Source of the DNA: Synechococcus sp.
GTDB lineage: Bacteria > Cyanobacteriota > Cyanobacteriia > PCC-6307 > Cyanobiaceae
Direction: 5' to 3'
Assembly (NCBI GenBank): GCA_047285805.1
Contig: JBJBCN010000002.1
Location: forward strand, 1,088,001 to 1,152,000
Length of the DNA stretch: 64,000 bases
Shown: positions 1-64,000 of the stretch, one piece after another
Layout of the letters: each line of letters begins with the position of its first letter
How positions within the stretch are numbered: the first letter of the stretch is position 1
Translations under genes and position numbers: made by a program
The notes under the pieces: model-generated
What the model was told of the DNA's origin: nothing
Database searches by the model: none
What the model saw: only the letters and a program-made list of their open reading frames with translations

Positions 1-43
1 CACCACAGGGCCCCGTTGTCCGACAGAGCCACCAAGGGAGCAC

Positions 44-982
44 TCATCGATCGCGGCTGGTGATGTAGTCAGCCAAGGCCAGCAGGGGCGCCGCCGAGCC
101 AGTGCTGTTGAAGGGCTCGAGCGCCTGCTTGGCTTCCGCCACAAGAACGTCAGCCCGCTGGCGGGATTCCTCCAAACCCAGCAGCTTGGGATAAGTGGTC
201 TTGTCCGCCGTCAGGTCCTTGCCCGCGGTCTTGCCAAGCACCTCGCTGCTGGCGGTGACATCGAGGATGTCGTCGATGATCTGGAAGGCCAGGCCGATCC
301 CGCGCGCGTAGGTAGTCAAGGCCGCCAGGAGGTCATCGGAGGCGCCGGCAATCAAGGCGCCGGTAAGCACGCAGGAGCGCAGCAACGCACCAGTCTTGTG
401 GAGGTGGATGTACTCGAGGGTCTCAAGGTCAACGTCCTTGCCTTCGCATTCGAGATCCACCACCTGGCCGCCCACCAGCCCGGGGGCACCGGAGGCCAAT
501 GAGAGTTCACCCACTACCTTGAGCAACTGCTCGGCGGGAACGCCGGGGCTGCGCAGGGCGACCATCTCAAAGGCCCGGGTCAGCAGGGCATCACCGGCAA
601 GGATGGCGTTGGCCTCGCCGTAGACCTTGTGGTTCGTGGGCATGCCACGGCGCAGGTCGTCGTTGTCCATGGCCGGCAAGTCGTCATGGATCAGCGACAT
701 GGTGTGGATCATCTCCAGGGCCACCGCCGTGGGCATCGCCAAGGCAGCATCACCACCGGCGAGCTCACAGGCTGCTAAGCAGAGGATCGGCCGCAGCCTC
801 TTGCCCCCCGCTAGGAGGGAGTAACGCATTGCCTCCCGCAGGCTCTCGGGACGCTCCGGTCCCAATGAGCCATCGAGGGCCTGCTCCACTCGCTGCCGGG
901 ATGTCTCCAGGTAAGCGGCGAAATCAAAGTGGCTTGGCTCCCCCTTGGAGGTGCTGTCTGTCGTCGTCCCCGCCACGCTCAT
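44..982 (-). CDS. crtE: Geranylgeranyl diphosphate synthase
   Basis: [16 protein letters not shown] and FQIIDDILD polyprenyl synthase motifs; start moved to ATG of MSVAG. Confidence 0.93.
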
Positions 983-1037
983 GGGAGATCTGGGCCCAGG
1001 GCCATCGCTCGGGCGGATTCTCTCAGGCCACGCCACG

Positions 1038-1934
1038 CTATGGGAGCAAATCCGCCAAGGGCTGATCCAAACCGCAGCGTTGGCACCAGCTGGCCAGGGT
1101 GTTCACCAGCAGCAGGGTCACGGTCATCGGACCGACACCACCTGGCACCGGGGTGATGGCGCAAGCGATCGGCTCCACCTCTTCAAAACGGACATCGCCG
1201 CACAGCTTGGCTTTCTCACCCGGCTCACTGGGCAGGCGATGGATGCCGACATCCACAACGACGGCACCGGGTTTGACGTGTTCCTCGCCAATCATCCGAG
1301 GGCTCCCCGCCGCCACCACCAAGACATCGGCCTGACGGGTAAGGTCCGCCAAGTCTTGGGTGCGGGAATGACCAATGCTCACCGTGGCGTTGGCGGCCTG
1401 GAGCATCAGGGCCATAGGCTGGCCCACCAGGATGCTGCGGCCGACCACCACGGCCCGCTTGCCGGAGAGCTCGACGCCAGCGGCGGCTAGCAGGGCCATG
1501 ACGCCTGCAGGGGTGCAACTGCGGGGTCCGGGTTCACCCTTCAACAAACGGCCAAGATTCAAGGTGTGGAGCCCATCGGCATCCTTCTCGGGGTCGATCG
1601 CAGCCAACAGCGGCCGCTCGTCCAACCCCGCAGGCAGGGGGAGCTGCAGCAGGATTCCATCGACAGCTGGGTCGGCATTGAGCCGTTGGATCGTGCTCAA
1701 GACCTCCGCTGCGGGGGTATCGGCGGGCAGATGTGCACCGAGGTTGGTGATGCCGATACGGCTACAGGCTTTCTCTTTGTTAGCGACATAGACCCCACTG
1801 GCCGGGTCATCCCCCACTCGCAGCACCGCAAGGCCCGGGGGACGCCCCGCTTGGGCCATCCGCTCAGCCACCAGCTGCTCGAGCCGCTCCTCCAACGCTG
1901 CAGCCAACTGACGACCGTCAAGACGCTGAGCCAT
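1038..1934 (-). CDS. folD: Bifunctional methylenetetrahydrofolate dehydrogenase/cyclohydrolase
   Basis: KDADGLH, SCTPAGV and [13 protein letters not shown] motifs. Confidence 0.96.
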
Positions 1935-1981
1935 GGCGAGGGGCGGGCAATCTTCTCTCAGCATGCAACGGCAGGGCTAGC

Positions 1982-4111
1982 GTGAGGGCCTGTCATGCTC
2001 CCGCCGTGACTCGCCTGAGCACCGTGCACCAGCTCTGGCAACGGCTCCAGCGGCTATGGAAACAACTGTTGCGGCTGGAGATGCCGCGTCAGGTGCTCAC
2101 CCCTTGGAAGCGCGGCGCCAGCGCAGGGGTGGTCCTGACGGCCCTCGTGGTGGCCCTCGTCTCCAGCTGGCCCTGGTTGGTGGAACCGAGCCTGCGGCCG
2201 GGAATTCCTGCTCCGTTCACGGCCAAGGCGCCGAAGGCCGCCACGGTGGTGGACTCCGATGCCCTCGAGCAACGGCGCTCCCAGCTGGGGTTGCGGACCT
2301 ATGTCCAGGTCGTGGATGAGCGCCAGAGCCAAGATCTTGAGGCGCGGCTGGATCGCCAGCTCGAGGCCATCAGCCGCCTGGCGGCGAGTGATCAAGAACA
2401 GGTCGCACCGATCGATATCGCTCCGGCGGAGCGCGCCTGGCTCAAGCGCTCCAGCCGCAGGCAGCTGCTGCGCTGGGAGGGTGAACTACGCCAGGCCCAG
2501 TCGCGCATGTTGCGCCAAGGAGTGGTCGGCAATGTGGCCCGCCAACAGTTGGTCAAGGCGGCTCGCCATCAACTGGAATGGATGCCCGAGCCGGAACTGG
2601 GCCTCGGCGCTCGCCTGATCGCCAATTCACTCCAGGGGCGCACCAACCTGCGCATCGACGCGACCCTGAGTCAGCGAATGCTGGAGGAGCTCCTGACCCA
2701 ACAGGGAATCCCCACCATCCAGGTCAGCAAGGGTGAACTAATTGCCAGGCAGGGGGAACCGATCAGCAAGCAGGCCTACGCGGTGCTGGATTACTTCGGT
2801 CTGGTGAACCGCCGGCCCCTGATTGGCTCTTGGCTGGTGCACTTCAGCGAAGCCTTGGCCGCCTCCAGCGTGATGGTGCTGCTGATCCGGAACCGCAGAG
2901 TCGGCCTGGAGCCCCGGCAGGCCCTGCTCGCCCTCGGCTTGCTCGCCCTAGTCCAAGGGCTCAAGCTCTGGCTGGGCGCCGCCGCCAGCCCCCTGGCCCT
3001 CTTGGTCCCGCCCACGTTGCTGCTCGCCCAGGGACTGGGCACCACCGCTGGCCTGGCCTGGCTGGCAATGGCGAGCCTGCTCTGGCCGCTACCCCTCTCG
3101 CCCTTCTTTGACCAGCGGATCCTGATCGCCGCGGCCGTGGCGGCGATCACCGCCGTCCTCGCGGATCGTCAGCGCAACCGCGCTCAGCTGCTGCAACTTG
3201 CCCTGCTCGTTCCCCTCGGAGCCCTCCTGGCGGAATGGCTGTTGCTGCAGCTAGAGCTCTTCCGGGGTGTTCGCGAGGGGGGCCTCCCGATTGGAGCGGA
3301 CCTCACCGGTGAGGCCTTTGTGCTGGGAGGCCTGCTGCTGGGGGTCCTACTGATCGGCCCCATGGTGGAAAGTTTTTTTGGTCTTCTCACACGCAGCCGC
3401 CTGATGGAGTTAGCGGATCTCGAGCGGCCCCTGCTGCGGCGGCTGTCCTGCGAAGCGCCGGGCACCTTCGAGCACACCCTGATGATCTGCGGGCTGGCGG
3501 AGGAGGGAGCCCGCTCAATAGGTGCCGATATCGACTTGACCCGCACCGGGGCGCTGTATCACGACGTGGGCAAACTCCATGGCCCCCAGTGGTTCATTGA
3601 AAACCAGGAAGGGGGCGACAACCCCCACGACCAACTGGATGACCCGCAACTGAGTGCCGGAATCCTCCAGGCCCACGTAGATGAGGGGCTCAAGCTCGCC
3701 AAGCGGCACCGGCTGCCGAAGCCTCTGGCGGACTTCATCCCAGAGCACCAGGGCACCTTGAAGATGGGCTACTTCCTGCATGAGGCCCGCCGGCGCGACC
3801 CCAACATCCGCGAAGAGGACTTCCGCTACCGCGGCCCCACCCCCCGCAGCCGCGAAACGGCGGTGCTGATGTTGGCCGACGGCTGTGAAGCCGCCCTGCG
3901 ATCCCTGCCCCCGGACACCAGCGAGAACCAAGCCCGAGATGTCGTGCGCAGCATCGTGGAAGCCCGCTGGCGCGACGGACAACTCACGGGCAGTGGCCTG
4001 ACCCCGGCAGAGTTGGAGATATTGGTCCGCGCCTTTGTCAGGGTGTGGCGGCGGATGCGCCATCGCCGCATCCCCTATCCGATACCCACCCGCAAGAGTT
4101 TCAGCGCCTGA
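1982..4111 (+). CDS. 7TM-HD (HDIG) membrane phosphohydrolase, PgpH-like
   Basis: Extracellular domain, TM helices, then EAPGTFEH, YHDVGK, FIENQ, EHQGT and MLADGCEAA. Confidence 0.9.
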   Translation: MRACHAPAVTRLSTVHQLWQRLQRLWKQLLRLEMPRQVLTPWKRGASAGVVLTALVVALVSSWPWLVEPSLRPGIPAPFTAKAPKAATVVDSDALEQRRSQLGLRTYVQVVDERQSQDLEARLDRQLEAISRLAASDQEQVAPIDIAPAERAWLKRSSRRQLLRWEGELRQAQSRMLRQGVVGNVARQQLVKAARHQLEWMPEPELGLGARLIANSLQGRTNLRIDATLSQRMLEELLTQQGIPTIQVSKGELIARQGEPISKQAYAVLDYFGLVNRRPLIGSWLVHFSEALAASSVMVLLIRNRRVGLEPRQALLALGLLALVQGLKLWLGAAASPLALLVPPTLLLAQGLGTTAGLAWLAMASLLWPLPLSPFFDQRILIAAAVAAITAVLADRQRNRAQLLQLALLVPLGALLAEWLLLQLELFRGVREGGLPIGADLTGEAFVLGGLLLGVLLIGPMVESFFGLLTRSRLMELADLERPLLRRLSCEAPGTFEHTLMICGLAEEGARSIGADIDLTRTGALYHDVGKLHGPQWFIENQEGGDNPHDQLDDPQLSAGILQAHVDEGLKLAKRHRLPKPLADFIPEHQGTLKMGYFLHEARRRDPNIREEDFRYRGPTPRSRETAVLMLADGCEAALRSLPPDTSENQARDVVRSIVEARWRDGQLTGSGLTPAELEILVRAFVRVWRRMRHRRIPYPIPTRKSFSA

Positions 4112-5409
4112 TGTCCTTCAACCGCTGGCAGAACGCCTGGTTCCCGGTGGCGTTTCTGCAGGACATCGATCGCGATCGCCCCAAGCCCTTCACCCTGGTC
4201 GGCCAGGACCTGGTGCTCTGGTTCGACCGGCAAGCGAGCGCCTGGCGAGCCTTTGCCGATGTCTGCCCCCACCGACTCGTTCCGCTCTCCGAGGGACGCC
4301 TGAACGCCTCCGGTGAGCTGGAGTGTCCTTATCACGGTTGGACCTTTGATGGCTCGGGCCGCTGCACGGCCCAGCCCCAAGCAGAAGCCGGAAGCAGCTT
4401 CAGTGGACGCAGCCACTGCCGCTCCTACGCGACGGCCACCGCCCAGGGATTGCTATTTGTCTTCAGCGGCCCCAGCGAAGACGCGAGCGAGCAGCCCCTG
4501 CCGCTAGTGCCGGAACTCGAGGACGCGGGATGGGTCGTGCAGGACACCTTCAGGGACCTGCCGATGGATGCCCTGACCCTGCTGGAGAATGTGCTAGACG
4601 CCAGCCACGTTCCCTTCACCCACCACGCCACGGTGGGGCGCCGGGAGAACGCCGCGCCGGTCAACCTCGCCTTGACGGCCTTCGATCGCCAGGGCTTTAG
4701 CGGCCTCTGGGAGGAGGGCCCGAGGCGGGGAAAGCTAGGCAGCCAGCAGACCCGCTTCCTGGCTCCAGGGCTGATGTGGCATGACCTCACCGCCAAGGGG
4801 TTTGCCCGGATCCTGACGGTTGTCTATGCGGTGCCGACCCGAGCCCGGGAATGCCGCTTAATCGCCCGCTTCCCCTTCCAATTCAGTTCCCCCTGGCCGG
4901 GGCGCCTGCTGCGCCTGCGCCCCCAATGGCTACAGCACATCGGCAATCACACCGTGCTGGAGGACGACCAACTGTTTCTGCATTGGCAAGAGCGGGTGAT
5001 CGAGCAGCGGGGCGGCCGGCATGTCGCCCTCCGCCAGTACCACCTGCCCACCCAGGCAGACCTCTATGTCCGAGCACTCCATGACTGGGTAAATCGCTAC
5101 GGCGGCGAGCCATTCCCTGGCACACGCCTACCCGCACGGCAAAACCGGCAGGAGCTGATGGAACGCTTTGAGGCCCACACCCGCCATTGCCGCAGCTGCT
5201 CCGGCGCCGATAAACGGTTGAAACGTCTCCAACCGATCTGCTGGATCCTGGTGGCTGTGGCAGGGCTGACTGCAGCCTGGAGTGGTCCTGGGGCCTCTGG
5301 AGGGCTCGCGCTGGCAGCGGGCGGCGCCCTAGCCCTCGCCGCCTGGCGGATTAGGCGCTGGCGCCAACTTCTGGGCGCTGGCTCGGGTTTGCCTCCCCGC
5401 AACCGCTAG
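4111..5409 (+). CDS. Rieske 2Fe-2S oxygenase, pheophorbide a oxygenase-like
   Basis: CPHR...CPYHGW Rieske motif, ENVLDASHVPFTHH iron site, C-terminal CxxC; ATG overlaps upstream TGA. Confidence 0.9.
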   Translation: MSFNRWQNAWFPVAFLQDIDRDRPKPFTLVGQDLVLWFDRQASAWRAFADVCPHRLVPLSEGRLNASGELECPYHGWTFDGSGRCTAQPQAEAGSSFSGRSHCRSYATATAQGLLFVFSGPSEDASEQPLPLVPELEDAGWVVQDTFRDLPMDALTLLENVLDASHVPFTHHATVGRRENAAPVNLALTAFDRQGFSGLWEEGPRRGKLGSQQTRFLAPGLMWHDLTAKGFARILTVVYAVPTRARECRLIARFPFQFSSPWPGRLLRLRPQWLQHIGNHTVLEDDQLFLHWQERVIEQRGGRHVALRQYHLPTQADLYVRALHDWVNRYGGEPFPGTRLPARQNRQELMERFEAHTRHCRSCSGADKRLKRLQPICWILVAVAGLTAAWSGPGASGGLALAAGGALALAAWRIRRWRQLLGAGSGLPPRNR

Positions 5410-6038
5410 GGCAAAACAAAGGGCACGGCGGACTCAAAGGCCATCCAGCGACCATCACTGGGGTGACTGAACGCCAAAGCGCAGGCGTGCAAATGCAACC
5501 GCGCCGCCGGCGTCTCGCCATAGAGCGGGTCACCCAAGATCGGATGACCCAACGCTTGAAGATGCACGCGCAACTGATGGGAGCGACCGGTCAGGGGCTG
5601 CAACGCCAGTCGACTGCAGCCGGAATGCTGGTCCAACAGCTGCCATCCCGTCCGGCAGGGTTTGCCCGCAAGATCGACGCCATACAGCGGCGGCCGGTGT
5701 TGGCACTTGGCAATGGGGTACACGATCCAGCCCTGCCCCTCGGTGGGCACGCCGGACACGTCGGCCACGTAACGCTTCTCCACCTGCCGATCGGCAAAGG
5801 AAACGCTCAACTGCCGATGAACCGCCGCGGATCGGGCTACGACCATCAGGCCCGAGGTGTCGCGATCGAGGCGATGGACCAGGCGTGCTTCAGGCCACTG
5901 GGACTGCACAGCCGTGATCAAGGAAGCCGACAACCCTGGACCTAGGCCCGGCTGGGACAGCAAACCACTGGGCTTCTCGAGCACCAACAGCGCCGGGTCG
6001 GCATGCACCAGCCAATTGGAATCGAACAACGTAGGCAC
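5406..6038 (-). CDS. RluA-family pseudouridine synthase
   Basis: VHRLDRDTSG, TGRSHQLRVH and GDPLYG. Confidence 0.93.
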   Translation of the reverse strand: MPTLFDSNWLVHADPALLVLEKPSGLLSQPGLGPGLSASLITAVQSQWPEARLVHRLDRDTSGLMVVARSAAVHRQLSVSFADRQVEKRYVADVSGVPTEGQGWIVYPIAKCQHRPPLYGVDLAGKPCRTGWQLLDQHSGCSRLALQPLTGRSHQLRVHLQALGHPILGDPLYGETPAARLHLHACALAFSHPSDGRWMAFESAVPFVLP

Positions 6039-6082
6039 GAATGCTCGACCCTGGCCAGACTGGCCCCAGTCCTAGCTGGGCC

Positions 6083-6454
6083 ATGGCACTCGATTCGTTC
6101 AAACAGGCTCTCGCCGCGTTACTCGAACAGGCACCCGAGGATCACCTCGAGCGGGACGAGTATTTCGAGTTGAACACCCTCCCGAGCTACGGCGGCAGTG
6201 GCTTTGAGGTGGTGATGTGCGATGAGGAGCACGAGATCTTCGCGGTGATCTACACCGACCGCCTCTTTGAGGAAGGTGAGGAGGGACAAGAGGCCGTCGA
6301 AGCCCTGGTGCCTGACTTCCTCCAGGCGGCATACAGCCTTAGCCCCGAGGAGTGGAAAGCGACCGAACCCTTCGACCTTGGCTGGCGCAGCCGCGAATAC
6401 CTCTGGTTCATGGAGTTCAGCGTGCCGGGGCTCAAACCCACCTGCAGCTTCTGA
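6083..6454 (+). CDS. Hypothetical acidic protein
   Basis: Clean ORF filling the gap, core-like codon usage. Confidence 0.6.
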   Translation: MALDSFKQALAALLEQAPEDHLERDEYFELNTLPSYGGSGFEVVMCDEEHEIFAVIYTDRLFEEGEEGQEAVEALVPDFLQAAYSLSPEEWKATEPFDLGWRSREYLWFMEFSVPGLKPTCSF

Positions 6455-6460
6455 AGCTCA

Positions 6461-6799
6461 TCAAGAGCTCCACTGGAGCAGCTGAAGCTCACTGGAACGC
6501 CGACTGATCAACACCAACTGATCCCCTTCGAACGCCACAGGTAAGCCTGCAACCCGGCGCAGTTGCTGGCGATCCAGCAAGGCCACACCACAGGTTTCGA
6601 CCAGCAGCGCTGGCATCAAGCCCGGGGAGCCGCGCATCCCGAACAAATCCAGCGCCTGGCGTACGGCGCGGGAGGAGGTGTCGCTGCCGAGGCGCCCCAC
6701 CATCTGGGGCCAAAGGTGATTCACGGGTTCAAAACCCGAGAGATCTAGGTCGAATAGCTGCATCGGCTCACTGTCTGACCGCGGGCGGACCCGGGTCAA
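6461..6799 (-). CDS. Conserved picocyanobacterial hypothetical protein
   Basis: Overlaps the stop of the upstream SepF-like gene; RQALDL...LVETCG pattern. Confidence 0.65.
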   Translation of the reverse strand: MTRVRPRSDSEPMQLFDLDLSGFEPVNHLWPQMVGRLGSDTSSRAVRQALDLFGMRGSPGLMPALLVETCGVALLDRQQLRRVAGLPVAFEGDQLVLISRRSSELQLLQWSS

Positions 6800-7077
6800 G
6801 CCCGATTCAGCTGGACGTAATGGGGGGCATAGAGAAAGACCCGCTCGCCCAGTCGCACCTGCTGGGCGTCTAGGGCCACCGCTGCCCCCGAGAGAAAGTC
6901 AACGGCCCGCTGCAGTTGGAACTCGGGCAACGCGCTCAAGTTAACCAGCACCGTGGCCTGGTCCCGCAGGGCTGTGATCGCCTCTTGTACCGCATCAAAA
7001 CTGGGCGGATGGATCACGATCACCTCCGGGCCCCAGCCCGGAGTGTCCTGATCAGATCGCGGCAGAAACGGGTCCAT
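6796..7077 (-). CDS. SepF-family cell division protein
   Basis: VLVNL...QRAVDFLSGA...VFLYAP SepF core. Confidence 0.82.
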   Translation of the reverse strand: MDPFLPRSDQDTPGWGPEVIVIHPPSFDAVQEAITALRDQATVLVNLSALPEFQLQRAVDFLSGAAVALDAQQVRLGERVFLYAPHYVQLNRA

Positions 7078-7093
7078 CAGCGCCTCAGGTCCT

Positions 7094-7372
7094 TCAGCTC
7101 TCGGCTTCAGGTTCGTCGGGTTGAACCTCGTGGGGCAGGAAACGCTCCAACATTTCGGCCGTGGGACGAATCGTCTCGAGGGCGTCTTCGTTGTCGAGGA
7201 AGGCCTCGAACGAGCGGAAGCGGCAAATCGTGGGTTCGATCTCGGGATCGCTGCAGACCTCTTCCCAGCTGAGATGCTTCGGCCTGAGCTCCTGGAAATG
7301 GGTCAACGCCTCCTCCAGATCACCAGCATCACCGCAGTTCTCCCCCTTCCAGAGCAACTCAAAAAAGGTCAC
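7094..7372 (-). CDS. Conserved hypothetical protein
   Basis: ORF co-oriented with neighbours; SFEAFLDNED. Confidence 0.65.
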   Translation of the reverse strand: MTFFELLWKGENCGDAGDLEEALTHFQELRPKHLSWEEVCSDPEIEPTICRFRSFEAFLDNEDALETIRPTAEMLERFLPHEVQPDEPEAES

Positions 7373-7417
7373 AGCAACTGGCGATCAGGTGGGCTGAGCC
7401 TACGAATAACCAGGCAC

Positions 7418-7448
7418 AAAAAAGCTGGACCACAGCAGTGACCCAGCT
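7418..7448 (-). terminator. Rho-independent terminator after the cyAbrB gene
   Basis: Minus strand AGCTGGGTCAC-TGCT-GTGGTCCAGCT followed by a T-run. Confidence 0.6.
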
Positions 7449-7473
7449 GTGCTTCGAAAAAGTGGCTAAAGGC

Positions 7474-7839
7474 TCAGTCCTCTTCGGCTTCAGCGCCTGC
7501 GGGGATCAATTTGATCTGCTTGCGGCCGAGCTTGATCTCGAATTCGTCGCCGGGCTCCAAACCGAGCAGAGCCGTGTAGGCCTTACCAACCAGGAGGTTG
7601 CCGTTGCCCTGGACCGTGGCGACATAGCTGAGCTTGCGGCCGCCCTTGCCGGTACCGCCGCCGCCACCGCCAATGCTGAGGCCCTTGGCCTCCAGCAGTG
7701 CCTCATAAAACGCGGTGAAGTTCAGACGCTCCGAACCATCCTTCTTGTTGCTGACGTAACCGCAGGAGCGCACAAGATCAGACTTGCTGACATCACCCAG
7801 CTCTTTGACCTTGGAGAGAAGATCAGATCCGGTGAGCAT
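7474..7839 (-). CDS. Cyanobacterial AbrB-like transcriptional regulator (cyAbrB)
   Basis: MLTGSDLL...FYEALLEAKG...VQGNGNLLVGKAYT. Confidence 0.92.
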   Translation of the reverse strand: MLTGSDLLSKVKELGDVSKSDLVRSCGYVSNKKDGSERLNFTAFYEALLEAKGLSIGGGGGGTGKGGRKLSYVATVQGNGNLLVGKAYTALLGLEPGDEFEIKLGRKQIKLIPAGAEAEED

Positions 7840-7950
7840 TGAATAGAGATTCGATTGTCGAAAAGATAGCGAGCGAAACAGCACTGACCCAAGGGGATGG
7901 TGTGCATGAAGAGACATTGCACACTCAAGCCACATCAATCGAGCTCCCTA

Positions 7951-8175
7951 ATGTCAAGCCAGACACAGCCGTTGACCATGATCGTTGGCGAAGTTTTTCT
8001 CGAGAGTGTCTCGACCGGCGTGATCACAGCTGAAGAAATCACCTGGATTACAACCAAGCAAACTCAGTTCGACCGGCAAGAGGAGGCGATGGCCCTCAAG
8101 CTCGGTCGCCTGCTCGATGAAGGCGTGATCCAAATCGGCTGCCGAATGCTCGGGGAGCACGCGGCCTCGGCCTAA
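7951..8175 (+). CDS. Conserved small hypothetical protein
   Basis: GEVFLE...FDRQEEAMALKLGRLLDEG; start uncertain (7951 or 7978). Confidence 0.7.
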   Translation: MSSQTQPLTMIVGEVFLESVSTGVITAEEITWITTKQTQFDRQEEAMALKLGRLLDEGVIQIGCRMLGEHAASA

Positions 8176-8648
8176 ATCAGCCTGGGATGATTGGGATCCC
8201 CTTTGAAGGGGCCTACCACCCCTGAAGTGATCCAGCCGCCGTAAAAACCGCCGGGCTGCGGACGCACCTGCTCTCCGTCGATCCAGCAGCTATCCATGAG
8301 GCGGGGATACAGCGCAATACATCCAGCAATCGGCGCAAAGCTTGGGGTGGGGTTGGCATAGCTCCAGGCCGCCTTGGCCAAGCAGCGATCGCCCAAGACA
8401 ATGTCGAAATAGCTGGCGATCCCCTTCCACTCACAAAAGCTGCGGCTGCCAACTGGGACCAAGGCGCCTTCCGCGAAGAACTCCGCTGGCAAGTAGTAGG
8501 TGGGTGGATGGAAGGTCTCCAGCACACGAAAACTGTTCCTGGTCTCCGCCAAAAGCTGCCCGAAGGCGCGCACCACGATGTGCTGGCTGGAAGCCTGCAA
8601 AGCCGGAGGCCGGGGGTACTCGCAAACGCGTTCTGGCGTGGATGGCAT
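8172..8648 (-). CDS. DUF427 family protein
   Basis: VLETFHPPTYY, SFCEWKG and FYGGWIT. Confidence 0.88.
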   Translation of the reverse strand: MPSTPERVCEYPRPPALQASSQHIVVRAFGQLLAETRNSFRVLETFHPPTYYLPAEFFAEGALVPVGSRSFCEWKGIASYFDIVLGDRCLAKAAWSYANPTPSFAPIAGCIALYPRLMDSCWIDGEQVRPQPGGFYGGWITSGVVGPFKGDPNHPRLI

Positions 8649-8659
8649 CAGGGGAGCCC

Positions 8660-8905
8660 TCAACCCGGAATGAAATTGCGCAACTTGCGTGCTTCCGTAC
8701 CAGCGCGCTGCTGGAGTTCGGCGTCGCTCAGCTGATCGTCTTCACGCACCATGGCCGCGATCACATCGGACTCCTCCACCTGGAACTGGTACTCCGCCGC
8801 CAAGCGCAGCAGGTCACGGAGATCCATCGGTGTCTTCAGCCGTTCCGCTAACTCCGGCTGCGAGCGGGCGAACTTTAGAAAGGCATCCAACTGCTGAAGC
8901 GACAC
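8660..8905 (-). CDS. Nif11-like leader-peptide domain protein
   Basis: GTG start, SLQQLDAFL...LSDAEL Nif11 pattern; no GG cleavage site or Cys-containing core. Confidence 0.75.
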   Translation of the reverse strand: MSLQQLDAFLKFARSQPELAERLKTPMDLRDLLRLAAEYQFQVEESDVIAAMVREDDQLSDAELQQRAGTEARKLRNFIPG

Positions 8906-9005
8906 GACCCTGCAATGCACCTGGACCTGAACCTGGTCTAACGGACGCCAGCCCTCGTCAAAGGGCGGATCGCGCAGCAAACTTGCCCAAGAGACGTGCA
9001 CAGGC

Positions 9006-9371
9006 ATGGCCACCCCCCTTCCCCAATGGATGCGCCTGCTGGGTGGCGGGCTCACGGGGCTGCTGGCCGTGTTGTTTGTGGTGGTGCTGCAGCAGACCCG
9101 TGAACAGGGCCAACGGCTGCAACAACTGCAGGACAAGGTGCAGACCATCGAGAACGCCAACGACCTGGAGCGCACCAACGCCCTCGAAGAACAGCTCCGC
9201 TCGACGGTGGAGCGCCTGCAGACCCTGGAGGGCATCGAACAGAAGGTCCAAAGCTTGAGCAGCCAGGTGCAAACCCTGAGGGATCTGCAGCGGAGCCGGT
9301 CCTCGCTATTCCCCTACGACTCCAACGAGCCCGGACTGCGCTCTCTCCCTGCCCTGCCCCAACTGCCCTAA
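9006..9371 (+). CDS. Membrane-anchored coiled-coil hypothetical protein
   Basis: N-terminal TM helix followed by Q/L/E-rich heptads. Confidence 0.7.
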   Translation: MATPLPQWMRLLGGGLTGLLAVLFVVVLQQTREQGQRLQQLQDKVQTIENANDLERTNALEEQLRSTVERLQTLEGIEQKVQSLSSQVQTLRDLQRSRSSLFPYDSNEPGLRSLPALPQLP

Positions 9372-9379
9372 ATGCAGGG

Positions 9380-10531
9380 ATGACCAGCGCCAGGCGATTC
9401 CAGCAGATCCAGACACCGGTCATCCCCGTGATGGCCCAACTGATCGCAGCCACCCCCGGGACCCTGTCGCTTGGGCAAGGCGTCGCGCCCTGGGAGCCGC
9501 CGCCGCAGGTGATCGAAGCCATTCAGGGCGCCCTCCACAACGATCACGACCTACACCGCTATGGACCGGTGGCCGGGGACCCAGAGCTTCGGACCGAGCT
9601 GCAGGACTGGCTTGAGCAACAGCATCAGATCGACTGCAGCGCTAGCGAAATCCTGATCACCGCCGGCAGCAACATGGCTTTCCAGGCGGTGGTGCAGGCC
9701 CTGTGTGACCCGGGGGATGAAGTCATCTTTCCGGTCCCCTTTTACTTCAACCACGAGATGGCCGTCCGCATCGCCGGTGGCAGTCCGGTGGCGATAGACG
9801 CCGGCGTGATCCCTGACCCCGATCGGCTGGAGCAGGCCATCAGCGCGCGCACGAGAGCGATCGTCACGGTCTCCCCAAACAACCCCAGCGGGGCCATTCT
9901 TCCAAGGCCCGTCCTGGAGGCCATCAACCAGCTCTGCGCCCGCCGCGGCCTCATCCACATCAGCGATGAGGCCTACGCCCTCTTCCACTACGGAGCCGTG
10001 CGGCCCTGGAGCCCCGGTGCTGCAAGCGGAAGCGGCGGTCATACCGTCAGCCTTGGCTCCCTCTCCAAAAGCCACGGCATGGCGGGCTATCGCATCGGTT
10101 GGGCCGTGGTGCCACCAGGCTTGATGTCCGCACTGACCAAGGTTCAGGACACATCCCTGATCGGGCCGCCAAAACTGAACCAATGGGCGGCCCGTGCGGC
10201 TTTGGCCGCAGGGGCGCCCTGGTGCCAAGCAAAGATCGCTGGCCTGGCCGAACGGCGGGAGCAGGTCCTCCAAGCCTTCAATGGGCAGCAGCCCGGCCGA
10301 CTGCTCTGCCCACCGGAGGGTGCCTTCTACGCCTTGCTGCAGGTGGAGTGCGCTCTCAGCGCTGACAAGCTCATGGAGCGGCTGATCCGCGAGCACCGCG
10401 TGGCCTTAGCCAGTGGAAGCAGCTTTGGACTTCAGGGAGCCTGCCTGCGCCTGAGCTACGGGATGCTCAGCGGCGACGACCTCGGCGAGGCCCTGCGGCG
10501 GCTTCAAGGGGGGCTACTGGCCTTGAGCTAA
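9380..10531 (+). CDS. Class I/II PLP-dependent aminotransferase
   Basis: SPNNPSG, SDEAY and SLSKSHGMAGYRIG. Confidence 0.93.
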   Translation: MTSARRFQQIQTPVIPVMAQLIAATPGTLSLGQGVAPWEPPPQVIEAIQGALHNDHDLHRYGPVAGDPELRTELQDWLEQQHQIDCSASEILITAGSNMAFQAVVQALCDPGDEVIFPVPFYFNHEMAVRIAGGSPVAIDAGVIPDPDRLEQAISARTRAIVTVSPNNPSGAILPRPVLEAINQLCARRGLIHISDEAYALFHYGAVRPWSPGAASGSGGHTVSLGSLSKSHGMAGYRIGWAVVPPGLMSALTKVQDTSLIGPPKLNQWAARAALAAGAPWCQAKIAGLAERREQVLQAFNGQQPGRLLCPPEGAFYALLQVECALSADKLMERLIREHRVALASGSSFGLQGACLRLSYGMLSGDDLGEALRRLQGGLLALS

Positions 10532-11371
10532 TCAGCCTTTGACGGCCTCCCCGGTGGCACTGGGGAGGATGAAGCGCTGAAGCCCAACGAACAGCACCAG
10601 GACGGGGACGATCGAGACGACCGCACCGGCGGCGACGAGGCGCCAATCCAGGGAAAAACTGCTGGCTAGTTGCTGCAGACCCAGAGGAAGGGTGTAGAGC
10701 GATCGGTCATCCAGGATCACCAGCGGCCAGAGGAAGTCACTCCAGGTGCCGACGAACACAAACATCGCCAGAGTGATCAGATCGGCCTTGGCCGCCGGAA
10801 TCATCACGTTCCACCACTCACCGAGAGGGCTGCAACCATCGATCCGGGCCGCTTCCTCGAGCTCAACCGGCACCCCAGCGAAGCTCTGCCGAAGCAGAAA
10901 GATGCCGAAGGCGGTTGCCGCCTGGGGAATGATCAAAGCCCACAGAGTGTTTCGCAGCCCTAGCTGCACCATGAGCAGATAGAGCGGGATCATCACCACC
11001 TGGAAGGGGATCAGGATCGTGGCCACCACCAGGGCCAGCACGAGTCCCCGCCCCGCGAAGCGCATCCGCGCCAGCGGGTAAGCCGCCAGGGAACAGAAGA
11101 GCAGGTTCGCGATCACTGCACAGCCGCTGACAATCGTGCTGTTGAGGATGTAGCCCCACACGGGGTTGTCCTCAAACAAGCGCAGGTAGGCCTCGAGGCT
11201 GGGTTGGCTCGGGAAAAGCGCTGGAGGACTGGTGAAGATGTCTTCCGCCGGTCCCTTTAAGGAGGTGCTGACCAACCAGAGCAGGGGGACCAGCATCGCC
11301 ACCGAAATCAGCAGCAAGGCGATCAACTGCAGCCCGCGCAACAAAACGGGTTGGTGACGGCCAGCCATCAA
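10532..11371 (-). CDS. Carbohydrate ABC transporter permease
   Basis: [11 protein letters not shown] motif and multiple TM helices. Confidence 0.92.
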
Positions 11372-13008
11372 AGACGAGGGCGATCGGCAGGAGTCAAGTC
11401 ACCCACCGGCAACGGGGCTTTCTGGGGATGCAGAGGAGAGCGCTGGCTGCCTGCCACGAGGCGGTTCAAGGCATTCACGAAGGCCTGGGCGGCCGCTACG
11501 ACGATGTCGGTGTCGGCGGCATGGCCGGAATAAAGCACCCCATCGGCCCTTAGACGAATCGTGACTTCACCCATGGCATCAATGCCTTCGGTGACGGACT
11601 TCACAGAGAACTCCACGAGTTCGTTGGGGACGCGGGCGAGATGGTTGAGGGCCTGACAGACCGCATCCACCGGCCCGGTGCCGATCGCGGCCTCAGTGAG
11701 CTCGGCGCCATCGCTGTTTACGAGGGTGACGGTGGCCGTGGGTTGCAGGCTGGTGCCAGTGCTGACCTGCACCAACTTCAAGCTGTAGGTCGCCTGATCT
11801 TGCTGCTGAACCTGCTCACTGACGATGGCTTCGAGATCGCGGTCAGAAATCTCGCGCTTGCGGTCCGCCAACTCCTTGAAGCGAGCAAAGGCGTCGTCGA
11901 GGTCCTCGCGCACGAGGTTGTAGCCGAGCTCCTCCAAGCGCACGCGGAAGGCACTGCGACCGCTGAGCTTGCCCAAGGAAATGCGGTTGTCGGCCAGACC
12001 GATGGTGCGGGCGTCGATGATTTCGTAGGTCAGGCGGTTCTTGAGAACCCCATCCTGGTGGATGCCGCTTTCGTGGGCAAAGGCGTTGGCACCGACGATC
12101 GCCTTATTGGGCTGCACCGCCATACCGGTGAGGTTGCTGACCAGGCGGGAGGTTTTGTAGATCTCCTCGGTGCGAATGCCGGTAAGCGGTTCGCTGCTTC
12201 TCGCGTCCCGGCCCAGGAAGGGATTGAAGTAGCTGCGGCGCACATGCATCGCCATCACCAGCTCCTCCAGGGAGGCATTGCCGGCCCGCTCGCCGATCCC
12301 GTTGATCGTGCACTCGAGCTGGCGGGCGCCGTTCTTCACGGCCTCCAGGAAATTCGCGACAGCCAAACCCAAGTCGTTGTGGCCGTGGACCGAGATGACG
12401 GCCTGATCGATGTTGGGGACATGGCGATTGATCCCATCGATCAAGGCGCCGAATTCCGATGGGGTCGTGTAGCCGACGGTGTCCGGGATATTGATCGTGG
12501 TGGCACCGGCGGCAATCGCTGCCTCGATCACCTGATACATGAACTCCGGATCGGAGCGGCCGGCGTCCTCGCAGGAGAACTCCACGTCCTCCACCAGGGA
12601 GCGGGCATAGGCCACCATTTCGCCCGCGATGCTCAGGACCTCTGCACGGCTCTTGCGGAGCTTGTGCTCAAGGTGGATATCGCTGGTAGCAATAAAGGTG
12701 TGGATGCGGCGATGGGCGGCTGGCGCCACTGCATCGGCGCAAGCCTTGATGTCGCCCATGGCCGCCCGGGCCAGGCCACAGATCACGGGGCCATCAGCAG
12801 TGCCCACACTGGCGGCGATGCGCTGCACCGCATTGAAGTCGCCTGGGCTCGCGAACGGAAAACCCGCCTCAATGATGTCTACACCAAGCCGGGAGAGCTG
12901 CTGAGCGATCGCCAGCTTCTCCTCCAGGTTGAGGCTGGCCCCAGGGGACTGCTCCCCGTCGCGCAGGGTGGTGTCGAAGATCAATACCCGGCCGGGATCG
13001 CGGGCCAT
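11368..13008 (-). CDS. leuA: 2-isopropylmalate synthase
   Basis: [34 protein letters not shown] and regulatory domain. Confidence 0.97.
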
Positions 13009-13081
13009 GACGGCTACAAGTCGGAATGGTTATGAGTTAGGCACACTCTAGTCGTGAGGGCCGGGATACGGCTCAGCCGCT

Positions 13082-13594
13082 TCAGTGACCGTCGGTCTTC
13101 TCCAGTTGGGGCTTGAGGCTGGAGAGGTCGACAAAACGGTCGGCCGCGTTGCGCAATTCCCGAGGAACCATGCCCTCGGTGCTCATCAAGACCACCTTCA
13201 ACCCCCGGATGCGCAGCACTTCGAGCAGGCGCTCGAGATCACGGCTGCCGCTCATCACCCAAACCTCATCAATGCGATGGGCGACGGCCATCAGATCGAT
13301 GGCGATCTCCACATCCAGATTGGCGCGGGCGAATTGACGCTGATCGGAGTCGTGCCCTACTTCCCGCAGGGGTTTGGTGCGGACCGTGAAGCCCAGGCTG
13401 GTGAGTGCATCCCGGAAGGGCCGTTGGTCGGTGGCGTCCTTCAGCCCGGTGTACCAAAAGGCCGCACCCAGCTCCACACCGGATTGCGCCGTGGCGTACT
13501 CCAGCAGCCGGCGGGGATCAAAAAACCAGCCCAGTTTTTGCTGCACGTAAAACATGCTGTGGCCATCCACCGCCAGAGCCAGCTGCATCGGCAC
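13082..13594 (-). CDS. NYN domain (LabA/DUF88) protein
   Basis: VDG..., LDVEIAIDL, SGSRD and LRNAADRFVDL. Confidence 0.85.
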   Translation of the reverse strand: MPMQLALAVDGHSMFYVQQKLGWFFDPRRLLEYATAQSGVELGAAFWYTGLKDATDQRPFRDALTSLGFTVRTKPLREVGHDSDQRQFARANLDVEIAIDLMAVAHRIDEVWVMSGSRDLERLLEVLRIRGLKVVLMSTEGMVPRELRNAADRFVDLSSLKPQLEKTDGH

Positions 13595-13654
13595 CCGTTC
13601 GCTACGTCGAGCCTAGAAGTTGCACCTAAAGTTCTTGAATTCTGAGCAGGGGCG

Positions 13655-15237
13655 TTGGCCGCAGGACCCGCTGACTCTGGCGATTTAGCGCTGGTTCTCC
13701 ACGCGCACCTTCCGTACGTGCACTCCAACGCACCCGGCTCCCTGGAGGAAGACTGGTACTTCCAGGCCCTCCTGGAGTGCTACCTGCCGCTGCTGGACAC
13801 CCTTGAAGCTGCCGCCGCGGACCCCGCGCAGCGGCCGCGACTGACCATGGGTCTCTCGCCAACACTGCTCTCCCTGCTGAGCAACACGCTCCTCAGCCAG
13901 CGCTTTCTCCCCTGGCTGGAGGTGCGTGAGGAGCTGCTACACCAGGCACCCGCAGACCATGGCGCTGCGGGTGCCGACCTCAGCCTCAAGCTCCAGCGAG
14001 CCAAACAGGCCTGGATTCAAGCGAGCGGCAATCTTCTACCCCGCTTTCACCGGCTGCAGCAGCGCGGGGTACTCGATCTGCTCACCTGCGGGGCCACCCA
14101 CGGCTACCTGCCGCTGCTGCGGGATTGCCCCGAAGCCGTTCGCGCGCAGCTTCTGACCGCCGTGCGCGAACACGAGCGTCTGCTCGGTGTGCGGCCCTTG
14201 GGCATTTGGCTCCCGGAATGCGCCTACTACGAAGGGCTGGATCGGCTGCTGCTCAGCTGCGGATTGCGCTATGCGATCCTCGACGCCCACGGCCTGCTCC
14301 ACGGACAGCCGCGGCCGCGCTACGGGGTCTACGCACCGATCTGCAGTCCAGGTGGGATGGCCTTCTTCGGGCGGGACAGCGAATCCACCCTGCCTGTTTG
14401 GAGCGCCCGGGAGGGCTACCCAGGCGACCCCAGCTACCGGGAATTCCATCGGGATCTGGGCTGGGATCTGCCGCAGGAGGAGCTGCAGGTACGGGGCATC
14501 ACCAGCCAGCGTCCACTGGGCCTCAAGCTCCATCGCGTCACCGGCAGGCAGTGCAGCCTTGAGGAGAAGCAGGCCTACGAGCCCCAGCAGGCCGGCTTGA
14601 CGGTGAAGCGCGACGCACGACACTACCTGGCGGGCCGAGCCCAGCAGCTCGAGGACCTCAGCGGATCGATGGAACGCCGTCCGCTGCTGGTGGCGCCCTT
14701 CGATGCGGAGCTCTTTGGCCACTGGTGGTTTGAAGGGCCCCAATTCCTGGCAGAGCTTTTCAAGCAAGCTCCGCGCCAGGATGTCGGCCTAGCCACCCTG
14801 CGGGAGACCCTGAGCCGCGGGGATGCCCTGCAGCTCTGCCAGCCCTCCCCCTCCAGCTGGGGGCAAGGCGGCTATCACACCTACTGGTTGAACGAGAGCA
14901 ACGCCTGGGTCATACCCGAGTGGAATCGAGCCTCCCAGGCGATGGTCGATCGCGTCAGTCGCGGGGTCGGCAGCGAACAGGCCAGGGAGTGGCTGCAGCA
15001 GGCCGGGCGGGAGTTGTTGCTCGCCCAAAGCTCCGATTGGAGCTTCATCCTCCGGGCCGGCACGACGACGGAGCTAGCGAAGGAGCGCATCGAGCGCCAT
15101 CTCGAGCGCTTCTGGCTCCTGATCGAGGCGATCAACACCAACACCCCACCACCGAAGGGGTGGCTGGAGGCCGTCCAACGGGAAGACGGTCTCTTCCCCC
15201 TGATCAACGCCGCCGACTGGGCCCGACTTCCCTTCCC

Positions 15238-15241
<4 letters not shown>
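13655..15241 (+). CDS. Glycoside hydrolase family 57 (branching-enzyme type, DUF1957)
   Basis: HAHLPYV, GIWLPECAY, DAELFGHWWFEG and AQSSDW. Confidence 0.93.
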
Positions 15242-16252
<1,011 letters not shown>

Positions 16253-16263
<11 letters not shown>

Positions 16264-17506
16264 GCAACCGCAACATTAAAGGCAGCTCGCGTCCCTGCTG
16301 TTGCATCAAGCCCAGCCGCACACTCCAGGGGGCCACAGCGAAGAGCCGCAGCATCGCGCCCACCAAAGCCGGCAGGGTCAAAGTGTTGGTCAAGAAGCCG
16401 TACCAATGCAGCTTCGGCAAGGCGAAGAACGTGGCGAAGAACTGCCTGAGCTGCCCCTCGGGGTAGTGCATCAACTTCTCCAGGCCAAAGCGATAGAGCG
16501 CATGTTTGCGCTGTAGCTCCAAGGGCCAGAGGGCCTGCCAAGCCGCCCGGGATAGAGACGGCGAGGGGAGGTTGGCATCGGCCAGTCCGTCGGCGATGGC
16601 CTGGGCCAGCGCGGGTGCCCGCCGCAGCAGGGAGCCAACCATGTAACCGGAGGCGGGGTGCACCAAGGTGGCGCCGCCACCGAAGGCCAGCAATTGCTGA
16701 TCCAAATCCGGCAGAGGCATGTTCATCGGGAAGAGACACAGTTCTTCCTCCTCCTCGGCCAGCACCTCGATGTCGCGGTGGGAGAGCCGTTTCAGCAGAC
16801 GCGCCTTCAGCACCTCGTAGGGAACCGCCGGAGCCAAGGCCAAGGAGGTTTCCTCGACAAAGAACCGCCCCTCCCCAAAGTCCATCGCATAGAGAAAGGT
16901 CGGAGGTCCGCAGCGACGCTCGGCCTCACTGAGGTGGTCGCAGCGGTAATCCATCAGGACAAACTGTCCGGGCTCCACCGGGGGTTTCGAGAAGCGACCC
17001 ACGATTCCGTAGGCCGCCTGCCCCGCCACCGGCCCCTCGTCCGGACGCTTGAGGAATGGGCTGTGATGGCCACTGCAATCCAGCACCAAACGGGCCTCGA
17101 GCCGATCCCCTTGATCCGTCGTGACCACCGAGCCCCGCTGGTGGTGCTCAATCGCCACAACGGCCCCACGCGTCCAGGGAACACCGGCGTCCTGGCAGGG
17201 GGTCAACCAATGGCGCTGAAGCGCGGCCTTGTCGAAGAGGCCGTAGTCGATGCCATGGGCGAGGGGTTCACTACACAGGTCTGCACCGAAGTAGCTGCTC
17301 GTGTGGCTCCAGCGGTGGCCCAGCAAGTGGGCCAGCCCCAAGGCATCCACCTCCGGCCCCCAGATGCCGTAGGTGTTCTGCCAGGGAGTCTCCGGTGAGG
17401 AGGGGGCAACAGCCGCAACCTTCACACCACGCTCAACGAGCGCTGCCGCGATGCAGAGCGCCGCTGGACCAGCGCCGATCACTAAGACCCCGGGAGTCAT
17501 GCGCAC
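16253..17506 (-). CDS. crtL: Lycopene cyclase (CrtL type)
   Basis: IGAGPA FAD motif, NTYGIW, FFVEETSL and VHPASGY. Confidence 0.92.
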
Positions 17507-17552
17507 GCCGCGGTGGTTGTCCGAAAAGAGAGGTGTCTCACCGCGTGGGAAC

Positions 17553-20195
17553 TCAGGCTTCCGTGATCTCGCTCACGCTCTCGTTCTCGGTCGACGTGCC
17601 CTCGGCGAGCTCGTCTTCGTCCTCCTGGGCGGGAGGCACCAGGACCACTTCCGAGAGTCGATCGCCGCTGTCGAGGCGCTGCAGTTTGACGCCGGTGGCG
17701 GCGCGGGACTGCTGCGGCACCGCATCAGCCTGCATCCGCACGATCACCCCGCGCTCACTGATCAGCAGCAACTCCTCACCCGAGCCGAGCACACGCAGGC
17801 CGACGAGCACATCGCCGTCTCGGCGGAACTTCATCGCCCGCAGGCCCATGCCGGAACGTTTCTGCAGGCGGAACTGATCCACCGGGACGCGCTTACCCAA
17901 GCCGCTCGCGGACGCCACCAGCACCCAGGGACCATCGCTGGGGGCGACCTCCTCAGCATCATCGTCATCGCTACCGGCATTGCTGCCCTCGACGCGATCG
18001 GCCAGCTCAACAGGGAGCACGTCCATGCTCACCAGCTGATCGCCAGGGCGGAGGTTCATCGCTCGCACTCCACGGGCCGTGCGGCCCAACGGACGGAGCT
18101 CCTCGTCACTCAGGCGGAAGTGGATGGTCATCCCGTTCCGCGAACCAATCAGAACGCTATCGCCAGGCTGCGCCAGACGCACCCAGGTCAGGGCATCCCC
18201 CTCCTCGAGTGAGATGGCAATCAGGCCATTGGAGCGGATGTTGGCGAAGGCCGACAGCCGGGTGCGCTTGATGTAGCCGCCGCTGGTGAGCATCACCAGG
18301 ACGGCATCTTCCGCGAACTCACTGACAGCCAGCAATGAGGTGATTTGCTCCTCACGCGGGATCGGCAAGAGCTGAACGATCGGCGTGCCCTTGGCGGCGC
18401 GGCTGCAGAGGGGGACCCGATAGGCGGGCACGGTGTAGACGACACCGCGATCGGAGAACAGCAACAACGAGTCGTGGTCGTTGCAACTGATAAACAGACG
18501 AACCGCCTCCTCTCCCTGGGTTTTCGTGCCGGCTTTGCCGCGAGTGCCGCGGCTAGTGGCTTCGAACTCGCTCACCGGCATCCGCTTGAGGTAGCCGTTC
18601 TCCGTCAGCAAAACGACCGAGCGCTCGTTCGCGATCAGATCAATGTCTTCAAGACCCCCTTCGACATCAAGGATCTCGGTGCGGCGCGGGGAGTCGTAGC
18701 GGGAGCGAATCACCCCCAGCTCCTCGGTGATTAAGCCATAGACCCGTTCTTTGCTGGCCAGGATGTCTTTGTAATCGGTGATCTTGGCGAGCAGGTCCTC
18801 GTGCTCAAGGCGGATCTTGTCGGCCTCGAGGGCGGTCAGGCGACGCAGCTGCATCTGGAGGATCGCGTCGGCTTGGATTTCACTCAGCCCGAACTGCTGC
18901 ACCAAATCCAGTCGGGCAGTCGCCGTGTCAGCTGCCCCGCGGATCAAGGCAATAATTGCGTCGAGGTTGTCCAGCGCGATCAGTAGACCGAGCAGGATGT
19001 GGTCGCGCTCTTCGGCCTTGCGAAGCATGTAACGGGTCCGGCGCTCAATCGTCTCGACTCGGAAGGCGAGAAAGACCTCGAGCATCTTGCGCAGGGTGAG
19101 CAGAACCGGCTCCCCGTTCACCAGCGCCAGCATGTAGGCACTGAAATTGCTCTGCAGGGGCGTGAGCTTGAACAGGTTGTTCAGCACAACCTGGGGATAG
19201 GCATCGCGGCGCAATTCGATGACGATCCGCATACCGTCGCGGTCGGATTCGTCGCGAATGTCGGCAATCCCCTCGAGCTTCTTGTCGTTCACCAACTCAG
19301 CAATGCGCTCAATCAGCGCGGCCTTGTTGGTCTGATAAGGCAACTCGGTGATGATCACGGCGTCGCGATCCGGTCGCCCCTTGGCCTCGACCGTCTCAAT
19401 CGCAGCAACACCGCGCATCGTGACGGAACCGCGGCCGGTTTCGTACATCTCCCGAATCCCGCGACGGCCCAGGATTTGACCGCCAGTGGGGAAGTCGGGC
19501 CCCTTGACGATGGAGGTCAGCTCGCGATCGCTGACTTCTGGGTTGGCGATCAGCGCGAGCAGGCCATCAATCAGCTCGGTGAGGTTGTGGGGCGGAATGT
19601 TGGTGGCCATGCCCACCGCGATCCCCGTCGAGCCATTCAGCAGCAACTGGGGGATGCGCGCTGGCATCACCGTTGGTTCTTGCTGGGACCCATCGAAGTT
19701 GTCGATAAAATCGACGGTTTCGCTCTCGATGTCCTCCAGCAAGCTGTCGGTTGTGAGCGCCCTCAGCCGCGACTCGGTATATCGCATGGCGGCCGGCGGA
19801 TCGTTGTCCACAGAACCGAAGTTGCCGTGGCCGTCGATGAGAGGCATGCGCATGGAAAAGTCCTGCGCCATGCGCACCAGCGCGTCGTAGACGGCGGTAT
19901 CACCATGGGGGTGGTACTTACCGAGCACCTCACCCACAACACGGGCGCACTTGCGATATGGCCGATCACTCGTCAGTCCCAGCTCGTACATCGCGTAGAG
20001 GATCCGCCGATGCACCGGTTTCAAACCATCGCGGGCATCGGGCAGTGCCCGTCCCACGATCACGCTCATCGCGTACTCCAGGTAGGAGCGCGACATCTCG
20101 TTGCGAAGGTCAGCCTGAATAATTCGGCCGTCGGATCCGCCTGGTCCTTCCCCGTCCCCCGAGGGCATCTCACGGGGTTCGGTTGGATCCGCCAT
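17553..20195 (-). CDS. gyrA: DNA gyrase subunit A
   Basis: YHPHGD, AAMRYTE, beta-pinwheel CTD with GyrA-box-like SRGTRG. Confidence 0.96.
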
Positions 20196-20240
20196 TCGTG
20201 ACAGCTTTGATTAGAACGCATTTTATCGGTAGTTGCGCCT

Positions 20241-21383
20241 GTGTCTTCCTCCCCTGGGACCATTCCCAATCGGAGCGAGACCGAGCTGCAGCAGTGGCAG
20301 CTTGAGGGGCAGCTCCAAGTCCGCAGCGCGACAGCGTTCCGTGCGCTCGTACAAGAGCAGGGACTCGAGCAGGCCTACCGCGAGACCCATGTAGTCGTAG
20401 CTGGCGATGCCGAGCTCACGCAGCAGGCCTCCCTGGTGCTGCATCTTGGCCCCAGCGACCCACCGATCCGGGTTCGCCAAGTTCGATTTGGCCCCGCCGA
20501 AGGTCATGGCGGCCACGGCAATACCGATCTGGTAATTCCGATGGGATCCGGGGGCGCCTCCCTGCTCAGCGCCCTACTGGAGGGGCAACCCCTTCCCCTC
20601 TCCATAGGCGGAACTCCAAACCAGCAGCAACCCAAGGTTGAGTTGGAGACCGAACTGGGCTTAGCCGAGATCCCCTGCGGCCGCCTGCTCCTGCACCGCG
20701 GCATTTGCGAAAACGGCGTCGTGGCCGTGAGCAGCCGGGAGGGAATGACACCGACGCCCTGGGGGCCGGTGATTGGGCCATGGACGAGCGCTCTTTACAG
20801 CTGCCGAGGCCCCGGCAGCATTGGCCTAAGCATGCCCGGACTTCAGGACCTCGGGGCGGGATCCCCGGTACTTGTTGGAGGAGCCATCGGCTGGGTTAAT
20901 GGACCAGGAAGCGGTCACAACCCCGGGACCAAACGCAGTCCCAGCGGCCATGCCCTTGGTCCAGGGGCCTGCTGCTCCCTTCAGGTGGACCTCCACGGGC
21001 TGAAGTCTTCGGCGATCCGCTCTACCCGTTTACCCGATGGCAGCAGCGGACTGCTGGTGGCCATCGCCGCACCCATCCCGCTGTTGAACCGCAGCAGGGC
21101 CGAGCAACTGGCGGCGACGGCAGAGGCACTCTCCGCACCTCTTTTGGACTATGGAATCCCCCGGCGCGTCCGCCCCAGCCCAGCAAGCGCGACCTACGCG
21201 GAACTCCTCAGCGGCTCCATCCGTCTCGGGGAGCGGCAACTCACCGCCGCACCGGCCCACAGCCCGAGGTTGGCGGAAGAGGCGGCCACCCAACTTGTGC
21301 AGATGCTGCAGAGCGGAGCGTTCCCGCTGCGCTCGCCCCTCGCCCCCCTGCCCAGTGATCGGACTGTGCGGGCACTGAACTAA
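20241..21383 (+). CDS. Homocysteine biosynthesis sulfur-incorporation (HcyBio/DUF39)-like protein, divergent
   Basis: SDPPIR, G.GSPVLVGGA.GWV.G.G..HNP and SATYAELLSG patterns. Confidence 0.6.
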   Translation: MSSSPGTIPNRSETELQQWQLEGQLQVRSATAFRALVQEQGLEQAYRETHVVVAGDAELTQQASLVLHLGPSDPPIRVRQVRFGPAEGHGGHGNTDLVIPMGSGGASLLSALLEGQPLPLSIGGTPNQQQPKVELETELGLAEIPCGRLLLHRGICENGVVAVSSREGMTPTPWGPVIGPWTSALYSCRGPGSIGLSMPGLQDLGAGSPVLVGGAIGWVNGPGSGHNPGTKRSPSGHALGPGACCSLQVDLHGLKSSAIRSTRLPDGSSGLLVAIAAPIPLLNRSRAEQLAATAEALSAPLLDYGIPRRVRPSPASATYAELLSGSIRLGERQLTAAPAHSPRLAEEAATQLVQMLQSGAFPLRSPLAPLPSDRTVRALN

Positions 21384-21452
21384 CCCCCCACAAAGCGACA
21401 CGGACGAAAAACAGCCGTAAGCTCCCAATGCCGTTGTTTTTAAACCAAAGCC

Positions 21453-22133
21453 ATGGCTGATGCTGCTGCCACCCAGCCGGACGCCGAGCAGCAGCCTCAA
21501 CACGAGGCGCTGGAGACCATCACTTCAGAAATGCCCCCTGAACTGAGTGCAACTGACGTTGCCGCAGCCGAAGTCGCGGCTGAGGGCGTTCAGGCCGAAC
21601 CGATCGCTGAGGTCGTGGACGAGAAGCCTCCAGAAGCACCCCCGGTTAGCCCAGCCGTTCTAGAGAAATCGATAGCCCCCGAGCCCGAGCAAGCCATCGC
21701 CCCGGATCGTGCGCCCGAGCCAGCCATCGCCCCGGATCCTGCGAATGTCTTGACCCCCCAGGTAGCAAGCACGACCGATGTCCCGGCTAGCCCTGTAGCC
21801 GTGTCCTCTGAAGAGAACGGCGGAGAGTGGGAACTGCTGGTTGAAAAGGTCAAGCAGTGGATCGCTAGCGGCCAACTGCAGCAGCAATGGGAAACTGCCC
21901 GCACCCCGATCACCCTGCTGGCAGGGCTGATCTCCGTGTTGGTGGTTCTGCGGATCTACAGCTCCCTTCTGGGGGTTTTGGAAAGCCTGCCGCTGCTCCC
22001 TGGACTGCTGGAGCTGGTGGGAGTCATCAGCGTTGTGCGCTTCAGCCTGACCCGCCTCGTTAAGAACAGCGATCGACAGGAGGTCATCGATGGTCTGAAG
22101 CAGCGCTGGAGCAACTTTCGAGGCAATCGGTAG
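21453..22133 (+). CDS. CAAD-domain (CURT1-like) thylakoid protein
   Basis: Acidic A/P/E-rich N-terminus, C-terminal LPLLPGLLELVG TM pair. Confidence 0.85.
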   Translation: MADAAATQPDAEQQPQHEALETITSEMPPELSATDVAAAEVAAEGVQAEPIAEVVDEKPPEAPPVSPAVLEKSIAPEPEQAIAPDRAPEPAIAPDPANVLTPQVASTTDVPASPVAVSSEENGGEWELLVEKVKQWIASGQLQQQWETARTPITLLAGLISVLVVLRIYSSLLGVLESLPLLPGLLELVGVISVVRFSLTRLVKNSDRQEVIDGLKQRWSNFRGNR

Positions 22134-22202
22134 CAGACGGCATCAAGACAGGAGCAGTCAGGTCGGTTGATAGCTTGGCTGAATTGCTTCAAAAGGTCTC
22201 AG

Positions 22203-23366
22203 GTGGACATTCAGCTCGGCCGTTCCCGTACTGTGCGCCGCGCCTACGGCATCGATGAAATCGCCCTGGTGCCTGGTGGTCGCACAGTCGATCCGGCCGT
22301 CACCGACAGCAGCTGGACCCTGGGCGGAATCACGCGCGAAATTCCGATCATCGCCAGCGCCATGGACGGCGTGGTCGATGTGCGGATGTGTGTTGAGCTG
22401 GCCAAGCAGGGCGCCCTCGGCGTGCTCAACCTGGAGGGCGTCCAGTGCCGCTACGAGGACCCGAACCCTGCCCTGGATCGCATTGCCTCGGTGGGTAAGG
22501 AAGAGTTCGTGCCCCTGATGCAGGAGCTCTACAGCCAGCCCGTGCGGGAAGACCTGATCCGCAAGCGCATCGCTGAGATCAAGGAGCGCGGCGGAATTGC
22601 CGCGGTGAGCGGCACCCCCGTTGCCGCCTTGAAATTCGGCAAGGCCATCGCCGAGGCCGGCGCAGACTTGTTTTTCGTGCAGGCCACCGTGGTCAGCACC
22701 GAACACATCGGTCCTGAAGGCCAGGACAGCCTCGATCTCGAAGCGCTTTGCCGCGATTTCGGCGTTCCCGTGATCATCGGCAACTGCGTCACTTACGACG
22801 TGGCACTGAAACTCATGCGCGCCGGCGCCGCAGGCGTGATGGTGGGCATCGGCCCTGGTGCCGCCTGCACCTCACGCGGCGTGCTGGGCATCGGGATTCC
22901 CCAAGCCACTTCAGTCGCCGACTGTGCGGCTGCTCGAGATGACTTTATGAAGGAAAGCGGCCGATACGTGCCGATCGTTGCCGACGGCGGCATCGTCACC
23001 GGCGGTGACATCTGCAAGTGCATTGCTTGCGGCGCCGATGCGGTGATGATCGGTTCCCCCATTGCCCGCTCCGCGGAGGCTCCCGGACGCGGCTTCCACT
23101 GGGGCATGGCCACCCCCAGCCCAGTACTTCCCCGCGGCACCCGCATCAAGGTGGGGACCACCGGCAGCCTGGAGAAGATTCTTCGAGGACCGGCCTCCCT
23201 TGACGACGGAACCCAGAACCTACTGGGCTGCATCAAGACCTCGATGGGCACCCTGGGGGCTCGAAGCCTCAAGGAAATGCAGCAGGTGGAGGTCGTTGTC
23301 GCACCGTCCCTGCTGACGGAGGGCAAGGTTTATCAGAAGGCCCAGCAATTGGGCATGGGCAAGTAG
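22203..23366 (+). CDS. guaB: GuaB3-type IMP dehydrogenase family protein
   Basis: ASAMDGVV, VGIGPGAACTSR and ADGG; GTG start. Confidence 0.92.
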   Translation: MDIQLGRSRTVRRAYGIDEIALVPGGRTVDPAVTDSSWTLGGITREIPIIASAMDGVVDVRMCVELAKQGALGVLNLEGVQCRYEDPNPALDRIASVGKEEFVPLMQELYSQPVREDLIRKRIAEIKERGGIAAVSGTPVAALKFGKAIAEAGADLFFVQATVVSTEHIGPEGQDSLDLEALCRDFGVPVIIGNCVTYDVALKLMRAGAAGVMVGIGPGAACTSRGVLGIGIPQATSVADCAAARDDFMKESGRYVPIVADGGIVTGGDICKCIACGADAVMIGSPIARSAEAPGRGFHWGMATPSPVLPRGTRIKVGTTGSLEKILRGPASLDDGTQNLLGCIKTSMGTLGARSLKEMQQVEVVVAPSLLTEGKVYQKAQQLGMGK

Positions 23367-23389
23367 GGGATCGCGTTAGCCTCCGGAGT

Positions 23390-23447
23390 GTGTGGGCTCA
23401 ACACCCTCACACTCCTCACACCCCCCGGCTCGGCGCGTCCGAGCTTT
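23390..23447 (+). ncRNA. yfr1: Yfr1 small RNA
   Basis: ACTCCTCACAC motif (23411-23421) between two stem-loops, in the known guaB-trxA location; ends approximate. Confidence 0.9.
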
Positions 23448-23571
23448 CACTCTTTGCATGGGCTGAGCGCCTTCCGACGCCAGCAACCCACCACCCAGTT
23501 ACGAGTTCCTCCAGGCCTCTGCCGAAGCCCAAACCTCGTTGCTAAATTCCGAAACACTGATCCCTGAACGG

Positions 23572-23895
23572 ATGTCCAGCGCCGCAGCCGTCACCGACGC
23601 TTCCTTCGAGCAAGACGTGCTCAAGAGCGATGTACCCGTTCTTGTCGATTTCTGGGCTCCCTGGTGCGGCCCCTGCCGCATGGTTGCTCCGATCGTTGAC
23701 GAGATCTCCAAAGAGTTCGAAGGCAAGATCAAAGTCTTCAAGCTGAACACCGACGAGAACCCCAACGTCGCCAGCCAGTACGGCATCCGCAGCATCCCCA
23801 CCCTGATGGTCTTCAAGGACGGCCAAAAAGTGGACACCGTTGTTGGCGCCGTACCCAAGACCACCCTCTCCGGCACCATCTCCAAGTACCTCTGA
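23572..23895 (+). CDS. trxA: Thioredoxin
   Basis: WCGPC active site. Confidence 0.97.
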
Positions 23896-23926
23896 GCGTC
23901 AATGGCCCTCACCTAGACCTCCCCTC

Positions 23927-23951
23927 AAGCCCGGCCAATGGCCGGGCTTTT
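23927..23951 (+). terminator. trxA terminator
   Basis: AAGCCCGGCC-AAT-GGCCGGGCTT followed by T residues. Confidence 0.75.
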
Positions 23952-23970
23952 CTGTTCTGATCCCCCCGCG

Positions 23971-25029
23971 ATGGCGATCGAGAGAAGTCCGTTGGAGGCG
24001 TTAGCCGATGCCATCGAAGGCCATCCGCAACGCCGCTCGATCGAACGCAGTGTTGTGCTGCTGCTGGAGATCGCGCGCAGCAGCAGCGACCCTGATGAAT
24101 GGCGGCTGATCACCGGGGTCCTGGCAGACATCCGCGATGGATTGAACGTCTTTTCCCCCCATCGCCAAACCCGCAAGGTGACGGTGTTCGGCTCAGCTCG
24201 AACCCAGCCCAACGAGGCGGCCTATCCCTTGGCGGAAGAACTCGCCCGCGAAGCCGCACGTTGCGGCTTTGAGGTAATGACCGGTGCCGGCGGCGGCGTG
24301 ATGGAGGCCGCCAACCGGGGAGCCGGCTGCGAGAACAGCATCGGCCTGAATGTGGATCTGCCGTTTGAGCAGCACGCCAACCGCTATGTGAACGCCTGCG
24401 ATGGGCGCCTTCTGCACTTCCGGTACTTCTTCACGCGCAAGCTCTTCTTCCTGCGCGAGAGCGATGCACTGGTGGTGATGCCGGGTGGTTTTGGCACGTT
24501 TGATGAGCTCTTCGAAGCGCTGACCCTGATCCAAACCGGCCGCACACCGCCAATCCCCGTGGTACTCCTGTCACCAGAAGACGACCCCTTTTGGAGCAAC
24601 TGGCTCGCGACTATCAAGGGCACCCTGCGGGAGCGTGGCCTGATCTCCCCAGAGGACTTCTCTCTGTTCAAGGAGGTCAGCAGTGCCGCTGAGGCCCTCG
24701 AAGAGATCAGCAATTTCTACCGGGTCTTCCACGGCGTGCAATTTGCCGAGGAGAAGCTGGAGTTGCTTCTGCACTGCGCCATGCCCGCGGCCACGGTGGC
24801 GGAGCTCAACCGTCGTTTTGATGCCCTTGTGGATGAGGGGAACATCAGCCAAGGCGAGAGCTGCGACCGCCACGGCATCCTTCGGCCCTGTCTGCGGTTC
24901 CACCTGGATCGGCGCAAAGTGGGTCTGCTCTATCAACTGATCGCTGTCCTGAATCGACTGCCACTGGAGGTTCCACCCTCGATCGAGCAACCTGGACAAC
25001 GTGTATGCACCCCTCCGCCCGCCCCATGA
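23971..25029 (+). CDS. LOG family (TIGR00730-like) protein
   Basis: VTVFGSAR, TGAGGGVMEAANRGA and PGGFGTFDE. Confidence 0.9.
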   Translation: MAIERSPLEALADAIEGHPQRRSIERSVVLLLEIARSSSDPDEWRLITGVLADIRDGLNVFSPHRQTRKVTVFGSARTQPNEAAYPLAEELAREAARCGFEVMTGAGGGVMEAANRGAGCENSIGLNVDLPFEQHANRYVNACDGRLLHFRYFFTRKLFFLRESDALVVMPGGFGTFDELFEALTLIQTGRTPPIPVVLLSPEDDPFWSNWLATIKGTLRERGLISPEDFSLFKEVSSAAEALEEISNFYRVFHGVQFAEEKLELLLHCAMPAATVAELNRRFDALVDEGNISQGESCDRHGILRPCLRFHLDRRKVGLLYQLIAVLNRLPLEVPPSIEQPGQRVCTPPPAP

Positions 25030-25652
25030 CGCGCATCGGCCTGATCGACTACGGGATGGGCAACCTGCACTCCGTGGAGCGGGCCTTCGAACGGCTGGGC
25101 TGTGAGGTGCGGATTCTGCAGCATGCCGAGGCCATGCAGGACTGCCAGGCCCTCGTGCTCCCCGGCGTGGGGGCGTTTGACCCGGCCATGGAACGCCTGA
25201 ACGCCTCTGGACTGGTGCCGGCGATCAAGACCTGGTGCAACGCAGAGCGCCCATTGCTTGGGATTTGCCTGGGTTTGCAACTGCTCTTTGAGGGCAGTGA
25301 TGAAGGATCAGCCGCTGGTCTGGGTCTACTCGCGGGTCATATTGCGGCACTCCCCAAAGTCCCGGGGCACCCAATCCCCCACATGGGCTGGGAAGCCTTG
25401 ATTCCAGGGAAACCCTCGCCGCTCCTACCTGAGGGATCCGCAGAGAACTGGGTGTACTTCGTGCACTCCTTCGCGGCGCAACCCAGCGACCCCAGCTGTG
25501 TGACCGCCTCGGTTTGCTTCGCCGGCCAGCCCGTCACCGCCGCGGTCTGGCAAGGCAGTGTCGGGGCCTGCCAATTCCACCCGGAAAAATCCTCTGAAGC
25601 CGGCGAGCAACTGCTGCGGCGCTGGCTCAGCTGGGTCGAGGCCCAGACATGA
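25026..25652 (+). CDS. hisH: Imidazole glycerol phosphate synthase glutaminase subunit
   Basis: DYGMGNLHSV, GICLG and QFHPEKS. Confidence 0.96.
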   Translation: MTRIGLIDYGMGNLHSVERAFERLGCEVRILQHAEAMQDCQALVLPGVGAFDPAMERLNASGLVPAIKTWCNAERPLLGICLGLQLLFEGSDEGSAAGLGLLAGHIAALPKVPGHPIPHMGWEALIPGKPSPLLPEGSAENWVYFVHSFAAQPSDPSCVTASVCFAGQPVTAAVWQGSVGACQFHPEKSSEAGEQLLRRWLSWVEAQT

Positions 25653-26197
25653 GCCTGCGGCTCAGCGGGGGACGCAAACTGCAGAGTCCCCCTGGAGAGA
25701 TCGCCCGGCCGACCGCCTCCCGCGTCCGCCTGGCGGTCATGAACATGTTGGCGGCGGAGCTCCCCGGCGCCCACTGGCTAGATCTCTTCTGCGGCAGTGG
25801 CGTGATGGGCTGCGAAGCCCTCCTGCGGGGCGCGGCCGAGGTGGTGGCGGTCGAGCAGGACCGGCGCGTCAGTGCGATCGCTCGCAGCAATTTGGAGACG
25901 GTGGCCTCCAGCCTGGAGCCGCGCCCAACCCTGCGCGTCGTCCAACAGGAGGTCATGCGCTGGCTGGAAGCACCCCAGGGGGATGGCTTCGATGTGGTTT
26001 ATGCAGATCCTCCCTATGCCGCGGGGCTATACGAACCCCTCCTGGATCGGCTGGCCGCGGGGGAGTGGCTTCAGCCCCATGGCCTGGTCCTGCTGGAGCA
26101 CGCAACAAAAAACCCGCCGGAGCTTCCGGCGGGCTGGGAAGTGGAGAAGCAAAAGCGCTACGGCAGCTGCAGTCTCGTGATGGTCTCGCGCTGCTGA
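25649..26197 (+). CDS. rsmD: 16S rRNA m2G966 methyltransferase
   Basis: RPT, LDLFCGSG and ADPPY. Confidence 0.9.
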   Translation: MSLRLSGGRKLQSPPGEIARPTASRVRLAVMNMLAAELPGAHWLDLFCGSGVMGCEALLRGAAEVVAVEQDRRVSAIARSNLETVASSLEPRPTLRVVQQEVMRWLEAPQGDGFDVVYADPPYAAGLYEPLLDRLAAGEWLQPHGLVLLEHATKNPPELPAGWEVEKQKRYGSCSLVMVSRC

Positions 26198-26199
26198 GA

Positions 26200-26313
26200 T
26201 CAGCCGCCCAGGGCGCTGCCACGGCGGTACTGGTTCCAGGCCGCCACGAACAATCCAACCAAGGTCACGGGAATCAGACCGAGCACGATGCCGCAGAGCA
26301 GGGGTTCGATCAT
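26200..26313 (-). CDS. petG: Cytochrome b6f subunit V
   Basis: [32 protein letters not shown]. Confidence 0.96.
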
Positions 26314-26386
26314 GGAAGGAGCAGCCTCTTTGGTTGCACAATTCTCCCACGCCCATGGCTGGGTTCGTGACCGATCTGCACCAACC

Positions 26387-26773
26387 GTGACTGCACAGCC
26401 CCCTTCCCCCGCACAACAACCCCAGCGAGGCCTGATCTCGGCGCTGGTGCTGCTGACGGCAATCTGCGTCACGCTCGTGCTGCTGGTGGTCGTCATTCCC
26501 GCCGCCCGCAGCGATCCCTACACCCGCACCACCCTGCAACTGAGCGGCTCCGCTCAGCAGGGAGAGCAACTATTTCTGCTGAACTGCGCCGGCTGCCACG
26601 GCATCGCCGCCCAAGGCTTGGTGGGGCCCAACCTCCACAAGGTGGACAACCGCAAGAACAACCGCCAGCTGATTCAGCAAGTGGTCAGCGGACGCACCCC
26701 GCCCATGCCCCGCTTCCAGCCCGAACCACAAGCCATGGCTGACCTATTGGCTTATCTCCACAGCCTCTCGTGA
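26387..26773 (+). CDS. cytM: Cytochrome cM
   Basis: TM anchor, CAGCH heme motif and TPPMP; start approximate. Confidence 0.85.
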
Positions 26774-27486
26774 CGCTCGCGGTGGTGCTGGTGGAGCCAG
26801 CGGGCCCGCTGAATGTGGGCAGCGTCGCCCGACTCTGCGCCAACTTCGACGTCGACGAGCTGCGCCTCGTGGCACCCCGCTGCGACCACCTCGGCGAGGA
26901 GGCCCGGCGGATGGCCGTGCATGGGGAGGCGCTTCTCGAGCGCGCCCAGCTCTTCCCCAACATGGAGGCCGCCCTGGCGGATTGTCGGCGGGTGGTAGCC
27001 ACCAGCGGGCGCATCGAAGAAGAATCTCTACCACTAAGCGGTCCTGCAGAAGCCTTGTCCTGGCTGCAGGGTGGCGTCTCGCCAGACGCTCCAGCCGCAC
27101 TGGTGTTTGGCCGGGAAGACCGCGGGCTCAGCAACGGAGAGCTGCTCCAGGCCGGGCGGATCCTGCGGCTGGACACCAGTGCGGCCTACGCCTCGATGAA
27201 CCTCTCCCATGCCGTCGCCGTCTGCCTGCATGAACTGCGGCGCTGCCCGCCAGCGACGGCAGCCCCCCAGTCAGAGCCCTGCCGGCGAGATCAACTAGAG
27301 GACGCCCTCGCGGATGCGGAGCGACTGCTAATGCAGGTGGGCTTCCTCTACCCCCATACCGCCCAGGCACGCATGGGCAAAGTTCGGGCCCTGCTCCAAC
27401 GGGCCCAGATCCGAGACGAGGAGGTCGCCCTGCTGCGGGGAATGGTGCGTCAATTGCGCTGGGCAGCCCAGCAAGACTGCCCCTAA
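26770..27486 (+). CDS. TrmJ/LasT-family RNA methyltransferase
   Basis: NVGSVAR, VFGREDRGL and SMNLSHAV. Confidence 0.9.
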   Translation: MTLAVVLVEPAGPLNVGSVARLCANFDVDELRLVAPRCDHLGEEARRMAVHGEALLERAQLFPNMEAALADCRRVVATSGRIEEESLPLSGPAEALSWLQGGVSPDAPAALVFGREDRGLSNGELLQAGRILRLDTSAAYASMNLSHAVAVCLHELRRCPPATAAPQSEPCRRDQLEDALADAERLLMQVGFLYPHTAQARMGKVRALLQRAQIRDEEVALLRGMVRQLRWAAQQDCP

Positions 27487-27514
27487 CGTCTGAGCCCAAG
27501 CTTCGATCGCTTCC

Positions 27515-28621
27515 GTGGGCGCAGGCCGGTCACAACGTTCAAACCGCTCCAGCTGGAGCGCACCGGTGCGGTTGGTGCTGCGGCTCCTTGTCATGGGACT
27601 CGGACTCGGGGTGATTGCCGGCACCGGCTTGAAATTGCTGGCCCCAAAACTGGGGCAAGGGGCCGCCCAAGCCGCCAAACCCCAATCGCTGCTGGCGCCC
27701 CCGGGGCGGCCGCTGCCCCGCGGCCTTGCCCTGGGAAGCTTCGAACCGCGGCTGGAGCTCACCGCCTTGAGCAAGCGCTGGGCTCAACTCACCGCCCAAT
27801 ACAAGGACCTCACCGTCAGCGGCTACCTGCTGGTGCTTGATGACGGCCGCTTTGCGGAGCTTGCGCCCCAGCGCCCCTTGCCCGCCGCTAGCTCGATAAA
27901 GACCCCGATTCTGCTCGTGGGCCTTGAGGACCTGGATGCCGGCAAGTTGAGCTGGAACGAGCGCCTCACGATGACCAAGGAAGTGGTTGGCGGGGGCGCA
28001 GGCTGGATGGCGAACAAACCCGTCGGCACCACCTTCCCTTTTTGGGAGGCGGCCAACGAGATGATCCGCGTCAGCGACAACACCGCCACCAACCTGCTGA
28101 TCAAGCGGGTGGGCGGCAAAGCAGTCCTCAATGCCCGCTTCCAAGCCCTGGGGCTCACCAGCACGGCGGTGAACAACTGGCTGCCGGATCTGGACGGCAC
28201 GAACACCACCAGCGCCTATGACCTGGCGCGCTCCATCGCCCTGGTCGATACGGGGGAGAGACTCAGCCCGCGGGCGCGCGATCTCTTCCGGGAGGTCATG
28301 GGCCGATCCCGCACCAACACTCTGTTGCCCCTCGGCATGTTGATGGGACTGGGTAGGGATTCAGCGAACCCGGACAGCGCGCTGATGGCCCACGGGGTGA
28401 CCGTTTACAACAAAACCGGCGACATCGGCATTGCCTACGCCGATGCCGGCCTGATCGAACTCCCCGACGGCAAGCGCGCCGTCGCGGCCTTCATGGTCAA
28501 GGGCCCCTTTAACGACCCGCGCTCGACCAACTTGATCCGGGCCATGGCCGGAGAGATCACGAAGAGCCTGGTGCGCAAACCCGTCCCGGCTCCAGTCAAA
28601 CCCAAGAAACCAACCGCCTAG
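27515..28621 (+). CDS. Class A beta-lactamase-like serine hydrolase (PBP-A type)
   Basis: ASSIK (SxxK), SDN and KTG motifs; N-terminal TM. Confidence 0.88.
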   Translation: MGAGRSQRSNRSSWSAPVRLVLRLLVMGLGLGVIAGTGLKLLAPKLGQGAAQAAKPQSLLAPPGRPLPRGLALGSFEPRLELTALSKRWAQLTAQYKDLTVSGYLLVLDDGRFAELAPQRPLPAASSIKTPILLVGLEDLDAGKLSWNERLTMTKEVVGGGAGWMANKPVGTTFPFWEAANEMIRVSDNTATNLLIKRVGGKAVLNARFQALGLTSTAVNNWLPDLDGTNTTSAYDLARSIALVDTGERLSPRARDLFREVMGRSRTNTLLPLGMLMGLGRDSANPDSALMAHGVTVYNKTGDIGIAYADAGLIELPDGKRAVAAFMVKGPFNDPRSTNLIRAMAGEITKSLVRKPVPAPVKPKKPTA

Positions 28622-28632
28622 GGATAGCGCCG

Positions 28633-29958
28633 ATGCTTCCTGTTCTCCTCGCCGGCAGCCCCACAGCCGCCCCCGTGGTGCGCCCGCAAGAGGTCCGCGC
28701 GCTGCCGGGAAGCCTCGATGGGGTGTTGATGCTGAACGACAACAACCCCGAGCTCATCGGCGGACCGGGGATCCTGCTCTCCACCTTTGGGGGGACCGGC
28801 CACCTGGACCTGCCCCTCAACGGTCGTTTCGACCTCTTCAGCCACCACGTCTACGCGGGCACGACCGAGCAGCCGGACTCCGCCATCTGGCTGGCGGTGG
28901 TGGCCCAACCGCGGGGGGATCAACCGGTACAACTCAGCCTCTTGAGCGGCTCCACCGCCCTCTCCCAGGCCACCGATGGCCGGGAGGCCCAGGCGCCATT
29001 CCTGCCGCTGCCGGAGCGGATGCGCCAGGACGGCTCCACCTACGCCGGACCGGGCAGTCGGGTCGCCACAGAGCTGCTACTGCGCCAGCGCAACCCTGAC
29101 CTGCCCAAACGGTGGACCCTCGCCCCGGGGGTCCCAACAACCCTGCTGCTGCTGCCCATTCCCGTGCAAGGCCTGGACCCGCTGCTGAATGGCCGCAATT
29201 TGCAGCTCCGGCTCCAGGCCAGCGGCCCGATCAGCGTGGCGACCCTGGCCGCCTTTGGAGCAGGGGACAAGCCTCCAAGCCCGTCCGCTCTGCAACAACT
29301 CCTTACATCTGGCGTCCTGAGTCCCAAGGAGCACAAACCCACCCCGCGGGGCGCGCGCGGCCGCATGGTCTATTCGCGGGTCAGCGGGGTGCAAGTCGGC
29401 AGCACATGGAGCGCCGTGATCACGGATCCAGGTCAACCCTGCCTCTCGAGCGCCTCAGCGCCCATCTCCTGGCCGATTGCCTCACTGGAGCGCGGCACCC
29501 TCGGGACTGCCCAAGTACAAACTGCAGAACTCAAGGTCCACTACCCCGACACCGCCTGGGCCGCCCACGGCAACTACGGTGTCGCATACGACATCCGCAT
29601 CCCACTCTGCAATCGCTCCAAGAGCAGCACTGAACTGGCCGTCGCCCTGGAGTCACCGCTGAAAACCGACAAACCCATCGGTGGCCTGCGCTTCAACAGC
29701 AGCCCATCCCGCTCGGTGATGTTTCGCGGCACGGTCGAACTCAGCGGTCTCGACGGCGAAGCCAGCCGCCAAAGCTTTCATGTGGTGCAGCGGGCCGGAC
29801 AGCAGGGCCCTGAACTCGGCCGCATCCAGCTGGCCGCCGGGGGCAAGCGGGAACTGCGCGTGCGCCTTATTTACCCCGCGGATGCCACCCCGCCCCAGGT
29901 CCTCAGCCTGCTGCCTGTGAAACAATCGCCAGCACCGCCAGACAGCCTCCAGCCGTGA
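28633..29958 (+). CDS. DUF3370 family protein
   Basis: NDNNPE, FDLFSHH, AHGNYGV and YPADATPPQVL. Confidence 0.85.
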   Translation: MLPVLLAGSPTAAPVVRPQEVRALPGSLDGVLMLNDNNPELIGGPGILLSTFGGTGHLDLPLNGRFDLFSHHVYAGTTEQPDSAIWLAVVAQPRGDQPVQLSLLSGSTALSQATDGREAQAPFLPLPERMRQDGSTYAGPGSRVATELLLRQRNPDLPKRWTLAPGVPTTLLLLPIPVQGLDPLLNGRNLQLRLQASGPISVATLAAFGAGDKPPSPSALQQLLTSGVLSPKEHKPTPRGARGRMVYSRVSGVQVGSTWSAVITDPGQPCLSSASAPISWPIASLERGTLGTAQVQTAELKVHYPDTAWAAHGNYGVAYDIRIPLCNRSKSSTELAVALESPLKTDKPIGGLRFNSSPSRSVMFRGTVELSGLDGEASRQSFHVVQRAGQQGPELGRIQLAAGGKRELRVRLIYPADATPPQVLSLLPVKQSPAPPDSLQP

Positions 29959-31043
29959 CGCAAGCCCGCAAGCGCAGGGTCTTTCCCTTCACCGCCATCG
30001 TGGGTCAGGAGGAGATGAAGCTGGCCCTGCTGTTGAACGTGATCGATCCGCGCATTGGCGGCGTGATGATCATGGGCGACCGCGGCACCGGTAAGAGCAC
30101 CACGATCCGCGCCCTGGCTGATCTGCTGCCCGAGATCGATGTGGTCGCCGGGGACCCCTACAACAGCTCCGCCCAGGACCCCGATCTGCAGAGCAGTGAG
30201 GTGCGTCAGCGGGATGAGCAGGGAGAGCAACTCCTCACTGAGAAGCGCCAGGTGCCGATGGTGGACCTGCCCCTGGGGGCCACCGAAGACCGCCTCTGCG
30301 GAACCATCGATATCGAGAAGGCTCTAAGCGAGGGTGTCCGGGCCTTTGAGCCCGGCCTGCTTGCCAAGGCCAACCGTGGCCTGCTCTATGTCGATGAGGT
30401 AAACCTCCTCGACGACCACCTGGTGGACGTGCTGCTCGACTCCGCCGCCTCCGGCTGGAACACCGTGGAACGGGAAGGTGTCAGCGTCCGCCACCCGGCC
30501 CGCTTCGTGCTGATTGGTTCGGGCAACCCGGAAGAAGGCGAACTGCGTCCCCAGCTGCTCGACCGTTTCGGCATGAGCGTCGAGGTGCGAACCGTCCGCG
30601 ACCCCGAACTGCGGGTCCAGGTGGTGGACCAGCGCACCGCCTTTGACAACGACCCCGACGGCTTCAACAACGCCGTTCAAGGCACCCAAGACGGCCTGCA
30701 GGCCCGGGTGGTTGAAGCCCAGAGCCGTCTGCCCCAAGTCCAGATCGACGATGACCTGCGGGTGCGCATCTCCGCAATCTGCGGCGAGCTGGATGTAGAT
30801 GGCCTGCGGGGAGACATCGTGACCAACCGGGCCGCGCGGGCCTTGGCCGCCTTCGAAGGCCGCACCGAGGTGACCGAAGACGATGTGGCCCGCGTTGCTG
30901 CCTGCTGCCTGCGTCACCGCCTGCGCAAGGATCCCCTCGAGCAGATCGACTCCGGTGATCGGGTCGTCAAGGTCTTCTGCAAAGTGTTCGAGCGCCCAGA
31001 AAGCACCGACAAGGGCGCCTTCGAACTGGCCCTCGCAGCCTAA
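29955..31043 (+). CDS. chlI: Magnesium chelatase subunit I
   Basis: [21 protein letters not shown] and LYVDEVNLL. Confidence 0.97.
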
Positions 31044-31048
31044 GGCCC

Positions 31049-31522
31049 TTGCGGATCCTCGGCATCGATCCCGGTCTGGCTCGCGTGGGCTACGGCGTGA
31101 TTGATGTCGAGGAGGGCCCCGGCGGGGCCCAAACCATGCTCGATTGCGGAATCATTCGAACAGACCCCGGGCGCAGCGATGGCGATCGGATGGTCGAAAT
31201 CGCGAAGGACCTGCGGGTGTTGATCCGCACCTGGAGGCCGCAGTTGGCAGCCGTCGAGAAGTTCTTCTTCTACCGCTCCAGCACCACCATCTCCGTGGTC
31301 CAAGCGCGGGGGGTCCTGATGATGACCCTGGCCCGCTTCGGTGTCCCCGTGGTGGAGTTCCCACCGATGCAAATCAAGTTGGCCCTTGCTGGCCATGGCC
31401 ATGCCGATAAGGACGACGTGCTCGACGCGGTGATGCGCGAACTCAACCTCGACACCCCACCACGACCCGACGACGCCGCCGATGCTCTGGCGGTTGCCCT
31501 CACCGGCTGGTTCCAGCGCTGA
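31049..31522 (+). CDS. ruvC: Holliday junction resolvase
   Basis: ILGIDPG and DDAADALA. Confidence 0.95.
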
Positions 31523-32106
31523 TGGATGCCCCCAAGAAAGAGCTGCGCCGAGCGTTAAAGCAGCGGCGACTGGCGCTCCACCCCAGCTACGCCCCAAGCC
31601 TGCAACGGCAGGCCATCCAACAGCTCCCCCGCCTCCTGCCTGAGGGCAAGGCCCTGGGGCTCTACTGGCCGCTGCCCGGGGAAGTCGATCTGCGGAGCCT
31701 CGCCGACCTCACCGCCCTGGCAGACCGGATTGCCTTGCCCTGCATCACAGGGGGGGAGTTGCGCTATCGCCGCTGGAGCCCCAGCGATCCCACCGCCAAG
31801 GACGAGACCGGCATTCCCGCCCCCACGAGCGCTGAGAGCAACCTCAAAGCGGAGCAGATCGGCCTTCTCTTGGCACCAGCCCTGGCTTTCGATCAAGCGG
31901 GGATCCGCCTGGGCTATGGCGGCGGCTGGTTCGACCGCCTCCGGCAGCAGAGCCCCTGGAACCAGGTGCCCGCCCTAGCTGTCGTCGCGCGGGGCTGCCT
32001 CGTGGAACAGCTCCCCGCCGATCCCTGGGATGTGTCTTTCCCAGGCTGGCTGGATGAGGAGGGCATCCATTGGCGTGATGGAGTGCAACGTCTTGAACAA
32101 CCTTGA
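31522..32106 (+). CDS. 5-formyltetrahydrofolate cyclo-ligase
   Basis: RLGYGGGWFDR. Confidence 0.9.
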   Translation: MDAPKKELRRALKQRRLALHPSYAPSLQRQAIQQLPRLLPEGKALGLYWPLPGEVDLRSLADLTALADRIALPCITGGELRYRRWSPSDPTAKDETGIPAPTSAESNLKAEQIGLLLAPALAFDQAGIRLGYGGGWFDRLRQQSPWNQVPALAVVARGCLVEQLPADPWDVSFPGWLDEEGIHWRDGVQRLEQP

Positions 32107-32339
32107 AGACAAGGCACAGCGGAGCATCGAATTTGGCAGGATCAGTACAATTCACAGTGGCAAGGGTGGATCACGCAGGCAACGACGCAGTCTTTCCCTC
32201 GACCAACACAGGCCGTCCGTCCTCCGCTGACGAGCCCCGCAGCGAGATCAGCACGAGCGCCCTCTCGATGATGGTGAGCTCGATGGTCCACATGGTTCAA
32301 GCCGGCCAGACCCAGACAGACAGCAATTGGTCCGCTTAA
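32103..32339 (+). CDS. Small hypothetical protein
   Basis: ORF in operon position; start uncertain. Confidence 0.4.
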   Translation: MKTRHSGASNLAGSVQFTVARVDHAGNDAVFPSTNTGRPSSADEPRSEISTSALSMMVSSMVHMVQAGQTQTDSNWSA

Positions 32340-32365
32340 GTCGTCAGCAAAGGCCCTGAACGCCA

Positions 32366-32812
32366 ATGCGAGCGACCGTTCTGTTTTGCCTCGTCACTCC
32401 TGTACTGGTCTCAGCCCCCTCGGCCAGGGCCCACGGCATTGAGACGAGCATCAACCGGCTCGAGAGCCTCAACGCCGCTCTAGTGCTACGAAGCCAGTTC
32501 TCAACGGGTGAGCCCACCACCGATGCATTGGTGCGACTGATTGGCCCGGACGGCAGCCAGCACGAGCTAGGGCGAACCGATACCGCGGGGCGCCTCAGCT
32601 TCTCCCTACCGACAGGCAGCCAAGGCGCTTGGGAGGTGCAAGTCGATGGCGGCCCAGGCCACCGCGACTACCTGGAAATGTCCGTCCAGGCCGGTGAAGT
32701 GCAGCTCGATCAAATCAGCACCGGCCACCAACCGCGGCCCCTGATCTGGCTCAGTACCTTCAGTACGACTGCCATGCTGATGGGACTTCAGCGCATGCGA
32801 CGCAACCGTTAA
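32366..32812 (+). CDS. Exported hypothetical protein
   Basis: Signal peptide (ARA-HG), TDTAG, VDGGPGH and C-terminal TM. Confidence 0.7.
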   Translation: MRATVLFCLVTPVLVSAPSARAHGIETSINRLESLNAALVLRSQFSTGEPTTDALVRLIGPDGSQHELGRTDTAGRLSFSLPTGSQGAWEVQVDGGPGHRDYLEMSVQAGEVQLDQISTGHQPRPLIWLSTFSTTAMLMGLQRMRRNR

Positions 32813-33234
32813 TGGCCACCGGCAGCCAAAAGCTCGATCAAATCGTTGACCGCCTCAAAGGCACCGCCGATCCGAAGCGGCGCTACGAATACGTGCTCTG
32901 GCTCGCCAAGAAGCTCGAGCCCCTGCCAGAGGAATTCCGCAACGAAGTCTTCAAGGTCAAAGGTTGCGTGTCCCAGGTGTACGTCGTCGGACAACTGGTG
33001 GACGGCGGGCTCCATTGGCAGGGCGATAGTGATGCCGCCATCACCAAAGGCCTGCTGGCCCTGCTGATCGAGGGCACCGAGGGCCTCGATCCGAGCGCCA
33101 TGGCCGGCCTTGACCCGACCTTCTTGAGTGAAACGGGTCTGCAGGCCAGCCTGACCCCCTCCCGAGCCAATGGCTTTCTGAACATCTTCAAGATGATGCA
33201 GGCCCAGGCCTGCGCCCTGACCCCCGCGGCGTAA
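32812..33234 (+). CDS. sufE: SufE Fe-S assembly protein
   Basis: VKGCVSQV, GDSDA and LTPSRANG. Confidence 0.93.
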   Translation: MATGSQKLDQIVDRLKGTADPKRRYEYVLWLAKKLEPLPEEFRNEVFKVKGCVSQVYVVGQLVDGGLHWQGDSDAAITKGLLALLIEGTEGLDPSAMAGLDPTFLSETGLQASLTPSRANGFLNIFKMMQAQACALTPAA

Positions 33235-33283
33235 ATCCGGGGAGGTCGATTTCTAGGATCACTTCTTTCGGATCGGCGACAGG

Positions 33284-34594
33284 ATGACCATCGGCATCGG
33301 CTTGCTCGGGCTCGGCACTGTGGGAGCAGGCGTTGCGGAAATCCTGCAAACCCCTGACAGTCGCCACCCGCTCGTGGGAAATCTGGCGCTCAAACGCGTG
33401 GCCGTCAGGGATCTGAACCGCCCTCGGCCCATCGATCTCCCCAGCGACATCCTTTGCACCGACCCTGAAGCGGTCGTCCAGGACCCCGCCGTTGACATCG
33501 TCGTTGAGGTCATGGGTGGCCTGGAGCCCGCCCGCAGCCTGATCCTGGCGGCGATTGCGGCCGGGAAGCCGGTCGTCACGGCCAACAAGGCTGTGATCGC
33601 GCGCCACGGCGAAGAAATTGCGGCAGCCGCCGCCGAGAAAGGTGTCTACGTACTGATCGAAGCCGCCGTGGGCGGCGGAATCCCCATCATCGAACCCCTC
33701 AAGCAGTCCCTGGGGGGAAACCGGATCCAGCGGGTGAGCGGAATCATCAACGGCACCACCAACTACATACTCAGCCGGATGGCCGATGAGGGCGCGGCCT
33801 ACGCCGAGGTGCTGGCTGACGCCCAACGTCTGGGTTACGCCGAAGCCGATCCGGCCGCCGATGTGGGCGGTGGTGATGCAGCAGACAAGATTGCCATCCT
33901 CTCGGGCCTGGCCTACGGGGGACCGATCGAGCGCGCGGCAATTCCAACCAAAGGCATCGATCGCCTGGATGGCTGCGATGTGAACTACGCCGAGCAACTG
34001 GGCTATGTGGTGAAACTCGTCGCCCAAGCCAAGAACCTCGGCACCGCAAGCGATGGCACTGTCCAGCTGGATGTTCGGGTGAGTCCTACCCTGCTGCCGA
34101 AGGATCACCCCCTCGCCGGCGTGCATGGCGTGAACAACGCGATTCTGGTGGAAGGCGACCCCGTCGGTCGCGTGATGTTCTACGGCCCCGGCGCAGGATC
34201 CGGCCCCACCGCATCCGCCGTGGTCGCGGACATCTTGAACATCGCCGGCATCCGCGCTGCAACGGGAAACAACGGCGGACTCGACCCCCTCTTGGCGGCA
34301 AACCGCTGGCGCAACTGTGCCCTGGTGGATGCCGGAGAAACCATGCAACGGCACTACGTGCGCCTGCAAACCGGCGATGAAGCCGGGGTGATCGGCCTCA
34401 TTGGGAGCTGCTTTGGCGACCAGGGCGTCTCGATTCGCTCGATCGTCCAGTTCGAAACCACCGGGGATGCGGCCGACGCCGAAATCGTGGTGATCACCCA
34501 TGAGGTGAAACAGCAGCACTTCGCCCAGGCCCTGGGTGCGATCAAGGCGCTGCCCGAGGTGAAAGCCGTCGCGGCCTGCCTACCCACGCTCTAG
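33284..34594 (+). CDS. hom: Homoserine dehydrogenase
   Basis: GLGTVG, TANK, NGTTNYIL and C-terminal ACT domain. Confidence 0.95.
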   Translation: MTIGIGLLGLGTVGAGVAEILQTPDSRHPLVGNLALKRVAVRDLNRPRPIDLPSDILCTDPEAVVQDPAVDIVVEVMGGLEPARSLILAAIAAGKPVVTANKAVIARHGEEIAAAAAEKGVYVLIEAAVGGGIPIIEPLKQSLGGNRIQRVSGIINGTTNYILSRMADEGAAYAEVLADAQRLGYAEADPAADVGGGDAADKIAILSGLAYGGPIERAAIPTKGIDRLDGCDVNYAEQLGYVVKLVAQAKNLGTASDGTVQLDVRVSPTLLPKDHPLAGVHGVNNAILVEGDPVGRVMFYGPGAGSGPTASAVVADILNIAGIRAATGNNGGLDPLLAANRWRNCALVDAGETMQRHYVRLQTGDEAGVIGLIGSCFGDQGVSIRSIVQFETTGDAADAEIVVITHEVKQQHFAQALGAIKALPEVKAVAACLPTL

Positions 34595-34756
34595 TGGCAG
34601 CCCCAGGGGCACCTGGGCCAGAGTCGGGGAACCGGTTGGTGCCGTTCCCCTGACCCAAACGCCGTTCTGTAGCTCTCCGAACGTTTTGAGCGCAGACAAC
34701 GCGGAACCCTGGGCGCGTCAGCTGGTTTGCGCTTCGGCCTCACCCCTCCGTTGGCC

Positions 34757-34957
34757 ATGACCTCAGTTAGCACCTTTCATCAAGGCGATTGCGTCACTCT
34801 CGTGAGCGACTCGCATACGTACCAAGTGGTTGGCATTGATAACAGCCACAACCGCTGCTGGGTGCGGCGCTGGCCCCTCGCCCGCCACGGGTGTCCCGTC
34901 TTTGAAATTTCCCTGCAACAGCTCGAGGGACACCGAGCCATCACCTCCGCAAATTGA
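34757..34957 (+). CDS. Small conserved hypothetical protein
   Basis: YQVVGID...CWVRRWPL. Confidence 0.65.
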   Translation: MTSVSTFHQGDCVTLVSDSHTYQVVGIDNSHNRCWVRRWPLARHGCPVFEISLQQLEGHRAITSAN

Positions 34958-36576
34958 AGACTTGGGGCTTGAATGGGGCGGCTGAAGCTAAGCGCCCCAT
35001 CACTCGCCTCCCCGCTGCTGCCGGCCTTTTGGCCCTGTTGCCGGCTCTGCAGCTGTTGATGGGCTGCCAGCCACCCCATCCCGCCGGTCAGCTGGTGGTG
35101 GCCAACAAGAGCAGCCTGGATTCTGTCGATCCGGTCGATGTCTATCTTCTGGCCGGAACGCAACTGCTCAGCGCCGTTGGTGACCCCCTGTACGCCGCCG
35201 ATCGGCAAGGTCAACTCCAACCACGCCTGGCGACGGCACTGCCGCAATTCAGCGCCGACGGCCTCAGCGCTCGAATCCCCCTGCGCCAAGGCGTGCGCTT
35301 CCACGACGGAACCCGCTTCGATGCCGAGGCGATGGTGTTCAACCTCAATCGCTTCCGCCGCCTCGGAAAACTGAGCTACCTGCTGGACGACCGCATCGCA
35401 TCGGTGCGCAGCGTCGGGCCTTACACAATTGAAGTCCGCCTGACGCGGCCCTACCGCGCCCTCGCGGCGCTTCTGAGTTCGATCACCTTCACTCCGGTTT
35501 CACCCACCGCCTACCGGGACTACAGCGAGCGCTCCCTGACGGGGCGGTTTGTAGGGACCGGTCCCTACCGCTTGGCCAGCTACAGCCCGCGCAAACAGCA
35601 GCTGCTGCCATTTGAGGACTACTGGGGGACGCCCGCCAAAAACGCCGGGATCCACCTGATCACCCTGAGCAACTCCACCGCTTTATTTGGCTCCCTGGTC
35701 AGCGGCGAGGTGGACGTCTTGATCTCGAGTGGGCTCGAGAGCGACCAACAGGAGGCCCTTGATGCCCGCGTTTCCCGCGGGGAACTCGTCAGCGGAGCCG
35801 GTCCGGCCATCGAGATCGCTTTGATGGCCCTCAACAGCCAACGCAGCCCGTTTAACCGCAGTGACCTGCGGCAGGCGGTGGCCCTGAGCCTGGATCGCCA
35901 GCTGATTAGCCAACGGGTGAGCTTTGGCCTGAGTGAACCCCTGCGCTCCCTTGTGCCGCCACCTCTGGCAGGCTCCACCCCCCCGAGCTGGCCGGCATAT
36001 TCCCCCAAGGCCGCTCGGGCGCTCTACAAGCAGGCCGGCTTCTGCAACGGGAACCGGCTGACACTTCCGCTGACCTTCCGGTCGAACCACGCCTCCGATC
36101 GCCTCTTTGCCCTCACCTGGCAGGCGCAATTGCGCCGCGACCTGGGGGACTGTGTGCGGCTGGAGATCACCGGGATGGAATCCACCAGCGCCTACCGGCA
36201 GCTGGCCCAGGGGGTCTTCCCGATGATCATTTACGACTGGATTGGGGATTACCCCGACCCGGACACCTACCTGGCCCCGCTGCTGGGCTGCCGCAGGAGA
36301 ACGGGCGACCATTGCCTCGCAGGCAGCAGCGTGGACTCGGGCAGCTTCTGGACAGCGCCCGGCCTGCAAGTGCAGCTTCAGGCCAGTGAGAGCCGCACGG
36401 GAGCGGCCCGCCAGAGCAGCCTGCTCACGGTCCAGCGGATGGCTGCCAAGGGCGCCTCGTTTGTTCCCCTGTGGCAGGTCAATGCCCGCGCCTGGGGACA
36501 ACGGAACCTGAGCGCACCTCAATTTGATGGGTCCGGCCGGGTGATCCTGCAGACGCTAGAGATGGTGAAGCAGTGA
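34954..36576 (+). CDS. Peptide ABC transporter substrate-binding lipoprotein (family 5)
   Basis: Lipobox LMGC, LRQGVRFHDG and GTGPY; start may be further downstream. Confidence 0.9.
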   Translation: MKTWGLNGAAEAKRPITRLPAAAGLLALLPALQLLMGCQPPHPAGQLVVANKSSLDSVDPVDVYLLAGTQLLSAVGDPLYAADRQGQLQPRLATALPQFSADGLSARIPLRQGVRFHDGTRFDAEAMVFNLNRFRRLGKLSYLLDDRIASVRSVGPYTIEVRLTRPYRALAALLSSITFTPVSPTAYRDYSERSLTGRFVGTGPYRLASYSPRKQQLLPFEDYWGTPAKNAGIHLITLSNSTALFGSLVSGEVDVLISSGLESDQQEALDARVSRGELVSGAGPAIEIALMALNSQRSPFNRSDLRQAVALSLDRQLISQRVSFGLSEPLRSLVPPPLAGSTPPSWPAYSPKAARALYKQAGFCNGNRLTLPLTFRSNHASDRLFALTWQAQLRRDLGDCVRLEITGMESTSAYRQLAQGVFPMIIYDWIGDYPDPDTYLAPLLGCRRRTGDHCLAGSSVDSGSFWTAPGLQVQLQASESRTGAARQSSLLTVQRMAAKGASFVPLWQVNARAWGQRNLSAPQFDGSGRVILQTLEMVKQ

Positions 36577-37592
36577 ACCGCCGCCATCACCTCTGGGGCT
36601 ACCTGCTGAGCCGCCTGGCCCTCGTGCCCGTGATGCTCTGGCTGATTGCCAGCCTGGTGTTCCTGTTGCTGCGGGTTGCCCCCGGCGATCCGATCGACGC
36701 CCTGCTCGGTCCCCGGGCTCCGCAGGCCGCGCGGGAGGCCCTGCGGCAGCAACTGGGGCTCGACCAGAGCCTGCCTGTGCAATACGGCCAGTACCTCAAC
36801 GACCTTCTGCACGGCCAACTGGGGACGTCCCTGACCAACCAGGAACCCGTGACCACGGTGATCGCGCGCAGCCTTGCCGCCAGCCTGGAACTCGGTCTAA
36901 CAGCGCTGCTGATCGCGGCGGTTGTCGGACTTGCCGTGGGGTTCAGCGGCATTGCCAGACCGGAGGGCAAGCTCGACCTCTCCGCCCGGCTCTATGGCAT
37001 CGGCACCTACGCAATGCCCCCGTTTTGGGCCGCGATGTTGGTGCAGCTGGTCTTCGCGGTCTGGCTGGGTTGGCTCCCTGTAGGCGGGCGCTTTCCCGCC
37101 ACCTTGATCCCGCCGGAGGGCAGTGGCTTTTATCTGCTCGACAGCCTGCTGCAGTGCAACGGCCAACAGTTTTGGGGCGCGATCCGGCATCTCGTTCTGC
37201 CGGCCAGCACCCTGGGGATCCTGCTCAGCGGCATCTTCGCCAACGCCCTACGCCTCAATCTGCGGCGGGCCTTGGATTCCGACTACGTAGAGGCGGCCCG
37301 CAGCAGGGGACTCAGCGAAACCCGCGTGGTCCTTCGCCATGCCCTGCCAAATGCCATTCTGCCGGTGCTTACGATTGCAGGTATCACCGTGGCGTCTCTG
37401 ATCGGTGGAGCCCTACTGATCGAGGTGACCTACTCCTGGCCAGGGGTGGCCTACCGGCTTCAAGAAGCCATCAGCCAACGAAACTACCCGGTCGTCCAGG
37501 GAATAGTCGTGGTGGTGGCCAGCCTCGTCGTGGCAGTCAGCGTGCTGGTGGATCTGCTGGTGGCTCTGCTGGATCCACGCGTGAAGTTCTGA
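36573..37592 (+). CDS. Peptide ABC transporter permease (DppB-like)
   Basis: APGDP, YVEAARSRGL and RHALPNA. Confidence 0.92.
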   Translation: MNRRHHLWGYLLSRLALVPVMLWLIASLVFLLLRVAPGDPIDALLGPRAPQAAREALRQQLGLDQSLPVQYGQYLNDLLHGQLGTSLTNQEPVTTVIARSLAASLELGLTALLIAAVVGLAVGFSGIARPEGKLDLSARLYGIGTYAMPPFWAAMLVQLVFAVWLGWLPVGGRFPATLIPPEGSGFYLLDSLLQCNGQQFWGAIRHLVLPASTLGILLSGIFANALRLNLRRALDSDYVEAARSRGLSETRVVLRHALPNAILPVLTIAGITVASLIGGALLIEVTYSWPGVAYRLQEAISQRNYPVVQGIVVVVASLVVAVSVLVDLLVALLDPRVKF

Positions 37593-39198
37593 CCTCGATC
37601 CGGTTCTCCCAGAGCTGGGCCAGCTCATGATCGAGCACATAGGCGCTCACCCCACCCAGGTCCCGGCGCTGGGGCGCGAGTTCCCGTTTCACCCCGCCTG
37701 GATCCAAGCCCCACAAGAACTCACTGCTCAAGCTCAAGATCAAGTTCTGAACCCGCGTGGGATCAACGCCAACCCACTCCTCGCCAAACTTGAACAAGGG
37801 CGCCTCGCTGCTCGGCTGCATGCGCACGGGGGAGAAGTGGCTGGCTCCCTCGAGCAGCACCAAACGGCTACGGGGATTGGGATCGGGCAGGAACAAGCGC
37901 AGCTGCTCGCTTAGGGGGGGCGTTATCAGATCCAGACTCCCGCCCAGCATCAACACAGGAGCCTCCAGCCCCCGCAAACCGCGATGGGGCCAGAGCAAGC
38001 TGCCAAATCCGTTGAGGGTGACGACGCCCGCGATCGGCTGGGCCAGCGGTTGCACTGCCGGTAGGGGCACCTCGGGAAGTTGGCACTGCAGCAGGCGCGA
38101 AAGGTTGATCAGCGGCAAGCCCGCCAGCGATCTCTTGCAACGGCGCTGCAGACCGGGCTCAGGACGCAGACCAGCCGCCAAGAGGCTCGTCAGCCCGGCC
38201 AGGGAATGGCCCAGCAGAACCACCCGCTGCCCCAACCCAGGCAATCCACCCGAGTGAGCCGCAGCCACAACGGCCTGCAGGTCCCGGACGCGCCCAGGAA
38301 GGGTCTCGGCACCGGGGGGCAAGCGGCGGCCCTGGACGAGCTCACGCACCGCCAGCTCATTACTGCCGGGGTGATCCAGCAACACCACGGGCCACTTCCG
38401 CTCATGCAGGGCCTCAGCAAACCAGCGCAGCTGATCTGTGCTGCCCCCCAAGCCGGGCATCAAGAGCACCCAGGTGGTCGCCCCATGGACAGGCCAGAGC
38501 TCCAGCGTCAGGACCTCCTGGCGATGCGAGACCGGCAGACGCCAGCGCTGCGACGCCCGATTAGCTGCCGAGCCCTGCTGCTCCAGGAAGACCCCGTCGG
38601 AGAGAGGCAACAGCGGCGTGCCGTGGGGTAGCGGCAGGGTTTGCAGCGCCTGAAGGGCCACCTTCTGCTCGAACAACTGCCGCTGCCAGCCTTCGGCCAA
38701 CTGCTGAAGACCGTCCAGGTTGATCGTGAGCTGTCGAACCGGAAGCGCCCGCATTAACTCGAGCACGGTCACCTGCTGCTGCTCTTTGAGCAGGGCGTTC
38801 AAGGTACTGAGCACCAGGGGGCCTGCATTGCCGTTCTCCGTGCTGAGCAGGACGCCCAACTCTTCGGAAACGCGCTGGCCGGCCCAGCTGCGCATCATCT
38901 GCTGGGTAAAGCTGCGCTGCTGCACCAAAGAGGTGTTCAGCAGCTGATGCAACTGCGCTTGGCTTTGGGGATCCAACAAGTTGAGCCAGACCCGGAGCTC
39001 ACCAGAGCGGGTCTCCGGATCACGGCTCCAGCGTTCGAGCTCGGCGAGGTTCAGGGGGAGATCCAGTCCATCGAGGCGGATGTCGAGTTCTTCGGCGGCC
39101 TGGAACGGCGGAGCCACCAGCGCTCCGAAGGAGAGAACACCAGCTAGCAGACTGCTGCACAGTGCACGGCGGCGACGCAAGCGGGTTGGCTCAACCAC
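37537..39198 (-). CDS. DUF1400-like alpha/beta hydrolase
   Basis: DHPGS, GHSLAG nucleophile and ASHFS; start uncertain. Confidence 0.82.
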   Translation of the reverse strand: MVEPTRLRRRRALCSSLLAGVLSFGALVAPPFQAAEELDIRLDGLDLPLNLAELERWSRDPETRSGELRVWLNLLDPQSQAQLHQLLNTSLVQQRSFTQQMMRSWAGQRVSEELGVLLSTENGNAGPLVLSTLNALLKEQQQVTVLELMRALPVRQLTINLDGLQQLAEGWQRQLFEQKVALQALQTLPLPHGTPLLPLSDGVFLEQQGSAANRASQRWRLPVSHRQEVLTLELWPVHGATTWVLLMPGLGGSTDQLRWFAEALHERKWPVVLLDHPGSNELAVRELVQGRRLPPGAETLPGRVRDLQAVVAAAHSGGLPGLGQRVVLLGHSLAGLTSLLAAGLRPEPGLQRRCKRSLAGLPLINLSRLLQCQLPEVPLPAVQPLAQPIAGVVTLNGFGSLLWPHRGLRGLEAPVLMLGGSLDLITPPLSEQLRLFLPDPNPRSRLVLLEGASHFSPVRMQPSSEAPLFKFGEEWVGVDPTRVQNLILSLSSEFLWGLDPGGVKRELAPQRRDLGGVSAYVLDHELAQLWENRIEVRTSRVDPAEPPADPPAR

Positions 39199-39200
39199 GG

Positions 39201-40418
39201 ATGCAGGCAACAGGCTGGAGCTGGTGGCACCAGTTTCCCCCGGCATTGAGGGAACTGGCCACTGTTCGTCTGGTTGCCAGTTTTGGCGCCGGGGGGATTT
39301 TGTATCTCACTCCGATGGTGTTTCACCAACAGGAGTTCAGCGCCGCCTCAATTGGACTGGGCTTAGCCCTTGCCGCCCTGGCTGGAACGATCGGGCGCTT
39401 CATCAGTGGGGCCCTGCTCGACAAAGGCCGCAGCTGCGGAACGCCCGTACTGCTCGCCGCGGCCTGCGGGTTTGCCGGAGATAGCTTCCTACTGCAAGCC
39501 AGCACCATGAAGGGCTACGTCGCCGGCCAGCTATGCATCGGCATGGCCGGCGGTCTGTACTGGCCAGCAGTGGAACTCGCCGTACCGCAATGCGCCCAGC
39601 CCCTGCCCTCCGCCAAGGGCTATGCCCTCGTGCGCAGCACCGATGCCCTTGGCGTTGCCACCGGGACGCTTTCAGGGTCGCTGTTTGCGGCCGCGGGGCT
39701 GTTGCGAGGCGTCTACGGGATTGATATCGCGGCGGTGATCGCCCTGGCGGTTCTGCTGCTACTCAAACCACTTCCTCGGGCAGCGAAATCCAGCGACAGC
39801 GGAGAGGGAAAACTTCCCCTGCGCCAATGGCTTCCAGCCCTAGTGCCCATGTTGGCCATTTCGGTTGTAGCCACGTCGATGCCAGCCTTGATGCAGAGCG
39901 CCCTACCGTTGGACTTGGTGCGCGGCGGACTGAACCGAGCCGGGCAACCTGAAAGTTTGAGCGCCCTGCTCATCGGCCTGCAATTGGGCCTGTTGGTCTT
40001 GATTCAATGGCCCGTGGGTCGGGCCCTGGCCCTGCGCCCAGTGGGGGTGGGCCTGGGACTGAGCTTGGTCTGCTTCATCGGCGGGACCCTGCTGTTGGCG
40101 GCCTCAGCCTTCAGCAGTCAGGGCATTGCGCTTGTGGTGGTCGCCCTGGCAGTGGTCGCCCTCGGGCAGGCCGCGTTTTTGCCGACAGCGACGGAGGCGG
40201 TCATCGAGCTCAGTCCAAAGGGGCATGGCGGCTTGGCGATGGCCCTCTTTTCCCAATGCTTTGCTATCAGCGCCTTTGCCGCACCGCTGCTGGCGGGGGT
40301 TCTGTTAGATCGCCATGGCCATGGCGTCCGCCTTTGGCTGACCACGGCCATCACGTGCGGCCTCAGTCTGCTCTTAGTCGGACCAGTTCAGCGCCGCTCG
40401 AAAAGGCGACCTACTTAG
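39201..40418 (+). CDS. MFS transporter
   Basis: About 12 hydrophobic helices. Confidence 0.85.
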   Translation: MQATGWSWWHQFPPALRELATVRLVASFGAGGILYLTPMVFHQQEFSAASIGLGLALAALAGTIGRFISGALLDKGRSCGTPVLLAAACGFAGDSFLLQASTMKGYVAGQLCIGMAGGLYWPAVELAVPQCAQPLPSAKGYALVRSTDALGVATGTLSGSLFAAAGLLRGVYGIDIAAVIALAVLLLLKPLPRAAKSSDSGEGKLPLRQWLPALVPMLAISVVATSMPALMQSALPLDLVRGGLNRAGQPESLSALLIGLQLGLLVLIQWPVGRALALRPVGVGLGLSLVCFIGGTLLLAASAFSSQGIALVVVALAVVALGQAAFLPTATEAVIELSPKGHGGLAMALFSQCFAISAFAAPLLAGVLLDRHGHGVRLWLTTAITCGLSLLLVGPVQRRSKRRPT

Positions 40419-40585
40419 GCCTTGTTCTTGGCGACCCAGGCTTCGTGCGGAAGGGGCTCGGTGCCGTACTCCCAGTCGTCGTAGTCGGGATCGTTGCGGA
40501 TCTGCTGGTGCAGCTCCTTCTGACTGTCGAAATCGTGGGATTGACGGTCGTCACCGGTGGTTTCAGGGGTGGGGTGGGCCGTCAT
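40415..40585 (-). CDS. Small acidic hypothetical protein (56 aa)
   Basis: Hand-translated MTAHPTPETT...DPDYDDWEYGTEPLP; below the ORF-track cutoff. Confidence 0.6.
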   Translation of the reverse strand: MTAHPTPETTGDDRQSHDFDSQKELHQQIRNDPDYDDWEYGTEPLPHEAWVAKNKA

Positions 40586-40779
40586 GGCAAACCTGGGACT
40601 TGCGTCATTCTGGAACAGCTACTTCGATTTGGAAGGGAGTAGCCGCAACCAAGCCCAGAAGAGAAACGCCACCGGAAGCATCGCGAGCAGCAGCAGGATC
40701 AGCACAAAACGCAGTTCCTCGTCCACCGAATCCGGGCCCTCTCCGCGAGACTGATGCTGACGGATGCCCCAATCCCCTG

Positions 40780-40953
40780 ATGCATCAGCTCTGGCTGCTG
40801 GTTCCCTGGGCCGTCTTCGCCCTGGCCGCAGGGGTGAAGTTTTGGAGGTTGACGCGGCCGTTTCGGCGGCAAGTCGGAGAACCCAGCACCGAGCAGGTTC
40901 GCGCCTCCCTTGAGCGCCGCTGGCAGGCGGACCAGGGGGAACTCAGTGAATAG
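40780..40953 (+). CDS. Small membrane protein
   Basis: MHQLWLLVPWAVFALAAGVKFW. Confidence 0.6.
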   Translation: MHQLWLLVPWAVFALAAGVKFWRLTRPFRRQVGEPSTEQVRASLERRWQADQGELSE

Positions 40954-41416
40954 TGGCCGAGGGACGCTGCCCCGCGCAGGCCAGGCAGCCGCCGTTAATG
41001 CGATACGGCGCCAGGTGATCCCTTAGGCAACGGGTGCCTCGAAAAAACAACACCTGTCCCATTTCGCGGGCATGGGCATCGGTGAGAGGCAAGGCCAACC
41101 AGCTTTCGGGAAACTGCCCCTTGAGGGACTCCCGATTCGCCAGAGCTTCACGCCGGCGCTGCCGCTCTTCCCGATCGTTTTTCGCGCAAACCGCCTCCAC
41201 CTGGAGCTCACGGGAACAGTCCACACAAGCCTGCACCGTGGTTTTTTTTCGCTCCAGGTTGTGGGAGAGCTTGTCACTGGGGACCTCCCGCTCTTTGCCG
41301 CAGCTACAACGGCACCACCAGTAGGCATTCCCAGCCATGGAACGTTTCTCGGACGCGCGCACGACGGTGAGTTGCCCATACACCTGACCAAGGCGATTGC
41401 GCGGCTTGGAAGGCAT
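40943..41416 (-). CDS. Cys-rich putative zinc-binding protein
   Basis: G.VYGQLTV...WWCRCSCG N-terminus resembling phage/HNH-associated proteins, plus CxxC pairs. Confidence 0.75.
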   Translation of the reverse strand: MPSKPRNRLGQVYGQLTVVRASEKRSMAGNAYWWCRCSCGKEREVPSDKLSHNLERKKTTVQACVDCSRELQVEAVCAKNDREERQRRREALANRESLKGQFPESWLALPLTDAHAREMGQVLFFRGTRCLRDHLAPYRINGGCLACAGQRPSATIH

Positions 41417-41475
41417 TCAATCCAATGAACTCTGCTAAAAATCCTAGGGAGTGGGATTGAGAAAACACAGGAACA

Positions 41476-41712
41476 ATGACGCGACGCAACAGCGGGCTAA
41501 TACGACTGCTTCTCTCCTCGCTCTGGCTTCTGCTCGGGGTGTTTGCGTTCCTCAGCCTCGCCAAAGTATTCCTTTGGGCATTGAGCTGGTATTTCATTCG
41601 CGCAGCTCTTGCCATTGGGTTGGCGTACTTCGTAATCGATCGTGTACGGAGCCTCCGGCAAATCCAGGACCTGCGGGCTTTGAGCTTACGGGCCTGGCTG
41701 GAAGAGGACTGA
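41476..41712 (+). CDS. Small membrane protein
   Basis: Two hydrophobic segments. Confidence 0.55.
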   Translation: MTRRNSGLIRLLLSSLWLLLGVFAFLSLAKVFLWALSWYFIRAALAIGLAYFVIDRVRSLRQIQDLRALSLRAWLEED

Positions 41713-41736
41713 TCGCATCCCTTCATCAAGTTCGCC

Positions 41737-42177
41737 ATGGCGAAAAACATTGACCTCATTGTTCATCCGAGCCTGGTAATTCCAGCGGCGGATTTGCAGT
41801 GGTCATTCAGTCGCAGTGCAGGACCAGGTGGTCAAAACGTGAACAAGCTGGAAACGGCTGTCGAGCTCAGTTTTGACATCGCAGGAAGCACGGTTTTGGG
41901 ACCCTTCCAGAAACAACGGCTGCAATCGCGCCTCACCCAGTTGAGGGGCTCAGGCGTGCTTTGCATCCGTGCATCCGTGCACCGGTCGCAATACAAGAAC
42001 CGTTGCCTGGCGCTTGAGAAGATGGCTGAGGCACTGCGGGACGGTCTCAAACCAGACCCCAAACCACGGCGCGCCACCAAGCCCTCGAAAGCCTCCAACC
42101 GAAAACGCCTGGAGGTGAAGAAACTTCGCGGCCATGTCAAACGTAACCGGCAGCAACGTCCCCGGGTTGACGACTGA
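41737..42177 (+). CDS. arfB: Alternative ribosome rescue factor ArfB (YaeJ)
   Basis: GPGGQNVNK, RSQ and basic tail RRATKPS. Confidence 0.92.
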   Translation: MAKNIDLIVHPSLVIPAADLQWSFSRSAGPGGQNVNKLETAVELSFDIAGSTVLGPFQKQRLQSRLTQLRGSGVLCIRASVHRSQYKNRCLALEKMAEALRDGLKPDPKPRRATKPSKASNRKRLEVKKLRGHVKRNRQQRPRVDD

Positions 42178-42668
42178 ACGCTAGACGTATCGACCGTGAT
42201 GTCACCAGGGTGATGAATCCGGATCACCGTCACACCGGAAGGGGTTTGTCCCGCAAAGCGCAAAATCTCACTTCCGGAGACTGCAAATCAGACTTCCTGG
42301 GCGAAGCGAGACACGTCGTCGGCCGTCATAGCCTCTAGGGCGGCTTGCCGCAGGGAGGGCTCAGCCTGAACCCGCGACAAAAACTGCTACAGCTACTCGA
42401 ACGCCATGGGCGCATGGCTAGGAGCTGTGGCCTTGAGCAAAGCCGACCGTGGTCTGGGGCGCAACAAAGTTCAGCGGTTCCAGGCAGGCTGAAGGGGTCA
42501 GCAGATGGCCTGTCGGCCAAAATGCAACCATCCCCGTGGTCGTCACTCCACACCTCGAGACCCTGTCCTCTCGATCCCTCTGGGCGGAATACACGTAACG
42601 CACCTTGAGAATCCCCCTCGGCCGGCGCTGAACGCCCCAAAATGAGGCAACCGTCCGATCGATCCTCC

Positions 42669-42920
42669 ATGCCAGGCCCTGCCGTTAGCGCACAAGAGAA
42701 AAACGAGTGGGCGAACTTTGTGGTTCAGCAACTGGTGAGTTTCTTGGGTGCGCGCAAAGAGGAGATCTACGCCGATTACGCCGCCCAAAGTGAGGGCAAA
42801 CTCAGCCGGAAAACCATCGAAGAAGCCGGTCTCATGGATTTCGAGATAGCCCTGACGTATCTGAACGAACGCAACTCCGGACTAGGCCGGGGCTTCCTTG
42901 GAATGAACCTGATTCGATAG
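42669..42920 (+). CDS. Conserved hypothetical protein
   Basis: Last core-like ORF before the GC drop. Confidence 0.65.
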   Translation: MPGPAVSAQEKNEWANFVVQQLVSFLGARKEEIYADYAAQSEGKLSRKTIEEAGLMDFEIALTYLNERNSGLGRGFLGMNLIR

Positions 42921-42932
42921 CGACTTGACTAG

Positions 42933-43003
42933 ACGTTGAAGAGGCACTCGATAGGTTCCAGTCATAGCAGTAGATCTCGTCAATAGAAGGCCGGTAGACT
43001 TTT
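42933..43003 (+). repeat. 71-bp island repeat, copy 1
   Basis: ACGTTGAAGAG...AGTCATAGCA...GATCT...GTAGACTTTT; same length at 59593 and 62174. Confidence 0.85.
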
Positions 43004-43118
43004 GTTAGAGTTGTGGAGAAATTGATATAGTGAACGAACTGTCTTGTCTACAATGCAGAAAATATGTCGGTTCGGCCCGCTGAAAGCCCTAGAGAACGTT
43101 TTCTGCAAGCAAGACAGT

Positions 43119-43433
43119 TTGACGCGTCTTTTGCTACCGCTGCTGCTTGGTGCGATTGCCACCCCACTCAGCGCCGCTGCACACCACGGAAGGCTCCTGG
43201 CACACGTAGTAGAGGAAGGCGAGAAGAGCCTTCCAGTAAGTCGTGGAAGAGTTGATGCCGGTTCTAACGAACAGATTTACCTAATGCTTAAGGATGGTGC
43301 TTCATTCACCGTACCTATCCCGATGACAAACCGGTTCACTTGTGAGTTAGAAGGTGAAAAGTGGGTTGAGACCCCCGTCAAGGGCGTAGACGGGCGCTGG
43401 AAGGCGTTCTGGTGTGTCGCTGGGATGAAGTAG
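43119..43433 (+). CDS. Small secreted two-Cys protein, paralog A
   Basis: Signal peptide from TTG 43119; highly similar to 59765-60079. Confidence 0.7.
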   Translation: MTRLLLPLLLGAIATPLSAAAHHGRLLAHVVEEGEKSLPVSRGRVDAGSNEQIYLMLKDGASFTVPIPMTNRFTCELEGEKWVETPVKGVDGRWKAFWCVAGMK

Positions 43434-44183
43434 CCAGAGATGCGAACACAACCACTAAACAGGTCCCACCACAAACCGAGCCAAACAGGTCATCCAGACT
43501 CTAATTACTCCGAATAACGCAAGAGCAAGAAGTCGAGCACTTAAGAGCGATACCAGACAAAACCTCTGATTTTCACTGATAACATTAGCCATTGCCGCGC
43601 GCGATACAAGCAAGTCAATAACTCTATCAGGGATATCTTTAGACGAATGAATGGACGCCCTCAGTTTAAATGATCAAATCAGAAGCGGGCAAGATGTTCA
43701 CTACAAGCAGATCATTGGCAAATTAGAGTTGCATGGAATGCTAAACAAGCTACGCGGCTTAATCAGCTCAACAACGCTAAGAATTCGAAAGGTAGTCGAA
43801 TCGACAACAATCTACTTCCATTTGATATGAGATGAGATATGCCGTGTTTCATCTTCGTGAAAACGAAGGAAGAGACAAAGAAACAACAACTTGTATGATC
43901 AAAAGATTCGCATTGGGAACAGAGCCACTCGGGAACCACCTAGACAGCAGGGGAAGGAAAAGAAGGATGTTTAATACTCAGCAAGGAATCAGACCTAGCC
44001 ACAAGTAATAACAGCGTGACGAATAAATACCTACAACTACATACAGCCAGAGAGAACCGAAGAGTGTCATATCATTACAAACCCGCGATGCGCTGGATGC
44101 GGGAATAGCCGCAATGACTTTTGGCCTGGCGACCAATTGGTAAAATGAAATGCAGTAGTATGTTAGAAAGCCTTAAGAGTCCT

Positions 44184-46010
44184 ATGAGTTCAAACGATCA
44201 TATTCTTGTTGATTGCCCACCTTATGGGACTTTCAAGGTTGCCGCGACATCCGAATTCATTTGCTGGAGAGCGACATCATTTCACACAAAAGAACCGACA
44301 ACCATTCAATGGTTGCAGTCGCTAGAAAAAGATTCAGTATTGATAGATGTAGGCGCTAACATTGGCATTTATACTATTCCAGCCGCTCTCTTTCATGCAA
44401 AGAGAGTGATTGCAATTGAGCCCGAGATCAAAAGCTACCGAGAGCTGATAAGAAATGTCGAGCTTAATGGTGTCGATAAAGTCGTGGATGCGTTACCTTT
44501 GGCTGTATCAACAGAATTTGCAAATTGCGTCTCAAGCCTGTATCTGACAAGTGACGAGCCTGGTTCGAGCTGCCACCAGGTTGGCCGCAATCAGAATTAT
44601 TTGCTGAATCCTACCAATGAAGAGAGGAAAAGAAGATCTATTTATTGCATTTCACTATCTTCAATAGTCACCAAAGCTCATGATGAGAATCCAACATCTC
44701 CACTGCATATCAAGGTTGACGTGGATGGGATCGAAGAAGATGTTTGCCAGTCGCTATTTGACTCGAAGGCTTTAAACTATGTCAACACCCTTCAAGTTGA
44801 ACTGAATCCCGCAATACCCCAACACGGTAGCCTCATCAACAAGTTACAAGATCATGGATTCAGCTATTCAAAAGCACAGGTTGCTAAGGCAGCTAGAAAA
44901 AGTGGTAATTTTGAAGGTTTTGCTGAATACGTATTTCGTCGATACATCACTCGTGGACTTGCATCGAGCTTACCGGAAGATGTATCAAGTAAGTTTTATT
45001 TTGTAGATGATGAAGATGATCAGTCCGATGTTTCAGGCTTAGTGCTTGGGTCAAAGCTTAAACCTAATTCAGTCAAAAGCTTTTTTTCCAATACTTGCAA
45101 TCCTGTAGAAATATCAACAAGTCCGCCGGCTCTGGTGCTTCCTCAACTGCTAAGTGTTGGCGAATGCCTTGAAATATGCTCTTCACTCGGACAATGCATT
45201 GAAGACTCGAATGATTTTGGGTTTAGTTCCAGTTCGGGTTTTAACAAGGATGAAAATCGGCGTGCTATTTCAACCGAGAAGCTACTTCAAGTCGATATGC
45301 CATATGTGCAGCAGCTGTTTAGGCGTTTTTCCGATATTGAGATACCCAGGTCTATTATTAAGAAGAGCATGCCCATATTAAAGTCGTATTTGGGGCTTGA
45401 AGCGAAAAACCCATTTGTTCCTGGGCTGAAACTAACTGTAAGAATACGACATTTCCTAGATCTCCAAGGTTTTTATCTCACTTGCCACCATGATTCGAGG
45501 GACACTCTTTTTGCTCTGGTTTGTCCGTTGACGCCATCATCAAGTACTACTACCTTATTTAACTCAGCTCCTGAAACGAATAATCGAGCTCCATCAGACA
45601 AATCATTGCGCCTTGAGTCACAGTTTAGAGGTGGGCATTTTTATGAAACTTCAGCCAACGTAGATGGCATCTACAGGGTAGTAAATGGTGATGGTGACAA
45701 CTTGTATTGCCTTTATGCACATAGCACATATCTTCGGCATGGTGACACATTAGTTATTCCAAATTTGGGATCAGAGGCCTTTGCGAGACCTGACTGGGGA
45801 CAGAATAATCCTCTTGCGCACTTTGGTCATGGAGTTTTCCCACCAATCCCAGATTTATTAAGACCGGTACTGTTGGTAGATTATATGGTTTCCAAGCAGG
45901 AAGATACGGATGTATACTCAACACTATTTGAGACTAGAAAACAGAATTCTCTGCACGTTCATATTTGCCCGTTGGATCATTTACTTGTTGAGCACACTAA
46001 AAGTAAATAG
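44184..46010 (+). CDS. FkbM-family methyltransferase with C-terminal putative 2OG-Fe(II) oxygenase-like domain
   Basis: IDVGANIG, IAIEP, IKVDVDGIE; later HHD...HGV; AT-rich; start could be 44145 or 44160. Confidence 0.8.
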   Translation: MSSNDHILVDCPPYGTFKVAATSEFICWRATSFHTKEPTTIQWLQSLEKDSVLIDVGANIGIYTIPAALFHAKRVIAIEPEIKSYRELIRNVELNGVDKVVDALPLAVSTEFANCVSSLYLTSDEPGSSCHQVGRNQNYLLNPTNEERKRRSIYCISLSSIVTKAHDENPTSPLHIKVDVDGIEEDVCQSLFDSKALNYVNTLQVELNPAIPQHGSLINKLQDHGFSYSKAQVAKAARKSGNFEGFAEYVFRRYITRGLASSLPEDVSSKFYFVDDEDDQSDVSGLVLGSKLKPNSVKSFFSNTCNPVEISTSPPALVLPQLLSVGECLEICSSLGQCIEDSNDFGFSSSSGFNKDENRRAISTEKLLQVDMPYVQQLFRRFSDIEIPRSIIKKSMPILKSYLGLEAKNPFVPGLKLTVRIRHFLDLQGFYLTCHHDSRDTLFALVCPLTPSSSTTTLFNSAPETNNRAPSDKSLRLESQFRGGHFYETSANVDGIYRVVNGDGDNLYCLYAHSTYLRHGDTLVIPNLGSEAFARPDWGQNNPLAHFGHGVFPPIPDLLRPVLLVDYMVSKQEDTDVYSTLFETRKQNSLHVHICPLDHLLVEHTKSK

Positions 46011-46823
46011 GCTGATGGAATGAATGCTATTGATAGTCTTATTGCTCGGTGAACAGAGTTAACTGGAAAGAGAATAGCTTGCCTCTTTCGTTTGCGCAGC
46101 AAGATTAATTTAGATTGAGCCAGCACAAACCCGTGATGATAGACCAAAGCATTCATAGTCCTTCGAAATCATTTACGCGATAGTTTCTCGCCATGAATGT
46201 TCAAGCTCATCACAGCGCAACAAATACAAGAGCCCAACCTAAAGAGATTGACGACTTATACCATTTGCCTAAAGCAGTTGAATCTCCATTATTAGAAGAG
46301 TAGGTTTCAGTCAAATAGCATCAGTCGACTTTGGTTGAGGTTTTGACTTCTTCGAGCAAGTAGCAAAATGTCTTTTCTAGAATCATTCAGCACATACCCT
46401 CCAACCCCTTGAATTCATAAGGGTTTCGCTAAACAGGAGTACACACGGAGCTACAAGAACTTACGCTCATTGGAATCATTGATGCAGAAACCATCCGTTA
46501 TTGTTTATGGCGCATCTTCAACAGAAATGGGTTTTGAAGAAGAATTTGGTTGATCTCTGATGTCTCGGACTGACAATACTTACTGGATTTATTCTAGTTA
46601 GGTCAGTATTATCCATTTCTGTCGTTATTGCGATCGTGACCTTTGCTACAGAATCGGAAAAGAAGTAGCAAGCAAACGCCATCGAATAACGTATTAAAGT
46701 ACACCCAAAAACTCGTGATCCCGAAGCACTACGCAGGGCGAGAGTGATTGAGTACATAGCGGTCACACAACAGGTCTAGTCGCAGTAGTGTGAATCGGTG
46801 CGCTGGCGAAAAAAACGAGCTCA

Positions 46824-47822
46824 ATGCAGCAGTCCCTAAGCATCTCGCTGGTGGCACTCAGCTCTTTTGCTTTCTCCATCACAACACTGGCTACCGTCAG
46901 CGCCAAACCAGATGAGGTGGCTTCCGGCCCTTATGGTGACGTTGGGTAATGAGGATCAAGCTCACGGGAATCGGCAAACTGCAGATCGCATCCAAGGTCA
47001 AACACAAGCCGCTCGCACCCTCTACCAAGCAGGTCTGGGTGGCTTCCTTTCCATGGTAGTGGGCAGCAACAGCGTCTTCTTTGCTGATGTGCGGGCGAAT
47101 GCAAACTTCGCGGACCGAGGCAGCATCAGCATCAATACCAAGGTGGCTGGTACCACCATCAGCACGTCATCCAGGCTGTGTTGCGTCTGACTGAACGTTG
47201 ACCGCAGTTGGATATTTGGCGTCAACGGTGGGTATGACACCCGACCGATGGCAGCTGGTGATGCCGCCGATACGGGCGTTGCGGTCTCTGATCAGTGGAC
47301 AGTCTTTTTCCAGCAGGCAGGGTTTGCTTGGAAGCAGTGAATGATGACTGGAACTTCAATACCTACGGGCTCATCCCAACTGGAACAACTGAATACAGGC
47401 TAAATAGTCGCTACAACGAAGGAGCAGTGGATACTTACGGGTTTAATGCAGGCTACAGCCTCACGACAAAGTGGAAGCTCAGCGTTGGCTATTACTACCA
47501 AAACCGCGACCTCAATACAGCTGATGGCTCAGGCGTGCTTGGGCGACTGACTTACAGCATCAATGAGGGTGTAACGGTTGGTGTCAATCTGTCTTATGAC
47601 AGGGCGCTTAAGTCACGCTTCTCGGCTGATATTAAGTGGCGGTTTAATACAGCAGGAATTACGCAAAGTGAAAAGCACAAGCAGGTGTGGGAGTAGCCAA
47701 CGATTAAGGCACTAACTGAGAGCGTTAAGAATAGGGATGTGCCGGTGCACGATTGCGAGGGTAATGGGGCTTGCAGGCGTAACGGGTTAAGAGGGTGCGG
47801 AGGCACTGTTTGTGGTATTTGA
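46824..47822 (+). pseudogene. Inverse-autotransporter-like barrel gene, copy 1 (degraded)
   Basis: MQQSL signal peptide, several frameshifts, TGA 47188 and TAG 47694; most similar to copy 5; tail CEGNGACRRNGLRGCGGTVCGI. Confidence 0.85.
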
Positions 47823-47887
47823 ACTGACAGCTGCTTACTGTCTGTTTTTACTGTTCAGGTTAGTAACTGACTGTGGCTAGGCACCCT

Positions 47888-47914
47888 AAACCCCTACCAG
47901 CGCAGGGGCTTTTT
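47888..47914 (+). terminator. Degenerate family terminator after copy 1
   Basis: AAACCCCT-ACCAGCGC-AGGGGCTTTTT. Confidence 0.65.
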
Positions 47915-48136
47915 ATTGCTTCAATTACGCCAACAAGCCAACAAATCAGCACCCAGTGTCTAAAGAGGTTGTACTCTTCAATGAGGGCAAGTTTGGGTTT
48001 TGATCAGCGATACCAGCTGCTGGTGACTGCGAACAAACCTCCTGCGCTGAGGACTGTCGTAGTCCCCTTCAATAACCTCCAGAGTCGACGTGCCACCCAG
48101 CAGCCAGTCGCTCATCGGCCTCATCAAGCCCCATGG

Positions 48137-48301
48137 TCATGCCGCTTTCCTCAGAAAACGCTTGTCCTGATCGAGCTGCATCACCCGGAGTGCTTCGTAG
48201 TCTTCCGTGCACTTCTGGCAGCTACAGGGGACGCCATGCAGATCCCAGCGGTCTAAAAGGAAACCAGTCAGCTCAACTTGGTCTTTGTGGAACTTGGGCA
48301 A
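48137..48301 (-). CDS. Possible small Cys-motif protein
   Basis: Hand-translated TTG ORF containing HGVPCSCQKC. Confidence 0.3.
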   Translation of the reverse strand: MPKFHKDQVELTGFLLDRWDLHGVPCSCQKCTEDYEALRVMQLDQDKRFLRKAA

Positions 48302-48766
48302 AGCTAGAAGCCGAAGGCCGGCTGCCCACTCTCAAGGAAACCAATGACGAATGGTTGCCGATTTCGTGGATGTCAGTGGGATCACATCGTTTTCGGTAGC
48401 CGTTGCTCCGCAATAACTACTTTTCTTTGTGGGCCTTCATCAGCGAGTACAAGCGGTCCCTCAATCGCTTTTCGAATCATCTGGACTCAGCAGCAGCTCC
48501 TCCAAGAGCCGCTCCATTAGGTCTCCTCGAATGCGCAGACGCAGTTTTCGCTTGGGCTGATCCACAGCGGCCAAGACCTCGGTGCTCAGCTCTAGGTAGA
48601 TCCGTTCTCTCTCGGCCAAGTGCCTGGTCAGTTCATCGTTGCCCCATCAGGAATCGTCTAGGAAGTCTCGTCTCCCTTCATCCTGCCGCCGCCCAGCCAA
48701 CTGCTCTAAGCCCAGTGGCAATGCAGGTTGTTTTGGCAAAGCTCCGAGCAGTTGAGCGTGTCTGTG

Positions 48767-49753
48767 ATGCAGCAGTCCATTCGCCTGAGCCTCTCTCTCA
48801 CGGGTGCTGCAGCGCTGGCACTGGCATCAATGGCGCAGGTCAGCGCCAAGCCCGTTCAAGTCGCACAAGGCACAGCCAGTGACCTGGGTGTGATGAGCAT
48901 CAACCTCAAGGACATCGTCCAACCGCAGGTCGGCATCCAAGGTCAAACCCAAGCCGCTGGCACTCCCAACCAAGCAGGTCTGGGTGGATTCCTTCCACTA
49001 GTGGTCGGCAGCAACAGCGTCTTCTATGGCGACGTTCTGGCGAATGCCAACTTCGCAGACATCAACAACTCCTCCAGCATCATCAACACCACCGTTGCTG
49101 GCACCACCATCTCCACCTCATCCCGCCTGGGCTATCGCTGGCTCAATGGCGACCGCAGTTGGATGGTTGGCCTGAATGCGGGCTATGACACCCGACCAAT
49201 GAGCACGGGTGATGCCGATACAGGCATTCCTGTCTATGCCTCACGCACGGCTTTCTTCCAGCAGGCTGCTGTCAATGCAGAAGCGGTAAGCGATAAGTGG
49301 GCATTCAATGCCTATGCGCTTATCCCAACGGGTGACACCAAGCAGGTCCTCAACACCGTCTATCAAGGCGGCGCACTGGACACCTACGGCTTGGATGCGG
49401 GTTACAGCCTGACGCCAGCCCTAAGAGCATCTGTTGGTTACTACTACCAAAACGGCGATGCAGGAGAAGCAGATGGCTCTGGTGTCTTGGGTCGCCTCGC
49501 TTATGCCATCAATAACGAACTAACTATTGGCACCAACCTCTCTTATGACAGTGCCTTCAAGTCACGCTTCTCCGCTGATATCAAGTGGCGCTTCCAGACC
49601 AATGGCGGTCCTGGCAAAGAAACACCGAAAAACAATGCTGCCATTGAAGCCCTAATATCAACGCCAAGTAATCGGGATGTGCGGGTGCATGACGACTCCA
49701 GAAAGACACGAGTCACAATGGTCGATGGCTCGGTCAAGTTTGTAAACGACTGA
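48767..49753 (+). CDS. Inverse-autotransporter-like beta-barrel protein, copy 2 (intact)
   Basis: Signal peptide, LGYRWL...WMVGLNAGYD invasin-like strands, NRDVRVHD then tail DSRKTRVTMVDGSVKFVND. Confidence 0.85.
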   Translation: MQQSIRLSLSLTGAAALALASMAQVSAKPVQVAQGTASDLGVMSINLKDIVQPQVGIQGQTQAAGTPNQAGLGGFLPLVVGSNSVFYGDVLANANFADINNSSSIINTTVAGTTISTSSRLGYRWLNGDRSWMVGLNAGYDTRPMSTGDADTGIPVYASRTAFFQQAAVNAEAVSDKWAFNAYALIPTGDTKQVLNTVYQGGALDTYGLDAGYSLTPALRASVGYYYQNGDAGEADGSGVLGRLAYAINNELTIGTNLSYDSAFKSRFSADIKWRFQTNGGPGKETPKNNAAIEALISTPSNRDVRVHDDSRKTRVTMVDGSVKFVND

Positions 49754-51143
49754 ATTATTTTACCAATCCCATTAGGTCCTTGGGTGGGGAGATTTCCCAG
49801 AGACTTAAGTGAGGGGAATCACTCCTTGATAGCCTGCAACAAATTGCGAAACATATAAGTCTTCAGTGCGAGATCGCGAAAACCAAGAAATCAACATCCA
49901 ATATCTGGCATCATTGCCATCAACCTAGCTTGACGACAGACCCATCAAGGCACTGAATAGAAGTCACCTCAGAATATGAATTCGACTGTGGGCAGTTTTC
50001 AATACGTTGAAGAAAACCGTCAACATATCGATATTCACTCACACCTTTTCCTATGCCGTCACGGTTAGCCGGCACGAAGAAGAACGTTTTTGATGGTTGG
50101 GAGTTCCATCAAACTCCATTGAATCCAGTCGCAGAAAGCGTTCTCAAGGAATTGGTAGACAGGGTTGTGAAATAGGTAGGCAAACACGTGCACTCAGTGC
50201 GGAATAAGGCCGCTCCGGCACCGAACAACACTTGAGCGCCCGGTGATATGGATTGGACCCACTGCTGGTATGCACACCTAAACCGGTGCCTCATCTCGTC
50301 CTGCAGTGGTCCTCAGATCCACAGAAAAAGTTCATTTGGTTACAAACGGCACATCACCGCCAAAGCGGCTGCTGGATCATTTGCTTGTGACCTCCGGGTC
50401 GGGCAAGGGAGATAGCTGAGGCGGGCTGGAACCGCCTTTTTCATGTCCGCCGGACCGCTGCTGGGTTGCATCAGCAGACGCTGCTGCCATTCCTGCTCCA
50501 GCTGGTCCAGGCGGGTGCTCACGGCTGGGTTCACTGAGGGGCGCCCAGTGATCGGCTAAACCTGGCAACAGATGTGACGTGAGTGGCTGCAAATGCCAGC
50601 AAACGGAAACCCGGCATGGGGGTATCTGGAGCCCTTCTGACTCAATGAAGTGGGCTCAGAAATTTGCGGTTGGAACTTGTCGCATGTGTGGGAAAAAACC
50701 ACAGCTGATCGAGGCTTCAGTCAAGAGGGGATGTATCGAGGACGGGTACTTCAAAGGACATCCAAACGCCAGTCAGTCCACGCCGAAATTCATTCACGTT
50801 GGGAGCGGCTATGCGGGTTTACGTCTGGCGAGTCCTGAGTTGGCTGTGAATGCTGAGGAGGCTTCGTACAACTTGCACCCTTGGCGCTTCTCTTGCGGTT
50901 GGTTGGTTTCCCGAGCAAGGTTGGACTTTTGTCCATGCTCGACGTGTTGTCAGCGGAGCTTTGTTCTGGGTTCATGAGCCGTCCCAGTGACGTACCAACG
51001 CTGGCAATAGCTCTAGTGGTGTCGCCAGCTCATGCCAGCAAACGGACACCGTGTATGGGTTAACTGGAATCCTTGTGAGTACGTGAAGTGGCTTCAGAAA
51101 TTTGAGGCAGGAATCGGCTTAAACAAGAAACCGCCCAGATGAA

Positions 51144-51268
51144 TGGCGTTTCACCAACCGGCAGCCAATCAGCTCAGGGGCAACGACCTCCGCTGGACGG
51201 CACAAGAAGGCGTGGGGCAGGGCGGGGAAAGCTTGGGTGATGGGCTGGGTGGCTATGGGAGTGGCTTC
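51144..51268 (-). pseudogene. 5' fragment of a 3-methyladenine DNA glycosylase (Mpg-like) gene
   Basis: Minus strand reads [28 protein letters not shown]. Confidence 0.65.
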
Positions 51269-51368
51269 TTTATCTGTCTTCATCGTGCCGCCGCCAAGCC
51301 AACTGCTCTAAGCCCAGTGGCAATGCAGGTTGTTTTGGCAAAGCTCCCAGCAGTTGAGCGTGTCTGTG

Positions 51369-52333
51369 ATGCAGCAGTCCATTCGCCTGAGCCTCTCTCT
51401 CACGGGTGCTGCACCGCTGGCACTGGCATCATGGCGCAGGTCAGCGCCAAGCCCGTTCAAGTCGCACAAGGCACAGCCAGTGACCTGGGTGTGATGAGCA
51501 TTCAGCTCAAGGACATCGTCAAACCTCAGGTCGGCATCCAAGGTCAAACTCAAGCCGCTGGCACCCCTAACCAAGCAGGTCTGGGTGGCTTCCTTCCACT
51601 TGTGGTCGGCAGCAACAGCGTCTCCTTTGCTGATGTCCTGGCGAATGCCAACTTCGCTGACATCAATAACTCCAGCATCATCATCAACACCACCGTTGCT
51701 GGCACCACCATCTCCACCTCATCTCGCCTGGGCTAGCGCTGGCTCAATGGCGACCGCAGTTGGATGTATGGACTGAATGCGGGCTACGACACCCGACCAA
51801 TGAGCACGGATCCTGCAGACACAGGTATCCCTGTCTATGCCTCACGCACCGCCTTCTTCCAGCAGGCTGCCGTCAATGCAGAAGCGGTGAGCGATAAGTG
51901 GAACTTCAATGCCTATGCGCTCATTCCAACGGGTGACACTGAGCAACAGCTCAACACCGTCTATGAAGGCGGTGCACTAGACACCTTCGGTTTGGATGCC
52001 GGTTACAACCTCACCAAAGCTTTAAGAGCATCTGTTGGTTACTAATACCAAAACGGCGATGCAGGCGATGCCGATGGCTCTGGCGTCTTGGGACGCCTCG
52101 CCTATGCCATCAACAATGGACTCACTGTTGTCACTAATCTTTCCTACGACAGTGCCTTCAAGTCACGCCTCTCCGCTGACATCAAGTGGCGCTTCAATAC
52201 CAATGGCGGTCCTGGTAAAGAAACACCGAAAACCAATTCCGCCATTGAAGCCCTAATATCAACGCCAAGCAATAGGGATGTGCGGGTACACGATTGTTCC
52301 CTGGAGGTTCTTGCGCAATTGGGGCAGTGTTAG
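51369..52333 (+). pseudogene. Inverse-autotransporter-like barrel gene, copy 3
   Basis: 1-bp deletion near 51430 relative to copy 2, TAG 51734 and TAA 52043; tail CSLEVLAQLGQC. Confidence 0.88.
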
Positions 52334-52380
52334 GGGGGGGGAATCTCCTAATCAGTGGAGAATTGGGAGCCTAATCACCC

Positions 52381-52412
52381 AAAGCCCCTGCAACCGCAGG
52401 GGCTTTTTATTT
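52381..52412 (+). terminator. Family terminator after copy 3
   Basis: AAAGCCCCTGC-AACC-GCAGGGGCTTT followed by a T-rich run. Confidence 0.85.
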
Positions 52413-52890
52413 CTTCAGTCACACCAATAAGGCAATAAACCAGCCTCCAATGCCTGGCACCATCGCCATCAACGCAACCTGACGGCAGACCCAACGAGGC
52501 ACTGAATAGAAGTCAACTCAGGAAAACACATCAGCTGTAGGCAATCTTCTATAAGTTAAAGTTAAACCGTCAACAGGTCGACATTCACTAAGGCCTTTTT
52601 TCTATACCGTCACGCTTGTTCGGGACAGAGGGGGACTTTTTCTATGCATGGGAGTTCTAAGGAAACTCCATTTAATCGAGTCGTGCCACGCGCTCTCAAG
52701 GAATCAGTAGACAGGTTTGCCACAAGAGGTAGACAACCAAGTCCACTCAGCGAGGCAGAAGGCAACGTGCAGCGAGCTGCAGCGGCAACAACTAGCAAAG
52801 GAAGGTTGTATGTCGATTGCAGATTCGTTGGAAGCAGCGCGGAAGACGGCCAGTGCCATCAAATTGAAAGGCACGACTACCAGCGGCAGG

Positions 52891-53048
52891 TCTGCTCAAG
52901 GTCGGCTGAATGCCCGTAGAGGCACTTTGAGGAGCCGATCAGGAGGTGTAGCTGTCTGCTCAGCATTCAGGCGTAGAAGCCCCTAGGGGGGGGGGGGAGC
53001 TGGGTCCATGCGCCTACGTAATACGGCTTCAGAAAATTGGGCCAGGAA
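52891..53048 (+). repeat. Degraded duplicate of the DUF1651-like gene 3' end and its downstream motif
   Basis: Aligns to 58041-58197; two TGG to TGA changes. Confidence 0.8.
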
Positions 53049-53087
53049 ACCATCTGAAGCCGAGGCCCTTCCAATTCACATCAATGG

Positions 53088-53258
53088 TCAAGAGTCAGCG
53101 AACACGTCATAGATCGGTCGAATAGAGCGACTAACCTTTTCTGAGCGCTCTTGAGCTATTTCAAGCCTCCGCTTAGTCGTTGCAAGCTCAACTTCTATCG
53201 CCAATTGTTCAAGCTGAGCACTTAGAAGCTTTTGGGTTCGCGCTGAAACATTTGCCAT
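53088..53258 (-). CDS. Small coiled-coil protein (56 aa)
   Basis: Hand-translated MANVSARTQKLLSAQLEQLAIEVELATTKRRLEIAQERS... Confidence 0.5.
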   Translation of the reverse strand: MANVSARTQKLLSAQLEQLAIEVELATTKRRLEIAQERSEKVSRSIRPIYDVFADS

Positions 53259-53438
53259 GGTTATCGGTTAATTTGCTGAAAGCTATAAATTGAATTCGGC
53301 AATCGCGTAAAGACTTTACGTATCTACACCTATGCATGTAGTTAAGTGAAGCATTTGCTTGGCTGGGCCTCATTGGCGGGGTGTTCGGTTTGCCGCTTCT
53401 GGCTGCAGGCAGCCCCTTGCACGCTTGCAGCGAACTAA

Positions 53439-53845
53439 GCCATAACCACTGAGGACACGGTTCCCCGCAGACCCTTTGATCCGAGAAGGGGGAGCGGCTA
53501 CCTCCCCGACCTCAACACTCCCCGTCACTAAGCAGTAGCTCGGGGAGCTGTTTGGCGAGCAAGCAAAAAGCCGGTCACCAATCGGCTCCTTTCTCTCCCC
53601 GTGCACTGCACGGCACTCCTTGGTTTTGGCTCATCTGGATACAAAGCGCCAGTAGCGTGTCTGCAGTCGCAGTAGAGCTTCTTTACGAGCCCTCGCACTA
53701 CCCACATGGGTTTTGCCATAACCGATCTGAGGAAAGCTGATTGGCGAGTCCCAGCGATCCGACGGGGAGCCAACTCCCTCCCCGATTTCTCCCTGAGCCC
53801 GCCCAATACCCCTCCGACGCCTTCGTTTTGAAGTCGGAGGTTTTT
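53439..53845 (+). ncRNA. Candidate structured ncRNA region with a tandem motif
   Basis: Two related units (53439-53510, 53715-53785), several hairpins and a terminal terminator; no convincing ORF. Confidence 0.5.
53811..53845 (+). terminator. Rho-independent terminator
   Basis: CCTCCGAC...GTCGGAGG followed by TTTTT. Confidence 0.75.
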
Positions 53846-54205
53846 GCCTTATGGCTAGGCTTGACGGGTCGGCGTCAGCAAGTGCAAGTGGCACCTAGGC
53901 AGCTTTAACTGAAGGAGGCCTCAGTCGCCTGAGCTGCAGACGGTTTCCACCAGTCCAACACTGGTCTCGAAGCTCTTAGACCAGCACGTCGCTTATGCAG
54001 TCGCTGTAAGCGCAAACCTCTGTGGCTAGTCATCACATGGAGGTTTTTTCTTGGCTGGTCGCTGAAGGGTTGCTTACGGCTAGATGCTGGAGAGCCTCAG
54101 GCCCAGTCCTTAGTCCCACACACAACGCTCAATGGGTGACCAAAGACACGTCACCGCTGAAGGCCTGGCCGCACTATTTCACCAAGACCTTCGAATGGGT
54201 TTCAA

Positions 54206-54249
54206 GGGACAAAAAAGCGGCGGTGTGAAACCCGCCGCTTTTTTGTCCC
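54206..54249. terminator. Perfect 18-bp inverted repeat, likely bidirectional terminator
   Basis: GGGACAAAAAAGCGGCGG-TGTGAAAC-CCGCCGCTTTTTTGTCCC. Confidence 0.75.
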
Positions 54250-55089
54250 GATGGCCACTGCCGGGTTGCATCAGCAAACGCTGCTGCCATTCCGTCTCCA
54301 GCTGGTCACAGTGGGCGAGGACGGCTGGGTTAAAGAGGTGGTCGCGGAGGCTGAGTGTGAAATTCCTATGGAAAATCGTTGTTGGTGCACTCTGGGTGGG
54401 TATTTGTCCATTACTGAGGCCCCATAACGCATGAAGCGACTTACTTAAGCCATAGGCATTAGGGAAATGGTCGTCACTTGACTGGATAGATGGGGTTGGG
54501 GTGTCTTTCCGCTCACCCCACCTCAACGTTCCCCACCGCGAGCGGTGGTCTAGGAAGGTTGTGGCACTAACGATCTTCTTATTCCCATAGCGCAAGCCAA
54601 TGGGTGGTGCAGTGATCACACATAGACAATTCTTGTGCTTGTCAAGCCTGTATTTGGGATAGGCCTCCACAAGAGAGCTGAGTCTTCATTGATTCGACGA
54701 GTCCTAAGGCTCATCTCTATTCACGAAGCATGCATATAGAACTAATTCCATGCCCAAGACACTCTTTCATTGGAGAGGATGTTACAAGATCGACAAATCC
54801 ATTACATCAACAATACAGAAGACAAGGAGTGGCCCGCAACCCCAAGCTGTGAACTCGTAGATTGAGCCATCCGGCAAGTTCTTATTTATGCATAGGAGAG
54901 TCTTAGGCGGATTCTTTAGCACCCAACCGAAACCGCATTTTTGTATCCGAAAGCACCAAAGCCATGAAAACAACAATTAATAAGCGGCTCGGACAAGGGT
55001 TTGCTGACACAACCAACGAACGGTACCGTTTGATACTCGTTGTGTATTAGCTAATTCGCGAGAATTTTGATATGTATTCAGCTGTGTAG

Positions 55090-55506
55090 ATGCTTGCTCG
55101 CAGACCTATCGAGATCGTTCATCAGACTCCTCTACAGTCAGGTGTAGGGTTCTTTGGCGATCCACTTCCCAGTGACGAAACGCTAATTGCGGAGATTCCA
55201 CCTTGTGTGAGTCCTCAATTGTTTTGTCATCGCAATCAAACTGATCAACTGATGGTCCTGCGCGGAAGCATCGATCTAATAGTTCTGCAGAACCGGGCTT
55301 TGAAGCGGATAGCCCTTAGGGAAGATGAGGCCTTCTGGGTACGTATTCCAGCAGGTGTCCCACATGGCGCTATCAACCGAAGCCATGGCTCAGCCGTGCT
55401 GGTCAATGCAGTGTTGCGCCATGGTCCAAGCGATCTTCGTGATTATCGCCCTCGGCCTGTTCCCAACGCCCTACTGCCAGAATGGAATGATCTAATCAAC
55501 AACTAA
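55090..55506 (+). CDS. RmlC-like cupin protein
   Basis: FCHRNQTD and IPAGVPHGAIN cupin motifs. Confidence 0.78.
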   Translation: MLARRPIEIVHQTPLQSGVGFFGDPLPSDETLIAEIPPCVSPQLFCHRNQTDQLMVLRGSIDLIVLQNRALKRIALREDEAFWVRIPAGVPHGAINRSHGSAVLVNAVLRHGPSDLRDYRPRPVPNALLPEWNDLINN

Positions 55507-56130
55507 GTCATTATGAGAGCTCTATGCAGTTTCCAGAAAAAAGCTTTCACCAAAGTCATTGATAAAAAGATCAGATAATTGGATATGCATCTTTTGGTGC
55601 CATGATTAATTCAGATTGTGCGTATCTGGCAGCCCTAGATCCTCTAGGCGATAGTCCCGCAACCACGGCGGGAATTGAAAACAGCAGAGATTAACCACAT
55701 ATTTGATTCCGCGCAATCAATCAACAAGATCCGACCTTAAGTCTGGTTGACAATCTTCTTAATCTGGCTTCTGAACCCTGAAGCCAGTAAGAGCTGTACG
55801 AGTCTGCAAGGTGACTTGTTGGCATCGGGTCTGTTTCCCTTCAACCATTGCTTTAGTACGAAGAAGCATTTGACTTGTGGTCGCGCCCTGGGCTTCCATT
55901 GCAGCTGCGACAAGAAGCCAGTTTATTATTCGGTAGTTGATGAAGCTGTAGTTCGGTGGACTGAACCAACAACCAATGCGACCCCAGTGGACCTATCGCG
56001 CTGGAGGTTTCCGAACCATAAAGTCTCGCGAAAGGCTGAGGCAAGTGCTTTCCAGGCAATAGTTGCAATCGACACGTCAAAGGAAGAGCACCACTTGTCA
56101 TAATTGTCTCCAGCACGTGGTCCTGGGCCG

Positions 56131-56319
56131 ATGAGCGACGAGGTCGTAGCGAGTTTTCACTACAACTTGACGGCATTGAGGTTGGAGTACAAAACCACTT
56201 CTGATGCTCTTCAGAAGTGGTCAGGTGGTCCGGCAGAAGAGCAGGACTTTTTGGTCTACAAGAAACAAGAACTCTTCAGGGCCATGGTTGAGCAAAGCTA
56301 TCACTCGGATGCAGACTGA
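56131..56319 (+). CDS. Small hypothetical protein
   Basis: KWSGGPAEEQ pattern resembling small picocyanobacterial/cyanophage proteins. Confidence 0.6.
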   Translation: MSDEVVASFHYNLTALRLEYKTTSDALQKWSGGPAEEQDFLVYKKQELFRAMVEQSYHSDAD

Positions 56320-56936
56320 CACTAATTGACCACGAACGATCAGGTATTCGTCATCCATCAAGTTTTGAAGGCTTGAGCGACTCCGATACCCCAGCTGTCT
56401 TAATTCCGCTGCAATGCTTTTAATGGCCACTACTAACCCGATATCAGCGCCTAAACCAGCCAAAGGAATTTTGAGCTGACGCTAGACAAACCGAGCGCCT
56501 CTGGAGACCCACAGACGCTATTAAACGAAGGACCCTCAAGGCGCAAAACCATCTTGAAGCAACTAGAAGTGTGGGGGGGATCAATGATCTTTGCTCCACA
56601 GTTGCGAAGCCGCAAATCGCCAGGCGATGAAAGTACTTAGGGACGCGCCAAAGGCAAGAAGAGCTAACAAGAGCTGAGAGGTGGTCATAGAAGCACCCTG
56701 AATTGAATTTATTTATAAAGCCTTCATGGTGACTGGCGCCGTTGATACAAGATCAGGCGTATCAATCAATACGTCTTTTGGTGAGCCTAAATTACTTAAC
56801 TCACTTACCAATGAATGGTAGATCTGCGATTTTCATCAGAGTCCAGTTGACCTGCGGGACCACGACAAAAGAGGTGACTCAAGGTCAGAGTGTCCACCAC
56901 TCAAGACCTCGTTGTAAACTGATTCGATCCAGCCAC

Positions 56937-57173
56937 TCAAGAATCTGCTGCCTTTTGTCTCCAATGGGTTCCATGATTTCGCAAGGCTTCAGCTTCCATC
57001 TCCCTTCGAATCTGCACTACTGCTTCGCGCACGAAGGCTTTTTCGTGCTCCTGTGCGGCAATGATTTGCTTGGTTAGTGCACGTAAGGCATCAATATCTT
57101 CGCAGGCATCGATTTCTCGAAAGGCGGCCTCAAGGTGGAATTTTTGCTCCAGTGAGAGTCGGTGGTTAGCCAT
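56937..57173 (-). CDS. Small helical protein, possibly NblA-like
   Basis: MANHRLSLEQKF start resembles NblA LSLEQQF. Confidence 0.6.
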   Translation of the reverse strand: MANHRLSLEQKFHLEAAFREIDACEDIDALRALTKQIIAAQEHEKAFVREAVVQIRREMEAEALRNHGTHWRQKAADS

Positions 57174-57227
57174 GGTGGTACGAAAAGAGGCCCCACTCAT
57201 GTGAGGCCAGATAAGTCAGTTGAGTGC

Positions 57228-57395
57228 TTAGCGGACTTCCGAGATTGTTTGAGGTGCAGCCGGGAAGCTTGTTGGCATTGGGTCCGGCAGTCCTTCGGCA
57301 AGAGCCTTCGCGCGGACATACATCTGACTATTAATGGCACCCTGAGCTTCCATTGCCTCGGCGACAACAGCCCAGTTGCGGATCTCGGTAGTCAT
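57228..57395 (-). CDS. Small conserved hypothetical protein
   Basis: NWAVVAEAMEAQG...YVRAKALAEG.PDP. Confidence 0.65.
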   Translation of the reverse strand: MTTEIRNWAVVAEAMEAQGAINSQMYVRAKALAEGLPDPMPTSFPAAPQTISEVR

Positions 57396-57852
57396 TGGAA
57401 GAAATGACGATTGAACCTGCAAACTTTCGCCACCTCAGCCGCGAGACGGTGAGGATGAAAACCGATCACCTACCGAACATCGATTCCACTTCTTTCGCTG
57501 GTAGGCATTTGCGGATCAAGTCAAACAAAAAGGCGACTGCAAGGCCACCTGATGCACTAAAAACCCAGTCCCAGTCAAGAAAGTCATGCGATCGCGTCCT
57601 GCATCGCAGCGAAGCTTTCAGGGTGTCTGACGGCGATATGGATCGACTGCAGCGCTCGGATGCCAGTCGTGGACTCAATTCGTCCATGTGATCGCCAGCC
57701 CCAGTTGTGACAAGCGTTCTTGTTGAAGCTTGGGTAAGGCGCTGTTTAGTCCCGCTATCAGGGTTTTGAACCCCCTATGAATAAGAAACTCTGAGGCTCC
57801 CGCCACAACCGGCTCAACCGGCTAGCCTGGTACAGGCGTACTAAGGCATGGG

Positions 57853-58101
57853 ATGTCAATAGGGGGGTTCATCCAGGATCCAGCTAGCAAGCAGGCCAAG
57901 CGCTTCCACCGCGATGAGAAGAGTTGGTCACAAGACCCCATGGTCTTTGTGGACACAGGCGTTCCGATTCCGGGCGAGCCTCCGCTCCTGAAGACTCGAG
58001 TGCACTTACATCGCAACGTTGCGGTGACCCTCTGGAACGATCTACTCAAGGTCGGCTGGAAGCCCGTAGAGGCGCTTTGGGGAGCCGATCAGGAGGTGTA
58101 G
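57853..58101 (+). CDS. DUF1651-like protein
   Basis: RFHRD...VFVDTG...PPLLKTR...LW..L...GW. Confidence 0.72.
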   Translation: MSIGGFIQDPASKQAKRFHRDEKSWSQDPMVFVDTGVPIPGEPPLLKTRVHLHRNVAVTLWNDLLKVGWKPVEALWGADQEV

Positions 58102-58418
58102 CCGTCTGCTCAGCATTCAGGCGTAAACACCCCCCCCATGGGGGGCTCGTACGTCCATGCGCCTACATAATTCGGCTTCAGAAATTTGGGCCAGGAACCT
58201 CGATAAAGCCAAGCAAGACCAGTGCAGCGGCCTGGTAGTGCGGGTGCTTTGGGAGCAACCGCAACTACAAGCGAGAAGCTAGTCATTCACTAGATCCAGC
58301 AAGTCTTAACCGGCTGTATTAGCGACAAACTAGCGACAACGCTCCTGCACTCACTCGATTTATCCGTGCGGACGAGCTGCAATCACGGCAACATCACTGC
58401 AACCACGTACCAGCGCTG

Positions 58419-59369
58419 ATGCTGCGGACCTTGTCGATTGGGTTAATGGCATCTGCATTCGCAGTCGCCACTCTCCCTGCACAAGCTGATGGGCATGGCA
58501 GCGCCAGTGACCTAGGCGTGATGAGCATTCAGCTCAAGGACATCGTCAAACCTCAAGTCGGCATCCATGCGCAAACCCAAGCCGCTGGCACCCCCAACCA
58601 AGCCGGTCTGGGTGGCTTCCTTCCACTGGTGGTCGGCAGCAACAGCATCTTCTTTGCTGATGTCTTGGCGAATGCCAACTTGTCGGACTGGGGTAACAGC
58701 AGCAGCATCATCAACACCACCGTTGCTGGCACCACCATCTCCACCTCATCTCGCCTGGGCTAGCGCTGGCTCAATGGCGACCGCAGTTGGATGTATGGAC
58801 TGAATGCGGGCTACGACACCCGACCAATGAGCACGGGTCCTGCAGACACAGGTATCCCTGTCTATGCCTCACGCACCGCCTTCTTCCAGCAGGCTGCCGT
58901 CAATGCAGAAGCGGTGAGCGATAAGTGGAACTTCAATGCCTATGCGCTCATTCCAACGGGTGACACTGAGCAACAGCTCAACACCGTCTATGAAGGCGGT
59001 GCACTAGACACCTTCGGTTTGGATGCCGGTTACAACCTCACCAAAGCTTTAAGAGCATCTGTTGGTTACTAATACCAAAACGGCGATGCAGGCGATGCCG
59101 ATGGCTCTGGCGTCTTGGGACGCCTCGCCTATGCCATCAACAATGGACTCACTGTTGTCACTAATCTTTCCTACGACAGTGCCTTCAAGTCACGCCTCTC
59201 CGCTGACATCAAGTGGCGCTTCAATACCAATGGCGGTCCTGGTAAAGAAACACCGAAAACCAATCCCGCCATTGAAGCCCTAATATCAACGCCAAGCAAT
59301 AGGGATGTGCGGGTGCACGATTATTGTTATCTACCCCGTCGGGGTGCGTGCCGATTGGGGATGGATTAG
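58419..59369 (+). pseudogene. Inverse-autotransporter-like barrel gene, copy 4
   Basis: Different signal peptide (MLRTLSIG...), single frame with TAG 58761 and TAA 59070; tail YCYLPRRGACRLGMD. Confidence 0.88.
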
Positions 59370-59421
59370 TATTTTTGTGCGATACATATTGTGTTTAGGG
59401 GTATTATTACCCTAGGCGCCC

Positions 59422-59453
59422 AAAGCCCCTGCAGTTGCAGGAGCTTTTTATTT
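59422..59453 (+). terminator. Family terminator after copy 4
   Basis: AAAGCCCCTGCAGTTGCAGGAGCTTTTT. Confidence 0.75.
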
Positions 59454-59592
59454 CTTCAGTTACACCAATAAGCCAATAAACCAGCCTCCAAAACCTGGCA
59501 CCATCACCATCAACGCAACCTGACGACAGCCCCATCAAGGCACTGAATAGAAGTTGCCTCAGGATAAAAAGTCAGCTGTGGGTAGTCGTTAC

Positions 59593-59663
59593 ACGTTGAA
59601 GAGGAACTCCATAGGTTCTAGTCATAGCAATAGATCTGAGCGGAAAAGCAGCAGTAGACTTTT
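59593..59663 (+). repeat. 71-bp island repeat, copy 2
   Basis: Aligns without gaps to 42933-43003. Confidence 0.85.
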
Positions 59664-59764
59664 AGTAGACTTATTTGGCACCCGAGTCGGCTTGCCTACT
59701 GTCTAGCAATACATAAGCACTACGCGGTTGACGTTCTGGATGAGGTCGAAGGTGAGCAATACAG

Positions 59765-60079
59765 TTGGATGCGACGTTTCCTACCGCTGCGATTGGCGTG
59801 ATTGTAACGCCGCTGAGTGCAGCAGAACACCACGAGACGAAGCCGGCACAGGTCGTTGATGAAAGTGATACGAACCTTCCCGTGAGTCGTGGAAGGGTTG
59901 ACACCGGTTCTACAGAGCAGATTTACCTGATGCTCAAGGACGGTGGTTCCTTCTCAGCACCCATTCCAATGACGAACCGGTTCACTTGTGAACTAGAGGG
60001 TAAGAAGTTGGTTGAGACGCCCATCAAGGGCGTAGTCGGTCGCTGGAAGGAGTTCTGGTGTGTCGCTGGGATGAAGTGA
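59765..60079 (+). CDS. Small secreted two-Cys protein, paralog B (signal peptide possibly frameshifted)
   Basis: SRGRVD...EQIYLMLKDG...FWCVAGMK shared with paralog A. Confidence 0.65.
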   Translation: MDATFPTAAIGVIVTPLSAAEHHETKPAQVVDESDTNLPVSRGRVDTGSTEQIYLMLKDGGSFSAPIPMTNRFTCELEGKKLVETPIKGVVGRWKEFWCVAGMK

Positions 60080-60247
60080 AGCGACTGACCTGGGGCGAAC
60101 GTACTAAAAAAACAAAACAGCCTTCTCGGGCTACTTAATGGATTCGAGAGAAGAAATACTTCACCATCACTTTGATTAAGCAATATCGTTTAAGAACTGG
60201 AACACAGATATGGATTTCAGCATAAGGAGAAGAAGAAGACCTGGCAG

Positions 60248-61951
60248 TCACCCTTCAATGAGTGACCGGAATTCAGTATCCACAAGCTTTTGATGCACAC
60301 ATTGCGCAATTCGGCTCGTGAGAGGGTAGCCAGGATGAGAATCTACATGGACACCATTCCACATCCATCTTGGAGCTGCTTTGTCAATACCTGTAACCTC
60401 CTGTATATCAGGCAAGCATGAATGACTTGGTATTCCAGCGTGACGGAATAAGCCGTCAGCATATTCAAATACTTTGCTTTGACTCTGTAGACCATTCCAA
60501 GGAGTGAAAAACACATAAATGGGAGCTTGAGCTTCTTCAACCAAGGCTTTCACAGCTTGAACATTCAACGCATGCCGATTTGGATCCAGACTCATATCAT
60601 TATCGACAAATCCGAGGAGAATCAAATCGACGGAGTGCTTTGAGCCTTTTACCTGAAGAAAGTCAACCTGATCTCTAGTACTCCAACCGCCCTGCCCCCA
60701 ATAAAAGACTAAACAGCCAGGAACCAACTTCTGAAACTGAGCCGGCCAGCGCTCATCGCTTCCTGGGGAATTACCCCAACCCCATACAAACGAGTCACCT
60801 AGAACAGCAATTTTACACTTAGCTTGAAGATCGTAATCAGCTACTGGTCGGTCGATAAAGCCATATTCATTAACACTGCCAAGGCGTTTCCACAAGTTCA
60901 CTCGATTAATAAATTCACTCTTTATCGGCAAGTACGAAGGACTTCTTGATGCAGACTCATCAAGCAAACTGGTTGTTGAAAGCAGCAGGTCAAGAACAAC
61001 TAACGAAAAAGCTGTCATACAAGAGAAGACAAGTAGATTCACCCCCAATAGCTTGCTTGCCTTATCAAGGTTAATGGCAGTCCTGGCCTTACCTAAACCA
61101 CAGAGAAGCGGCAAGATCTCCGAAAAAAGAATCCATAACAGGAGGCAAAGAATTGCCCCTCTTAAATAAAGAGGGATATCAAAAGTCGAAAGATACACGA
61201 GAACGCCATCCGACTCTTCTACATAGAAATAAATAGGAGAAAGCCAGGGAATATACTCAGCAACAATCGTCTGAAGCTTGCCTACAAACAGAGCATCCAA
61301 ATGCCGACGAGACAAGAAGACTGAGGGGGCTTTTATCCATGGAACAAATAGGCCTCTGTGATACAAAGAAGTATCTTGCAAGAAACCACCCTTGCACCCG
61401 GCATCCAAAATACTATCAGGATGCAAAACAACAAATCCCAGAGGGGAGCGATCAGTCCATCCGGAGTAAAATGAGAGCGGTTTTTTTTTGGAATATTCAA
61501 CTGCCAAATCATCGGCCCTAGTTAAGCCATGGTCAAATAAGTCACCCAAGAAGCTTCTCTTGGGAATCAAGTAATTCCCTTTAGTTTCCAAGGGGACACC
61601 CTGAAAAGACTGGAGCTTCTGCTCGAGCCAATAAAAAGCTGGAGAGTGCCAAAGCACTTCTGAGCGTGGCTTACGAAAAGCCTGAGTTACATCAAGATTT
61701 CCAGAAGCAAGTGGTCCAGAATGAAAGTAAGTGTCTAGGTTTTTCTTTGGCTTATAACCTTCGTAGGGCGGCACAGAATAAAATCTTGTGGGCCTGACTT
61801 CAAATCGGAAGTAATCACTACTATCGATGCATTCCGAATTCCCCGATCCCATCAAGAACTTTGACGGCAGGCCTGGAGCAAATACAGCTGCTCCGAGTAG
61901 CGGCAAAAAAAGCCATTTAGCACCAAGCGGACATAAAGATCGAAGCTTCAC
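60248..61951 (-). CDS. Membrane protein with C-terminal SGNH/GDSL hydrolase-like domain
   Basis: TM helices, VLGDSFVWG, GFVDND and DSHP; AT-rich. Confidence 0.75.
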   Translation of the reverse strand: MKLRSLCPLGAKWLFLPLLGAAVFAPGLPSKFLMGSGNSECIDSSDYFRFEVRPTRFYSVPPYEGYKPKKNLDTYFHSGPLASGNLDVTQAFRKPRSEVLWHSPAFYWLEQKLQSFQGVPLETKGNYLIPKRSFLGDLFDHGLTRADDLAVEYSKKKPLSFYSGWTDRSPLGFVVLHPDSILDAGCKGGFLQDTSLYHRGLFVPWIKAPSVFLSRRHLDALFVGKLQTIVAEYIPWLSPIYFYVEESDGVLVYLSTFDIPLYLRGAILCLLLWILFSEILPLLCGLGKARTAINLDKASKLLGVNLLVFSCMTAFSLVVLDLLLSTTSLLDESASRSPSYLPIKSEFINRVNLWKRLGSVNEYGFIDRPVADYDLQAKCKIAVLGDSFVWGWGNSPGSDERWPAQFQKLVPGCLVFYWGQGGWSTRDQVDFLQVKGSKHSVDLILLGFVDNDMSLDPNRHALNVQAVKALVEEAQAPIYVFFTPWNGLQSQSKVFEYADGLFRHAGIPSHSCLPDIQEVTGIDKAAPRWMWNGVHVDSHPGYPLTSRIAQCVHQKLVDTEFRSLIEG

Positions 61952-62173
61952 GGCCTAAGCGCTCTTCTGCGTAGTGTATTATACACACAAGGAGAGTTGA
62001 AGGTGAAGTATCCTCTGGCATGCGACCATAAAAACTTCCTGTAAGTATCTATATTTACTTATACAGAAAGAAGCCTATATGAATGCATCCAGCTCGCGAA
62101 AGCCCCACCAGTCATAGCGAAAACAATGTCTTCGACTAGAACAGAAAACCCCATGGCATGACTGGATGCTTAT

Positions 62174-62244
62174 ACGTTGAAGAGAAACTCCATAGGGTCG
62201 AGTAATAGCAAAGGATCTCAGCCGAAAAGCGGCAGTAGACTTTT
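62174..62244 (+). repeat. 71-bp island repeat, copy 3
   Basis: Aligns to copies 1 and 2; followed by inverted repeat GTAGACAA-N6-TTGTCTAC at 62260-62281. Confidence 0.85.
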
Positions 62245-62510
62245 CAAGCCGTCAAGCCAGTAGACAAAGCATCTTGTCTACCCTGATTCAGCTCACACTC
62301 ACCACTGTCTAGACTTCCGCAGGGCTGCACTAATCCAGAGCACAGGGGACGCCGACAATCTTCCAGTTCATTGGAATCGGTGACGCAGCAGGAATCGTCT
62401 AGGGAGTCTCGTCTGCCTTCATCGTGCCGACGACCAGCCAACTGCTCTAAGCCCAGTGGCAATGGCGGATTTCCTGGCGAAACTCCCAACAGAAGTTGAG
62501 CGCGAGCGCT

Positions 62511-63542
62511 ATGCAGCAGTCCATTCGCCTGAGCCTCTCCCTCACTGGTGCAGCTGCTTTGGCACTGGCATCAATGCCGCAGGTGAGCGCAAAGCCTGCA
62601 GTGGTGGCGCAAGGGAGCGCGGAAGACCTTGGAGTGATGAGCATCCGCCTCAAGGATGTGGTGAAACCGCAGGTTGGTGTTCAAGGTCAAACCCAAGCGG
62701 CTGGCACCCCGAATGAGGCAGGCATTGGCGGTTTTATGCCGCTGGTGGTGGGAGAGAACAGCGTCTTCTTTGCTGATGTGCTGGCGAATGCGAACTTCGC
62801 GGACTGGGGCAACAGCAGCAGCATCATCAATACCAAGGTGGCGGGTCCCACCATCAGCACGTCATCCAGGCTTGGGTATCGCTGGCTGAATGGTGACCGC
62901 AGTTGGATGTTTGGTGTCAACGGTGGGTATGACACCCGACCGATGGCAACGGGTGATGCCGATACAGGTGTTGCGGTCTCTGGCCAGCGGACAGTCTTTT
63001 TCCAGCAGGCAGCGTTTGGCTTGGAGGCAGTGAATGATGACTGGAGCTTCAATGCCTATGGATTAATACCAACTGGAACAACGGAATACAGGTTGAATAG
63101 TGCTTACAACGGGGGAGCACTGGATACGTATGGGTTTGATGCGGGCTACAGCATCACGCCAGAGTGGAAGCTGAGTGTTGGCTATTACTACCAGAATGGC
63201 GACCTCAATACAGCTGATGGCTCAGGCGTGCTGGGGCGACTGGCTTACAGCATCAATGAGGGAGTAACGGTTGGCACCAATCTGTCTTATGACAGCGCGT
63301 TTAAGTCACGCTTCTCAGCTGACATTAAGTGGCGGTTCAATACGGCAGGAATTTCGCAAAGCGAGAAGCAGAAGAAAGCGTGGGAGAAGCCAACGATTAA
63401 GGCATTAACTGAGAGCGTGAAGAATAGGGATGTACGGGTGCACGATACGACCTGGTGTAATACCCCAGGCGGGGAACCGGGAATATTAGTAACTACCCCT
63501 GGAGACGGGAAGTCTGTGTGTGTCACGCCCGCCCCAATGTAG
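62511..63542 (+). CDS. Inverse-autotransporter-like beta-barrel protein, copy 5 (intact)
   Basis: Signal peptide, barrel strands, NRDVRVHD then tail TTWCNTPGGEPGILVTTPGDGKSVCVTPAPM. Confidence 0.87.
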   Translation: MQQSIRLSLSLTGAAALALASMPQVSAKPAVVAQGSAEDLGVMSIRLKDVVKPQVGVQGQTQAAGTPNEAGIGGFMPLVVGENSVFFADVLANANFADWGNSSSIINTKVAGPTISTSSRLGYRWLNGDRSWMFGVNGGYDTRPMATGDADTGVAVSGQRTVFFQQAAFGLEAVNDDWSFNAYGLIPTGTTEYRLNSAYNGGALDTYGFDAGYSITPEWKLSVGYYYQNGDLNTADGSGVLGRLAYSINEGVTVGTNLSYDSAFKSRFSADIKWRFNTAGISQSEKQKKAWEKPTIKALTESVKNRDVRVHDTTWCNTPGGEPGILVTTPGDGKSVCVTPAPM

Positions 63543-63566
63543 GGTGAGCCTAACCACCCAACGCCC

Positions 63567-63598
63567 AAAGCCCCTGTAACCGCAGGGGCTTTTTATTT
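63567..63598 (+). terminator. Family terminator after copy 5
   Basis: AAAGCCCCTG-TAACCG-CAGGGGCTTT followed by a T-rich run. Confidence 0.85.
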
Positions 63599-63858
63599 CT
63601 TCAGTCACACCAACAAGCCAACAAATCAGCCTCCAATGCCTGGCACCATTGCCCTCGACTTAGCCCAATGGCAGGTCGCTCACGGCATTCTTTGCCTCAT
63701 CGCAAGACCGCAAGACACACCAAAGCCTCCCTCAATATCTTTCTCTCTACTTCTATCCTTATTTCCTCAACGCATTCACCAATCACTTCGCTCTCTATAG
63801 CCATCACGGATGCCATTGGCGCGTCTAAATCTCACCGCCACTTGATACCAAGCCGCCT

Positions 63859-64000
63859 GGGGGCAACGACCTCCGCTGGACGGCAGAAGAAGGCGTGGGG
63901 CAGGGCTGGGAAATCTCTGGTGATGGGCTGGGTGGCTATGGGAGTGGCTTCTGGTCTCCCTTCATCGTGCCGACGACCAGCCAACTGCTCTAAGCCCAGT
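63859..64000 (+). repeat. Mpg-like fragment (minus strand) plus conserved barrel-gene leader; probable sixth copy beyond the window
   Basis: Matches 51177-51318; ends in GCCAACTGCTCTAAGCCCAGT. Confidence 0.85.

Follow-up and report, generated by a model that had tools for sequence, protein, structure and literature searches.

The closest described relatives in architecture of the genes considered here are the type Ve proteins intimin and invasin (4E1S and 4E1T), in which a 12-strand N-terminal barrel is followed by a helix turn, a linker that occupies the pore and a C-terminal cargo; intimin residues 446-449 form the extracellular exit strand (PMC13078405), and the cargo of these proteins also contains disulfides, according to the available part of PMC3008723. 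"Barrel-only" Int/Inv proteins, treated as having no passenger and as being of unknown function, have been described in cyanobacteria in the portions available of PMC3008723 (cluster E), PMC4365693 and PMC4943183. Those of marine Synechococcus and Prochlorococcus very probably belong to the present family or are closely related to it, a judgement that follows their description (the same organisms, a barrel without a recognised passenger, the label "carbamoyl-phosphate synthase L chain") and not an accession match. That label is also the misleading annotation that the original prediction had expected for this barrel family. The same portions of the three accounts make no mention of variable tails, cysteine parity, tail exchange or minigenes, and our literature search, which mostly covered papers outside subscription and took in part of the supplements of PMC3008723 and PMC4943183, where the proteins may be listed, returned no paper that deals with the tails or the minigenes. 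Two further systems invite comparison. The prochlorosins (ProcA/SyncA, PMC10783134) occur in the same organisms in many copies, with a conserved N-terminal part, a hypervariable Cys-containing C-terminal peptide and a diversity that has been linked to indels and recombination. In engineered Neae display (PMC3781032), binders that contain disulfides and can be exchanged for one another are presented at the cell surface by the intimin beta-domain. That construct was made in the laboratory, retains LysM and D0 and presents antibody domains, whereas the system proposed below would be natural and smaller.

The window, by which we mean the whole stretch of 64,000 nucleotides that was analysed, contains five paralogs on the plus strand, as the original prediction held; its tail sequences, tail start coordinates and cysteine counts proved exact, as did its claim that the cores of the two intact copies contain no cysteine. 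Copy 1 (46824..47822) is a pseudogene spread over three reading frames with in-frame stops, in which the linker ends NRDVPVHD and the tail (47754-47819) has 22 aa and four Cys; downstream of this copy, a terminator-like hairpin and a T-run (47891..47920) open a 3' element common to the copies. Copy 2 (48767..49753) is intact, with signal peptide, barrel, helix turn and linker, and has a tail of 19 aa without Cys (49694-49750). Copies 3 (51369..52333) and 4 (58419..59369) are pseudogenes with the same two stops, TAG 51734 and TAA 52043 in copy 3 and TAG 58761 and TAA 59070 in copy 4, and in copy 3 the reading frame also shifts within the signal-peptide part. The 5' part of copy 3 is closest to copy 2, while that of copy 4 is identical over ~300 nt to x10, a copy elsewhere in the genome. 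Their tails, of 12 aa (52295-52330) and 15 aa (59322-59366) with two Cys each, are followed by terminator-like hairpins at 52381..52420 and 59423..59455. Copy 5 (62511..63542) is intact and comprises a modelled 12-strand barrel, a helix turn, a linker ending NRDVRVHD (63423..63446) and a variable tail of 31 aa with two Cys (63447..63539); a terminator hairpin and conserved 3' flank follow (63567..63920), and then, at 63950..64000, the conserved upstream element that belongs to x6, the sixth copy in tandem, whose gene begins 54 bases past the window end. This is one of six copies beyond the window, and the genome as a whole has 11, seven intact and four broken, a number of paralogs that sets it apart from intimin and invasin. 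The expectation that each gene displays one peptide thus stands for copies 2 and 5 and fails for copies 1, 3 and 4. Similarity between the copies does stop at the tail boundary, as had been claimed, but it returns further 3' in the common terminator and 3' stretch. The family comprises at least 2270 clusters at 90% identity, and since its profile was matched in 66 of 301 family genomes and four of the 11 copies are broken here, the genes are dispensable.

That these proteins carry a barrel of the intimin/invasin type was borne out by two predicted models. The AlphaFold model of copy 5 (pLDDT 69, with 53-66 in the tail) has 12 long strands that form a barrel, and a second model, of a relative, reached pLDDT 84, with 92-96 in the linker region. 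The best structural matches of both were invasin 4e1t and intimin 4e1s, with 5g26 also among the best; for copy 5 the match to 4e1t had Z 24.4 and rmsd 2.6 over 227 aligned residues, and that to 4e1s had Z 23.8, with model residues 57-318 on chain residues 210-449. The next unrelated barrel scored Z 18.8 in an alignment that ends near 283. By contrast, the aligned ranges of both models on intimin and invasin span the helix turn and the linker up to model residue 318, equivalent to intimin 449, and the residue that follows NRDVRVHD in copy 5 is aligned with intimin 449, in the extracellular exit strand. Because the match reaches the extracellular exit of the linker, the tail begins where the passenger of intimin begins and is predicted to lie outside the cell, in keeping with the original prediction; neither model suggests a periplasmic tail. 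The N-terminus, judged by eye, has the basic-hydrophobic-Ala character of a signal peptide, and F281, an aromatic residue at the end of the last barrel strand, is invariant in 106 rows. Sequence likeness is far weaker, with 11-15% identity to intimin/invasin, and a search of the family profile against the sequences of solved structures gave two chance matches only (best E 0.65). The assignment to Pfam IAT_beta (PF11924) that was looked for did not follow: copies 2 and 5 had no match, and six of 106 family members matched weakly (best E 0.014), although the homolog P0150 and all three long relatives scanned passed. The copies are the same fold as, and kin of, the type Ve proteins, and fall outside Pfam IAT_beta at its curated cut-off. 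They also depart from intimin and invasin in that no LysM, Big or lectin domain was found (for Big and lectin domains, at the cut-off in 106 + 78 homologs), and in a cargo that is reduced, in the window, to a peptide of 12-31 aa.

The boundary of the tail is abrupt. Across 118 homologs the last linker Asp, which is present in 115 of them, has a column entropy of 0.21 bits, and the residue after it one of 3.86 bits. Tails in the family range from 3 to 145 aa (median 29), and some of them are small domains. The 305 unique tails fall into 287 clusters at 50% identity, in a set from which 67 of 272 proteins that had no detectable linker, mostly fragments, were left out. Cysteine makes up 5.9% of the tails and 0.03% of the cores (146 cores), and its number is even in 234 of the 244 Cys-bearing tail clusters, as against 41% expected by chance (p ~1e-75 with clusters taken as independent); an odd number occurs in 10 of the 287 clusters and none in 43, copy 2 being among the latter. 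When tails were taken from DNA, an even number was found in 99 of 103 in frame, whereas the four frame controls gave 12 of 49, 9 of 48, 6 of 35 and 28 of 67; this set includes two minigene tails (see below). Of 64 pattern loci, 36 had no confirmed barrel ahead of the motif and were left out. The bias is thus present in frame and absent from the off-frame controls, for which reason we regard the tails as selected sequences and not as read-through. These results leave very little probability to the view that the genes are decayed long autotransporters whose tails are truncation stumps or random read-through. That view can draw on the long passenger-bearing relatives, on the many pseudogenes and on tail lengths like those of random open stretches, but the tails are mutually unrelated rather than pieces of one common passenger, none of 78 long-tailed homologs has a passenger domain at the cut-off, and a conserved terminator follows the stop.

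Even cysteine numbers show passage through an oxidising compartment, and a periplasmic or a released peptide would look alike in this respect; the genome encodes a VKOR-family disulfide catalyst. A role for the cysteines in metal binding, or for the tail as a gate of a solute pore, would agree with the close Cys pairs of some tails, with a His content of 2.0% in tails against 0.6% in cores and with the porins that come next among the structural matches. We nevertheless hold it to be quite improbable, because strict parity combined with Cys-Cys loops of 0 to 86 residues suits disulfides and not a metal site, the models predict a pore filled by the linker, and no conserved transporter gene was found next to the copies. 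Somewhat more weight, though still little, belongs to peptide release, in which barrel and linker would be an export leader and the tail, cut at or after VHD, would become a free disulfide peptide (a signal, antimicrobial or deterrent) comparable to a RiPP core. The abrupt switch at the Asp, the leader-plus-core layout of the minigenes and the precedent of the prochlorosins speak for it. The boundary is, on the other hand, the structural pore exit, so that its conservation needs no protease site; the residue after the Asp is free to vary, tails as short as 3-5 aa occur, and no conserved peptidase or partner gene was found on the 3' side of the copies (seven of ten small window genes were found at none or one barrel locus, and none was recurrent). 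The likeness to prochlorosins also has its limits, for here a signal peptide and a membrane barrel make up the conserved part, and the even parity points to disulfides, not lanthionines. A Nif11-type leader was matched on neither the barrels nor 60 minigene proteins, and DUF4135 (LanM) was not found in the genome, a search in which the control genomes likewise gave no match.

In the long relatives recovered by genome search, a beta-helix passenger follows the aligned linker Arg; a word-index search for longer homologs, itself weak evidence, found none among 7998 candidates. Some other relatives have barrel-less minigenes of 60-130 aa that consist of signal peptide, linker and tail, with tails in common with the barrels. 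In genome searches the minigenes lay directly 3' of a barrel gene in all five cases, and they are present in three of 301 family genomes, with none found in the genome studied here. Two minigene-linked barrels grouped together on a long branch of a tree built by a quick method, and an atlas search with a minigene protein gave a best score of 0.77 and no family. This arrangement recalls ZirT/ZirS/ZirU, where, in the part of PMC4943183 section 11 available, downstream barrel-less genes likewise resemble the C-terminal part of the barrel protein; the Zir substrates are Ig-fold proteins, however, while the minigenes are smaller and retain the pore linker. A translocator or anchor of the ZirT kind, which would secrete or dock separate proteins and use its own tail as a plug or docking tag, has been proposed for barrel-only members (PMC3008723 and PMC4943183 section 11, in the parts available), and minigenes with the same helix and linker beside the barrel gene would fit it. 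Their rarity, the fact that the commonest secreted gene downstream of a barrel is another barrel paralog (99 loci with enough flank), and the lack of any need for hundreds of unrelated even-Cys sequences in a plug or tag make this reading unlikely, more so than peptide release. No match was found in 50,697 phage records, and of 51 pattern stretches in viral contigs none was confirmed.

Comparison of the copies suggests that the tails are not fixed. The segment 51679-52287 of copy 3 is nearly identical to 58706-59314 of copy 4, with two internal mismatches and both nonsense codons inside, and is, on the evidence of this alignment, a recombination tract; the two copies have dead cores in common and unrelated tails. 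Read depth in run X2 at the TAG region of copy 4 (left after the paralog's contig) is ~1330, against 630-700 for single-copy DNA, which agrees weakly with two real copies; the read data are contigs that end at repeats, in which shuffling is not visible. Copies w5 (copy 5) and x9 are 99.5% identical in the core and 99.7% in the 3' flank over 347 nt and have different tails. In their variable regions one patch is still weakly alike (it scores 31, where homologous tails score 159-179), and an old divergence with homogenised flanks may be the alternative to exchange in this pair. More generally, among 17 pairs whose cores share 98% identity or more, a set reduced from 18 by leaving out the L065 barrel with its own minigene as an overlap artefact, eight had unrelated tails, and so did all 17 pairs with cores 95-98% identical. 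Since near-identical cores carry unrelated tails, the tails change faster than the cores. In two independent pairs with related tails, the changed codons were non-synonymous in six of six cases, with 0-1 core differences, an excess that would fit diversifying selection and has these two pairs behind it. A diversity-generating retroelement was suggested by the fact that all five substitutions that distinguish the w5 tail from the x7 tail involve A, and was rejected in view of a T/G change and the varying tail lengths; RVT_1 was not found in the genome (three of 14 control genomes were positive), and a tail-template self-search with three of the 11 tails returned self-matches only. A variable segment within conserved flanks is also the mark of cassette antigenic variation and orphan toxin modules (pilS/pilE, vls and CdiA-CT orphans), in which partial or broken copies retain intact variable parts. 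The present array differs from these in its seven intact copies with no single expression site evident, and the searches brought up neither an immunity gene nor a toxin domain.

Computational support extends to the fold, the predicted topology, the cysteine parity and the decoupling of cores and tails, and we consider it probable that these genes encode minimal display proteins of type Ve, whose disulfide peptides are shuffled by recombination and subject to diversifying selection. The signal peptide would direct the protein to the periplasm, where the tail cysteines would pair as disulfides; the barrel would enter the outer membrane with its periplasmic side capped by the helix turn, and the linker would thread the pore, so that the tail projects from the cell as a micro-passenger. 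The whole family looks like a natural surface peptide library, in which tails would be swapped by homologous recombination between the conserved core and 3' flank, inside a genome and probably also between cells, and diversifying selection would act on further variation from point mutations and indels. Broken copies, which retain intact tails, could join in the exchange. Selection would most likely come from phages, grazers or neighbouring cells, through recognition at the surface of the cell; the original prediction had named phage or grazer evasion, adhesion and kin recognition as candidate roles. A bolder extension, which we offer tentatively as something less likely than the minimal display, is that the display can be reloaded: helix and NRDVRVHD would be a portable threading signal, minigene cartridges would dock in trans, and tails would be recombined among intact, broken and minigene copies or captured from unrelated gene scraps, to serve as decoys or ligands, looped by disulfides, that are directed at phages, grazers or rivals. 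If this were true, the oceans would contain a library of constrained peptides that number in the thousands.

The minimal display would answer the puzzle of the "barrel-only" inverse autotransporters, in that the barrels would not be empty and would carry micro-passengers under selection. A large gene family that is misannotated in abundant marine phototrophs would also gain a function open to testing. Studies of how these organisms interact with phages and grazers would have a concrete and fast-changing candidate surface trait to work with, and display work would have a natural scaffold of minimal size as well as natural disulfide peptides by the hundred. The label of carbamoyl-phosphate synthase L chain is wrong on these genes, a matter of consequence for metabolic annotation: no CPSase or ATP-grasp Pfam or NCBIfam model was matched that would make the product a large chain of this enzyme, and its fold is that of a membrane barrel.

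The five same-strand paralogs of the original prediction are present in the window, all on the + strand between 46824 and 63542, and their tails (the variable peptides after the conserved linker end NRDV(R/P)VHD), tail positions and Cys counts are as had been described. The paralogy is real, but only two of the five supposed display genes are intact, w2 (48767-49753) and w5 (62511-63542); w1 (46824-47822) runs through three reading frames with stops, w3 (51369-52333) has a frame change close to its start and two stops, and w4 (58419-59369) carries the same two stops as w3. Genome-wide there are 11 copies at five sites, 7 intact and 4 broken, the six outside the window being designated x6-x11. 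The window copies lie in an island of 42-55% GC, preceded by DNA of ~64%, that also encodes an FkbM methyltransferase (44121-46010) whose long C-terminal half is unassigned, a cupin (55090-55506), an SGNH/GDSL-family protein (60248-61951) and small genes of no known family. Two small-protein paralogs of no known family (43044-43433, with a signal-like segment, and 59765-60079) are 76% identical and also occur in one related locus.

The database name of the family, carbamoyl-phosphate synthase L chain, is misleading as had been anticipated, since neither w2 nor w5 matched carbamoyl-phosphate synthase domains despite that name. The search with Pfam IAT_beta (PF11924) gave a divided answer: there was no match on w2 or w5, but weak matches occurred on 6 of 106 aligned homologs, and the domain is found on 43% of members in one of the four Atlas clusters shown. 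Six longer picocyanobacterial relatives, inverse autotransporters from family genomes (L031-L036; open frames of 804-1398 aa), carry the same barrel, and all three that were scanned exceed the IAT_beta cut-off and have a beta-helix passenger after the aligned linker Arg. Structure prediction bore out the barrel fold. The structure that AlphaFold predicts for w5 (mean pLDDT 69) contains 12 long strands along with a pair of short helices and a terminal strand; Foldseek placed invasin 4e1t and intimin 4e1s at its top ranks, and VIA-align gave Z 24.4 for 4e1t (rmsd 2.6, 227 aligned) and Z 23.8 for 4e1s (model 57-318 on intimin 210-449), as compared to Z <=18.8 for the next-best barrels, whose alignment ended near residue 283. 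A second model, of a relative in locus L065 (pLDDT 84; 92-96 in the linker region), repeated the w5 result (Z 21.8, rmsd 2.9; 38-318 on 208-449). PMC13078405 assigns intimin a helix turn at 412-430, a linker at 434-444 and an extracellular exit strand at 446-449. Because w5 residue 318, the first after NRDVRVHD, aligns with intimin 449, the tail start is the predicted extracellular mouth of the barrel, a topology read from aligned ranges of predicted models and not from inspected coordinates. The window barrels are thereby predicted to share the fold and working mode of type Ve (inverse) autotransporters, although they fall below the Pfam cut-off and are not members of the intimin/invasin group. 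The feature is real and the idea of display is supported, with three of the five window copies broken.

Cyanobacterial members are listed as barrel-only proteins of unknown function, perhaps with non-covalent passengers, in PMC3008723; PMC4943183 describes members that have the barrel alone or a short extension, as well as substrates of the ZirT type, and PMC4365693 counts nine Synechococcus strains and five Prochlorales with the domain. PMC3781032 (engineered intimin display), PMC3467248, PMC10783134 (prochlorosins) and PMC9704523 served for further comparison. That the barrel is a translocator or anchor for partner proteins is a reading we consider improbable; among the loci compared, no conserved partner gene was found beside the copies. 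Our search, with subscription papers mostly outside it, found no literature on the tails, their Cys parity, tail exchange or minigenes.

The family comprises at least 2270 proteins from 8000 scored candidates (714 representatives at 50% identity) and was matched in 66 of 301 family genomes, fragments and long relatives included. Tails from 205 of 272 proteins and from 149 DNA loci yielded 305 unique sequences in 287 clusters at 50% identity, with lengths of 3-145 aa (median 29; <=40 aa in 190 clusters). The anticipated tail entropy and Cys-parity bias are both evident. Column entropy is 0.21 bits at the last linker Asp and 3.86 bits at the residue after it; this Asp is not among the three linker columns fixed by the search pattern. 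Cys makes up 5.9% of tail residues versus 0.03% in 146 mature cores, and its number is even in 234 of the 244 Cys-bearing clusters (expected 41%) and odd in 10, the other 43 clusters having none. Among the 122 unique DNA tails, the Cys number was even in 99/103 when read in frame, versus 12/49 and 9/48 in shifted frames, 6/35 after the stop and 28/67 on the reverse strand. Broken genes might suggest that tails are decay products, an explanation with next to no likelihood; all six tails from broken genes in the set have 2 Cys, and the tails as a whole are under selection.

Even Cys numbers mean that the tail passes an oxidising compartment; that this is the cell outside follows only from the fold and topology models. 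A VKOR-family gene, of the usual cyanobacterial disulfide catalyst family, was found in the genome. We consider it probable that the protein would be exported to the periplasm, that tail disulfides would form, that the barrel would insert in the outer membrane with the linker threaded through, and that a small constrained peptide would be displayed, while recombination and mutation would replenish the repertoire, with selection exerted by a cell-surface reader (phage, grazer or neighbour, unranked). Passage through an oxidising compartment would also suit a released peptide, which seems unlikely, and the tails could be metal or gating loops, which we regard as very improbable. In one subfamily (L180-L192, L038, L042, L045) the tail scaffold is fixed (first Cys, variable loop, His-Cys, Gly-Trp end) and the loop takes many forms; genome G032 has 11 linker matches. 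A few homologs come from gammaproteobacterial records, labelled Haliea, Halioglobus or as a bin (L059, L072, L083, L106, L107; in L107 just the 3' terminus of the barrel gene and its tail), and here the Cys number is even in four of five tails and zero in the fifth.

Comparisons between copies show tail turnover that is faster than that of the core. A core segment of 609 nt that contains both nonsense codons is nearly identical in w3 and w4. Their 5' parts derive from different paralogs (that of w3 is nearest w2, that of w4 matches x10 exactly over ~300 nt), and their tails are unrelated. Between w5 and x9 the core is 99.5% and the 347 nt downstream 99.7% identical, with only a weak patch of likeness in the variable regions. 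Over 127 loci, with one artefact pair dropped and the pairs not independent, tails were unrelated in 8/17 pairs at >=98% core identity and 17/17 at 95-98%. Where tails are related, the changed codons are non-synonymous (4/4 for w5/x7, 2/2 for L123/L128; core changes 0-1), and small indels are also seen. A conserved terminator and 3' stretch follow 10 of 11 copies, w2 retaining only the further stretch, so that the tail lies between two homology arms, the other being the conserved core 5'. A retroelement origin of tail diversity is unlikely, since no reverse transcriptase was found in the genome.

Some tails may possibly be captured foreign protein fragments. With families guessed ahead of scanning, scans of 62 and 63 hand-picked proteins gave weak sub-cut-off matches of the w2 end (49670-49750) to an H-X9-DG C-terminus (E 0.0013) and of other tails to Hcp (E 0.0014), DnaK (E 0.04), and DUF1559 and caspase (E 0.05-0.24); a guessed pilin-like tail had no corresponding match. 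Besides w2, the tails that resemble protein scraps are those of L135:1131-1316, P0348, P0331, P0381 and P0392. The Gly/Ala-rich tail of P0099, which we take to be bacteriocin-like in appearance, had no NCBIfam match.

Some barrel genes are followed on the 3' side by barrel-less minigenes, a feature beyond the original prediction; each encodes a signal peptide, then a short conserved stretch, the linker also seen in the barrels, and a tail that varies. A profile search retrieved 319 such proteins from 366 candidates. The genome search, to which possibly overlapping loci of the barrel-anchored scan were not added, found minigenes in 3 of 301 genomes, all five copies directly 3' of a barrel gene, and none in this Synechococcus genome. 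Cys is absent from 76 of the 98 unique minigene tails, and where it occurs its number is even in 20 of 22. Six of 119 minigene tails are 58-89% identical to two of 327 barrel tails, so tails pass between the two gene types; the minigene peptides may dock in trans in the barrel, or may serve only as tail donors. P0309, a minigene with two tandem linkers, is likely a recombination product. P0170 (1010 aa) has a Baseplate_J domain N-terminal to the barrel and a short 2-Cys tail, a putative fusion and possibly an artefact.

Copy x10 (L204:7775-8728) is found amid a recombinase, a prohead protease/capsid gene and an AAA_25 ATPase (L204:4655-12234), a neighbourhood that looks like a phage-satellite-type element and whose genes are a possible vehicle for spread. 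A second island (L203:2886-16764) has the tandem pair x7 and x8 with epimerase, PqqD, sulfotransferase and AAA_25 ATPase genes. The broken copy x11 (L205:7354-8412), whose tail frame reads on through the terminator hairpin, neighbours glycosyltransferase and pyruvyltransferase genes.
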